DNA of 63,657 nucleotides, the filler included. It is 16 parts of 16 records of this genome, joined end to end, with 100 filler letters (N's around TTAATTAATTAA, not from the genome) between each part and the next. Parts side by side here need not be neighbours in the genome. Positions count along the whole stretch, not along the records: positions 18,194 to 21,677 come from SRR15195285_20064; 15 more parts are not named here. One strand, written 5' to 3'. Position 1 is the first letter of the stretch, and every line of letters starts with the position of its first letter. Below the pieces are notes generated by a model. The model searched no databases and had not been told where the DNA came from. It saw only the letters and a list, made by a program, of their open reading frames with translations. This document shows positions 1 through 63,657 of the stretch, piece after piece. The translations under genes were made by a program, and so were the position numbers.

Positions 1-979
1 TCAAGCCCTAAGCGGCGGTACCTGGTTCAAATAAACAGGCTGACGTTTCGGGCGCGCACCTGTGCAGTGTAGAGTCGTTTGACGAGTACATCTGCCCTCC
101 ACTGACACCATCCCATCGATGGCCGTTCTTCCAGATCTGGCCCATGTCCGAGAGAGATCCTGCTACTGGGTTCTGGGGGTCTTTGGTCCACCGCAGCAGC
201 TCTGGGTCAGAGAGGTCGCTTGCTCGAGCTACGGCCATGATGGGTGGATCGCCACTCGTCAGGTTGGATGGCACACGTGTTGTATTGTCGCCCATGGACA
301 GGACAGACGGCACAGAGGTCTGTGGAGCGTATAAAATGACAGGCAATCCATCATTGACACCTGATGCAACGGTCAGGCTTCCGTCCCAGCAGCCACACTG
401 GTCGTAGACATGCTTGGGATCGTTGTCCGGCGTCAACGGATGACGCACGTTCTTCCAGTGCACGCCGTCGTACGACAGCGAATGCGCCCAGCCACACTGC
501 CCAAACTGGTGAAACACTGCATCGATGGCAGGAGCCAAATTGTGCGCATTCATATCAGCAAGTTGCTTCTGTGCAGACGGTGCAAGTACGGATGCTTGGG
601 AGACCACACCATGCCAGACGCCCACCCGCTGGAAGATGCTACTGACGTCGTTCACGCCCACTGGCTGCGAGCCATCGCCATCGGTGAAGTTTCCCAGAAT
701 GTGAAAGATAGGCATAAAGGGATTCCTTATGCGACTCTGGCACTGCACCCCTTGGCGACATCCTGCGCTGCCAGGATCGCACGTGGCCGCGTTGGTTCTC
801 GGACCGACTGATGTCCCATCGTCGCCAAGTGCTGGGCACTGGTTGTACCTGGGAGGACACGTACGACCACTGCCAGGGCAGCCACCACGGGGGCATTTCC
901 CTTGGTGCTGCGCCCATGCCTGATGGCAGCACTCCGTTGGAACCAGCACCACCAGCACCACCAGTAACGGCAGCTGCAT
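1..979 (-). CDS. Secreted GH32-like (five-bladed beta-propeller) glycoside hydrolase, 3' truncated
   Basis: ATG at 979 with signal peptide (MQLPLLVVLVVLV) and a Cys-rich segment. GH32-like motifs PIFHI, VNDVSS, GVWHVFHQ, WAHSLSYDGVHW and GCWDGS. Intron 609-517 (GT..AG) joins GVWH-VFHQ; a further donor lies at 59 near the contig edge. Confidence 0.75.
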
Positions 980-1261
980 CTGCGTGGGACCCGCGCTTCG
1001 TTCCAAGGCGCCGGCGCGGCACCTGCTGTGAATGTACGCGACGCGTCAAGGCGCGCACGCGCCACTTTTACCGCGGCGGTACGCAGGGTGTGTCAGATGA
1101 TGTGTCCGCATGTAACAAAGCAACATTGTAATTTCTGTCGCCGGCGCCGGCGCCGCCGCGCCAGCCCGGGCGCCCTAGGGCCGCGCGGGCGCGCTGCGCG
1201 TGCATATACCCTCCAATCATTGGTGCGTGCTGGACGTCCCCACGCACAGTAGACCCGACAT

Positions 1262-4200
1262 ATGCTGCTCCTTGTGGTGGCCCTCGTATGTGTCACCACC
1301 ACCACGGTCAGTACAGCAGCTGCCGGCAAGCAGCCCAACAGTGCGTGCCTCTACATGCCGTGCTGCGTCCGTCGCACGTTTCCATCTTGCCTGCATACAT
1401 GCGGGGCCATATAAAACTGAAGCTGACGATCCGGTGATGGGCTTCGGCTTGCAGTTGTGATTTTGTTCGCGGATGACTTTGGATTCGGGGACCTGCCATC
1501 TTACGGTCACCCTACCCAGGAGCGTGGCGCTATCGACACCATGGCAGATGAGGGCCTACGTTTCACTCAGTGGTACTCTGGTGACAGCCTCTGCACTCCC
1601 AGCCGCGCTGCGCTGATGACTGGAAGACTTCCCATCCGGAATGGCATGATTCCTGCCGGCACTGGCGCTCAGCGGGTCGGTGCGCCGGCAGACTCTGGTG
1701 GGTTACCAGACAGCGAGATAACGCTGGCCGAGGCGCTCAAGGCGCAAGGGTACGCTACGGGGCAGGTCGGCAAGTGGTGAGTTTCAAGCTCGCGCGCGTC
1801 AGCTCGCCGCGGGGTGCTTCAAAGGCCGCCAGCAAGCTAGCTGGCTCACATCTTTGCAGGACGGAACTAAAGTCTACGTCGCCATATTATGGAACCTAAC
1901 TGTGTGGGTTGCCATATTTGCACGTATCGTAGGCACTTGGGTATCAATCGTGCGAACAACACTGATGGCCACTACCTTCCCCTTAATCGTGGCTTCGATT
2001 TCAGTGGGCTTACCATCCCCTTCTCCAACCACTGGGCCTGTGATGAGAAGCAGATTCATATGGCCGCCCCAAACCCTAGCGTGTGCTTTCTCTATCGCGG
2101 CCAGAAGATGGTACAGCAGCCCATCGATCACCGGAATCTGTCGATGAACTTCGCCCGTGACGGTGTTGACTTCATCAACGCGCACGCTCACGGTCCCAAA
2201 CCTTTCTTTTTGTATTACGGCTTTGCCCACATGCACGTCAATATGTTCAACAACGAACAGTACGAAGGCTCCTCTGTCAACGGTGTGTGGGGGCAAGGGA
2301 TGAACGAAATGCAGTGGGAAGTGGGGCAAGTCCTGGACGCACTGCGGGCACAGTCGATTGAGAAGGAAACTCTGGTCTTCTTCACCTCTGACCATGGCCC
2401 ACACATCGAGCTCTGCCTAGAGGGTGGAAACGCGGCTGGGCTGCGTGGTGGCAAGGCATATAGCTCATGGGAGGGAGGAATGCGGGTGCCTGGCATTGCT
2501 TGGTGGCCGGTAAGACTGACGCACTATCGGCTTTCTGCCTGTCTAGCCTCTTGTCGCGTGTGTTGCAGCGCGGGCTCTTAACGAGTTGATGTGCAGGGTA
2601 CGATTGCGCCTGGATCGACTAGTTCAGCAGTTGTGAGTACGATGGACATGTTTGTCACCGCAGTCGATGTAGCAGGCGGGTCACTCGCGACAGACCGCAC
2701 GTATGATGGCCGCAGCTTAGTACCGTTGCTCAAGTCTGCAACACCAGCGACTGTCACTACACCACATGATTTTTACTTCTACTACTGCTCGTCCCGGCTC
2801 ATGGCTGTCCGTCACGGCACCTACAAGGTATTCTGCCTCTTTCTTTGGGCGCACATCAGCCTTACCGTTGCTTAGCAAAGAGTTGGGCGAACGAGTCAAT
2901 GTTTTTTGGGTTCATCGATGATCTCCTAATTGATTGCACTGTACCCATCTGCTCTTTTGCCGTGCGCCGTCGCAGGTTCGATTCTTTTCAGAGGAACTGC
3001 CACATGATGACTACCCACAGACCAACTGCGCTGCAGGCGGCCCGACAGGGAGCTCGGTCGGCCAGTCTGGTAAGAACACGGTTAGGTTAAGAACTTGTTT
3101 GTGCACCATTATCCTGTATGGATTATTGACGCAAATGCATTGAGGAGTAGACTTGTGCTGTGTGTGTTGACTGGACTGGAACATGCAGGTTCTCCCCACG
3201 GCGAATTCTTTCAGACTTGGGGCTGCTACGGAAAAGGTGTCCATTCGAGTCGTTTTGGTTGCATGACACGGAGTGATTTTAGTTTGGACTGGGCTGCTTT
3301 TTGTCCCCCACTGACGCGATACACCGCTTGCAACGGACATTGAGCAGGTATCAACTTCCACGACCCACCACAAATTTTTGACATCGGCTCGGTAAGGTTT
3401 ACTCGCTTTCCAAACCACAGAAAACTGTTCAAGCAAATTGTTGACTCGGAGACAGTTTCTTCCTGGGGTCTCAGTACCATCATGGTGGGCGTTTGTTGCA
3501 GGATAAATCAGAATTGTACAATCTCAACAACGCCAACACAACAACCAAACCAGAGTACGAGACGCTGCTGAAGGCTGTGATTGCAGCGGTGGTTGCACAT
3601 AACGCGACTCTTGAGGGTGCGCAGCGAGCAGAACCCACCCAGCCGGTTTGTCGTCACTACCTTGAGCGACAAGAGATGCATTGGAATCATCCCACAAGCA
3701 GCTAATACTGACGCGTCTCTACGCCAATTGAATGCAGGCGAAGGGCCAAAAGGTCGTCAGCCGCCGCAGCTTGGGACTTCCACCACAACCAACCAACCGT
3801 GGGGATGTGGTCCGCCGCCTGACCCAGAGGCTCCGACCGGGCCAGCGCTTGGTAGCTGTTTGGGTGGACCTGGCGATAGCGGTTGGGATGTGCGCAACCA
3901 CACTGGTGGAGGTGGACCGGGGTGCGTTGCCTTTGAAGCTCTATTTCTGATGTAGCTGTTCAGTCAGACTCGATGATATGCCTGGTGATCGGACACGAGC
4001 AGGTTCATGGACTACCCAGGGTTCAACCTCACGCTCGACTCAGTGAACAAGTGTCGCGCACTATGTTGCGCGAATCCCCACTGCGTCTCGGTTACGATGG
4101 GTCCTGCTGGTGTGTACCATGACAAGCGTGCGCTTGAATCTCATCCGACCTGGCGCGCACTGACGTGCAACCTCTGGCCGCTAATCATCGCAGGTGAGGG

Positions 4201-4378
4201 TGGGGGTGAGAACAGCCACACGTGCTGGCTTAATCCGAAAGGAGGTATCGAGCCGTTTGCGCAAGAGACAACGCTCATGGCCTTTGTGAAGCGCAACAAC
4301 AGCACCGCGGTTGCCAGTCCCACGGGATCAGCTCCATGCCATTTCAACTATCCGAACCGTGACCCGCAGGTTTTATGA
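1262..4378 (+). CDS. Secreted S1 (formylglycine) arylsulfatase-family enzyme with C-terminal PAN/apple-like domain; 11 exons
   Basis: Signal peptide; motifs [42 protein letters not shown]. Introns 1341-1454, 1777-1932, 2510-2596, 2828-2975, 3070-3188, 3237-3347, 3392-3501, 3617-3737, 3922-4002 and 4110-4193 all keep frame. C-terminus has [11 protein letters not shown]...CWL. Confidence 0.93.
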
Positions 4379-4410
4379 ATCACCGATCGCTACCCATTTG
4401 GCGTACAAGG

Positions 4411-4442
4411 TCCTAGTAGATCATAGTAGATTCTAGTAGATC
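4411..4442. repeat. 10-bp tandem repeat x3 (core TAGTAGAT) between convergent gene ends
   Basis: tcctagtaga tcatagtaga ttctagtaga tc. Confidence 0.8.
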
Positions 4443-4448
4443 GCGGCG

Positions 4449-5221
4449 TCAATGGTCGACAGCCATCAGCCACCAATACAAGCAAATTGTACACGCTGCC
4501 CAGTCTTCCTCTTTAAGATCGTCATCTCTCGCCAACATCTCCGCGCACGCCTTGTGGAAGCCACGCCATAGCGTGTCAGCCGCTTTCAAGGTGACGCGCC
4601 GGCAATGATATGGTGGACCTCGCCTACCCACGAGTTACCTTTGATCTTCGTGCTGCTCGTGCGACTGTCCACCAGTCGTCCACCTCTTGATACCCTCCAC
4701 CACTCCAGTGCCTCCCCGCTCGGCAACGGTACGGCGGTGTGTAAAGTTCAGATGGATGCGGCACCCAGAGCTGAGGCGCCACATTGGAATAGCCACTAGA
4801 TCCTTGCTGAGCGTGAAACCATGCTCTGTGACAAACACCATGTACAATCATGCAGCAGTCCAGGGGCCATATCATGACAGATGGAATCGATAACAGAGAC
4901 CAGCAAGCGCATTTGGACGCTCGACTTGCCATCCTTGATGTCTTCCTGCTCAACACGGGCTCCGACCTCCTTTGACAGCGCGTCTCGCGCTTGCAGTGGC
5001 GTGGACGAAGCTGGCAGCACCAGCCGATGTCGTGTAGTGGTCGCCGCGACCGTGCCAACGGAGGTCAAGAATACGTCCAACTGCGGGCACCGTCGCTCTT
5101 CCTCTGGGTTGTAAGAGAAGCCAAATCGGAGGCCTCTATCCTCGTCTGACAGCCAACGCTGAGCCTCGGACGCGACCCGCAGCCCACCAATGATCGTGCC
5201 TGCGCTCACTGGCTCAACCAT
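4449..5221 (-). CDS. Hypothetical protein, probably 3 exons
   Basis: ATG at 5221 and three successive minus-strand ORF pieces (4796-5221, 4635-4847, 4449-4631) ending ...WWLMAVDH*. No family recognised and exact splice sites not resolved. Confidence 0.4.
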
Positions 5222-5321
5222 GCCGTGTCCGGCACGGCTGTCCGTGCTACACCGGCAGCCTGCGAGCGATGAGAGTGATCGAGCCGCCAGCGCGACTCGG
5301 GCGTAGGTGCAATATCTGTCC

Positions 5322-5421
5322 NNNNNNNNNNNNNNNNNNNNNNNNNNNNNNNNNNNNNNNNNNNNTTAATTAATTAANNNNNNNNNNNNNNNNNNNNNNN
5401 NNNNNNNNNNNNNNNNNNNNN
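5322..5421. other. Artificial contig-joining spacer (first of 15)
   Basis: 44 N + TTAATTAATTAA (stops in all six frames) + 44 N. The others start at 9768, 14213, 18094, 21678, 25869, 29143, 33074, 36448, 40358, 43764, 49639, 53048, 56160 and 59479. Confidence 0.99.
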
Positions 5422-8400
5422 TGCGCCAATACGGCTGGCAGCTTCACCTGCACCTGTAATGCTGGATACACGGGGGACGGTCAGTCGTGCTGCTTTGGCT
5501 CATGCCCAATGATTGATGCAGTGCAGTTTAACTCGCCGAACCCGGTCATTGCGCGCGTATCTTCGAGACTAGTTATTGATGTGTCTGTTGTAATTCCACG
5601 TCCTACCACACTTCCTGTTGCAGTCCGCTGGAGCGCACTTTTCGTATCTGATGACACGCTGTTCCGTGACCAAGATATTGTTGGTTTTAACTCAACTTAC
5701 GTTGTGTTTCCGCCGCACTTTTTCCAGATTGGAACGTTCGATCTTGAAGTTGAGGTTTGGCTGCATGGCATACGGCATTCAGGTGCTACAAATGCGCTTC
5801 GAATCGTGTTCGAAGAGACACCTTACGTAACTGCAGTAGTTGCTGGTGGAAGCTACAGAACAGTCGATACAGCATCTTCGCTGGTGTTGGACGCATCAAA
5901 TTCTACAGACCCAGACGTAGATCAAGTCGTGTGGGATGCGATATCGTGGACGTGTGAGAATCGCACAGCATCTCCACCGCTGCCTTGTTGGGGAGGGATC
6001 ACTCCACCAGCAGGCACGGAAAGTAACGCAGCTTTGGTGTGGGACTTGACCAGACATATGCAACAGACTGGGATTACAGGATTACTGGCGTTTTCCATAA
6101 ATGTCACATCCGGTACACGTTCGGATACAGCGGTGGCAACAGTTGAGATTGTATCCGTGCCGATACCGAGGGTATCTATACCACACGTCCGTGACAAATA
6201 CAATGCCAACAGCCGCATTGTTCTCGAGAGCGTGTCCGTGCGCCAGACAGGTGCTGCTGACCCGAGCGTTTCCTTAATGTGGTCTTGCTGGCCGTGCACT
6301 GATGACACATGTGCCGCACCCGCCGCACCATTCAACATTGCTGCGTTGGTCTCTACTGAATTATCGAGCCCAGTTCTTGTCATCAAACCAGGATCATTGC
6401 TGCCAGGTCGCACGTATCGATTTGCCTTGGTTGGTAGCTCTGGACGTGCCAGAGCGCAAGTGCAAGTGGATATTGTGATTAACGGTTCCCCCAGTGCGGG
6501 TCAGGTTGCTGTGGCTCCACAGGACGGTAGAGCTGTGACCGATACATTTCAGTTGACTGCAAGCGGCTGGACAGACGAGGATGTTCCTTTGTCTTACAGT
6601 TTTGCAGTCGATGGCGGCATCTTCACGCAAGCCTCGTATTCTTTAGATGCTAGCACAGTGCTCCCCGAAGGACTTGAGTACCGTAATTTTGAACGCGACA
6701 TATCTGTTAGCGTGGCAGACTCGTATGGAGCAAGTGCCAGTGCCTCAACATCCGTCACGGTGAGGCCGTACGTTCCATCAGCCAATGATCGACTAGAAGA
6801 TGCTGCTACTCTCTTGACTGCTGCTTCGGCCGTTGGAAGCGTTCAAAACACCTTGCAGCTGGTAAATGCACTTGCGGCATCGATGAACGGCATCGTTGAC
6901 AGCACAGAGAGTACTTCAACACAGAGCTGGGAGGACAAGATGGCAACTAGGGAACTGTTGACGGACTCATTGCTGAGCGCAACGGTTTCCATTGCCACGG
7001 AAACAAATTCAGAGACACGAGAGAGTGTAATGGCTCAGATTTCGACCAGTCTCGTGGCTGTGACTGCCAGTCCCGACCAGATCAGTGACGCGAGCCTCCG
7101 CTCATCCTTGGAGTCTATCCTTCTCGTTGCAGCTTTTTCTGTGGATCCAGCTGCTCGAAGAGCTCGTGAGACATCTGTTGATGTATTATTGGTAGAGAAT
7201 TTGGCTACGGCCACGAGCAATCTCGTGCAGAGACAAGCGCTGTCATCATCTTCCATCACAAACGCAGCACAGGCTGCGCTGGCCTCTGCCGCAACTCTAG
7301 ATATTGTTGACCAGTTGAGCTCGGCTATTGTCAGCGCTGCCGTTCCTGGCGAGATTCCTGCAGTTGTAACCACGGAAACGTTTAGCATTCAAAGCCAGAA
7401 GAATCATGCTGGTGCTTTTGCAGGCTCGATGCTACCCATTGAGAGTGACCTTTCCCGTCGAACTTTGACTGAACACGGCATTAGTGTATTCGTGCCCGAC
7501 GGAGCGTTTGATCGAGGCCGTGGCAGAGAAGGCGACGGACCAATCGATGCTAAGCTGATTCAATGGGAGACAAATCCGTTCTCGTTTGCTGCTGCACCCA
7601 ATGCAACTGACATGGCGAATATCAGCCTCGGTACCCGTGTACTGAGCCTTAGTTTTGCGAACGACGATGGACCGCTCAAAATCCGCGACCTGCAGCAGCC
7701 GTTTGTTTTGACGCTTGCTCGTGCCGCAGACATCCCAGCTGCAGGTGATCTCGGCGTTCACGTTAGATGTGCTTATTGGAATGTGAGTCTGCAAGAATGG
7801 GTTTTTGATGACCACGCAGGCCCAGCGAACGTTAGCAACACCGATGATATCAGTTGTCCTTTCAACCATCTGACCAGTGTGGCAGCATTTGTCGGGTACA
7901 TCAATACTCCATGCTTCGACTGCTGGGAGCAGTTTGTAAACAATCCATACGCTTTGGTACTGTGCAGCATTCTTGGTGGGGTTCTGTGCTGCAACTGCAT
8001 TGTTGCATTCGCGCGGTTCTACAAGTACTATATTCTTCCTCCAGAGCAAATCATCTCAAGCAAGTACGCTCAAAAACGGCAAAGAGTAATGCTTCCCGAT
8101 GCGGAGGTCCGAACGACAACCCGCGAGGACTGCAGCTACTGGATTCGCGTCAAGACATCAACGGGCGGAATCTGCTGCCCAGTCCCCGGCGATCCATTCG
8201 ACAATACGCAACGCATGCTTGTCTTCGTTGCCACAGGGATCGTGTCAATGACTGCATCCATCTACCTGTTTCAGCCTCCTGGCAAAGATCCAGAGTGTTT
8301 GCTTATTTGTGACCAGCAAAATGCTGAGCAAGAGGCAGAATGCAAAGAGCAATGCAGCGCGCCCACTCAAAACGCTGTCGCGGCAATGTTGTTGAGCGCA

Positions 8401-9760
8401 GTGATCACGACCCCGATTATAATCTTGCTGGGAATGCTTTTCACGTGGTTGCACAATCCGGTGCGAGCGATGTCAGCCTTGCTGTGTCTTACGTCCAGCG
8501 TGTACTCTGTGGCGTGCCACGTTCTAACACTGGCTGCAACTCTGCTGGATTTATGATTGTGTATTGCAGGTGCAGCGTGCAACAACCCCCGAAGGAGCAT
8601 TCACGAGCATATTGGACTTGCTGAAACTTGTATATGAAACTAGCAAAGCTCAGGCCCGCTACCTCGCGGAGGTAGCTGCAAGTATCGCTAATGCTGTTGG
8701 TGCACTTGTCAACGACGAGCCTATCAGAGCACCCCTTGTATTCGTTGAATATCTCTCTTCTTCAGGTGTGGAATTGAGCAACAGTGTTCAGGATTGGCAG
8801 ATGCTAAACCAAAGTGTACCACAAAACAATGGGCGATCGGTCACGCACAGAGGTGATGATGTCCCAATCTGCGCAGTGGTGCCGTTCACTATGGACTGTG
8901 ACTCAGACCAAAGCCACACCGTGGAGTTTCATGTAGTCAATGCTCTGGGGAGCGTGGTCATGGTGGGAGTGACTGCGGTGGCGTATGATCCGACTGATTG
9001 GCGCCAAGAGGGCGACCTGCCGTCGTCTACTGAGCACGGATGGATGTGGCGTTCCGAACACGGTGCATGTCTGCACGATAGCGATTTTCGCAGCTGGGAA
9101 GGCCAAGAAGGGTACGAGACTGGCGATTTGGTCCGTTTAGAGCTGGCCGCAGGAACTCTTACTGCGTATAAATTGGGCGCTGGGAGTAGCGAGTGGTCGA
9201 AGCTGGGCACGCTTGCTGATGGGCTTACGGGCAGCTTTCGCTGGTGTGTCGAGCTACAACAACGTGGGGACACACTCAACATTAGTGGCGACATGGAGAT
9301 AAAGCAGGACGACACGCTTCAGCCTGACGACAAAAATGACGATGACACGAAAGACGAAAATCCGAGCCCACCCATGGTTGATAATTTTCAGTTGGCTGGG
9401 GAAGGGGAAGATGTGTCCCAGTTGCCTACTCCTCGACATCCATGCGCAAGTTTGTTGCCGCTCATCTATGGGCTCTTGGTAGGTGGAGCTGGTTTGTTCT
9501 TTATCGCTACGTTCGCCGCACGACTTGGGCCACAGAGTACGCGGCTGTGGCTTGTTTCTGCACTCGGATCGGTCGTGTTGAAGATTCTTGTCGTCGAGCC
9601 AGCGCGTATCTTTGCGTCGACCGCGCTTCTTAACGTGGCCGAGCGGTGCTGCGCAGATAGACTGAAGTTAGCTCGCAGCCGAAAAGGTGACGATCAAACT
9701 GGCAACGTGGGGGCCGAAGTTGGTACGAATGCGATCACGAGCATGGACTGGCCAGGGTAA
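5422..9760 (+). CDS. Polycystin-1/REJ-like membrane protein: EGF, REJ, GAIN/GPS, TM helices, SPRY-like domain; 5' truncated
   Basis: EGF (CANTAGSFTCTCNAGYTGDGQSC) at the contig start. REJ motifs (LVLDASNSTDPD, G.V.V.P..G.A..DTF..TASGW.DED.PLSY.F). GPS (CAYWN...W...SCPFNHLTSVA) at about 7768-7890. Intron 8461-8569. SPRY-like segment (VMVGV...GWMW...GYETGDLVRLEL..GTLTAYK) followed by two TM helices. Confidence 0.85.
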
Positions 9761-9941
9761 TTTGACGNNNNNNNNNNNNNNNNNNNNNNNNNNNNNNNNN
9801 NNNNNNNNNNNTTAATTAATTAANNNNNNNNNNNNNNNNNNNNNNNNNNNNNNNNNNNNNNNNNNNNCTACGTGACTCTGTTTTTAAAACAGAGTCACGT
9901 AGTGGGACGTGGTGATGTTGTAGCCAGTCATGTCAAACACG

Positions 9942-12900
9942 TCATTGCCCATCGCTGCGTTCCAATGTCCGCCGTTGGTCTTCACACCACACTCTCAGTA
10001 GTAAGCAACCGAGTAGCACACTACACCCTAAGAAGGCCAGCCATATTGACTCCCAGAAAGATAGTGGCGATAGACACCATATCAGATCAGCCACAACTAT
10101 CATGAACACCACCACAAGAGCCACCATCATCCCTAGGAAATCAAGACAGCAAAAAAGGCATTTGGCCTCAACTTCAAGACAGCGTCGTCCTGTGTGTTTG
10201 TTCTGTTCTATAAAGCGGCGTCTGCTCAAGTGAGTGTAATAAAAGATAGCTAGAGGTGGCGTCAGCCCTAAAGTCAACAGCGCCATTTGCGAATCAAACA
10301 TCGGGTAACCATTGGCATGGATGAGCGTGGGCAAGTATTTACACCACGTTATCAGCACGGTTGAGGTCGCAACTGGCACAATGATCCAATCGTGTAGCTT
10401 TGCCTGCATCTCAAGAAACGGCTGTTCTTGCTTCCTGATAATATACTCCATGTAGTGGAAGGAAGTATTTTCAGGCATGCTTGAGAGTGCCTCAATCTCC
10501 CGTTCTCTTCTCTTCATTTTGAATCGTGTGCCTAGCGCCAAACCCGCCGAGAAGCAGAAACACCCGTTAGCTTGGTCAAACCATTCCGCACGAAACGGCG
10601 ATTCTGGCGACATCAATGTGAACATCAGCCCGGTCAAGCTCTGAAAAACCTTGAATTGCTGTGCAGCTTGTTTTTCTTGCTGTACAGTGTCTTGTCCTTG
10701 CCGGGCGCGTTCAAGTTTTTCAAGGCCGTTTTGTTGGCGTTGCATGTCATTGGCCTCCGCACCAAAACGCCGCCGACGCTCCGCGGCGACTGAGTCGCCA
10801 TTGACAAGGTATCCAATCGGATTCCAAAGGAATCTAACCGGAGCCGTTGCAACATTATAGATGGTCCTAGGCCAACCATACCGAGCATGCTCTGCCTCCT
10901 CGCGCTCCAATTGCGTCCTTCTCTGCTCAAGACGCGCCGTTTCTGCAGCTATTCGATCATCGAATTCCTTTCTTATCAAAGCCGATTCTCGAGCAGCCAT
11001 TGAGCTCGTCTCGCCACACCACCGAGTGATAATGGCCATGATCTGAAACACAGCAAATGCAGGAAATATTCGTGCGGCCAGATCTGGATAGTTCAGTGAC
11101 ATCAAATCATGTTCGGCCAGCTCGTACTTTGTGTCGAGATCCGCGGCTACCGAACCCCTACTGGTAGCATTCAAGGTCCCATTTGACTCGGCAACCTTGC
11201 TCGATGCTATGAAGCACCCACAGTACTTCATGAAAAGATAGCACTGTACACACTCACTTCCAATGGCGAAGACCATCTGACCGCTCGAACCATACACAAC
11301 ACCCTCAAACAACTGCCGAATCCAAGGTTCGAGGACAAACACTCCAAATACTTCGTAGGCCGAAAACGAGTGATGCTGCAAATGCACCGCAAAAATCGTT
11401 TCTGCCAGATTGACTAGCTCGATCACAAATGTAGCGATGGAACCAGTCGTCGTAGGCCATACAAGCGCAACCGAGCTCAACACAGCCGATGCCATCATAG
11501 CCAAGCCAGCTGTCAACGGTGCCCTAGTCCATCCAAACTTGTGCCAGGGAATCATCCCTACCGTATCATGGATCCATGGGACGCCACCAACCATGTGATC
11601 AAACACGATTGCGACACCCACACTGAACCACAAGAGAAACAACGCGCCCAAAAGCAATGTGCCTACGCGGGTACATGAATCGGAGTCAACCGGTCGAACG
11701 GAGACGTGCTCGTCATCGTATCCTGTTGAGTACTCGTAAGGTGATCCATCGTCAACGCCACTCTCAATACGCCCGGGTGTCGAATAGTTGCCGGCTCTAT
11801 GTCTGTTGCCAAAACTCACAACCATTTCGAACGCCATCATCAGCCCGGCAATCATTGTCATGATATACCCAATAGCAAGCGGGAAAGGCATGACGCTTGC
11901 TACAAACCAGCCGCAAATGAGCGCGAAGCAGCTGACCAAGTCGAATATGACGATGATGTCTGTCAGTAGTCCCGCCAAGGATCTCATGTCTCCACCTTTC
12001 GACAAAACTGCCCGTTGAACAAACTTTGCTGGCATGCAAGTGTACATCAGCAAGAAGCTAGTGCCGCCGCTCATGATCTGTGTCGCCGAGGCTTCGCCGG
12101 TCGCCTCGCTGTCGGCATAACATGCATTGATATCAAGCAGGAAAACTGCCGGGTTTTGCACTGCAGCGGCGGCAATCAATGCTAGATATACGAGCTCTCG
12201 TACGCCGACAACCCATCCGAGTGCATACTGCCGGCTGTCGAGCTGGTAGCCGACGGTCCAGAACGCCCCGATGTACGCAAGTGGTTGCAGCACGTGCCAG
12301 AACAACAGCCGCCCAATAGTGCATGCCACCCCCAAGTGGGTCGATAGCCCAGCTCGGCTGCATGCATTAGTCCAGCTGGAGTCTTCGCGACATATGTATG
12401 ACATGTGCACTCCTTGGATTTCGATGACATCAGCGGCTGGTCTACTATCTTCCGTGACCGTGAGCTTAATTGTCTTGTCGGTGAACCATGAAAAGCTGTT
12501 GTCAAAAACGAACACGATTTTGCCTGGCTCAGCAGGCTTGTATTTCCCCACAACCTTCTTTGTTCTGCCTTCATTTTTGACTACTTCTTGCTCGTGGTTG
12601 CCATCTGGTGTGCACGTGCTTCTTTCAAAGCGTATTTCCATGCAACAATCCTGATCGCCCTCGACTTGGGCTGAGTAGGAACAACAAACATCTGCTTGGA
12701 GCAACCAAGGGATTGCAAGTGTATGCCCGTCAGTCTTGCGCGTGACCCTGATGGTTTCTGAATACGTTCGACCGTCAATCCAGTCAGGCATGCCATTCGA
12801 TTCCCCGTACGGATCGTCGCTATCGAAGCCATTCGATTCTCCTTGCCGATTGTGTTGCAACCTTGGTTCACGGTTGCAGCTGAAGACACGAGTGAGTAGC

Positions 12901-13550
12901 CGTTGACCAAGAACGCGGCCACAGTATGGTGCGAGTATAGCAACGAGTAGCAGCGCATGCACTGTCGACATACAGGGACCTTGTGGCGCGGGGCGGCGCA
13001 GGCACGGCGCCCACGGTTCCCAGCACTGCTCAAGGCAGGTCCTTCTGATCGCGCTTTGGGGATGCGCTGTGTCAGTGCCACAAGTCGCAGGCATTTCAAC
13101 AGGCTCCGTGCAGCCTGGAAAATGTGTGCGCGCCGTGGCGCCGCGACAATTTACCTCAACGCAGCTGTCACATGCCAATTGATTTGTGCGGAGGAAAGAT
13201 TTGCAGCAATCGCTGCACACGTTGCACTTCGCTGGTAGACACCGGTGAGGCGTTGTCGGCGGCGGCGCCGGACACAGCTCAGCCACGCATTGCGCGCACA
13301 CACCAGCAACTTCGTCGAAGCAGCACATGTCGCACGCCGTGCAGTTTGTGCTTGATGAACAAATCTGGGCGTGTGTTTCACAGCTGGCGAGCACCGCGAG
13401 CGTCACAACTGTGCAGCTGCGTGCGCCGCCGCCGGCGTCCCGCATCGCCGCCGGCCCCCGTCTGGGACTCATCATCTGGCGCTGGTCATGAGCAGGTCTC
13501 TTCGTCCGATGTCTCAACATTATGTCGATGAGCGTGATCTCTGAGGCCAC
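9942..13550 (-). CDS. Multi-pass membrane protein with N-terminal Cys-rich repeats, a GOLD-like domain and a coiled coil
   Basis: 1202-aa ORF (true start probably a downstream Met). GOLD C-terminal motif PGKIVFVFDNSFSWFTDKTIKLTV, many hydrophobic helices, and an E/R/Q-rich coiled coil. Confidence 0.7.
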   Translation of the reverse strand: MASEITLIDIMLRHRTKRPAHDQRQMMSPRRGPAAMRDAGGGARSCTVVTLAVLASCETHAQICSSSTNCTACDMCCFDEVAGVCAQCVAELCPAPPPTTPHRCLPAKCNVCSDCCKSFLRTNQLACDSCVEVNCRGATARTHFPGCTEPVEMPATCGTDTAHPQSAIRRTCLEQCWEPWAPCLRRPAPQGPCMSTVHALLLVAILAPYCGRVLGQRLLTRVFSCNREPRLQHNRQGESNGFDSDDPYGESNGMPDWIDGRTYSETIRVTRKTDGHTLAIPWLLQADVCCSYSAQVEGDQDCCMEIRFERSTCTPDGNHEQEVVKNEGRTKKVVGKYKPAEPGKIVFVFDNSFSWFTDKTIKLTVTEDSRPAADVIEIQGVHMSYICREDSSWTNACSRAGLSTHLGVACTIGRLLFWHVLQPLAYIGAFWTVGYQLDSRQYALGWVVGVRELVYLALIAAAAVQNPAVFLLDINACYADSEATGEASATQIMSGGTSFLLMYTCMPAKFVQRAVLSKGGDMRSLAGLLTDIIVIFDLVSCFALICGWFVASVMPFPLAIGYIMTMIAGLMMAFEMVVSFGNRHRAGNYSTPGRIESGVDDGSPYEYSTGYDDEHVSVRPVDSDSCTRVGTLLLGALFLLWFSVGVAIVFDHMVGGVPWIHDTVGMIPWHKFGWTRAPLTAGLAMMASAVLSSVALVWPTTTGSIATFVIELVNLAETIFAVHLQHHSFSAYEVFGVFVLEPWIRQLFEGVVYGSSGQMVFAIGSECVQCYLFMKYCGCFIASSKVAESNGTLNATSRGSVAADLDTKYELAEHDLMSLNYPDLAARIFPAFAVFQIMAIITRWCGETSSMAARESALIRKEFDDRIAAETARLEQRRTQLEREEAEHARYGWPRTIYNVATAPVRFLWNPIGYLVNGDSVAAERRRRFGAEANDMQRQQNGLEKLERARQGQDTVQQEKQAAQQFKVFQSLTGLMFTLMSPESPFRAEWFDQANGCFCFSAGLALGTRFKMKRREREIEALSSMPENTSFHYMEYIIRKQEQPFLEMQAKLHDWIIVPVATSTVLITWCKYLPTLIHANGYPMFDSQMALLTLGLTPPLAIFYYTHLSRRRFIEQNKHTGRRCLEVEAKCLFCCLDFLGMMVALVVVFMIVVADLIWCLSPLSFWESIWLAFLGCSVLLGCLLLRVWCEDQRRTLERSDGQ

Positions 13551-13816
13551 TGATCAGACGGTTCAGCACGCGTCCCATCTACCCTTCGTTCGTTGTGGCA
13601 GACGCCCGCATCTCCGAGAGGAGTCCTCCCGGCGCCAGCAGCATGCATGCGCACTCTGCTACAGTGCCGCCTCACCGCTGGGATTCCGACCATCCTGCTC
13701 GAGCAAAAAGTCCTTGGACAGCCATTTTCCAAGGATAATAGTACTTCAATAGTAATCCACACTACATGTACACGTACATATACAATACATATGTATTTGA
13801 ATACATACAGAGAGAC

Positions 13817-13860
13817 GCGGAGCAGTGGCGCGGGCGGAGCAGTGGCGCGGGCGGAGCAGC
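13817..13860. repeat. 17-bp tandem repeat (about 2.5 copies) just upstream of an ATG
   Basis: gcggagcagtggcgcgg x2 plus a partial copy. Confidence 0.8.
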
Positions 13861-13863
13861 GCT

Positions 13864-14212
13864 ATGCCGAAGGGGAAACCTCACCCCCGTATGTCGTCGT
13901 CAGACGACGATGAAGACGACACGACTCCACTCTGCGAGCTGAAGGGCGTACAGGTGGCGAAGACCGCGAAGACGGCGGCGGCTGCGTTCAAGGAGAAGGC
14001 AGCTGCTGACAAGAAGGCAGCCGCCGAGCTCAGGAAGCAGCTTCAGAAGCGCAAGAGGGAAGCTAAGGACGTGGAGAAGGCGGCGAAGGAAGAACAGCGG
14101 AAGGCGGTGAAGGAGCAGAAGGAGCGCGAGAAGGCGCTGGCCGAAGAGGAAAAGGCGAAGAAGGCGACTGTTCTGCGAGTCGCCTCAAATGTGGTTCCGA
14201 CGACAATTCTGA
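13864..14212 (+). CDS. K/E/A-rich coiled-coil protein, N-terminal fragment
   Basis: ATG at 13864 (MPKGKPHPRMSSSDDDEDD...), coding-like codon usage, open to the contig end. Confidence 0.55.
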
Positions 14213-15076
14213 NNNNNNNNNNNNNNNNNNNNNNNNNNNNNNNNNNNNNNNNNNNNTTAATTAATTAANNNNNNNNNNNNNNNNNNNNNNNNNNNNNNNN
14301 NNNNNNNNNNNNCTAGGGCCAAGTCCCACAGTGGGCATTCTAAGTTGCAAAGTAAGGGACGATCGTGCCGATAGCATACAATCATGTGTGGCTACTGCGT
14401 GCGAGTTTCAGCCGCATATGCGCTAATGTTCATTCGTATCCAAAGGACCCATCAATACCACGCTCTCCATGATCTTAAACGTGCGGAGTGGCTCATACAT
14501 TATTTTCCGTTGTCCTTGCATGCCCTAGTAGTCATGGAGCACGTCTAAGAGAGACCTGTAGTAGTAGTATTGAGGGTCCTCCTGCTGCTGCTGCTGCTGT
14601 GGCGGCGGCTGTGGCTGTGGCTGCGGTTGAAGAGATTCTAGGCGGTCTCTGCGAGAAGCAAACCCAGTGCCAGCTGTCTGCCGGATCGGGCTCGGGCGTG
14701 ACGAAATTTCAGGAACGCCGAAACTGATCACGTCCGTGCTGGTTTGGTCTGGTTGTGACTAGGAGCCCACGAAGAAGGTGCAATTATCTTGCCCTAAAGA
14801 GAGACCTGGTGGACCATCTGAACAATTCTATCAAACAGAGCTCTCAAAGATGCGCGTGCAAACCCACAGCGGTTCCACTAGGCCTGGAATAATATGGCTG
14901 CGCGGAGACGGGTATCAGCCAGAGGGCGACACCATGCATTGCTTTTCCAGGCTGGTGATTTGTGGCGCCACGGTTTGGTTTGGTCCCTGAAGGTATGTGT
15001 GGAGGGCTGTCCACTTAAGAGTGGACCTTTGTAGTGGCTGGCAAAATACATTTGTTCAGCACCGTAAAGTAATTTG

Positions 15077-17605
15077 CTAGAGGTCGTTGTCCGTCGTGCC
15101 CCGCACCTGCGAGAGCAGTGGCCGCCTTTGCTCTCTCATCCTGCTGCCTCTCGAGCTCTGTCTCTTGGATTTCGATGGCTGATAAATCTCACCTTGCTGA
15201 CTTTGCTGCTGCTGCTGGTGTGTGGCGTCACGAGACCGCGCCGCGGCCCCCGTCCCTAGATCGCGTACTTGGCGAACACCAAGCGTGCCATTCGACCCCC
15301 GACTACCGTTGCCATAGATACCCGCCCGTCGGTAGTTTTGCTCGGCACGTGCATTAAACTCTCGCCGGTAGTCGAAGTTGTCGCCGGAGAACTGATTCTG
15401 ATCGCGACGGTAGTCATCGAGACCATGCGTGGCGTCGAATCCCACCGTGTGCCGCTTGAATCTAGGATTAGTGATCACCCGAGTGGAATTGTGATAGATG
15501 AGATATCTATCCAGCATGTACGCGCAAAAGAACAGCACCGTCGCAACCGCGTGCAGCCCGTAGCCAACAAACGCGTACGTAATAACACGCCAGCTCCTCC
15601 ATGACGTATTGAAGCAGTGATCATAGAAGAATATCGGCGCGTAGATCCCAGTAACGCCGCCGACGAGGTTGAACGCGGACTGAATCGACGCCTGCTCTGT
15701 CTGCGCAACTTGCATCGATATCATCGCAAATTGTGCCGGCCCGTAAATCGCATCGACGAATGGCCGGATCACCTCCTTTGTGATTGTACCAACCCACTTT
15801 GCCCAGAAGAGATCCGTACCCCAAGAGCCATCGCCTGTAGGACAGTATATCGCAGACAACAGCCACACACAACGAGCTGGTAAGTTATTGACGGACAAAA
15901 CATGACCACAGCAGCGGCTAGCAAGTCTGGACACCATGAGGATCGGCAGCACACACGCACCGCAAAGGGTGGAGCCCCAGCAATCGTAGTGATTCATACA
16001 CCAGATCGGCCACATATCGGCCAGAATGCCTATCACAATATGTGCACTATAACCCCAAAAGATGGCACGCCACACTCCAATCCGCGGGATGACGAATGCA
16101 GCAACGAGATTTGCAGGTATGCCGACACCCATTCTCACGAGGTGTGGGACAAGCATCTGCTCCTGTTTAAACTTGAGAGGTCCCATCCACAGCTGCTGAC
16201 CAGCAACTGTCATCATTCCACGGCTTGCGAAGCTGTTTATCGCTATTGATGGGACGATACCCACAAGGAGTGGGTACTTGAGCACCACTTTCACCGAGTT
16301 CCAGTAGTATCTGGTCAAGAATGCAATGGCGTGATCCGCACATACACAACATCCACAATAGTCAAGAGTCGTTTGCTGTTCAGAGAGATTTATGCTGGTC
16401 GGCCGTGGGCAGATTAACAGTCTAGCAGGCGTGCTACGTGTGCTTGGGTGAATAGCTCGGCACGTGGGTGTGCTTACGTCAGTGGGAGGAAATCCCAACG
16501 GTCTATCGGCTTCCTCAACTTGTCAGGCATAGACTCCGGCAAGAAAAAGAGGAAGAAGGCCAGGCAGACGAAGTCTGTAGAGAGCGAAATCACCCAGAAA
16601 ATGGTGTCTGGAAGCACGCGAACACAAATGAATGGACTCGGGGGCAAGCATGTGACGATAGGGCAGAGCACGATGCTGAACCAGAAATCAAGGCAACGGG
16701 CCAAAATGCGCACAATTGTCGAGGTGTGCTCGGAGCAGAGGGTAGCCGATGGCCGTCACAAGCAGCTGGCCTGGGATACCGAACAGCCCCAGAATCGGGA
16801 ATCCCTGCTCGCGCATATCAGTCGGGATCAGGTCCACCATCATCGCCATAAATGTTGGCCCGCTGCCACTCGCCATACCGCTCAACAGCGCCGAGGCGTA
16901 GAGCAGGTAAGCATCCGGATCGTGCCGGACGAACCAGGGCAGCGAGGAGAGGAGGTTGCAGACGATCGACTTAATGCCAAGTAGATGGCCGAAGAAAAAG
17001 ATTGGTTTGCGCCCCCGCTTGTCAGCGATACCCGCGCCGATCGGCATGAAGAACAACGACGTGAGCGTCAGGTACGATGACCTGCCGGCGTTGAGCTTAG
17101 TGGTGAAAGAGCGCACATACGCGAAGTTGGGGCAGTACACAGAGTGGCTCCACGATGGGTCGTCGCGCTTGAGGACTGGAACGTCACATGCCTTGATTTT
17201 TGAGACGTTCAGGTGGTAATTGTTGAACGTGTCCGGCCAGTGTACGTCGAAGTGTGAAGGGAGTGACTTGGGCGTCCCAGACTCCCCGCAGCAGCTCGTG
17301 CGCGAGTAGAAGAACGGCATCCCGACCTCGCCGTCAATGCCACCGTGGATGCCCATGACGATTCCGCACACTTGCAGGAACCACGTCATGCGGATGATTT
17401 CCGGTAGCCACTTGGGACCTCGAGGCTCTAGATTCCACTTCGCCCGCCACATCCGCGTCCACCAGCCCAAGCGCTCCTCCGCCTCCCAGTCGACCAGATC
17501 CACCGGCTTCTCGTCCCATAATACCTCGCCGTCATCAACCTTGCTGCGTTGGGGCTTCTTCTTGTCTGACGGCGGGCTCGTCTCCTCGGCCCGATAGTCG
17601 AACAT
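15077..17605 (-). CDS. Major facilitator superfamily transporter (TetA/MFSD14/SLC46-like)
   Basis: Motif A GAGIADKRGRKPIF, AMMVDLIP, FFLPESMP, ISMQVAQTEQASIQSA. Introns 16713-16608, 16478-16312 and 15960-15835. The 3' end may splice on to the Q/P-rich ORF at 14525-14731. Confidence 0.85.
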
Positions 17606-18193
17606 CGCAGTGGCAGGCGACAGCAGTCGAGTGGACGACAACGGACCCAGTCAATGCAACCGCTACTGAGCGAGTGAAGTGTGGGCAAATGGATGACGCG
17701 GCGACGCCACGACCACGATGACGCTCCAGTAGTACTCCCTGCGTTCCATGCACCATGATACGCGGAACCGGGAAGGGAACAAGCACGCTCTCATGGGCGC
17801 TGCTCGGCTCACCGCGGGGAAATGTGCCCCCACCCCTCCCCTCACCACCCAGAGGACGCGGTGCCGTGACGGATGTCGCGCACACTGCGCCTGCTCATAC
17901 GCGCGATACCGCAGTAGTACTGCGTACTGGTACTATGCGAGTACGACCTCAAGCTAGCTAGCTCAGAGGCAGATGCATGTAGTAGTACCAAGCAGTACAG
18001 CTGTACGTACCGAGTACCCAGCCAGGCTGTACCCAGGTACAGACTTAATCCGTCACGCGGAGCTGCAAGGGATCCGAACCTCACAAGCAGCAGNNNNNNN
18101 NNNNNNNNNNNNNNNNNNNNNNNNNNNNNNNNNNNNNTTAATTAATTAANNNNNNNNNNNNNNNNNNNNNNNNNNNNNNNNNNNNNNNNNNNN

Positions 18194-20823
18194 GTCTCTC
18201 CATCGGTCCACTTAACTTTGACCCCTCTGTCTGAGTAGGGTGGTGCGGTCAGTAGCGCACCAACTTTTCCGTTGTACTTGACGGCGGCGCCTTTCTCGCA
18301 CCAGTACGAGTCCGGAGTAGCTAGGTACAGTGATGTAAGCTTGCACACACGAATGCTTTGTGTCTTCCCGTACACGTTGCAGACTCCGTAAACGCCTGCG
18401 TCGCCTGGTAGTGAAATGGCTTTTTCGGTAATTTTCTTTCTCCCGCGCGCAGAGTTTCCATCCACCCAAACTTGGAAGCTGGCATCTGGAAAGAACGCCA
18501 CTTGGACACGTTGACCACTTCGCAAGCCTGCATTGTCGATTAGTGATGAGCCCCCAGTCGATAGCGACCACACGTCAGTTCCCACGGTGCCAAGATCACT
18601 CACATTCTCAGCGTTGGGAATTTTCGGCGCAAGCACGGACGGAAGACGCGTCGTGAAGCCCAGCTCAACGGCACCCGCAAAGTCGGCAGAGTTATCAAGC
18701 ACCTCGATTTCATATCTCCACGACTTATCGGGGCATGGAGTCAACGGTTTATCCAGCAGTGCGATCGCAATGTAGAAGCTGTCTGTACGAGTGGCGGTGG
18801 TGTTGCCGTCAGACAACGAGCAGTTGCGACCCGTGGTAATGTGGAACGTTGGGCATTCTTCAACCGGCTGTTCTGGCGCCTGTTCTGCCACCTCTCTTAA
18901 GTCGCGCTCCAGCCGCTTCGCTCTCCGGCAAGCATCTGACGCAGCCAGACGATCCGTCACTGACACCCTCAGCAGAGCAGAGACGAGAGGCCGAGATAGC
19001 CGCGGTATCCCCTCTTCTCGGTATCCCGCGTCAGTGTAAGTGGCAGGGTGCTCCATGTCACCAAACGGATCGGTGTCCACACTCGAGAGCAGCTCGAATG
19101 CTATCATTCCTGTCCCCCACTCGTCCGTCTTGGAGTAGTCGAGGAAGACATCTGGACCAGGCTTGGGTAGTACAACCTCTGGGGGCAGAGCAATTGGAGC
19201 TCCACCACGGCGGATACCATCGTAGGGCATAGGAACGCGACAGCTGACGATGCGGTTCTTGGTCAAGTCCAGGCACATCCCAAAATCTGTGAGCACGGCC
19301 GCTTCACTTTCTGCACCAGGGTTTGCGATCAGGACATTGTCTAGCTTGACGTCGCGGTGGACGATTCCGTGTTGCTTCAGATGACGGACAGCTTTCAGCA
19401 AATCGTGGACGATCTTTACTGCTCGCAGCTCTCCGAACGCGCGTCCCTGTTGCCGCGTCCGCTTGTAAACTCGTTTCAGATCGTCGGCGAAGTACGGCAT
19501 TATGACAAACAACGTGCGAGGGTTGACGATGTCGGCCTCGAAGTCCCAGGAGGGTAGGCCCGTGGCGTCGTCTGTGAATGAGTGCAACACTACCATGACA
19601 TGGCGATGCGCGGGGAGGCGTTCCGGGTCGGAAAGCAGAGCCGTTTCTGCATCGAATTCCTCAGTGATGGCGGTGGAGTTGGCCGTGTCTCCCATGTTGA
19701 GCATGACTTTGATCGCGAGCTGGACAGGAGGACCACTGCGTGGCTGTGCAAGGTACACGTAAGAACAGACTCCGCTCTGCGAGATTGATGAGCTCCTGCC
19801 GCCTCCAGCCGTGAGGTCCTTGCCACCGACCTTTTTGATAACCTTGAAATCCGCCAGCTTTTTGCTAACCAGTTGTGCGCGCATCGTAGCGGTCTGCTCC
19901 TCCGCCTCTCGATCGACCGACGTATCGGCTTCCTCGACGCGGAGGATCAGATGTAGCTCGCTTGCGTTCTGACAATTATAGTCCTTCAACGACATGTGGT
20001 CTTCCAGTTCTCTGCCGGCGAAGATCAAGCGGCAGGCAGAAACATCCAGGCTGGCAGAAGTTGCGATGCTAGATCGCAATTGAGCGACAGTGGTGGAGAT
20101 GCCATGATCTGCTTGGACCCGCAGTGTACCTCCGTCCGGAGTCTTGACCCACAACTCGATTTCGGCTGCGGGAACGGGAGACGGCGCTGGTGCAGGAGCG
20201 GGGGTGGGGGCGGGAGCGGGGGCGGGAGCGGGAGCGGGAGCTGGAGCTGGAGCTGGAGCTGGCGCTGGCGCTGGAGCGGCGGGGGCCGGGGGTGGCGCCG
20301 GAGCAGGATTCGGGTCCGGTTGTTGTGCTGGTACGGGAGCGGGAGCTGGCGCCGGCTGTGGCTGGTGTTCTGGCGGGACAGCTTCCTCGTCGATCGCCTC
20401 CCCTGCCAGGAACAGCTCTGGGAACGAGATGACCCCGTCCCTGTCAACATCCATGGCATCAAATTGGTCCGCGATGGTGCCCCCTGCTCGAGCGCGCATC
20501 TTGTCTGGCGGAATCCGCATGCACTCGACACGACTGAGGTAGCCATCCTGGTCCTCATCGAAATCCACAAAGAGCGCGAGCATTTTTAACAGCTCGTTCA
20601 GCTTCTGGAGCGCTCGGTTCCGCAGCAGCAGTTTCCTGCGAGGCGTTTTAGGGAGCGCTTCGAGCACCTCTCGCAGCTTCGTGTCATGCCCTTCCTCGGT
20701 ATCGATGCAATCGCCAAAGTCCGAGAGGGAGGCCACCTCCAACTCCTCGAGGCACGCCGCGAAGGACGGGATGGCCACCAGGTCGGAGAGCTCCGCCGGC
20801 CACGCGTCTGCAGAGCCGTCCAT
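18194..20823 (-). CDS. EF-hand / Pro-Ala linker / ubiquitin-like / PINK1-like Ser/Thr kinase / Neuralized(NHR)-like protein; 3' truncated
   Basis: Intronless ORF. EF-hands DEDQDGYLSRVE and DVDRDGVISFPE. Ubl at 20160-19939 (RLIFAGRELED..SLKDYNCQNASELHLILR). Kinase motifs LAIK, HRDVKLDN (HRD at 19359-19351), DFG and LPPEV. NHR-like FH...GRNCSLSDGNTTATR...VYGVCNVYGKTQSI. Confidence 0.9.
20165..20360. repeat. Coding hexanucleotide repeat encoding a (Pro-Ala)n linker
   Basis: GGAGCT/GGAGCG/GGCGCT units on the + strand, read as PAPAPA on the - strand. Confidence 0.85.
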
Positions 20824-22493
20824 GTGGCACTACTAGTGGGCCCACCAGGGTGCGGTGCAGGCACCAAGGTCCTTGGTGGAGGATTTGCCGTCCCTACTAA
20901 ATATATGCAGCTGGCCTCTCTTAGTAGAGTGAAGAAAGCACCCAGAAACGAGTGCTCACACCCAGAAGCACGAGCGTCAACGCCCGGCTCGAAGACCTGT
21001 GGTGACAGAGCCAGAGCGGCAACGGCGCCCCTGCTCACGCAGTGCTAGGCCGCTCCTCACCCACCCCTACCCGATCCTCCTCAGCCACACCACACCCAGA
21101 CGCAAAAGACCACACCCCGAAAGCCCAGAAGCACGGGCCCACTGCCAGCACGAACCCCTAAAGACGAGAAGGGGAAAGCCCGAACCCAGGCTCCCTCGCC
21201 AACTGTCAGGTGGCTGACGGTGACTGACGGAGCCACCGACCCTCCAGTCCCACAACTCCAAAGGCCCCACCCCGCCCCACCCCGCCCCCCCTATAGACTA
21301 GGAGAGCAGAAGGCTAGCAAGGGCAGCAAGGGTAGCTAGCCCGCGGATGCACGGGTCGGGACCCCACCACGCCTCCGCGGCACCGTCCCCTCGCCGGAGC
21401 CGCACAATTTTCCATGGCCACGTAGTCCAGCACACAGACTTTCTGTTTCTCGATCATATCTCAGATTCTCAGTCCCCTCCCTCCCTCACATTGTACCATA
21501 GATTGTTCTTTGTTGCATTCTGTTCCCGAGCTCTCGTGTCTCGACCGGCTCAGGGAAGTGGCTGTGCACCTGTGCAGTCCGCTGTGGACCGTACCGGTCT
21601 GTGGTCGATTGTCCGGCGGCAGAGACGGATCGAACGTACAGCTGTACAGTACTGTACATTTGCCTTCGTCTGACATANNNNNNNNNNNNNNNNNNNNNNN
21701 NNNNNNNNNNNNNNNNNNNNNTTAATTAATTAANNNNNNNNNNNNNNNNNNNNNNNNNNNNNNNNNNNNNNNNNNNNTGGCCGACGTGATACAGCGGTAT
21801 TTTCGCGATTTTGAGGCACTTAAGAGATGAGATATGTGGTTTGGTGCGTCACCGTAAATGTCATTCAGTTCAAACTTTCCAGCTTTTCGACCTATTCGGC
21901 ACCGCGCAGACAGCTGTTGATCTCATTCCATTCAAAAATTACAGCTGGAGCGATATGTTTATTACTGCAGACGGTAGGACGGTGGGAGACGGTGGGAGAG
22001 CTGGGAGGACCCTATGATTGTTCCTCCGGGTATGTATGCACGAACTGTAGATCATGAGGGTGAGAGTACAGAGGTAGACTGCGCACACGTACAACCGTAG
22101 CGGATTAGGGGTGATGATTTCGACCTGGAAGGTCTCCTCGGGCCTCACTAGCGCTGTGTGTGTCGAGACCTTGGCCGCTACCGGGCAGCATGATCAATCC
22201 GGCACTCCTAGATCTAAAAGTACAGATGCAAACAGCCAGCGAGTAGATGAGCGCCACGCCGATGAAGAAGATGCGATTCGCGCGTAAGCAGCGTTGAAGA
22301 CTCTCGTCTTGCCATTGGTATTGTTTGCCATAACAGCAGTAGCAACATTTTGATCGCTACTGGACAACTAGCAGTTGGTGCACGGTGGCATCTTGCCGTT
22401 CGCTATGCAGTTCATTTCGTATGGCCCTGAACTTTGAGCAGCATGCGCTCTTTGTGCCCATGGCACTACTGCGACAAATGGTTTGTTCTCGAT

Positions 22494-25400
22494 TTACGCA
22501 AGTGTGACCACAATGTCTTGCATCGTCGCTAGCTCCGCCACTGCTTCACGAAAGTCAACCGTCTCTCGTGTGGCATTGAAATCACCCCAGCGCTTCCCAC
22601 CGACCGTCACTGTGCTAATCTTCTTGTGTGGGAACGCGGGTGACCGAATCCGTAGCTTGATCCCGCCGCTCGGCCAGCTCTGCTTGGCGTATGATGACGG
22701 CAGTGTGACATTCACCTTGTACAACGACTCTGAGGCCGCCTCGATTCGCAAGCTGACGCGCCCACCACGTGCTGAGGCGCCTTCGACCGCCACGACCTCT
22801 CCTGCCGCGAGCCATACACGTGGAATCGCCTTGCCGAGCCAGAGCGTGCGATTATGCGTGATGGCAGTGGGTGCGGTTGCACCGACGACTGTAGTGGGCC
22901 AGGGATGAGCGCTTGCGCTACTCTCCCAAACGAACATGAATTTCCTGTGTACAACATATGAACCGCTCAAAGGCGTGCAAAACGACTCATGTGAGGCTGT
23001 TTGCAGAGGGACAACTCACAGATCAGGCTTCACGCAGACTGTGGAGGTACCACTGCTGGCAGCTGTACGGGGAAACCCTGCAACTTCAGAGCAGGTCCAA
23101 GTCCCTCTCGTGCTCTCGTGTGACATCAGTCCAAAGTACCGAATTAGGAACCCTTCAATGTTGTCCTGCGATAGGCAGTCGGCGCCACATGCCCAACCAT
23201 CGACGCGAGTCTGCACGGCTGTAGGGTCGTAGCTGTAGTCATATATGTCTTGGAACATCGCCGGAGGCAGCACTGCCCGAGCCGCCTGGCTAGCGGCCAT
23301 GGCACCACACATGACATCCGCTGTAGGCTTTGAAAAGTGCGGGCGTGGTGCCGGATTCTTGCACGAGATCCAGCCCGGGTGGCAAGGAATGCAGCTAATG
23401 TTCCGTCCGTTCACCAGCTTGTCTTCACCCGAAACCTTGCTCCGCTGCATCGCTGTCAACACATCATCTCTCAAGTCATCTGCCTCCCGCAGCAGCGCCT
23501 TCGCCTCCTGCGTGCGGTTTAAACCAGGGAACTGTGCGAACACCTCAGCAATCTCTCTAAATGCAACGATTGTGTGAAACGCAATATCAAAATCTGGCAG
23601 CTGCGTCACACAGTCGTGTTTGCCGTCGGCTTGTGAGCCGCTGCGGGGGAAGTTGGCATTGGTGCCATACGTGGTGCCACATTCAATCGTTGTGCCGGAG
23701 TCGTCATCCACCGTATTGCCAGTAGGGATTCCGTACGCGGGAGAGCTCTTAGGCAAGGTCTTGGCATGCGCCCGCACTGCCCGTAGCTGGTTGACCAGCA
23801 CCATAATGGTATCATGGTGCCGTGTGAAGATCTCAGTTGGATCACCAGTGTAGTGCCAGTAGAGCGCAAATAGTATCAGCTGCTGAGAGCGTGTGATTTC
23901 GTCCGGTCCTCGGTATCTGCAGACCAAGCGTAATGTGATTAGATATAAGAGAAGTCATGCGCACGGCGGGTACAAACGAGTCCCAGCTCCGTAGCTGGCC
24001 AGAAAGCGGATGGTGCTGATAGTGCTGATCATCTACTGACGGCAGCTCACCTGATACCATCGTAGCGCATGCCGTATCGGAGAAAGTTCTCCATAACGCC
24101 ACGCGACCAATCAAAAGCACCGGCATGTAGGCCCATATTTAGGGAGGCGACGATAGTGAGGTCACAGTTCCAAGTGGCCGGATGGCCATAAACATTAGGG
24201 AGAACACCGTATTTCGGGAACCAAGTGTTCATCCTGATGATCTGGTCTCGGACCAAGTGATGCCATGTGTGATGCGCCAGCCGCATGCCGTCCGTTCCAT
24301 TTCTGTTCGGAAGAAAAAACTTGGTCGTTCCCTCGAAGGCCATGGTGTTGTCCCAGAACACCTTCGAATCTAGCAGCGCCTGATAGAACCGTGCGGCGAC
24401 TTCTGAGCCCGCCGAGTGGCCCATCCCCGGCACTGGTGTGGACGGATCGACCCCGTCCAGCGATCTGTATCCATAGGTGTCGTAGTAGCGGGCGTCAATG
24501 ATGTCACCGGTGGCATTATACTTGCTTATACGGAAGAACACGTCCCTGTTACAGCCAGGTATACCATGAGACGCCAGACTCAGCAAGCAAAATCGATGTA
24601 TCGCGTCTGGAGGGTCAGGAGATCGGTGATACGACTACTCACTGCCACATATTCCCACCCATGTCCGGCACAGGTACTGCCGTGTACTCTACCCAACCAC
24701 CAGTGCTCGTACCCTGCTCCTTCACTGAGCCCATGAGGTTGCTGTGATTTTTACAGTGGTTGCAGCAGATGGACTTCGGATGGTTCACGCATGCCCTGCC
24801 GCAGCCAGGGCCACCAATTGGCGGCGTGGTCGTCGTGCACGGCTTGTACCCAGCCGCACAGCTGCAGTGGGGCAGTGGTGTTGGTGGTCCTGGTGCGGGT
24901 GGCGGCGGTTCTGAACACTGGTGCGGGTCAGTGTTCGAAGGGCAGAAAGTGCGCCCGGGATGAGCAGGGCAGGGCTTGCGCGGGACAGGGCAGGCGTGGT
25001 TCCCTCCGGCTTCGTCGCCGGCAATCTTGTAGTGAAAGCTGACCACGGGCAGGTAATCACCCCATAAGCCTTCGCGCTGCTCATAAATAGACATGCTATC
25101 TTTGAACGTGGCGGTAGAGCGGCCGTACTTGCCATGAAATTGGTTCATCGACGGATGCCCCGCATTTCCCACGTCGCCAGCGTTGCTGTCAAATGCCACG
25201 TCGACGCTCGCGCTGCGCGAGCCGACCCAAGTGTGGACGTTCCAGCCACCTGGCTGGGGGCCCCAGGCCTTTCCCGTCGAGTGAGCTGGGTCTTCCTTGT
25301 TGTAACCACCGTCATATACCATGGCAGGGTACATACTGTCAACCTGCTGCAAGCTCGGGTCGGTGCCAGCTGCGGCCGCCTGCTGCAGCAGCGTCGTCAC

Positions 25401-25739
25401 GCCCAGTCTCTGCACTCCACTGAACCCCAAGCCAAGGTAGCAACCAGCGCTGGCGTTGTGTGTCTGCCCCTTACAGCCGTACATCTGTTCGGAGGTTTTG
25501 TTTAGCACCACCCGCGTGCCGTTTGCAGCAATGTATTCCAGACGGCCCGCTGGCACCATTGCTCCGTAGGCATCGATCGACAACGTTCGCTCGCAGACCT
25601 GCCAGGTGCCGTCTGGTGTGGCACCGACGGCCAGCGTGCCGGCAGGGCACAGGCTGCTGTGAGCGGCACCGTCGGCTGCGTCAGCGCCAACTAGCGGCCG
25701 CAGCAACAGCGACAGCGACAGCACTGTCACGTACACCAT
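22494..25739 (-). CDS. Secreted putative six-hairpin (alpha/alpha)6 glycosidase-like protein of bacterial type; 4 exons
   Basis: Signal peptide. Introns 24642-24546, 24050-23917 and 23050-22997. Conserved-looking blocks FPKYG, YRGP.E, YWHYTGD, TRGTWT..E, and a C-terminal LWLGKAIPRVWL sandwich typical of six-hairpin GHs. Confidence 0.65.
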
Positions 25740-26262
25740 GTGAAAGCTCTAACGCCGTACGCGGGGCGACAATATGCAATCGTTGCATCCCCTGTCCCCC
25801 TGTGCCCGCGCGCGCGCGTGCGTATATGTATTATCATATAAGGGCTATACCCCGAGATCACTACAAAANNNNNNNNNNNNNNNNNNNNNNNNNNNNNNNN
25901 NNNNNNNNNNNNTTAATTAATTAANNNNNNNNNNNNNNNNNNNNNNNNNNNNNNNNNNNNNNNNNNNNAAAAGTTGAGGAATCGGACGATTTTTGCACTT
26001 TCTCTCGCGATCTACAATCAACACTCCGCAGGTGTAGCAGGAGGGACCCTACCATGGCAGTACGGTACGAATGCTACAGAAATGGTACCATTTTCCAGTA
26101 CAGACTGCAGAAACATTGAACAATCAGCAAAGAAAAATACCTCGGCGCTTGATTTTGCATGAATGACATTGACAAGGGATGAGAATCGACCGGCGGTCCG
26201 AATAGTGAATTCGCGGAACGGCCGGTGATGGAACTCAGGAACTGTGGCACGCGACTGCTCAC

Positions 26263-26305
26263 GGCAGCGATGGCGCACGTAGATGGCAGCGATGGCGCAC
26301 GTAGA
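26263..26305. repeat. 22-bp tandem duplication
   Basis: ggcagcgatggcgcacgtaga(t) x2. Confidence 0.8.
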
Positions 26306-26504
26306 CGGTGCGTGTAGACGCCTATGATGGTTACGACGTAGCATTCGCGGTACGAGAGCTGCTCAGGGGGGGGAAGGGGGGTAGTCTGCCCACTGGTCAG
26401 CAGCATACTGCTCCTGCTTTGCTCGCATTGCCGTTGTCATCGCCGGTGCTGCCAACCTGGTGCACATCCCGGCTTGTCGACTGGCGCAAATGTGGAGAAG
26501 GGCG

Positions 26505-28473
26505 ATGCAGCCAAGGTCATGGGAGGTGATGTGTTGCTGTTGCGTGTTCGCTGCCCTGACGTCAGCAGTGGAGCAGGAGGAAACAGAGGCTGACGCGACG
26601 CCATGGGCAGATCAGCCCGATCCAGGCGACCTGTCGACGCGGGTGCCGATATTTTGGGCAGCTGTTATAATCCACGCGCTCGGCCTGCTTTTTGTGGCGG
26701 CATCGCTGTGCACGTGTGCACACAACAAGTCGTTCACGGTCCCTGTGGCGTTGCTAGGTGCTGTGTGGTTCACCGCCCTTGACTGGGCGCTTCCTCTCGC
26801 GGAGCTGGACCTGTTCGGTAGTGCGTGGCTGTTCCACATCGTGCCGCCCGATGGAATTCTGGATGAGTGCAGCGAAATCAACGAGTGCCAGACTCTTGAT
26901 GCGGCGCGGGCGGCCGGTCCCGGTGTCCTTGTGTGTGCTGTGGCAATGTGCGCTCCTCCTGCGGAGTTCCTCCCTGCGACTGGCGCCTGCCGGCTGCCGT
27001 ACGGAATCATCCCGAACGAGCTTGAGCAGGCGCGTGAGATGTACGTGCGTGTCCAAGGTGGCGACGGTTCTGGTGGGGCGCGCTCAGTCGTGAAGACAAG
27101 GCTCTCAAAGAGTGCGGATTCCACGTACGACTGGGATTGGCGTGCAAGCACGCTCTCCACGCTGCTCGACAACAAGCAGGCCCTCATCCGAGTTCTACGG
27201 TATGCTCGCACCCGCGCCACAGATCACACAATGCCTGTGCCTCTGACCCTCGTTGGCGTGCTCACAGCAAGCCGATCATCGGAAACTGAATGGCTTGCGT
27301 GTCGTATGCAGCTCGCAGAGCGGCATGGGGTGGAGCGAAGCCCAGCGTGACTCGCAGTACGCCCGAATCCAGTATGCCAACGAAGAAATCGTCGCAGTCC
27401 GCAAACAGCGACTCGAGGAGATCGACTCGCGTTGCATCATCTTGCCGAGTCGCCCGACACGAGTGCAGATGGATGTGTATAGTTTTGATCGGTGGGGTGC
27501 AGATCAACACTTGGGCCGGGTCACTCTGCCTCGGTTGCAGACGTGGGGGCAAGCTGCAAATTGTGGGAATTTTGGACAGCGAGGCACCGAGGTCGTTCCA
27601 GGAGCGCCTCACACGCTCGCATCGTGCCAGGCCATATGCAGCGCCACTACGGGCTGCCATACCTTCTACCATGGTGTTGAGACTGGTTCTGAGCCTGGGC
27701 ACTGTGTGCTGGAGGTTGGGAATACCGACTGGGCATGCTTGCTGGTGCCCTCCAGACGCGACTATCTGTCGTACTCCATGGGCACGGTAGGTGCAGCGCC
27801 ACTGGTTGATCACTGGCTGAACTTGGGGCCGCCTGACAGCAATACGAGTACGCGCTGCACGGAATCGCCGTGCCTTAGGATGCTTGTGTACGATCAGATG
27901 TGGGCGCAGTTCAAGATCTACGATGCTGATACCAGTGGTGCGCATGCTTCTCAGCATATCCATCTGTATGTGTGTGTTTGCCAGGCGGCTGCGCTCAACG
28001 CATCTATGGGCGTGGCCGTGGGTTCAGGAGTCTTGGATCCTGTGGAGCTGCGGCAGATGCTGATGTCCTTGCCTGCGATGAACTACTACTCCAATGCCGA
28101 CGGTGCAGGCGTCGAGGACGAGGAGGGACTGGATCCCGCTGCAGCAGAACAGCTTGCATCGACTGTGGAGCAGCTGCTGGAGGACCATGACAGTGACGCA
28201 GGTGCGCCATTTACGCCGCCCCCCATAAAATTACTAGAGTGACTCTAATCGCTGCAGTGTCTACATTTGTGTGTGCGCGCTCGCTCAGACGGGGCAGTAA
28301 GCGTCGTCGAGCTGGAGACGCTCTGGGCGGAGCGTTCTCTTGTGGAAACGCCAGCGTACTTGGGGACCCACCCACTGCGAACGGGCGACACGTGGCTGAG
28401 CGTGTGCGCGGGTTTCGGCGTGCTCGTGGTCGGGCTCTTGATCGGCGGCTGGGGTAACCCTGAGATCGACTAG
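26505..28473 (+). CDS. Membrane protein with C2-like fragment, PAN-like module and EF-hand pair; multi-exon
   Basis: N-terminal TM helices; VYSFDRWGADQHLGRV (C2-like); CQAICSATTGC (PAN-like). EF-hand DADTSGVLDPVEL is restored by intron 27938-28027, and a second EF-hand is split by an intron near 28202. C-terminal TM. Confidence 0.55.
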
Positions 28474-28608
28474 CGTATTGTCGGTAAAATGTCCGGGTTT
28501 CACGCTCCGCATTGTCCGGTTTTCACACTCCTTTTGTTGAGATATCCTTACGTACCACCCGCGCCTCGGGTACGCCACGCAGCACCCCAACACACATCAA
28601 CTAGGGAC

Positions 28609-28921
28609 TTAGTGGTGGTCGTCGACGTACTCGTGGCGCACGTCAAGCAGATCCTTGGTGCCGTCGCCCCACGGCAGCGGCTTGTTGCGGATCTTCAGGT
28701 ACGGGTATTCCGGCGGCTTGTGCATGTGCTGGTGCTCCCTGCGCACGCACGGCGAGCAGACACGAGTCAGCCACGCGCGCCTTCGCCACCCTACGGCGCG
28801 GCCGACGAGCAGGGAGGGAGGGCGCAGCGTCGGGGGACGCACGAGGCCAGCCAGTTCAGGAAGACGCCTGCGACGAAAACCGTGCCGACACCGGTGATCT
28901 TCTTCCACAGTTCCACTTCCT
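28609..28921 (-). CDS. COX6A: Cytochrome c oxidase subunit 6A (Cox13), last two exons; 5' part lost at contig end
   Basis: EVELWKKIT + TM, intron 28842-28739, then EHQHMHKPPEYPYLKIRNKPLPWGDG, the COX6A signature (YPYL.IR.K..PWGDG). Confidence 0.92.
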
Positions 28922-29487
28922 CTGCAACGACGACGCGTACGGGTAAGTCCAAACGCACGCGAAGAGAAGCTTGCGTACACACGCAGCACCCGGTCAAGTC
29001 CAGCCCCGCCGCACCGTCACCCGCCCTCCGCCCCATTTGGGGTTGCGCAACGCTACGGGCTTCGATCTACGATCGCTGAAAAGCGAGCGCAACGGAGCTT
29101 TTGCCCCTTCTTCCCGACCCCCCCCCCCCCCCCCCCCCCCCCNNNNNNNNNNNNNNNNNNNNNNNNNNNNNNNNNNNNNNNNNNNNTTAATTAATTAANN
29201 NNNNNNNNNNNNNNNNNNNNNNNNNNNNNNNNNNNNNNNNNNCCCCCTGAGACACCGATTCGTTCGAGAGTACTGGTATTCGTGCTTTCCGCCAAGAGGC
29301 ACTCTCCCATGTCCCAACGAATCCAACCAGGCTCTGATTCGACTGATCTCTCTCGATCACGGATCAGGTGAGGGAGCGGGCGGTGGTCGTCAGGAGCGGC
29401 TTCTCCTTCTGGCGGCTGACGTGTTCTGTGTAGAGGCGTTGGCGTGGCTGTGGCGCCCCCCCCTTCCCCTGACGGCTGTGGCCCCCG

Positions 29488-30445
29488 ATGTCCTGCTCGG
29501 TCTGCTGCTCGAAGAACACGCTGCATGTCCTGAACTTGGTGGACCTGGTGCGCGAGCACAGATGGCCTGCAAGGAGCCTTCCGCCGCTCGCCGCCGCACG
29601 TTTGCAGTGGTCGTATCGGTGGCTGTGTGCCGTGAGCTACTCGACTAACTGGGCCAGGACACTCGTTGCAGGTGCTGGGCCTCATCGTCGGCTTGTTCGG
29701 TCTCTTGCTCTTTTTAAAATGGCATATGATGTCCCTCATCTGGCTGTGGGCGCCCCTCATCGGTATTGGGGGAGTGTCGGTGCTGCTCGTCTTCACGAGC
29801 GAGTGCGGCGTTTACGCCAGCAAGAACTGCGGGTGCCTCGTGAGCCTCTCGAACATGTTTGGGTTGATCGTGGGTGGCATCGAGCTGGTTGCCGCCATCG
29901 TACGTCCGCACAGACCAACGTCCACACCATGCTGGCTGCCGTGATCACGTCATGCCCAGCTGACACCACACCCTCCGGTTGCTGTCGCACCACGCTGCGC
30001 CACGCAGACGATTCTGGTAGCAAGGACCTGGGTGAATGGCAAGGTAATCGCTGACCTGTCGGAGGAGATGCGCAAAAACTGCGAGGCTGCAACAGCGTCG
30101 GAGGATTTGTGCTTGGCGGTTGCAAAAATCGGCAGCCGAGCCGCATGCACCTGGACAGAGGAGGGCGCAGAACCCCGGTGTACTTTCAGCGCAATCCCCG
30201 ACTCATCCATCAACGAATGGCTCCAGTGGACGATGATTGCTCTTTTCGGTTTAGCCTTTGGGCAGCTGATTCGTTTACTAAGCAGCCACGTATTCCGCAA
30301 AGCCACGAGGGACCAGGCTGACATTGCAAACTTCGAGGATCCGTTCCTCGCGAACGACTCTTACGACCGCTGGTCGAAGTATTCGGCGAGCTATCGCGAC
30401 CCGGATCGACCCGCATCAAGTCGTCGAGACCGGTGGGGTAACTGA
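29488..30445 (+). CDS. Tetraspanin-like 4-TM protein; 3 exons
   Basis: CSKNTLHVLNLVDL|VLGLIVGLFG as TM1, TM2-3 with CG..ASKNCGCL, a Cys-containing loop, then TM4. Introns 29548-29671 and 29900-30007. Confidence 0.65.
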
Positions 30446-30638
30446 TGACACGTAGTGTGGCAGGCGGCTGGGACTATACTTCCGCGGGGAGCTAGATGCG
30501 AGATGGGCGGATCGTCAAGTGGACACGAGCGGACTGGCTGGTGACTCGAATATGGTCTGTGCATGCGTTTTTTCATCACACTGTACGCAAATGCCCATCT
30601 TTGTGAGGTCGGTTTCCTGCCGAAGGGGCCCAGCGCAC

Positions 30639-32873
30639 TTACTCGAACGCGTAGGAAAACAGGGTCGCTCCACCACTCAGCTCCATGTGCAACACCACAG
30701 TCTGACCGTGTGCGGCTAAAAGCTTTGAGCTCGCGACCTTGTCATTCCAAATCACCGCGATGTCTTGTGATGCGCCACCCCCAGTATTTTCAGAGGCAAA
30801 GGGTCGTACGACACCGGTGAGAATACGTGTGCCGTCCAGACTTTCAACGTGCACTGTGATCGATGCTGCTGCCTCCAGTGCATGTTGCGCATTTGCACGT
30901 GTCGCGATGCGGAGCCGGAGCTTAGTGCTAGAAACATCTATCGGTGCGGTGCGGAGAGAGCCAGCTCCATTTGGCGCGATCGGCGTAAGACCAGCCAGGC
31001 CATCAGTCGGGGCAGATCCGCGTGCGATCCAGTTGGCACGCCCATGCTCCTTGCCGCCGCCAGAATGTGGACCGTCGCCACCTGCAGCAAGCTTGCGTAA
31101 ACAGACAACCCAAACAGCAATATACAGGCCTGGACTAAGCATACGCGTGCGAGCACCAGGTGCGTCTCTTACCAGAATAGTATAGGAGGGTTGTGTTTGG
31201 GTCTGTCGGATGCAGCAGTGGTGGTGCAGCGTAGCACGTGTGCGAATCAAACTCGCCAGGCGCGCCGAGCGGAATGATTTCCTTGTGTGGTGCCAGACGT
31301 GTCCAAGTCTTGCCTATTCGATCGGCAACCAAGAATGAGTTCGGCCATTTTTCCACAGTGAAATACGCGCCTATAGCCCATTCAATCAAAGTCGAACGCA
31401 TGTGCGAGTGCAAATCGGCGCGCACCGTAATCAGTGGAGCGACACAGCTCGCACCGAACATATCCCTCCGGGTTCGTTGTCTCAAAGAAGGAGCCGATAC
31501 CAAGATAGAGTCCAGCGCGCCAGGTTGGCGCACGGTACGGCACGAGTGAATACATCTCATATCCATGTTCGCCGTGCAGCGCTTCGGTTGCCTTCGTCCA
31601 GGGCCCGCCCCAGCTATCGGCAGTAGAATGTGTCTCGCGTCTTACGCCCCAGCCTGTTGCGCGTGGCGGTACACGCAATGAAGTGTCAGATTCCCACATT
31701 TACTTACCCTTCAGGACCGAGGGTTGGTGGCGGGCCACGGAAACGATCGTAGTTCACTAACCACTCTCGTTGCAGGCCTTATTTGTACAGTGATTGCGAG
31801 AGAAGGCGATGTACTTCTTTATATCAGGGTCGTAGAGTGCATTGTTGGCTGTGTCTGCAGCAACATCCATTGATGTGGCAAGGGTAAGATCTTCCCAGAC
31901 CTTGCCATCGGCCGAGACCAGGGTCGCGACCCCGCCCCTACGCATACCAGTCTTTTGCGAGCCTGCATCGCCGAAGCTCCCTGTAGTGCAGCCCGATGGT
32001 CAGTATCACCTTGCATCTTGCGGAAGTTTAGGTGGTAGAACTCTTCTGTACTGGAAGCGCTCACCAAACATCTTGAAGCGGCGGGAGGCGTTGGTCTCGT
32101 GTACGTCGAGAAATACTCCGCGGTTGGGATCACTGTTCGTGTTCAGCACGATGTTGTTCTTGGTGGAGCCAAGGAATTCCACCAGCCCAAGGTCCGGCTT
32201 ATCCCATGCCACACCGTCAGAGCTCTCTGCGTAGTACGTCAGCGCAAGGTTCGAGCCGTCAAACTTCATGGTGGTGTAGTTATATCCAAGATGTGGACAC
32301 ATGCCGTTGTTCGAGAGTTTAGTTGGAGTCGTCGGGGCGAACGGGGCCACCACCGTGCAGGTCTTTGCATTCTTGCAGGCGCACCCACCGCAGCCATTGT
32401 ACCTGGCGTGGGTCGGATCGCTGCCTGAGCAAACCATCCAGGACGAAACAGCAGAGCGGGCACAGCGCAGCAGGAGTGCCAGGGGACCGACCGGGGGGAG
32501 GGAGGGGGGCGTCGCGGCGCACCACAGCTTGTACTTGGAGTCAGTCTTGTCATATGCGATGGTTGGGTAGGTGTTCCACCAAGCGACATCCCACGGTCGG
32601 TCCTCGCCGAAAAATGGGTTTCCGCTGTCCTTCTTCACTGGCCCGAGCTCCACGTGCAGTCCCTCGGTGCTGCCAGGCAGCAGACCGCGCGATTTAGCGA
32701 AGTCGACCACACCACCATGCGGGACAACAAATGTGGGAATGCCGCCCTAAATTCCCCACGCACGACGCTATCGCGGACGGATCGATGGCCAGCTGTGTCC
32801 TCCCAGCAACCACGCCGACGCGTGCGAGCGACAGAAGTGCCACGGCAATCGACGCGCTGACTGATTTTGCCAT
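30639..32873 (-). CDS. Secreted putative five-bladed beta-propeller glycoside hydrolase (bacterial type) with C-terminal sandwich; 7 exons
   Basis: Signal peptide from ATG 32873. Motifs NPFFGEDRPWD, YKLWY, YAESSDGVAWDKPDLGLVEF.GS..NNIV, SADGKVW, ADTANN..YD, IPLG.PGEFDS, LFSY.F. Introns 32763-32670, 32522-32403, 32064-31981, 31761-31654, 31425-31314 and 31172-31082. Confidence 0.75.
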
Positions 32874-33173
32874 GAGAGAGAAGTTTGATGTGTGCGTAGG
32901 CGACTATCACTATGCGCTATGAACAGCCCCCGCCCCCGCCGCCCCCGCCGCCACTGTGCGAGAGATCTCCCTGACTATACTTCGCGCGAACTTGAACGTC
33001 TGCTAGCCGCGGCGTACGCCTCGCTCGTATGGATCGCGGATACGGCAACCACAATGTGATTCCTGGGTCGGCGNNNNNNNNNNNNNNNNNNNNNNNNNNN
33101 NNNNNNNNNNNNNNNNNTTAATTAATTAANNNNNNNNNNNNNNNNNNNNNNNNNNNNNNNNNNNNNNNNNNNN

Positions 33174-36100
33174 CGAGCCTGAGCCCGAGCGAGGCCCGCA
33201 ACCTCGCGTACCGCTGCAGTCGCGGATCGACGCATGGCTCGAGGAGGTCGGCATCGGCCACGGCGGTGCGGAGGAAACCACGCGGCGGTTCGACGCGCGC
33301 GAATTTGTGATGTTTGCACGCTTGGAGTGTTTGCACCGTGTGTCATGCGACAGCATCTACCGCAAGTACATCGACGCCAAGATCCTTGCACCGCTATCGC
33401 TGCACGAGCTCGACATAGTGATCGACGAGATCTGCGACGAAATAGGCGACCGTATAGACGAGCTGGTCTGTCCGATCACGCTCGAAGTCATGTCTGATCC
33501 AGTCGTGGCGGCGGATGGCCGCACCTACGAGCGCGCTGCGATCAAGGATTGGCTGTCGTCTCACGATACGTCTCCGCTCACCAACCTTCCCCTGGAGCAC
33601 AATGACCTGCGAACAAATGACGCACTCCTCGCCATGCTGTCCAAATTCCATGCTTGGGACCCACTATCTGCAGCAGCGCCCGGCGACAGCCTCAAGGCAG
33701 CCATGCCCCTGGAGCATGCGGTGCTGGAGAAAGCTCGGGCCTTGCTGTCTAATGTACAGGCACTCCAGGCAGAGCTCGCGCGCGTGCTACCGGAAGACTA
33801 CAGCGCCGCAGCCCTTGCCGCTGGTTGGACGGCAACACTGCAGCAGATGGTGAAGCCGTTTGTTGTGGGTGTGTTTGGGGAGGATCTTGCTGGCAAGTCG
33901 TCGCTGGTGCGGGCGCTGGATTTGGAGCGTGAGAGAGAAGACGGTCAATTCTCCGACCACCAGTACCTTTCGCGCCGGCTGACATTCGTCGAGTGGGCCT
34001 CCGCCGCCTCTGGTGGCACCGAGCATCGGTATGATGTGAGCGTCTGCGTCGTCGATGCTGCACAGGGCGCAGCCGATGGCGACGCTGGAAACGAGACTGC
34101 AGATGATGAAGAAGAGACGCTGCTCGCTGACCTTCCGGCGGAGGTAACAGCGCAGGAGCGGCAGCAGCTACTCGTGAACCTCCGCGCGGCTCGCAAAGAG
34201 ATGGTTGCATCGGCCACGGACAAAGTATGGGGCGATCAGGACAACAGCACTGCAGCAGAGAATCCGCGAGGTCTCAGCCACGCGCTTGTCACCGCAGGCT
34301 GTTGCGGCGTGCGAGTGCTGGTCGCAGTCAACAAGATGGATGCAGTTGATGCATCTGCGGCCGACAGAGTTCGCACTCAGTTGGAAGCGTCATTGTACCA
34401 GATCTTTAATGAGGACGACGACACTGGACGAATCGCGGTCGTCGGGGTCGGAAACGACGAGGCACCAATGCATTCAGCACCAAGCACTTTGGCTGCAGAC
34501 CTTGCACCTCAGGTGCGCTCTTCTAGTCAACCTCGGCATTCGTTTGGTCCGCTTCTCTGACTTCTGAAATTGGTATTGGTTCGATGCAATAGGACATCCA
34601 CTTCATCTCGGCACGAGCAGCTTGCGATCAACGGGAGCGACAGCAGCAGGAAGAGGAAGAAGAAGAGGAAGTGTGGAGGGCCGGTTTTGAAAGGCTGTGC
34701 GAACAGATCCGAGCTGCTTTGGATGATGCCATTCAGGCTCGCACACAGGTGCGCCCTGTTACGTATCCATTGTTCTCATGTTGCATCAGCTAGCCCTGAA
34801 ACTCGAGAGGTGTTCTGGTGATAGGCTTTGAAACGGCTTGTGTCCGAGCTACACGAGCCGTTGTCTGGGATAAAGCACAAGCTCCAGTTCTGGGGCAGGT
34901 TCAAGCCGCTGGACACTTCATCACCTTCGCCCGCGGCTGCGAAAGCGGACACCATGGTTGGCAACAGTGACAAGCTGATTGGCATGCTGTACAACGAGGC
35001 TATTCTTGGCAACTCTGTTACCAAAGGAGCGATCCAACTCGCCGATGAGGCGCGGGAGGCATGCGGCGGTGACACGGAGCGGGCCGTGTCTTACCTTGCC
35101 AAGTGGGACGTCAGTGGCGCATTCGCTCGTGGCGCGGTGACAGGTGTGGGTGGCTTCACTACCATGCTAGTTGCAGTCCCTGCGTCAGTCGCAGCTAGTT
35201 GGCTTCTCGGCATGCGACTTGCATTCGCGGTACGCCCAATCTCTCCTCGTGGCATCAGGTTGCGAATTTCAAATGAAGTCGATCGGGATCATTGTGCGCG
35301 CAGATAGCCCATCTGGGTGGCTACGACGTTTTTGAGCCTGCGACGTGCAATCTAGCGTTTGCTGCATTGACTGGTGACAGTGCAATCGCAGCTGTTGAGT
35401 TGTCTAGTGATGAGGCAGCAACTCCGACAAAGGGACCGCAGCAGGTCGCGCAGGCTGTCGGGCAGGAGCAGCTGCAGCGGGCACTGGCAGCGGCAGGTGC
35501 GTATGATATCGGATTTCTAGCCGAAACAGACCCGAAGATACTAGAAACAATTCAGTAGCATTTTGTGAAAAAGTTACCTAGAATCTGATAAAACGTATCG
35601 GGGTGACAGCTAGCCGTGGTCTCTCTGAGGCAGCTGCCACGGAAATGGCAGAGCAGGCAGCGAAGCGAGCGACACAGGCGGCATTGCAGCGGTTGACCCA
35701 GCAGGAGCTGGCTGAGGCTGCGGGCACCAAGCTGTTGGCTGCGGTGCGTCGCAGCTGAAAAGTTGTACTCACCCAAGCACTGAGTCATCATTGCACTGCT
35801 AAAATAACAGGAATTCGCTGTGCCAGGGGGCAGGACGTTCGCTGGCCAAGGCCATCCCGCTTATCGGGGCAGCCATCAGTGGTGCAGTCGAGTTCTTTGT
35901 TGCCGAGCAGGTTGCAAAGCGTGCCAAGGCCACGTTCGTGCCGGTATGTTCTAAGCATTTGCATTGTGCGACAGCAAGTTTGATGCCTTATTCATACTGC
36001 TGGTGGTATAGGGCGATACAGATGTCGTCGGCGAATGCAGTTGGTGTCTTCAGGTGGTTACGCACACGCGCACCAAGGCATGTACTATGTCGCGCGATGT

Positions 36101-36353
36101 CTTCCAGTGTGGAGCTTGCAACAACCGTACACTGCGCTGCATTGCCTCTGGGTGCAGTCGAATGGCACGTGGTGGAGTACTGTGGGACAACGGTGCGCCA
36201 GCCCAACGTACGACTTGATTTTGCTCTTGATGATTTTAAAGACAACAATCTGTTGTGCCAGGACTATGCGTGCGCTGCGACCCAACATCCTACGCCAATC
36301 GTGCAGAATCTGCCGAGCTGGCGCAGGCTCGGGCGAGTCTAAATAGCTCCTGA
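33174..36353 (+). CDS. U-box / degenerate P-loop GTPase / EcsC-like / Cys-rich domain protein; 5' truncated, 8 exons
   Basis: U-box (LVCPITLEVMSDPVVAADGRTYERAAI..W...TSPLTN). GEDLAGKSS, NKMD and ISAR. EcsC-like GAVTGVGGF..VPA...IAHLGGYD and KAIPLIGAAISG. C-terminal CSWC..CGAC..C..C..CVRC. Introns 34513-34592, 34749-34824, 35230-35303, 35497-35609, 35744-35826, 35944-36011 and 36193-36261. Confidence 0.75.
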
Positions 36354-36384
36354 TTTTGAGACGAGGCTTGGGGAGAGGTAGTGG

Positions 36385-36573
36385 CAGCAGGAGCAGGAGC
36401 AAGAACAGCAGCAGAAACAGGAGCAGGAGCAGGAGCAGCAGCAGCAGNNNNNNNNNNNNNNNNNNNNNNNNNNNNNNNNNNNNNNNNNNNNTTAATTAAT
36501 TAANNNNNNNNNNNNNNNNNNNNNNNNNNNNNNNNNNNNNNNNNNNNTGCTGCTGCTGCTGCTGCTGCTGCTG
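36385..36573. repeat. CAG/GAGCAG and CTG microsatellites at contig ends on either side of a spacer
   Basis: Simple repeats at 36385-36447 and 36548-36573. Similar ends occur at 53021-53047 (CTG) and 29118-29142 (poly-C), consistent with assembly breaks. Confidence 0.85.
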
Positions 36574-36607
36574 CCCGGTTGGGCGGGCACTCCGGGCGCT
36601 CTCTGAG

Positions 36608-37936
36608 ATGCAGCTCAGCCGGCGTAGCAGCCCGACTTCGCGCAGTGGCTTGCGACAGAGCCCGAGCCGGAGCAGGCGACGCCAGCCGCGAGTCTGCGAC
36701 GCGGCTGATGCGCGGTGGAGCCACGAGCTCGCCGTACGACAGCAGGACCGCGAGGTGGACGCGGAGCACACCGATTCGGTGTTTGCTGAGCAAGTGCGGC
36801 TGTGGCTCGTGGACCTGGAGCAGAAGCGCGCCGCGCAGGTAGGAACGCGACTAGTCGATGTGAAGTGGCAGAAGCATGCGAAGCAGCGAAACCGTCAGTA
36901 CATAGGGAGCGTCAGGCGCAAGCATCGGGAGCGCGAGGAGCTGTCGAAGAACCGAGTCGAGGCGAAGAACGTCTTTGTGCGTGACTTGCGAAAGTCGCAG
37001 CGCACGTTGCTGCTGCAGCTTGGCACCGCGCTGCGCAGCAGGAATTTGCCCGACGTCAATATCCTGACCCCGCCCATCATGCAGAATATGCTGCTTGAGG
37101 CGACCGCCGCAATGCGTGGAGAGCTGACCGACAGCACTGGCGGTCGACGCATGCACATTATCAATGCAATGCGAGAAGCGAAAATTGAGATAGACTCCCT
37201 TCAGTGGCGTACTATCATGAAGTTTTTTAGGTTGCCGACAGTTGCGGAGCTGTCCGACTACTTCGGCGACGTGAATTTGCTGTTCGCGGAAGGTGGACTA
37301 TTGACCAACTGCCAGCTGCAGGTCGCCTTCAGAGACGGGCGCAAGCCCATCACGATCGCTTCTCTTGCAGACGCGCATAACGCTGAGCTCATTCCCGGAA
37401 AGTTTCCTCCGCCGCGGCGCACGCGATCTAAATCTCCAGATGCGTTGTCAACCTCCGTGAGCTACAGTCAGAGCGAGCCGGAGCTGCACCACAGTAACAG
37501 CAGCACCAGCACGCCCGATATGTCAAGGGAGTGGGAATCTTTCAAGCCGTCGCCAATCACAGATCCTCGTGGAGACCTACCAGCAATTGTCGGTCCTGGT
37601 GACCCTGTTGTGGGCGGAGCTGCATCTCACTCCAACGCAGACGCAGCACAGAAGCATCGGCAGCAGACCGCGAAGGCTCTGGGGCGCGTGCTGGACCTGG
37701 CGAACTCATGGGAAATGGCACGAGGGCACCTGAGCCGAAACTGGTTCCGCACATACCTCGCAACGAAATCGGGGGGCAGGTACAAGCCTTTCGTGGACTG
37801 GCTCTGTGGAGCTGACGACTCCCCTGCGCCCGCCGACGGTCATGCGCAGCGAGATCGTGGCGTGTTTCGGCGCTATGATGAAGACCGCTCTGGTACGATC
37901 GAGATGGACGAACTGCAGAATGCAGTGCACGAGTAA
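36608..37936 (+). CDS. Hypothetical coiled-coil protein with an EF-hand; continues past an intron at about 37933
   Basis: 442-aa ORF with EF-hand DEDRSGTIEMDEL followed by a GTAAGC donor. Downstream exons not resolved. Confidence 0.6.
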   Translation: MQLSRRSSPTSRSGLRQSPSRSRRRQPRVCDAADARWSHELAVRQQDREVDAEHTDSVFAEQVRLWLVDLEQKRAAQVGTRLVDVKWQKHAKQRNRQYIGSVRRKHREREELSKNRVEAKNVFVRDLRKSQRTLLLQLGTALRSRNLPDVNILTPPIMQNMLLEATAAMRGELTDSTGGRRMHIINAMREAKIEIDSLQWRTIMKFFRLPTVAELSDYFGDVNLLFAEGGLLTNCQLQVAFRDGRKPITIASLADAHNAELIPGKFPPPRRTRSKSPDALSTSVSYSQSEPELHHSNSSTSTPDMSREWESFKPSPITDPRGDLPAIVGPGDPVVGGAASHSNADAAQKHRQQTAKALGRVLDLANSWEMARGHLSRNWFRTYLATKSGGRYKPFVDWLCGADDSPAPADGHAQRDRGVFRRYDEDRSGTIEMDELQNAVHE

Positions 37937-38427
37937 GCTGAGCCAAACTGAATCGCTTGCTTGTCCCTGCACACTGCAGACGTGTAGCACTGGCGGAACT
38001 GGCGGATTGCTAATGCTGTGCTCTTGGCTGCTGGTGAAAACGCAGCTTCATTGAGTCTGAATACAAGCGAGCACTCCATTTCTCGAGCGAAGGTGGCGCC
38101 GACCGAACCTCGCGGACCTCAGGAGACAACCACCACACTAAGCTAACGGGGTCACACCACACCCCGCTCACCATCGGCTTCGTGGACACCGACTACCGGC
38201 GACTACGCGGTCGAACACCGCCAGTAGGATCGCTCCGTTCCTTTGCTGGACTCTCGGCGTCCTGCCGATGAGTGTGAAAGACGCCGTCAAATGTACTGCG
38301 GTGCCTACATCCGCACCCAGTCGCTCACACTCGGTTCCTATATTGCTCGCACCACGCCACCTCAACCCGTGACTCAGACTCAACTCACCAACCTCACTGC
38401 CCGTCGTTCACCCGCTTTTGATGGCGA

Positions 38428-40122
38428 CTACCGTTTGCCTTTTTTTGACTTCGCGATCATCTCCTCGCGTGCTATCAAGTGACAAGATTGCTCCACCAGC
38501 GAAAGCAGCCCAGATATGTTGCCCGCCCAGGAGTTGAGCTGCCCACTCGCGTCCGCCGCCTCCCTAAAAGACACGATTTTGTTCGGTCGGTCAATCTTCG
38601 CGTACCTGCAAAATCATATCCAGGACAGCCCGGTCAGCGGCGAATGGAGCAAGCCGTGGCATTCGCAGCATTCGACCGCGGTAGCTTGCATGTGGACAGG
38701 CTCTCGGGCAGCAACGTACACAGACTTGTCGACAACCAGGCGGGAAAGGTTCTCCTCCGTTTCGTCCGGCGACTTATCCAGCAGGCTCGCCAGTCGGTCC
38801 GAGCGGATCTTCGAGTAGCACTTGGCCACGACGCGAATATTGTGCTCAACCACACGCGTGTCCACGTCCTGGGATCCCATGGGCGATCACGCAATGGCAC
38901 AGCATACGGCCAGTTAGAACCAGCTCTCAGCCAGCCGTAGGGGGCGGGTGTGTGCTACGTCTAGCCACATCACTAGCCACGTCACTGTACCGTCACACTG
39001 CGGCAACTAGAGGACGGCACGCACCTTCCATCGCTCCTTCGCGAGCTCCGACTTGTCCGCAGGGAACGCGGCACCGACAGCGTTCATCTCCGCCTGGTAC
39101 GCAGCTGTCAGGTCGGCCATCTTGAAGATCTCGTCCGTGACGAATCTCTTCACGAGGCTCTTGAACGCCGGCAGGTCATCGAGCTGCTTGTGCCCCGCAA
39201 TCCGATGGATGAAATCCGACTGCTCGTTGTTATGCGGCGAGAGGATCAGGAAGATCACCACGCACTTCATGACCTCGGCCCACTTTCCGGAGTAGTTGTG
39301 CTCGAACTCCGGCAGCTCCTTCTGCACCGAGGGTGTGTCGAAGATTGCGTAGTACGACTTGGCGATCTCGAGGTAGGCCTTGTCCTGGGTGTCCTTCTGG
39401 ATCATCAGGTCGTAGTACCGCACCTTCAGATCCTGCAGCGTGCTGTCGGCGAAGACCTTCGGGTTGATCTTCTTCGAAATGATCGCCGTGCGCACGATGT
39501 CGCCCTTGGCCAGGCAGAGCCGCATCTGATCTAGGATGTACGCCGTCTTCTCGCGCTTGGACATCTCGCCGATCGTCTCGACCTGCACCTCCTGGAGCAA
39601 GTTGCACGCCTCCTCTATCTTGCCCTGATCCTCCTTGATCTGCACCAGCGAGCGCGTCAGCCGCGCCCGCTCCATCTCGACGAAGATCTTGCCCTCCGTC
39701 ACGGAGCGGAGCGTGTCGAGCAGCTCGAGCCGCTTGTCCACGTCCGTCTCCTTATCCAAGAACACCATCGCCTTCTCCACGCACTCCTTGATCACCTGCT
39801 TCAGCTGCGCGCGGCGCTTCGAGATGATGAGCACGTTCTGGTTCAAGGCGGACCAGTCCTTGAGCTCGTCGCACAGGTCAAGGATGGCGAGGCAGGCCTT
39901 GCGCGTGGGGCTGAGCTCGCCCGCGAGGCGCGCCTTCTTCTCCGCCTCGAAGATTGTGTCTATCGCCTCCTGCAGCCGCTCCGGCCCCGCCGCGTCGTTG
40001 TACGCGATGGACTGCGCGGCCGCGATCGCGGTCTCCACCAGGAGCAGGATGTCCTCGTCCACCTTCTCTTCGCCGCCCTGGCCGATGTTCGTCGTCGCCA
40101 TGTCGGCGCTGGTCTTCTCCAT
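38428..40122 (-). CDS. RPN5: 26S proteasome lid subunit RPN5/PSMD12; 3 exons
   Basis: EKKARLA, SKRRAQLKQ, TEGKIFVEMERARLT, LQEVQVETIG.M.KREK, RVVEHNIRVVAKCYSKI, VYAKIDRP. Exons 40122-39025, 38868-38720 and 38605-38428. Confidence 0.97.
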
Positions 40123-40567
40123 CGCGGGCGCCGCCCTCCGGAGAAGGACCCACCCCGCCCGCCCTCGCTGCGCAACACGCACACAGAGACAGCGCCGCAC
40201 AGAGCACGGCCGCGTAAGCAAAAAGGACGACCGGGGAAGTACTGGTGGTGGTGGTGATGGTGGTGTGTGTGTGGGAGGGGGGAGGGGCGGGGGTAGGCGA
40301 TCGCGATTGCACAAGCAACGGCCGACGGCCCCCCGTGAAATGCGAAGCGACACACGANNNNNNNNNNNNNNNNNNNNNNNNNNNNNNNNNNNNNNNNNNN
40401 NTTAATTAATTAANNNNNNNNNNNNNNNNNNNNNNNNNNNNNNNNNNNNNNNNNNNNAGTGCTGAGTTCTATGGGTGGATGTTGCTGCTCTCGGTGATTG
40501 GACTTTTCCGTTGCTCCGGAAGGTGGGCTGCCGGAAGCGATCAATCGATTGATTTGAAAGTTCAACA

Positions 40568-43500
40568 TTACACGCTAAACGTCGCGCAATCGAACCCAGA
40601 TTCGCGCAAGAAACGCAGCACAGTGCCCTCTTGCAGCTCCGCGCCGCCTGGGTCGTGCCAAGACGATGCTTTCGTTTGCTTGTTGAAATAGAACGGGTGA
40701 TTGTTTTGATCTTTCATCTCAACCCAATCGTCCGCTGCCACGGCGACAAGCACCTCCCTCAACTGCGCCGAGGAAAGAGAATCGACATGATCACGTTGTT
40801 GCAGCAGGTCAAATCCGTCCTTGAACAGTGCCAGAATCTGTTCTTGGTCGTGGCGAGTTGTGTGGCCGCTGTGAGAACTGGTTGAGACCCACCACATCGC
40901 GAATTCTAAGTATGACACACGGCCACTTTTGTCTTCATCAATCGAGGTGAATACATCTTGAACAGACGTCAGAGAGCTTGCAGTCACCTGTGCTTGATCT
41001 CGGTCCCGCCCCTGGAAATCGTGTGGTGACCTAGCAAATGTCAGCTTTATAGGGCGCGCTTTTGTCATCCGCAGGACGTCAGCTAGACGTCCTTGGCTCA
41101 AGTGTCCGAGGATATCATGTTCGTTGGCATCTGTCAGCAAGTGCCCTTCACGCACACCCCCGAGTGCCGCTGGACCATTTTCCTCGATGTGGGATACCTC
41201 GACCATGCCAAAATCTGCCAAAGAAGGGTGGTGAGTTTCAATTAGATCCATACCGAGTGGACCACGATCAAATTGTACTACACATGCCGTGTGAAGCCGA
41301 TGCCGGACCATCGCAAGGTGGCCGATCGCCTGAGGGGCGTGAGGCATATCGGCTACCATGCTTTGCAAAGTTGGGTGTTTTGCATGCATGTACCATGCCT
41401 GGAACATTCGACTCAGCACCTCTTTCTCATATTGTATCTGCGTATCCGCTTCCACAATATCACGAAGTGGATTGGTCGTCAACCCGTATGGCTCAGCATC
41501 GAGACGTTTGAACCCCAGCTTCTGGTAGGGTCTTAAAATGATGCAGGTCGCCACCAGCACCCCACCAAGCAAGGAGCTGCCGATACATGCCGTCAAGAAG
41601 GTAGTCATGTCTGTTCCCTCAGAGCACGTTGCACCTCGGTACTCCCCGCAGGCTGCTCGATAGATGCTGTTCCTGCTCTCAGAGTCATCAACCCCAGCGT
41701 GGCATGCAAGACACTCAGTCCCATTGGGGCTGTAAAATCCATCGCTGCAAGTTGTGCAGGCGATACCACTTTCCGGTGCCATACCAGGAGGACATACCTC
41801 ACATAGCGAGACATCTGAATGAGAGAACATACCAGCGGGGCATGGCACACATGCCATGCTATTTTCAGTGATGTTTGTGGTGTTGCTCGTGGGCGCTGCC
41901 ACGTGATGTGGCTGTAAGCCTGGCGCACAAGTGTCCCATGTATGCGTACTCGCATTGTAAATCTGGTGAGCTTGCCCGGGCTCACACGAAGTTCGCTCGC
42001 TATTAGCCTTCGTGTGAAAAGGACACGGAACACACTGCAAGCCATCCTGAGAGCGACGCAAAGCAGTCTCAGCCAACGGGAGCAGCAACTGAATGGAAGG
42101 CAGGCAGAAAACACGGCAGCAAAATAGCACACAATGGAGACATGGGCATCATACCGGTGATATCCGATTACCTTGGCACTTTGAGCAGCCTGTCTCTGTT
42201 CTCTCATAACCGACCCGGCATTCGCGACAGTAGTTCCTCTCTGTAGTCGCGTTGAAATTGGCTCCGTCGTCTGCACATATCGTACATGCTGCAGCACCAG
42301 CGAAAGGCAAACTCACATGGGTAGACCCGAATCTCATTGAGCACACTCCTGGTGACGCTACAAAATCCAAAAAACCACTCATGCTGCATGGTAAGCAGGC
42401 ATCATTATACGGCTGGTTCGCGACCCAGCCGTCAGGGCAAGGCTCACAGTGGACCAGATCGGTAGTCACCAAGTCCTCTGCACAAAAAATGCAGTTGGTT
42501 TGATTAACGTCAGCAATCTGACCCCTCTCACATTGCAAACACTTTGCGCCCGAGCTTACGGTCCCGGGAGCACACATGACACATGCAGACATCGAAGGAC
42601 TTGGCTCTGTGCCACCAGGACAGTCCATGCATGTGTGCTGAGTATTGCTTGAGCTGTATCTTCGAGAACACGGGACGCACGACCGGTCATCCCAAGCAGG
42701 TTCTGTGCCATTGGCACAGGGCACACATGCCCTGCCATTGGACGATACGTGTCCCAAAGCACAGCTGTGACAGCCTGTTCGGTTGTCAAATGGCTGTTTG
42801 CCAGGTTCACATCTAGTACAGATTGAACCGTCGCTTATCTTCTCGTCGATGCAGTCGATACAGGCCGTCCAGTCACTGCTGGGCTCTTTTCCACTGGGAC
42901 ACTGTGTACACGGACCTCCATCTGGCGACACGTATCCCCCACCGTGCGTAGTACAATCTCTACACGCAAATCGAAACTCGGCTGTCGTCGGTTCCTTTCC
43001 GGCAGGACAGGACTGGCAAACGCGTCCATCTGGGCTGAATAGTGTCGCCTGATTTGACAGTTGGCTTGCACCACAAGGCAAGCAGGTGCTATGCTCTGCA
43101 TTGACCTCTGATCCTGGTGGACAAACCTCGCACGATTTTCCCTCCTCTGGCGAGCCTTCGGTGTTGAATTTCCCCTCTGGGCACCGCTCGCACGAAGATG
43201 CACCCGTGTAGCTTGAAGGGTATTGTCCTGCGGGACATTTCTCGCACCGACGTCCATCAGTGCTAACCTCCATTTCACACTTCTTACATTCAGTTGGGCC
43301 ACTGCTTACATTCGTCGAATGCGGACCCGTCGTTGTCGGTTCGTAACCTGGTGCACACAGTATACAGTTGCCACCGTCCAGAGAATAGGTCTCGGAAGAA
43401 CAAGGTTCACACGCTGACCCACTTGTGTCAACCTGCTTTCCAGGCGGACAAGTCAGACACGTGCCGTCAGCCGGCCCGCCCAAACACGCCTGGCACCCAA

Positions 43501-43763
43501 CGCTCCCGACATAATCCTGGTACGGAAGTGCAATCTCATTCAAGCCACATTCTGCACAGGGAGAGCCATTGATTGACATTTTCCCAGGTGGACAAACTTC
43601 GCACACACTGCGATCTCGACGAGACGGCAAGCTGCTCCAAAATGCTGATTCCTCTGGGAAGCTTCGGACTTGTACTTGCTTTCCAGGTTCACAACGAACA
43701 CATGGACCGCCATCGATGCTGACCTCGCCTGATTCGCAATCCACACAGCCTGTACGATCGTCC
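40568..43763 (-). CDS. Single-pass receptor-like protein: GCC2/GCC3 (ephrin-receptor-like) Cys repeats, TM, PDZ, EF-hand, WW; 5' truncated
   Basis: Many C..C..G...S.DG..C repeats; intron 42154-42047; TM; PDZ (GPLGMDL...GPAALGGVREGHLL); EF-hand (DEDKSGRVSYLEF); WW (WVEMKDQNNHPFYFNKQTKASSWHDP). Confidence 0.85.
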
Positions 43764-43863
43764 NNNNNNNNNNNNNNNNNNNNNNNNNNNNNNNNNNNNN
43801 NNNNNNNTTAATTAATTAANNNNNNNNNNNNNNNNNNNNNNNNNNNNNNNNNNNNNNNNNNNN

Positions 43864-46800
43864 GTTGATGAGGCAGGAAGAGAGGGATGCATACCATCGG
43901 CGACCAATGCGCAACGAGCTGTATGATGACTTGATCTCACAAATTTCGAAGGTAGAGAGGACGGGACTCTCGTCGATGGCCGGAGACTTTGAGACTACGT
44001 TGGAAGTAATATGGACACAACGATACCACAGAGAAATAATGATGGAGTTAAAAAACTTGGAGAAACGATGGGCTGAGCTTACTTTTGGCCCGCGGGGCCA
44101 AGGCAGTGTCGCAACCTCGTTTACTGTGGACACTTTTCCACAAGCAGAATGGACAGACTGGTGGTCTGAGTCGTCTGCGTTCAAGATTCCTGACGCCGCC
44201 AAAGAGAGCGTTACAATCCGCAGTGAATGGAAAGTTGGTAAAGGCTTGGCGAACATGATTGTAGATGCTGGCATTTCACCAGACGTACCTCTTGAGGAAC
44301 GGTGGAACATCGTGCTGCGCGAAGTGATTCTCACCAGCCAGCGTAGCTACGAGGCTCTGGAGCGCAAGAGAGAGGTGGTGCGGGAAGATCCAGAACTGGC
44401 CAAGGAAACAATGAAGTACATCGGCCCACAGACGGAGCTCAACGAAATTCGCCCTCAGTTGTCCCATCTAGAATCGCACTATGAAATGAGAGCATGTTAC
44501 AAGAGTGGTTACAAGCAAGATGTCGACTTTCGAAACTTGCCGTTTCGTCGGGTGGACTTCGTGGCAGATGCACTGCAGAACACGGTAATGATCATGGACA
44601 CTGGACTGGGCATGGCTCAACGTGATATTGAGACCATTTTGGGCCGCATACTCAAAACTCCAGAGGGCGAAGACAGCGAAACTGATGGCAAGGCTCGGTA
44701 CCTGAACTTCAAACGAGATATGCAAGTACGTAGCAACTTCGTTTCGGACCCACAGGCCTCGCTCATCGGTCACGTCAGCATGGGTTTCTGGGCTCTGTTT
44801 GGAATAGCCGAGAAGGTTACGGTCGTTACGGTTGACTGGGAGACCAAGGAGCAGATGTACTGGACTTTGCCGAGGCCACCAACCAACGATGAAGAAGCGC
44901 AACGGATAGACTCGCTGGCGATGCATGGAGCGAAGACTCGAGATCTCCCGCCTGATTATCCCCAGCGTGATCTCATAGCTAAAGACCTTGGCAGAGGCAC
45001 GAAGATCGTTTTGAATTTGCAGGAGTCTGAGCGGGGCGTGTTTGCGGACGGCCTTGTTCGTTTGGAGAGCTTTTTACAGGATCAAAGTTGCTTCACTAGG
45101 TTTCCCGTTTGCCTTTGGGAGGTGAATAAGTCACCGCCATTCGTCGAGGTTCACCTAGCTGACACGGGGTGCACCTGCCGTCTCTGTCTGGACCTCGAAT
45201 TGGTGAATGCTGCCTCCAAAATGTCGCTGTCACAAATGTGGCAACTTATTCACCAACATAATGCTAAACAGAACAGTACAGACAAAGTGCAAGCTGGGGC
45301 AGGTGGTGTGTCAATATGCGGCAGATGTAAGCCATCGATGAATCGACCTTCCGAGCGAATGGGCCTCCGAGATCTCGACCGCAACTGTAGTCGCGCCCAG
45401 CTGTTGTCGGCACTCGACCGCCGAGGTTTTCGGTTTGAAGAAAAGCGCCGATACTCCTTTGGCAACCGGTACAAGCTAGTAAAGCAGCCACATTCAAAGC
45501 GCAAGGTCGAGCTTGTGGCTGGAGGTAGCATTTCAGCCAATTCTACTCGTGATACCATCCTTCAGCTGGCTGTCGATGTACTTGTACTGTTACTGTGGAG
45601 TGTGCCACTTGTGACTTTTATGAGTGTAGCACTTGGTGACCTTCGCAACATTCAAAATCTGGAGATATACTATATTGGTGGCATCCAGATTTTGCGGGAC
45701 GTGATAGCCTGCCGTTTGGAATCCAACAGTGTCAAAATAGCGCTGATCGGCCTGACCATCCTCTGGGGCTTCAGCATTTGGGGCTTGAAAATCAAGCGCA
45801 GAAACACCACGGACGCAGTTCGGCACGGCAGCCGCAGTCTCCCCGGAGAGCGAAGGGTTGTGGCTCGCTTAAACCGACCCGTCGTTGTGCACACAGTGGT
45901 CAGATCCTCAGTTCCGTTCAAAGAGGTGGACCTGACGTGGTATCGATTGACTCAGCAACATAGCTCCTACTTTGGGTTTCTGCAAACTTTCCTCGGACGC
46001 AACATGCAATATGCATTCCCGCCCACGGATAGAGACTTGCCCCGACCACCCGAGGGTGAGCAATGCAGGAATTGGATTTTCAGGGCCTGTTTTCCTCTTG
46101 CAACAAGCCTCAGGTATGGTAAGTTTATGACAATGTGCACTGCAATAGAAACCGCTGGTCTGGCAAGCAGGGCGATGGGCGTCAACCTCTTCGGACAGGA
46201 CATGGATAGCTCATTCCAGCTCGGTGGCTTTATGTGGTTCGCGCACTTCGTTTTTGTTGTTGAGACGCTCGTGAAGATTGGTGGCTTCGGAGCATCGTAC
46301 TATTTTTGGGGCGAGGCAAAATGGAACAACCGGCTCGATTTCGTGCTTGCGTATGTGTGGTACATTGACTCGATTGCTTGGTTGCTCTTCGACATTCCCG
46401 ATGGCAGCATGCAGTCTACTGCTTTGCTGCGCCTCCTGCGCGTAGCTCAGACAGTGCGAAACACCATAATTTCACAAGCCTCCGTCGAGACAATAGAACA
46501 GACCGAAGTGCGCCAGCACATGAAATCCACTTTTCTCGGTGAAGATCACGTGTACCAAAATCGTCGGCAAGAACTCGATCTCTTGTTGCAAGTTTTTCCA
46601 CACCCGAAGTTTTCGCGGCTGTTCCGCAACGCGCGCGGGCGGACTATGAATCCACGTTGCTGCGGGTCCAAACGCGACGAGCGAGACTGGGGTATCGGCA
46701 TTAAGTGGGTAAGTTGGTTCATGATGGAGCTGGAAGCTTTCTTTGCACACCATATGCAGTATGTGTGGCCCAACGTGTTCAGCTACACGTATTTGCGTCG

Positions 46801-49638
46801 CAAGCCGAAGAACGTGGCTTGGTATGATGGTTGGCCAATTGAAGTCGTACGACAACCGCTTACATTCCTATCGAGGCACGAAAAGTACTTCGTGCGGCTA
46901 TTCGGTCGGCGGATGAAGCCCATACTTGCGCATATGGAAGCTCAAACGTCATTAGATGAAGCGATGGAAAGGAAAGAGCGCGAGTGGGCGATGGAATCAT
47001 CCATCAATGCTGTGCTTCTATCTCCTCAAAGTGATGAAAAATTGAGGCGACTTCATAAAACAGCGATGGCTCAGCCAGAGCAGGGCGTTCCTGTACAAGA
47101 TTGGGGTTTACGTACCAAAGGCGCCCGGGCTAATGGCATCGTTCTCGACTATGAAACTGTGAAGGTTTACGTGGATGGTAGCCGTGAAATGTACGATGCT
47201 ATGGACGAAGACAGGCTGCGGTCTCTGTGCAAGAACAATCATATTCCTACGTCGGAGAAAACGCCAGGACGGCTGCTGAAATCTGAGAAGGTCAGAGACT
47301 TGACAAAGAGTGAGCTTGTGGACCAACTCGTCAAAAAATCGGCTGATACAGGGCAAGTCATCACGCCTTTTGCGTCTAGGGTTCAGTTTTGTGTGGCTCA
47401 TAAACACGACGAAGATCGTAGAGTGCACCTACAACAGTGTCCAGTGTGCACCCAAGCCTCTGTTCCAACTTTCGGCGATCCTCGTGACGGGATAGCTCGA
47501 TTCTGCGCGCAACACAAACATCAAGATCATGTAGATGTCCGGAAGAAGAAATGCGAGATGGAAAATTGCTCTGCGAACGCTGAATACGGCCACGTGTGCA
47601 TGCACCCTTGCCCATTTCCGTTGGCCAACGCGTGTGGGGGCTACAGGAGATGGTACTATGAAACTAAAGTGACTGCGCAGCTCGTCGGCCACGTCGATGG
47701 AGACTGGCATCCCGGACACTTTCGATGCGAAGCAAAGTTGAAAAAAGACCCGAAAAGATGGGATGCAACAATTCCATTACGTCTTGACAAAGAGGAAGCC
47801 TGGATGCCGTATGCGATCTGTTGGACAGTCAGCTTGGTTTGCGGCGTAAGCTTTGGTGTCTTTTTGTGGATGGCATTTGCGAGTTCGATTTCAATTCAAT
47901 GTGGACCACAGACCTGTGACGTGTATCGCTGTGACACGTCGCTTGAGGTGCTCACTGAAAATGATAGTGGTACAAATATCACGTCCACCTTGACACCAGT
48001 ATATGAAACGACTGCAGCTACATTGTCAGCAAATCAGTCCGATACCCCCGCCAGCTCTGAGACGCAACTCCGTTTGGAGTCAGCTACCGGGTCCTTAGGT
48101 GTCGCCGGTGGTCAGCTCGACACCCGATCATTAAACTACAGCTGCAGCAGGCCAAATCCACGTCAGGTGGCTGCAAAATTTGTTCCACTGAGTCATGAAG
48201 GGCTGGATCCGTGGCGCTGCGAGTCGCAGTTTGCCACAGTTGCTTTTGACTTTTCTGGTGCCGATGAGCAGCTGTCGATTCAAAGCTTTGCTGTCAAGGG
48301 AGTCGTTTGCTCACCTGGCTACGAGGGCGCTCCGATCGTGACTGCCTGCACCGATGATGGCGAGGCATATGCAGTCGTTGGATGCGTTGGTGAGTGGTGC
48401 CAGTGGTGGCGGCACGCCTGGGTGTTCATCTTTACGACGTGCATGTTGAGAGTGCTAGTATTGACAGTACTGCACCTACGAAGTCGCAGTGCCTCTCCAT
48501 CACGGGCGCACCGCATGATTCGGCGCGTACAGCTCGGCTGGACGTACCGTGAGATGTTTTCAAACTCGCTGCGCAGTGCTGCCGAAGCCGTACAGCAAAT
48601 CTCCGGCGAGAGCAGTGCATTCTGTTCAATCACGCGGCAGGGACAGATTGCACGACTGTGGCCCCATGCACGCTTGGCCATCACGTACTTCCAGCTCCTT
48701 GCTATGTTGCCCGTCATTCTTCAGTGGGATCACGGCTACTATTTCCCTTTTGTAGCGTCAGTGCAGAGTGCGTCGGCGCAACTACTTGACCCGTTTGCGG
48801 TCATCGAGTGCCATCTACCAGAGTACGGTTCAGCACCACGTGTCATTTTCCCGATTGTTTTCGTGGCATGCTCTATGACGTGGATGTTGTGGGACGGTTT
48901 TACACTCAACCATCAAGATACTGCCAACCGGCTGATCGTCGAGCGTGTGCTAGGAATGTCCAGCCCGAACGGCGCTACCCTCTCGCCAGCTGATACTGAG
49001 ACCATGTTCGACGCCTTTACGCGCCTTCATCGCACTTTCCCGAAGATCCAAGCCACGACGAATAAGTTTTGGGTGTCACGAACCGACTGCGCAAAAGGCC
49101 AAGTCGTGCTCGTGCTGGACGAAGCAGCGTGGAAGGCCGTACGGGATTCGGATGATCCCAGTTCCAGGCAGCCGGGAGAAACTCTTTTGAAGCAAGCCCT
49201 CGAAGAGATTCGAGACAGCTTTTTCAACGAGGGTTTCAGGGCCATGCGAGGGGATACAAAACGAGCACACACTTGGGGCAAGCACTTGGGTATGCGCACT
49301 GCGTTTGATGTCAACAAATCGTTTGGATCAACATCTCCGTCATACTTGGTAACATTTCATCAGCTCATGCCAGCTCTACGCGAACGCGTGTGGAGTAACA
49401 ACGAACTCATGGCACGAGGTGATGACTTTCTGTTTGCGAAGCGAGAAGAGCGACTGGCCCGGGTTCGACTGTACGAGGAAGCCAACAGCTCAAGGTTGAG
49501 ACACGGCCTGTTGCGGCATGACTACCACGTCATGCTCGGTGGATGGGCTCTTCCAAAAATTCGTGAAATTGCGATCGCAATGTTGGATCAGCACCGGAAC
49601 CAGACCGAGGGTGCAGTCACCCGAAGGGTATCCATATT
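43864..49638 (+). CDS. Giant mosaic membrane protein: degenerate Hsp90 N-domain, voltage-sensor-like domain, EsV-1-7-like repeats, further TM regions; open at both ends
   Basis: Uninterrupted ORF of about 1925 codons. Hsp90-like LREV, MDTGLGM, LIGHVSMGFW, AEKVTVVT, GRGTKIVLNL. S2-S4-like FVVETLVKI, NNRLDFV, LLRLLRV. Cys/His motif FCAQHK...VDVRKKKCE. Confidence 0.8.
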
Positions 49639-50342
49639 NNNNNNNNNNNNNNNNNNNNNNNNNNNNNNNNNNNNNNNNNNNNTTAATTAATTAANNNNNN
49701 NNNNNNNNNNNNNNNNNNNNNNNNNNNNNNNNNNNNNNCCCTCCTCCGGGCAAAGCCCATCAACAGAATCTAACCAAACACACATACACACACCAAAAAA
49801 AATATGTTGTAGCGTCGATGTCGTTGTGTGTGACAACACGCTCGAGCACAAGCCTCGGGTCTCTCAACGCCAACGTTGGCGAACGGTGCAGAGTGCAGAG
49901 TGCAGAGTACTGAATAGATCTGCCCCAACGAAATAGATCCAACGGGATCTACCTACAGACATTCTGAATATATATCTACCTCAATCTTGAGAGGCTAAGT
50001 ATACCTCACAAATATGCTATTTGACCAAAATATACAAGCACGCTGTATCAATCAAAACTTAAAAAAAAATGAGGGTAAATTACAGTCAACCCGTGCAGCC
50101 TGCAAAAACGTAATTGTACTGGTCGATGATGGGACGAGTGGTAGCAGTCACGCAGCGGACGCGGTGGCGGATGCAATGGAATATTTTGTAGAGGCGGTTG
50201 TAAGCAGGCAGGGCAATTTGCGCACGCCAACGGTGGGCAACCAGACCGCCGTTGTGATATGACTCGCGGGGCAGTTGTAGTGTAGATTAAAGTTACATAC
50301 ATTACAATTAAGTTTTTGCCTGGTTCTGATCTCTCTCTAAAG

Positions 50343-53047
50343 TTAGTGTAGCAGTGGGATACTGCCGATCCGGAGTGGCTGCGCCATGGTGTAGTCCCAA
50401 TCGATGCCCTTTTGCGCCTTACAGCTACAACCCGGCTTTGGTGCGCACGCTCGAACGGGGCTCACGCCGTTGTACAAATGAGTTGGTTGCCCACGGCCGT
50501 TGAAGAGCAGTTTTGGACGCTCACGCGTTGAGAAAATATGCGTGCTCCCGTCTTCGAATACCACCTCGTTCGTGTATGGAGATACGTTGGTAGTAAACCA
50601 CTCTTGACCATTGCGACTGAACATTTGGGCACTCACAAGCGGCGATTCGCATGCTCCGCAGGGCGTCGTTGAGTTGTATGCGTGGACGATCACATGCCAG
50701 TGGCCGCGGCCGTCAACGTAAAGGTAGGGATCTTCCCACACACCCATCCCCGTGCCCCCACACCGTTTCGGCCCACAGCCTTGGGGTACCCGGCCCCATT
50801 TCTCCCAGGGCCCCTCTAGCTTCGGCGCTTTCAATATGTCCCACCAGCCACTGCCGCACAGCAAATACCACGACTCATTGTGCCACAGCGGCGCCGGGTT
50901 GATGCATGTAAAATTGAGCATCACCTTCTGCCATGGGCCCACCGGATAGGCGGAGAAATGGACGGTCACATTCGGCCAATCACCCACGTGCTGCTGGGAT
51001 CTGGACACGGGCACCGACGGAGAGCAATTGACGAGTCCCCCTCCATTTGGAACACCATCCCCGATGTGGAACAGGACAAAGTTGGGCGGCGTGCCGTCCG
51101 AAAACGTTTGGAGCACCACTTCTGGGTTGTGAGCCCAGGGCGGCAATGCGACGTCGTGTTTCTGGAAGGGCCCCAACGGGGTGATGGCAGTAGCATGCAC
51201 AATTTGGCTGTTCGCACCCCACGCGGACAAGCCACAGCCATTGACAATCTCCGAGACGTAAAGGTGATACTCTCCTTCGAAAAACACGGCATTCCCGCCC
51301 CACGACGTGACATTGGGTGCCATTCCATACGCGCCAACTCGTGGCGCTGGCAGCACGTCAAGCTCGCCACAGGTCGGCCCTTTCCACGGCGTATCACACA
51401 CGCAGGCGCCTTCTTGCAGATCGCATACACCATTCAGAGTGCAGTTGAGGTCATCCGTGCAAACCACGGTCGCCGAGGTGCTGCCCATAGTGTGCCGCTC
51501 CATTTGGCCGTCGGTTTGGTAGGCATCGTCGTCAGTTTTGAGGGTGATGGCTGACGTCCAGCTTGAGCAGTCCAACTCCACCGTTGCTTTGCTCCACTGA
51601 CGTGTGAACTTGCCGCTGCCAGGCGCCGTCTCTGCGCAGACCCCTTGAGGCACTCCGTAGTCGGTCTTGAGGGCGGGTGGGAATGTGTAGTTTAGCGGCA
51701 GCAAGTGTGGACCACCGCGGCCGAAGTCGCCGATGCAGCTTATCCAGGAGTAGCCGAACCAGGCGAAAGGTCCACGAGCCAACAGGAAGGCGGCCAGCGA
51801 CTGCTCGAACGAGACGATGTACTTGAACGGCGGGTAGTCGTGATTGCGCTCAATTCCATAGAGCAGCGGTACGTGCTGCAGCGTCGAGTTTTCAACGCAC
51901 GCTGTCTCGCGGAACCATTTGGTACAACTTGCAGCATTGCCTTGCGCGAACGGTGGCCCCTGCAGCGTGCCGGAGTTGTAGAAGAGCTGCCAATTGAAGG
52001 CGCCTTGCTGGATGGTGTACTTCTGAACAGCTGCCATATTGGCCGCCCAACCAACCTGAATGTCCTTGACGTCGGCTGGTGAGAGGCCGGTGTCGTGGAC
52101 GCAGCCCGGATCGATCTCGCTGGGGCCACTGCCCCAGTCATCCTGCACACACAAGAGAGTGAGCCAGCAGTAGCAGGTCAATGAGCGAGGCCATGAGCGA
52201 CTGCGCACGTCTATGAATATACCGCTGATGTTTGGGTTGCCAATTCCTTCGGGGCCACCGATGTACGTGTGGACGAGCCAGTCCTGCAACATGGAACCAT
52301 TCCTGCAACAGACACGTGGGTGGGCACAAGCAAGACGAGTGCCAAGCATGCATCGGGTGTGGAAGTATCCATCCGTTGGGAACAACTTTACCTGTGGTCG
52401 AACACGTACTCTCCGCAAGGGATTGTGCCGCAGTCACATAGCTGGTCGCAGAATTGTGTCGGGTCCGGCTTTCCGTTGAAAGTGGGGTGAAACTTCATGA
52501 CACCGGGCGTGCAGGTCGGTGGCGGTTTGGCGACCGCGCAATACGCCTTGGCCTGGGGCGTCTGGCGTTGATCATGGTACAGATCGCTGCAGAGCTGCGT
52601 CTTGTTAGGCCGGTGCTCGTCGCAGTTTGGTGCCACCGCTGCGTGTGGCTGCGCCGCAGAGTCGAATTTCAGGAACCAGCCAGAGTATGCGGGGTCTTGG
52701 AGCTTCTCGCGCACGCTAGCGAGCCACGGCAGCGCCTTGACCAGGTTGCGGTACACGAAAAACTGTGTCTGTGGGTTCAGGGCCTTCAGCGCCGCGGCCT
52801 GCCAGACCATCAGCCCCGACGAGTCCATTGGGTGCTGATTCGCCCAAACCCCTTTCATGTGCGACCAGTCGATGTCCACTATCCCAAACTGCGAGAAAAA
52901 GGCGGGGTCGAGTGGGCCCGACGTGTTGCAGGGCATCACAATCGTGCTCAGGGACATGTTGTACGTCGGCGCCCACTTCGGCAGGGTGGGCACGTTGTGG
53001 CGCGGCAGCGGTGGCGTGGGTGCTGCTGCTGCTGCTGCTGCTGCTGC
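50343..53047 (-). CDS. Two-domain putative glycoside hydrolase: GHL15/GH168-like barrel, then EGF-like and GH43-like beta-propeller; 5' truncated
   Basis: Domain 1 has DWS, VYRNLVKALPW, GIFIDD, LAAFLLARGP.AW.GY.W and FTRQWSKATV.LDC. Linker LKTDD. Then C.LNG.C...C.C...W.G..C, SWGG, YHLYVSE, HNP, EDPYLY and RERPKL. Introns 52391-52303 and 52208-52143. Confidence 0.75.
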
Positions 53048-53521
53048 NNNNNNNNNNNNNNNNNNNNNNNNNNNNNNNNNNNNNNNNNNNNTTAATTAAT
53101 TAANNNNNNNNNNNNNNNNNNNNNNNNNNNNNNNNNNNNNNNNNNNNCGGGATTCTCTCTGATAATGTTAAGACCCTGACAGCAGAAGTGCCCGCGGCGC
53201 CGGCGCGCGCGGCCGGCCAACAACGAACATGCACGAGGGATCCCTACCTGGGTATACTGTAGTACTGTAAATATCATATGAATGGTAGGAATTCCTACAG
53301 CTGTAGTTCTACTGAATTTTCACTTCGCCGTCCCACGTGGCCGGAAACTGAAACTCTGGATGATCACGGAACCGACTACTCCGAGGTCGATTCTCATTCA
53401 TGTCACTTTTTCTGTTCACATTTTGTGGACGTCTAACCTGGTAAATAGTACCATTCTTGGATGTGCCCCGTTTAGGGTGTTGCGTCGCCATGCTGTCCTG
53501 AGAATCGACCTGGCGACGCAG

Positions 53522-55702
53522 ATGGCGTGGCGGCGCGTGGATGAGCCGCTGGTGCCAGCGATGGACGTGGCGCCCGGGGCAGCGAGGCGACGGGTGAGGC
53601 AGCGGGCGGCCGTGCAGCGCCGGCTGCAGGGCTTGGAGGGAGCCTGGGCGGAGACGGAAGAGGATTCGGCTGGGTTCGAGCGCTGGAGCACGGAGCAGCT
53701 GCGCGAGTTGCTCCATCGCCGCGGGGCGCCGCTGGAGTATGCGAAGCGAGTGGAGAGGGCGGAGCTCGTGGAGATGGTGCGCGGCAGCACTGGCAGCCCC
53801 GCAGCAGCAGCGGTGACGGCGGCGCCGCCGGGCGGCGACGGGCCGCGCTGCGTGCGCCGAGGTGCACGCGTGCGACTCGGCTCAATCGGGTGCTCCGGAC
53901 TCGACAACAGCTACTGCATGGCAGTTGTGGTGCTTGCAAAGGACGAGGCAGGCAGGTGGTGTGAGCTAGGATGCACGGAAATCGTGCGGGGCTCAGTGAA
54001 CCCGCGGTTCCGCGCCAGCTTCGATGTGAGCAACTGCGCGACCGCGGCGCTACGATTTGAGGTCATGAACGTCAGTCTGGACCCCGGCTTGCCGCCTCCT
54101 ACTGACTTGATCGGCCGCACCGCAGAGCTGCGCCTTTCTGACCTTGTAGCGAGCGAAGGACAGCTGAGCGCGGAGCTCTCCCGGCCCGGCAAGGCGGGTT
54201 GCGCTGGCAACCTGTCTGCAAGATTTGACCTTCTGCGCGGGTCGTGGAAGGATGCAATTCGTTCACCTGTACGCTCCTCAAGGGGATCCGAGCGTGCTGA
54301 CCGTGGTGACGTGCAAGAGCAGATGTGGCAAAACGCGTCAGCAGACTGGCGAAGACGGCGTGACCGAGATGAGTGGTGGGGCTATCACGCCCTGATGCCA
54401 CGAGTGTGGTCGAGCTGGTCCGCAACAGCAGATGGCTGGGACGCTGCTTCCATCGCAGATATGGCGGACAGTCACGCTGCCACCTTCCGCCACCTGCATG
54501 CAGATGCGCTGGGTATAAGCAGGGTAGAGCTCGCTTCGATTGCCCGAAGCATTCTTCAGGTGTGGAGGTACCATGATACAATAACAATGTCGAAGCCACG
54601 GACGCAGGATGACGTAGTCGAGCTGCTCGCGAAGTGGGTTGGTAGCGAGCGAATCGTCTGGGCTCGGGTCTGGAAGAAATACGCGAAAATCTACCCGGAT
54701 GCATTCCCACTGCCGCGCGATGATAACGCGGCGCTTGATCCTGCAAACGCAACAGCAGGTGGTCCCGAGAGTCTCGATCAGACTAGCGCTGCGCCTGCTG
54801 CCCCACGTGCGGAAAGCTCGGCGCGGGGCAAAAGGGAAGTGTCTGCAGACACCGCCAAGCTGCGCAGGGCGATGGTGGAGCAGCTGCTTGCCGAGCACCG
54901 ACGGCACATGGCTACAGTGCCGCACAAAGGCGGAGTTGATCACGTCGATCAGCTGGCGGAAAAGCTAGAGTTGTGGGGCAATGAGTTGGCCCGAACTGTA
55001 CGATCCAAAGAATTTTACAACCGATACGACCAGCTGCATGCAGCGGCGCACAATTTGGAGGAGGTGTCATCGAGTAGCACAGCAGCTCGCGTGGGGCCAA
55101 CTGTCATTTTTTTGCATAGAAATGGTGGTTCACCTCTTGTGCTTGGCCACGGGATCATTTTACGAATCGATCCATCGACAGTCCGACCAAAGGCGTTCGA
55201 TGGTATTGCATCGGGTAGCAAGATGGACGAGCTACTCGACCAGGCTACTCGGGCATTGAAGCTGCAGCTGTACGCGCGGAGATTGTTCCGTCCAGACGGT
55301 GAGTTCTTAAACAACCGTCTGCCGTCAACTTGCACCGATCCAGTTCTGAAGATTCGCTGCGTGCTCCCGGGTCGTTTGCCGACAGGAACACCTGTCACGA
55401 CAGTTGAACAGCTGCGACCGCGCCAGGACTATGTCGTGTCTGAGGGGACAGAGTTTCTCCCGCCGAAAGCCGTGTGTAGTAAGGCTGCGCCCAAGAAGAG
55501 CGGAATCCCTTCAGATGAGAGATCTCGGCTGCTTCGGAACGCTAAGCAAGAGTTGGTGTTCGGGCGAGGAGGTGCAGTTGGTGGCTCGCGTGATGGTGGT
55601 GATTGTGATTGGCATAGCGTGTTGCGAGGAGAGGTTTCACTGGAGAAGTGGCAACAACGACAGCAGCAGCTGCGTGGTCAGCGCCGGCGGAAGACGAGCT
55701 GA
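53522..55702 (+). CDS. C2-domain and doublecortin (DCX)-like domain protein
   Basis: Copine-type C2 (W.ELG.TE......NP.F, LRFEV, DLIG). DCX-like LLDQAT..L.L...ARRLF.PDG|TPV..VEQL...QDYVVS.G..F, restored by intron 55299-55385. Confidence 0.65.
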   Translation: MAWRRVDEPLVPAMDVAPGAARRRVRQRAAVQRRLQGLEGAWAETEEDSAGFERWSTEQLRELLHRRGAPLEYAKRVERAELVEMVRGSTGSPAAAAVTAAPPGGDGPRCVRRGARVRLGSIGCSGLDNSYCMAVVVLAKDEAGRWCELGCTEIVRGSVNPRFRASFDVSNCATAALRFEVMNVSLDPGLPPPTDLIGRTAELRLSDLVASEGQLSAELSRPGKAGCAGNLSARFDLLRGSWKDAIRSPVRSSRGSERADRGDVQEQMWQNASADWRRRRDRDEWWGYHALMPRVWSSWSATADGWDAASIADMADSHAATFRHLHADALGISRVELASIARSILQVWRYHDTITMSKPRTQDDVVELLAKWVGSERIVWARVWKKYAKIYPDAFPLPRDDNAALDPANATAGGPESLDQTSAAPAAPRAESSARGKREVSADTAKLRRAMVEQLLAEHRRHMATVPHKGGVDHVDQLAEKLELWGNELARTVRSKEFYNRYDQLHAAAHNLEEVSSSSTAARVGPTVIFLHRNGGSPLVLGHGIILRIDPSTVRPKAFDGIASGSKMDELLDQATRALKLQLYARRLFRPDGEFLNNRLPSTCTDPVLKIRCVLPGRLPTGTPVTTVEQLRPRQDYVVSEGTEFLPPKAVCSKAAPKKSGIPSDERSRLLRNAKQELVFGRGGAVGGSRDGGDCDWHSVLRGEVSLEKWQQRQQQLRGQRRRKTS

Positions 55703-55939
55703 CAACTACGATTCGATAAAATGGCTACTTCATGCCTCGGACAAACGACAGATCAGTCCAGTCCACCCCAGCCCATTGTTGCATCGAACCGCGTAGGTGC
55801 ACATAGTCTTTGGGTGATGCCTGCCACTGTTGCTGTTGCTGTTGCTGCTCTCGGCACCCTCGATTGCCTTCGCCCCGACCGGAGTGAGTTCGGCGCAAGC
55901 AGGCGCGGCTACAGCTACAACAGAGCTTTAGCCACGATT

Positions 55940-56159
55940 TCACGCAATCAGCTCTGCAGCTTCTTTTGCAGTGATTCGATCATCCTGCAGGATGCACCAC
56001 GAGTACGACAGGCAAAAGGCGTTCAGTCCCAAACATCAGGCTCGGGTAGCCAGAGCAGAAAGAAACATAAACGCCAAACAGCAGACGAGCAGCATGTGCA
56101 ACGCACCGGATCCCAGACAAGCATCCGCTCGACCACCGAGAAGAGATTCGAAAATGCCG
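55940..56159 (-). CDS. 3' end of a protein kinase gene (subdomain XI); absent from the ORF track
   Basis: Exon 56159-56107 (...VVERMLVWDP), intron 56106-55985 (GTGCGT..CAG), exon 55984-55940 (DDRITAKEAAELIA*), giving the ML..DP..R.TA.EA motif. Confidence 0.7.
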
Positions 56160-56868
56160 NNNNNNNNNNNNNNNNNNNNNNNNNNNNNNNNNNNNNNNNN
56201 NNNTTAATTAATTAANNNNNNNNNNNNNNNNNNNNNNNNNNNNNNNNNNNNNNNNNNNNGTATTGACTCAGGGTCACAGCTGCGGGGGAGTACCTGTCGG
56301 AGTAGATCTATTATGCTAGATCTAGTACCCGAATACAGTGTATACGGGCCCGGGGGATACCTATACCAAGGATACTCTAATACATACAGTGAATTCATGT
56401 TTTTTAAAAAATAAGCACGATGCTCAAGGATACTAGATCTAGTACATACAGTCATACACCCAGGCAACGAACGAAGGATCATCTCATGCGCGGCGCGCTG
56501 GCGATGGCCCGTGGCCGCCGGCAATCAGTGAATCAGAAGAACGGAATTTGCGCCGCGTCGGTCCACCGGAGCTCCGGAGGGTACGGTCGCGCGCACGCAG
56601 TCGTGGCCAATCCGCGCGCGACGCACGCACGCGCCGGCGCCACGGCAGCAGCTGCCAGCCTCGCGCCGATGGGACGGAGTTCCCTGCCAAGCGCGACAAC
56701 AACGAGCACCACGCATACAGGTATATCAGTGGTGCGCACTAGCAGCACGTCGAACAGCGGCACGGGCGGCGCACGCGTACGGATAGAAGCATCAGTCGAC
56801 ATCAGCAGCCAGCCGCGCGGCAGCGTAGGCCTGCAGAGCAGCAGCCGCAGCTGGTGCTGCAGAAGTAG

Positions 56869-59052
56869 CTCAGGGTGGAAGACGCGCTTGCGTACTTGGA
56901 GCGTGTCAAGGCCACCTTTCCGTCCGACCCAGGCGTCTACAGCGACTTCCTAGATACCATGAAGGACTTCAATAACAAGTTGATCGACAAGACCGGTGTG
57001 ATCCGCCGCGTCGTGCAGCTCTTTGGCCACGCGCATATGGAGCTGATCCTGCAGTTCAACACGTTCCTGCCCGCCGGCTACAAGATTGACGTGGCTGACC
57101 TGAACGATCCAAGCCATCCCGCGTTTTGCCCGCTGCAACCGCAGCAGGTCCAGCAGGTCCAGAACTTTGTCGTGGAAGAGGCGGACGCCCCGAGTTGTCA
57201 CACCGAGATACACCCGGATTCGCAGCGACCACCCAGCGTCAGCTTCGACGATATGGCGCCAGCGGGTGGCGCGTCTCAGCACAACGCAGGAACTTTCTGC
57301 TTCAATGGGGCCCTAGATTGTGCGCCTCTTACTACCGCTTACGTAAAGTCGCGGTGGGTTAAGGTCTACAGCGAGGGGCGCGTGTACTACAAGAAGCCCC
57401 CGCCTTTCAACGTTGCCGCACTTCAAGCCTCTGCCACCACTCTGAGTCTCGTCGCACCGGCGGAGGGCGTTTCAGAGGAGCACGATGAAGCGGATACAGT
57501 GCTATTTGAGGAAGAGTTCATTAGGGCAGGCAAGATGGACGCGGGCGAGATCAACTTACGTTCGGCATGGATCAAATACATCTGCGAAGACAAGCGCGTG
57601 TACTTCTTCAACACGGTCACCTCAATCTACTCCTTCAGGGCGCCTGCGGAGAAGGTCAAAGATGAGGTCAACTGTTCACTTGCTGCGCCGACGAACGGAA
57701 GGGCCAGCGAGCATAGATATGCACATCACGAAGATTTTGAGAAGGGGTTCATCAGAGCAGGCAGGATGGACTCTGGCGAGATCAATTTGCGTTCACTGTG
57801 GATCAAGTGCACCTGCGAGGACGAGCGTGCGTACTTCTTGAACCAACTCACCTCAGGTTTCTCCCTGCAGACGCCAAAAGAGGGCGTGAGCAAGGAGACG
57901 GATATGGATCAGCACGTGTTCGAAAGCACTTGGGAGCTGTTGAACAACACTTCATATCTGGCCATTGCTGACCTACACCCTGTACATTTCTCAGGCAAGC
58001 AGTCGACCTCACCGTGGATGCCGAGCTCCTGGCAGAAGGTTCGGGCGGCGCAGCGCCGGCTTGCCTTGGCGTACTCCTTGCGGCCTTGTGGCGTCGATAC
58101 TGTGGACGAGGTCGCAAGCTTATCTTCGATGGCAGTAGATCTAATTGACCGAGTCGGCTCCTACATCAGGCTGCCGACACCATCCGAGCTATGGGCGCAG
58201 CAGAAGGCACACGTGCGGGCATTGGTTCCTGGCACTGTGGTAACATTTGCAGGCACGTGTAAGCACATTCCCAATGGCACCGCGGGCGAGATCGAGAAGA
58301 CCTTGGAGAATCTGGTGCCACGATCGGAGCGGACATGCGTAACAGTGCGGTTTCCCATCATTTCGCCAGAACATCAGTTCTTGTGGCCGATGCAGCCACA
58401 TCAGCTTGAGCTCGCGAAACCAGAGCAGGTGGTGCAGTGGCAGACAACCAAGGCCGAGCTGAAAGCGAAGGTGGCGTCCCACTTAAGTACGCTGGTTATC
58501 GGCGCTGCGGTGACGTTCAAAGGCACGAATGACAATTTCCCGGAGGGCACAGTGGGCAGGGTTGTCAAGTTCAGGGACAACGGCTACAGGGGAGTGCGTT
58601 GTTTGAAGGGCACATGGACATTCACGCCGGAGCAGCTTTTACTTGCCACATCGCAGCAGGTTTTGCAGTGGGAGGCAGTGCAGGAGCTCTTCGCAATGTT
58701 CGATGCAGACTTAGACGGGCGGTTGAGCAAGGCCGAGTACAAGAGCTACTTGCAGAGGATTGGCCTGTGGGGAACGAATGGGTTGACGGACGAGAGTTAT
58801 GACAAAGTTGGGTGGCCACAGCAATGTTTTACCTTGCAATGCTCCACTGATGGGCCGACTCTAGAAGTGTTCGCGAAGCTCTACCACAGGTTTCGTACGG
58901 GAAAGGCGCAGGCAGACCTTGTCAACTGTACCGTATCAGTTGCTTGCGAGAAACTCACGATATCAGCAGAAACTACGAGCCAGCCTCGTGACTGCCGCGG
59001 CAGCTTCAGGACGCCGAGCTCTGGACAACTACGGCGCATACAATCGATGTAG
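56869..59052 (+). CDS. Sin3-type PAH domain, three WW-like repeats, two SH3-like repeats and an EF-hand; start uncertain
   Basis: [15 protein letters not shown]...P.VY.DFL..MKDF...VI.RV.QLF.H...LI..FNTFLP.GYKI matches PAH1. Internal repeats and EF-hand [13 protein letters not shown]. Possible first exon from ATG 56669 via intron 56732-56868. Confidence 0.75.
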
Positions 59053-60153
59053 TCGCCGGGCGCGTGCAAACGCAAGAGCTACGACAGCGTCCAGAAAAAC
59101 GGTGTTTGTGGCTCGTGGGACAATGCAGCTCTACATTTATGTATTTCTCCTCCCCACACCGTACAAACGAGTCACATCACACCTTAGTAGACATACTCTT
59201 TCAGATCGCGATCACCCAGGCTATCATGGTGTTGCGTGGATCCGTCTCATTTTGAACTGCGTTTGCCTCAGCCACCATCCTGTGCCTTCTTTTGTCGCAG
59301 CTTGCGATCCACAACGCTATTATCGAGCGCCTTCTTCAGAGCCGACATGGATGGCAAAGCCATATGTAAACCAGAACGCCAGCAAGCCCTCCGTCTCTGT
59401 GATGATGTCCTCGTCAGCTTGTAGAGAGACATAGACACGCTTAGCACACGCACGCACCAACCGTCATTAACGCGTCAGNNNNNNNNNNNNNNNNNNNNNN
59501 NNNNNNNNNNNNNNNNNNNNNNTTAATTAATTAANNNNNNNNNNNNNNNNNNNNNNNNNNNNNNNNNNNNNNNNNNNNGGTATGAATTTCAATATTGATT
59601 TGTATAAGGGTAGGTTCTGCGTGGTATTGTAAGGAAGGGGGAAGTGCGCGTGGGGAAGCCCCTGGGAATCGAGTGGGAATTGCCATCGCGTCAGGCGATT
59701 TCGTTTTTAGCGTCAGGGGATTTGCCTGCTGACGGTGTTGAATTTTCAGACACTTGCATTTCAGAATTCACCGCGTTCTGCACGAGGACCTGTGGACGAG
59801 AGCAACCGCCCATCAAACTCGTAGTGAATACTGCAGAAATCACTTAAGGATCTTTGAAGTCGGGCAGGTGAGATTACGAGATCGATACACTACCGGATTA
59901 GAATCGCTGCTGGTCGTAGGAACGGTGACCAACAATCATATCATCATGTGTCACAGGCTGGGTCAGGATTTACAATTCAATTCCCTTCCCCAGCAGAGTC
60001 AAAACAATACTAACATATTCTGTACTGGGAAATCCTCGAGACAAATCAGCGATTCGAGGTGATCAGCGGCATTTATCAGTGAGTTTTACGTGCTCCCAAC
60101 GATTCCAACCCACCCAGCCTGTGACGGTCGCACACCTCACGCCGCGCGCACCG

Positions 60154-61814
60154 ATGGCGTCGCTGCTGGGCGTGGCCGCCTCAGTGCTGCTCGTGCTGTG
60201 CGCCGTGGCCGGTGGCACGAGTCCACGGACCACTCGCCCGACACTGCGCGTCGTCGTCGGCCCTCCACTCGCCGGGTTGCCGCCCGTCGCCCCGAACTTT
60301 GTGGGCTTCAGCCTCGAGATCTACAACGTCGAGGCGATGATCGGCCGGGCGGGCGACACGCCGCGCCAGTCCTACGCGCAGCTCCTGCGCAACCTGCACT
60401 CGCTAAGCGCTGGCCCACACGCGGGTCCCACGCTGCGCCTGGGCGGCAATTCCGCGGAGCAGACGTGCTTCGTCGCGGCCGGCGCTGCACCGCCGAACTC
60501 GACGCACTGCGCGCAGAACGTCACCGCAGCGGATCTGGGCGCCTACCGCCGCTTCGCCGCGATCGCGCCCAATATCAGCTACGTGATAGACACGAACCTC
60601 ATGCAGGGCGACCCTGCCGTCGGCGCAGCGCACATCGCCGCACTGGGTGCAGCGGGACTCTGGCCACACATCCAGGCAATCGAACTGGGGAACGAGTGCG
60701 ACCATTGGCCGGCCGACGTGCAGCTGAAATTCCCGGACTACGAACGTCGCTTCGCCGCGTTCGCTGAGGCCTACACAGCCGCTGGCATGCCTCGGAAGAT
60801 GATCCAGGGCGCTACTTTCTGCTGCCTGAACCCAGCGTACCTCCTGGGCTTGCGAGGCTATGCGAAGCGCTTCGTCTCCTCGCTCAAGACAGTCAGCTAC
60901 CACCGATACGCCGCGAGCCACTGCGGCTCGCCCAACCTCACGGCCGGGGCTCTGCTCGAGCGCAGCGCATCGGCGGGCCAAGCAGCAATCATGGGCGGCA
61001 TCGCCAAGGCGATTGCACCAGTTCCGCTGTGGGGTGGCGAGGTCAACAGTTGCAGCTGTGGCGGCTGCCCGAATGTCTCGGACACCTTCGCGTCTACGCT
61101 CTGGGTCCTGGACTTCCTGAGTGAGCTGAGCAAGGCGGGCGTGCAAGGTGTGCACTTTCATGGCGGTCCGACGGTGAGATCTCTGGCCACTGGCGTGCGG
61201 CTAGTTGATGGCAAGCTCTGTACTAACGTGCGCCCTCGTGCTACTAGGATGTCTACTCGCCTATCAAGTACACCCCGACAGGACAGCTCAGCTTCGTCTC
61301 GCCGCTCTACGTCGGGCTCCTCGCATGGTCAGAGCTGGTTGCCAACTCGTCTCGCTGGCTGAGTGCAGATGTGACACCCTCGGCGCCGATGAGAAACTCG
61401 TGGGCACATGCGACGCTCAGCACGGAGGCAAGGGAGCTCACAGCCTGTACGGTGCTGCGTGTCCTCGTCATCGCAAAAGATGATCCAGACGCAGCCTCGT
61501 CGTCTGCATCGTTGGAGGATGACATTGCGGTGACTGTAAGCGTGCCCCCTGCGGTGATCTCGAAGCCACCGGCACACGCTAGACTGCTGTACCTCACGGC
61601 ACCGGCGCTGAGTAGCAGGAGCGACGTCGATTGGGCGGGGCAGTCGTGGGGGAATCGCTACTGGAGCAGCACGGACGGGCGGCCGATAGGGACGCGGACT
61701 GCGGACGTGGTCGTGGCTCAAACATCAGGGATGTACTCTTTCACGCTTCCGCAGCTCTCAGCAGCTATCCTAGTGGTGGAGACATGCAGTGGCACTGTAC
61801 AATCTGAACAATAA
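60154..61814 (+). CDS. Secreted GH79 beta-glucuronidase/heparanase-like enzyme; 2 exons
   Basis: Signal peptide; FVGFSLE, LRLGGNS, ELGNE (acid/base), WGGEVNS..GG..NVSDTFASTLWVLD (nucleophile), FH, PLYVGL. Intron 61174-61247 with a TACTAAC branch point. Confidence 0.9.
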
Positions 61815-62343
61815 ACTATGCCGCACAAGTAAAGGTACCACAGCTATCATTAATTTTGCAAACGTTGCTACGCATGCTGCCCCCGGTGTCACACGCGGCG
61901 ACCCATCTAGAATGGTTCTGTATTCCGCTCACTGAGTGATTACAGTTCTGATGAGCACCAGCTGGCTCCATACAGTTTACCACATAGGTGACTGATTGGG
62001 TTTCGAAAGAGCGCACGAAGCTGTGATCCATCGTGCTTGATTGCCCCTTACCATTGTCTGCGTGCTAGAATGGACGCCCGCCATACGCTTGTTAGGTGAT
62101 ACGGTGCTAATAACGCTACAATTTCGCGCCGTTGTTCTCTTCGCTGCCTATGTGCAGAGCCAGCGCGGCTTCGATTGACTGCACAGCCGATCGTTCATAC
62201 TTGGCCATTTCCTCCACCTGACTTGCCGCCGCGGAGCAAGCTTGCTGCCAGCACAAAATCACAGCCGATCAAGAGCACGCAGACAATGGGCCAGAATAAT
62301 TGTGCAGGGATAGTGTGCTGCACGGAATGATTATGCGTAGAGG

Positions 62344-63552
62344 TTAGCGATGATGCCATGCTTGGCGGGGAGGGAAAGAACGCACCGTGTCGGATAGCCA
62401 CTCCGCCATTGGATCAGTCAACAAATCGACTGGCGCTGGCGATGTTTGCTGGCGGTGCCGATGGAGCGGCGCAAACGGACCAAACGCAGGCGATGAAGCT
62501 GCAAGAGCTGCTTCGTTGCGGTAGGCCCTGGCTGCTGAACGGAGTAGGGCGGCGGCAGCGCCTGGCATCGATGCTGCTGCCTGCTCGCAAAACGCTGCCG
62601 CTGCTGGGCGACAGTGTGCGATGTGGTACAGCTGCGATGCCATATTTCCCATTTCGTAGCAGGGAGATCCCTCGTACGGAGCTGGCACATCGAGGTGGGC
62701 TGGATAGCGCAACCGGCGGAGCGAGCGCGCCCACTCTTCGTACGCGGAAGCCCCAAAGTGATACACCTGCTTAATGGGAGGAGCTCTGTAAAGCTCGACA
62801 GCTAAGAGAAGAGTTATTCGTGCACTTTGCGATGCAGTTGGCCAATGAGCACGTCCGTTGGTAGCATCGGGACGAAGAAAGTAGAACGGATTGGCTGCCC
62901 AGCCGCCTCCACCCGAGTGCGCGACCCCTCGAACTTGCCCGTCTACGCAGTGGAAACCAGCATCGGCATCCACCGCGCCTGGGCTGACGCCTCGGACGAG
63001 CGACCATCGTGGCGACAAGCCTCCTTCGAACGGAGTTCCATCCTCGTTAGTCGAACTGAGGTCTCCAACGTGGCAGAGCATTGGGCCCTGTCGATTGTAG
63101 CCGATGACGAGGGAGTAGTTGCCGCAGTTCTCGATGGCTCCGGCTGTGAGTACAGGGTTGCCACTGTCGATTTGTGCGTACAGGCTTTCGAGGTCCGTTG
63201 CAGTGGTTGTGGCAGCATCCGGCCGCCGCATGTACATCCCTGTTGGTCCCTTGCCGCAGAATTCGTACGATAGTCCGCAACTGCGTGCAATGTTCGCAAC
63301 TGGATCTGTGGGGCTCTGCAGGTACGCCATTTCTTGCCAGTGCACGGCGTGGCAGATGTGAAACGCATCTCCAGACAGTGCACGCAGCAGCTCCAGCTGC
63401 TGCTCATCATCCATGCCTGTGGGCGGCGCGTGGAACTGCAGCAGTGCCCGAAAACCACGCAGGATGGCCTCGGAGAGCGGCACGCCGTTAAAGTCGCCAC
63501 AGGCGAGGCTGTCGCCGTCGAGTCGGTGGTGACTGCGCTGCGCCACTTGCAT
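62344..63552 (-). CDS. Bacterial-type BtrH_N / C39-peptidase-like fold protein; 3' exon uncertain
   Basis: LSGDAF, QIDSGNPVL, YSLVIGYN..G, GASAYEEWA and R.AAAAF. GTGCGT donor at about 62387. Confidence 0.45.
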   Translation of the reverse strand: MQVAQRSHHRLDGDSLACGDFNGVPLSEAILRGFRALLQFHAPPTGMDDEQQLELLRALSGDAFHICHAVHWQEMAYLQSPTDPVANIARSCGLSYEFCGKGPTGMYMRRPDAATTTATDLESLYAQIDSGNPVLTAGAIENCGNYSLVIGYNRQGPMLCHVGDLSSTNEDGTPFEGGLSPRWSLVRGVSPGAVDADAGFHCVDGQVRGVAHSGGGGWAANPFYFLRPDATNGRAHWPTASQSARITLLLAVELYRAPPIKQVYHFGASAYEEWARSLRRLRYPAHLDVPAPYEGSPCYEMGNMASQLYHIAHCRPAAAAFCEQAAASMPGAAAALLRSAARAYRNEAALAASSPAFGPFAPLHRHRQQTSPAPVDLLTDPMAEWLSDTVRSFPPRQAWHHR

Positions 63553-63657
63553 CGTATCGCTGGCGATCCGAGCGACGGACCGGCGCGGCCGCGGCGCTAC
63601 TGTATGCTGCTGGCGGCGCCGGCGCGAGCGCACCCGGTAGTCAAGGCTTGAGGAGTT

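Follow-up and report, generated by a model that had tools for sequence, protein, structure and literature searches.

Does a PINK1-like kinase fused to a ubiquitin-like (Ubl) domain that retains Ser65 point to ubiquitin phosphorylation outside animals? PINK1 phosphorylates Ser65 of ubiquitin and of the Parkin Ubl in a pathway characterised in animals and is, to our knowledge, the only established ubiquitin kinase. The gene described below suggests that such phosphorylation may indeed occur elsewhere. Our literature search turned up no description of a PINK1-like kinase from outside animals, nor of a Ubl-PINK1 fusion; the single evolutionary study that it yielded is confined to 48 metazoan orthologues (bioRxiv 10.64898/2026.09.05.749644).

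The window, by which we mean the whole 63,657-nucleotide stretch of DNA analysed, comprises 16 short contigs with N44-TTAATTAATTAA-N44 linkers between them; contigs of 3-6 kb make up the assembly. The gene of interest lies on the contig at window positions 18194-21677, and all features given below are on the minus strand. A single stop-free frame of 880 codons runs from position 20829 to the contig end. An in-frame TAG (20832-20830) lies upstream of the start codon (20823-20821), and the methionine chosen coincides with the N-termini of homologues P0003, P0004, P0014 and P0015. The coding region (18194-20823) has an open 3′ end: the contig end and linker cut the frame, so the protein is C-terminally truncated. 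One homologue, P0029, extends about 300 residues past this point; homologues of 1541-4400 residues were sought and none was found, which is weak evidence. From N to C terminus the product comprises an acidic domain, two EF-hands, a Pro-Ala linker, the Ubl, the kinase and, after it, a Neuralized repeat and an SH3-like tail. The gene is real, has a single exon and comes from a marine protist; it encodes a soluble multidomain signalling protein, and we are highly confident of the identity and architecture described here. Its closest named relatives are proteins from picozoan single-cell genomes. Pieces of the gene occur in a metatranscriptome library (run X13), such contigs being no proof of transcription. 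A six-frame scan of the remaining 15 contigs of the window detected no second kinase or Ubl, and Pfam analysis of 10 large ORFs of the window no ubiquitin-system gene.

The initial annotation had placed the Ubl about 30 residues upstream of the kinase in one exon, and Pfam recovered both in this arrangement: PF00240 matches residues 228-297 (41.7 bits, cut-off 25.4; 1e-10) and, in the same frame, Pkinase PF00069 matches residues 370-631 (56.4 bits, cut-off 31.7). PF00240, PDB ubiquitin matches and AlphaFold2 define a Ubl spanning residues 224-299 (19933-20160). Ubiquitin was the best match in a PDB sequence search with this domain (single ubiquitin chains at E of about 1e-11), and AlphaFold2 predicts the strand/helix pattern of a beta-grasp fold (pLDDT 88-95). 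Aligned with ubiquitin, the domain shows no gap between Arg42 and a point past Arg72, and Ser290 (codon AGC, 19962-19960) falls opposite Ser65, in agreement with the annotated position. The domain ends in LILRVEEAD and continues into the linker. The C-terminal GG is missing here, as annotated, and from all 21 rows of the Ubl alignment; its absence indicates an integral, non-cleavable Ubl rather than a modifier.

The Ser65 equivalent is kept in all 37 Ubls fused to PINK1-like kinases, paralogues and distant relatives alike, a set collected with a Ubl HMM built from the same family. Across these Ubls, comparable conservation is seen only at Arg42, Gly47, Leu50 and Arg72. The weight of this pattern is tempered by the fact that Ser65 is an ancestral ubiquitin residue, so that its retention is weaker evidence than it seems at first sight; several fused Ubls are almost ubiquitin itself, and inheritance therefore accounts for part of the 37. 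The RLIFAG/His68 patch that had been annotated is present in the window Ubl, but only part of it is a family trait: Leu-Ile-Phe-Ala-Gly is kept among the fused Ubls, whereas His68 alternates with Asn, Met or Tyr among relatives. Leu8 of the usual binding patch is variable as well.

A conserved linker of 25 residues (19858-19932), defined by homologue alignment and AlphaFold2, connects Ubl and kinase. It contains a predicted helix at residues 307-320 (model residues 87-100, block pLDDT 83-98; 75-98 for the linker blocks overall). Members of the inner clade described below keep both the length and the sequence of the linker, and among 28 proteins listed the Ser65 equivalent and the catalytic Lys lie 72-97 residues apart.

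The PINK1-like kinase domain spans residues 325-645 (18895-19857), as judged from Pfam, PDB sequence search, Foldseek, VIA and MAFFT. Kinase motifs locate the catalytic Lys374 (19710-19708), His-Arg-Asp 491-493 (Asp493 at 19353-19351), Asp-Asn-Val and DFG 515-517 (19287-19279). All residues expected of an active kinase are there, and we consider the enzyme catalytically intact on the strength of these motifs. The alignment also reveals a PINK1-type activation segment (19287-19177). Kept PINK1-type features are the P-loop Cys, the VAIK-region motif, an insertion between beta4 and beta5 and, in the activation segment and the loop after it, DFG-x-C-L, RGG and PGP...DYSK. All six motif pairs that the initial annotation had matched to human PINK1 recur when the window kinase is aligned to human PINK1 chains by HMMER and to dog and turtle PINK1 by MAFFT. 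That the likeness goes beyond generic kinase motifs, as had been claimed, is borne out by the PDB sequence search (HMMER): the top 12 of 367 matches are all PINK1, scoring 74-81 bits (E 8e-22 to 1e-19), whereas Greatwall, which comes next, reaches 42 bits. An unbiased search of 1.84 billion representatives gave 4767 matches at E<=1e-3, and lizard PINK1 (P0108) ranked 87 among the 150 matches listed, with 97 bits. The AlphaFold2 model of the Ubl-kinase unit (pLDDT 91.5, pTM 0.86) retrieved PINK1 at ranks 1-24 in Foldseek and in the top 14 rows of the VIA structure comparison. The best VIA match was 6eqi_C, PINK1 bound to ubiquitin, with a Z score of 28.9 over 302 aligned residues; CDK2 scored 25.4 over 257. 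Among characterised kinases PINK1 is thus the closest to the window kinase, by sequence and by predicted fold.

Several regions of PINK1 are modified or missing. Insertion-3 of PINK1, between beta4 and beta5, forms a ubiquitin-binding site. At this place the window protein has an insertion-3-like loop (residues 422-437, 19519-19566, as aligned to the dog and turtle enzymes), some 10 residues shorter than its counterpart in these vertebrate proteins and ordered in the AlphaFold2 model (model residues 201-220, block pLDDT 91-97). In the MAFFT alignment of 19 kinase domains, insertion-2, which follows helix alphaC, is a gap in the window clade. The same alignment shows Ala383 in the column of the activating autophosphorylation serine of PINK1, where relatives have Ala, Asp, His or Tyr. 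Two residues further on lies Ser385 (19675-19677), a conserved Ser/Thr position, and a two-residue shift in the alignment of this loop is possible. The serine in question is Ser228 in the Hs and Ser202 in the Ph enzyme; its autophosphorylation is reported to be a prerequisite for ubiquitin kinase activity and to order insertion-3 (PMC8828467). Finally, a PINK1-type C-terminal region (CTR) is absent from the window kinase by structural alignment, Pfam and model: alignments to louse PINK1 structures stop at chain residues 489-497 of 575, leaving the CTR unmatched, and a single helix follows the kinase before the Neuralized repeat. In PINK1 the CTR packs with an N-helix, of which the linker helix at residues 307-320 may or may not be the equivalent.

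Kinase trees, built by quick searches with SH-aLRT values as the only support and without bootstraps, place the window protein beside PINK1. A set of 71 PINK1-like rows, vertebrate PINK1 and the window kinase included, separates with SH-aLRT 100 from an outgroup of 10 generic kinases, most of them unnamed and eight taken from a motif search of metagenome contigs. On the PINK1-like side the window kinase belongs to a clade of 35 or 45 rows, depending on the tree (SH-aLRT 99 and 98), and vertebrate PINK1 lies in a separate clade of 19 or 20 rows (SH-aLRT 97). The grouping with PINK1 proposed at the outset therefore holds against generic kinases, but the position is outside the clade that holds vertebrate PINK1; as far as these sequences tell, the window kinase falls into a sister clade of protist kinases. 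Given this placement in quick trees and the missing PINK1 regions, we reject the idea that it is a true PINK1 orthologue. Searching metagenome contigs with the window protein found no relative; a metagenome search that used the alignment and the generic HRD motif alone gave ordinary kinases of 22-36% identity. A protein-atlas search returned generic kinase clusters only.

Attachment of the ubiquitin fold is a recurrent trait of these kinases. In the 45-row clade 32 rows have a Ubl, and in the inner clade an adjacent Ubl is present in 27 of 29 rows, the other two being fragments that start inside the kinase. Relatives display at least four arrangements: a Ubl adjacent and N-terminal to the kinase; a Ubl 28-50 residues upstream; ubiquitin or a Ubl some 270-280 residues upstream (P0045 and P0164); and ubiquitin or a Ubl C-terminal to the kinase (P0038 and P0057). 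In one pair of sister kinases, P0053 and P0057, the Ubl sits at opposite ends. The initial annotation had allowed that the Ubl might turn out to be a random partner with an unconserved serine; with 27 of 29 inner-clade rows carrying it and the serine invariant in the 37 fused Ubls, the domain is, by this comparison of sequences, a regular partner of the kinase clade.

Could the junction nonetheless result from a chimeric contig, or from two neighbouring genes taken as one? The assembly does consist of contigs of only 3-6 kb, and part of the Pro-Ala-rich low-complexity linker recognised in the translation (residues 156-222, 20164-20364) is a hexamer tandem repeat (20168-20279; period 6, 18.7 copies by Tandem Repeats Finder) for which reads give no support, since the matching of reads passes over repeat words. 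Yet five domains share one frame without a stop, and the order Ubl-linker-kinase recurs in the same 27 of 29 inner-clade rows, from separate assemblies. Moreover, DNA contigs of two independent studies span the Ubl-kinase junction (X2, 19740-20167; X1, 19502-20024), and the same connection between the EF-hand part and the Ubl is seen in homologues whose linkers are not repetitive. The bridging metagenome contigs and the recurrence in the clade rule out the chimeric contig against which the initial annotation had cautioned, and an artefact of either kind strikes us as very improbable.

The regions flanking the Ubl-kinase unit provide hints to how the protein might be controlled and directed. 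A conserved acidic domain, a block common to homologues, occupies residues 3-75 (20605-20823) and is also found in P0003, P0004, P0005, P0012, P0014 and P0015. The first 40 residues contain no Arg or Lys and nine Asp or Glu, and the 19-residue Kyte-Doolittle mean peaks at 1.42 for the entire protein. By N-terminal composition and hydropathy the window protein has neither a mitochondrial presequence nor a membrane segment, and homologues keep the N-terminus as a soluble domain plus EF-hands. The EF-hand pair (residues 84-140, 20410-20580) is matched by Pfam EF-hand_5 (30.5 bits, cut-off 25.9) and EF-hand_1 (29.5 bits, cut-off 25.4). Both 12-residue loops carry the canonical Asp-x-Asp-x-Asp-Gly, which identifies the pair as a predicted Ca2+-binding unit. 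On the C-terminal side, a Neuralized homology repeat (PF07177; residues 662-829, 18343-18846) scores 54.1 bits (cut-off 23.3) over profile positions 1-148 of 149 and is 61% identical to that of P0029. Alignment with P0029 further identifies a first SH3-like module at residues 830-878 (18196-18342), cut by the contig end; P0029 repeats this module and also has a Mind bomb SH3 repeat (PF18346). Partner domains in the family are the Neuralized repeat, MIB_HERC2, ZZ, SPRY, Mind bomb SH3, WWE, PARP and FYVE. RING, HECT or RBR domains were not seen in the family members examined, most of which are fragments.

The model that we favour is that the kinase, like PINK1, would recognise the ubiquitin fold and phosphorylate its Ser65, the built-in Ubl acting as a tethered substrate or an autoregulatory element. 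Phosphorylation of the Ubl could take place within one molecule or between two copies. Lack of a mitochondrial import signal means that activity would need another gate, most plausibly Ca2+ acting through the EF-hands, and recruitment to targets would fall to the Neuralized and SH3-like modules of the C-terminal part. An enzyme-substrate or autoregulatory role is plausible from the architecture. Counting against the mechanism are the ancestral nature of Ser65 in ubiquitin, the autophosphorylation column in which the alignment places no Ser, the shortened insertion-3, the missing insertion-2 and CTR, and the variable His68. Taken as a whole, a Ubl-PINK1-like kinase whose Ubl is tethered substrate or autoregulatory element appears to be the best explanation, and we give it an even chance of being correct; phosphorylation of Ser65 by this particular protein, considered by itself, comes slightly short of that. 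We are inclined to some doubt over a wider proposal and make it tentatively: that Ser65 phosphorylation of ubiquitin folds is neither an animal invention nor bound to mitochondrial damage, and that a clade of marine protist PINK1-like kinases, picozoans included, carries the substrate in cis on a cytosolic polypeptide, gated by Ca2+ or partner domains and feeding recognition modules of ubiquitin-ligase type.

The same domain could instead be a structural or allosteric partner, as in IKK-beta and TBK1, that serves folding, activity or substrate positioning; Ser65 would then never be phosphorylated, and the substrates would be other proteins reached through the C-terminal modules. The compact two-domain unit predicted by AlphaFold2 with its ordered linker helix (pTM 0.86, linker pLDDT 75-98) agrees with such a role, as do the conserved length and sequence of the linker in the inner clade and the lack of Ser in the autophosphorylation column. 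A structural partner would be expected to have a fixed place, yet relatives carry the ubiquitin fold next to the kinase, far upstream with another domain in between, or on the C-terminal side. Nor would this role explain an invariant exposed Ser at the very position that the nearest kinase family phosphorylates. Ubiquitin with a Ser65-to-Ala change folds normally. We regard a structural or allosteric role as unlikely, though well worth keeping in mind. More improbable to us is a role of the Ubl in generic docking to proteasome, UIM or UBA proteins, as many Ubl-domain proteins do, the module having been gained in a family of the ubiquitin-ligase pathway, so that the likeness to PINK1 would reflect common descent and not a shared substrate. 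Relatives do combine with ubiquitin-ligase and ADP-ribose signalling domains, and the Leu-Ile-Phe-Ala-Gly patch is conserved; but His68 and Leu8 of the usual patch vary, whereas Ser65, Arg42 and Arg72 are kept, and in the present data set the occurrence of the Ubl goes with the kinase clade, not with the partner domains, which vary.

If phosphorylation of the tethered Ubl is the correct reading, phospho-ubiquitin signalling would originate outside animals, and ubiquitin-kinase activity could take other inputs, here the EF-hands. Compact proteins joining enzyme and substrate would also become available for studying how a kinase gains access to a serine within a folded domain. A sister clade devoid of mitochondrial features, repeatedly fused to the ubiquitin fold with the target serine invariant, and in varied arrangements, would amount to a "Rosetta stone" record of an enzyme-substrate pair. 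Even were the Ubl only a structural partner, these proteins would still make up an expanded and so far undescribed family of PINK1-like kinases from protists that are uncultured.

Several known systems bear comparison with the protein. Animal PINK1 is the nearest kinase by sequence, database search and predicted fold, and the two share the P-loop Cys, the VAIK-region motif, an insertion between beta4 and beta5, DFG-x-C-L, RGG, PGP...DYSK and the catalytic residues. The PINK1 N-terminus contains a mitochondrial targeting sequence, an outer-membrane signal and a transmembrane segment (PMC8828467, Fig. 1 legend). In contrast, the window protein lacks a mitochondrial presequence, membrane segment and insertion-2, has an insertion-3 about 10 residues shorter and Ala in the autophosphorylation-serine column, and carries a Neuralized repeat in place of the CTR as well as EF-hands and a Ubl of its own. 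Substrate-binding modules known from Neuralized and Mind bomb E3 ligases recur in the window protein and in paralogues of it, as a Neuralized repeat and SH3-like or MIB_HERC2, ZZ and SPRY modules; here, however, these reside on a kinase, and no RING was seen in the members examined. IKK-beta and TBK1 also combine a ubiquitin fold and a kinase in one chain, and a compact unit is predicted here too. In those enzymes the ubiquitin-like domain follows the kinase and packs beside it, and we know of no report of its being a Ser65 substrate; in the present family most members have the Ubl ahead of the kinase, its place differs among relatives, and the kinase is of PINK1-like type. The Ubl itself resembles the PINK1 substrates ubiquitin and the Parkin Ubl: it has the ubiquitin fold, Ser at position 65, Arg42, Ile44, Gly47 and Arg72 and, like the Parkin domain, is integral and lacks the GG. 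The difference is that Parkin bears its Ubl on the ligase, whereas here the Ubl is part of the kinase polypeptide.

The window consists of 16 contigs of 3.0-5.8 kb each, joined by N44-TTAATTAATTAA-N44 spacers (for example at 18094-18193 and 21678-21777); genes lying side by side in it are therefore not genomic neighbours. The contig at 18194-21677 carries the gene joining a ubiquitin-like domain (Ubl) to a kinase, in a single minus-strand frame of 880 codons, which opens at 20829, just after an in-frame TAG, and is still open where the contig stops. Its first ATG (20823-20821) is the same start as in several homologues. Words from this contig recur in 19 public runs spread over 15 studies; almost all of these runs are marine or seawater metagenomes.

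Elsewhere in the window, a 1924-codon frame (43865-49636, plus strand) spans its whole contig, is open at both ends and has the EsV-1-7 cysteine-rich motif as its only Pfam match. A 1044-codon frame (5422-8553, plus) encodes an EGF fragment followed by a REJ domain (160.9 bits); this is a module of the animal polycystin/receptor-for-egg-jelly type, here on a protist contig. Two consecutive long frames at 40571-43762 (minus) have ELAPOR1-like TNFR and NCD3G cysteine-rich repeats, one of them with a WW domain, and a frame at 56869-59049 (plus) matches WW weakly and includes a paired amphipathic helix repeat of the Sin3 type (PAH). Four frames of 410-1203 codons, at 9945-13553 (minus), 15080-16522 (minus), 50346-52433 (minus) and 8528-9757 (plus), gave no Pfam match at E≤1e-4.

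Pfam, with scores read against cut-offs, assigned to the Ubl-kinase frame, from N to C terminus, an EF-hand pair (residues 84-140), a ubiquitin domain (PF00240, residues 228-297; 41.7 bits, cut-off 25.4), a Pkinase domain (370-631; 56.4 bits, cut-off 31.7) and a Neuralized homology repeat (662-829; 54.1 bits, cut-off 23.3). EF-hands and Ubl are separated by a Pro-Ala linker encoded by 18.7 copies of a tandem hexamer (20168-20279, minus), where read words were skipped; homologues' linkers at this position are unrelated and of different lengths. An SH3-like module occupies the last 49 residues and is broken off where the contig stops. P0029, a homologous fragment with 61% identity, runs on for about 300 residues past this point and contains a Mind bomb SH3 repeat. 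The Ubl is closest in alignment to ubiquitin itself, gapless from Arg42 onward, with Ser290 (codon 19962-19960) opposite ubiquitin Ser65, and has no Gly-Gly. The initial annotation had described one frame combining PINK1 motifs with a Ubl that keeps Ser65 and lacks Gly-Gly; this description is correct as written, and its six kinase motif pairs were all found in tool alignments with PINK1.

The kinase had also been held to resemble PINK1 beyond generic motifs, a point on which four comparisons agree. When it was searched against all PDB chains, the best 12 of 367 distinct sequences at E≤0.001, with 74-81 bits and E from 8e-22 to 1e-19, were all PINK1 of human, Tribolium or Pediculus, and Greatwall came 13th with 42 bits. 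When only the kinase domain was used as query in an unbiased HMMER scan, 4767 of 1.84 billion representatives matched at E≤1e-3, of which 354 reached E≤1e-10 and 53 reached E≤1e-30; P0108, a lizard PINK1 by source name (97 bits), ranked 87 among the 150 matches listed. An AlphaFold2 model of residues 221-660, made from an alignment of 88 rows (mean pLDDT 91.5, pTM 0.86), predicts a confident, compact two-domain Ubl-kinase unit with an ordered linker helix. Foldseek against PDB gave PINK1 at ranks 1-24 (E 3e-19 to 9e-15), then Aurora C (1.4e-13). In VIA-align the top 14 rows are PINK1, led by the ubiquitin-bound form (6eqi_C; Z 28.9, rmsd 3.3, 302 aligned residues), and generic kinases come next (Z 25.4, about 257 aligned residues). 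The margin in Z is modest, as would be expected among kinase folds; the greater aligned length reflects common insertions. On these sequence and predicted-fold comparisons, the window kinase is PINK1-like.

Quick maximum-likelihood trees, with SH-aLRT support only, place the window kinase in a 35-row clade (SH-aLRT 99), or a 45-row clade (98) once partial Ubl-bearing rows are added. The vertebrate PINK1 rows (P0258, P0188, P0199) belong to another clade (20 or 19 rows; SH-aLRT 97), whose members have a tail of 55-130 residues after the kinase, as expected of the C-terminal region. On these quick trees, orthology of the window kinase with PINK1 was rejected. When P0031, P0169 and eight kinases from metagenomes were added as a generic outgroup of ten, a branch of length 1.12 (SH-aLRT 100) separated all 71 PINK1-like rows from them; since this outgroup is small and mostly unnamed, the view that the kinase is PINK1-like rather than akin to any other kinase group rests mainly on the PDB comparisons. 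Long-branch rows (P0093, P0106, P0136, P0150, P0160) were omitted from the outgroup tree and the 45-row-clade tree. P0086, a relative of 1016 residues, has two kinase domains, one generic (249-461) and one PINK1-like (653-956), and forms a long branch adjoining the animal PINK1 clade.

The Ubl-kinase fusion is real and regular. Two independent studies supply contigs that cross the junction (run X2, 19740-20167; run X1, 19502-20024), and a metatranscriptome library holds pieces of the gene, with no internal joints. A word-indexed search yielded 30 relatives and a representative search 140 more. Five are named as single-cell-genome proteins from one source (COSAG02, COSAG04, SAG31, SAG11, SAG22), labels identified as picozoan in bioRxiv 10.1101/2025.05.06.652364; the remaining relatives are from marine metagenomes. 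In all, 171 proteins, many of them fragments, were searched with the family's Ubl profile, which picked out the domain in 37. In 27 of the 29 rows of an inner clade (SH-aLRT 99), only a few residues separate the Ubl from the kinase envelope that follows it; the remaining two, P0017 and P0018, start inside the kinase domain. Among the 28 proteins listed, the Ser65 equivalent and the catalytic Lys are 72-97 residues apart. As independent contigs bridge the junction and the same fusion recurs in relatives, a chimeric contig is excluded for practical purposes, and an artefactual fusion is extremely improbable.

The Ser65 equivalent shows no variation among the fused Ubls (37 of 37), a count obtained with a profile itself built from the family, in domains some of which are almost ubiquitin, where Ser65 is ancestral. 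Only four further columns reach at least 95% (Arg42 35/36, Gly47 36/36, Leu50 36/36, Arg72 35/36); His68 and the positions flanking the Ser65 equivalent are variable. The inner clade has its Ubl adjacent to the kinase, on the N-terminal side. In relatives P0066 and P0053 the Ubl precedes the kinase by 28-50 residues, in P0164 and P0045 (the latter ordered near-ubiquitin, Big_5, kinase, WWE) by about 270-280, and in P0057 and P0038 it follows the kinase. P0053 and P0057, whose kinases are sisters (SH-aLRT 100), bear the Ubl at opposite ends, and this implies that domains were shuffled or that the fusions arose independently. To judge from the sequences, such variety looks like repeated selection to tether a ubiquitin fold to the kinase, and a substrate or ligand relation would explain it more easily than a fixed structural buttress.

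The other partner domains in the family (Neuralized repeat, MIB_HERC2, ZZ, SPRY, Mind bomb SH3, WWE, PARP, FYVE, TPR, LRR) are modules that serve recognition in ubiquitin-ligase and ADP-ribose signalling. No RING, HECT or RBR domain occurs among the family proteins examined, most of them incomplete, and the search for longer relatives, of 1541-4400 residues, returned none. One relative (P0028) has a kinase followed by a PARP catalytic domain, without Ubl; another (P0020) has Ubl, kinase and FYVE. The WWE of P0045 and the PARP of P0028 suggest a connection with ADP-ribose signalling.

We are highly confident that the gene encodes a PINK1-like multidomain kinase with a built-in Ubl. Its product would be soluble and probably Ca2+-responsive, with C-terminal modules that may serve in targeting; the non-cleavable Ubl would be the kinase's tethered substrate or an autoregulatory element, at Ser290. 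That the kinase phosphorylates its built-in Ubl at Ser290, the Ser65 equivalent, is a tentative prediction, with a real prospect of being correct. The main rival, a Ubl that is purely a structural or allosteric partner of the kinase, is rather unlikely: Ubls of that kind lie beside the kinase domains of IKK-beta and TBK1 and offer a precedent, but the varied placement among relatives fits poorly with a fixed buttress. A Ubl serving as generic docking module is less probable still.

In the full texts open to searching, which leave out subscription journals, supplementary files and database listings of domain architecture, neither a PINK1-like kinase outside animals nor a Ubl-PINK1 fusion is described. 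The one evolutionary analysis that these searches brought up (bioRxiv 10.64898/2026.09.05.749644) covers 48 metazoan orthologues only.

Animal PINK1 was compared by its defining features, as listed in PMC8828467. Unlike animal PINK1, the window protein has neither presequence nor membrane segment; its residues 1-40 include no basic and 9 acidic ones, and the maximum hydropathy mean is 1.42. Insertion-2 is missing in alignment. So is the C-terminal region: structural alignments end at louse PINK1 residues 489-497, and the kinase is followed by one helix, then the Neuralized repeat. Opposite the serine whose autophosphorylation activates PINK1, in a loop where the alignment could be shifted by two positions, the window protein has Ala383 and relatives have Asp, His or Tyr; Ser385, a conserved Ser/Thr, lies two residues past it. 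An insertion stands at the place of insertion-3, about 10 residues shorter. The window kinase has in common with PINK1 its catalytic residues (Lys, HRD and DFG), the Cys of the P-loop and the unusual activation-segment and alphaEF-alphaF motifs.
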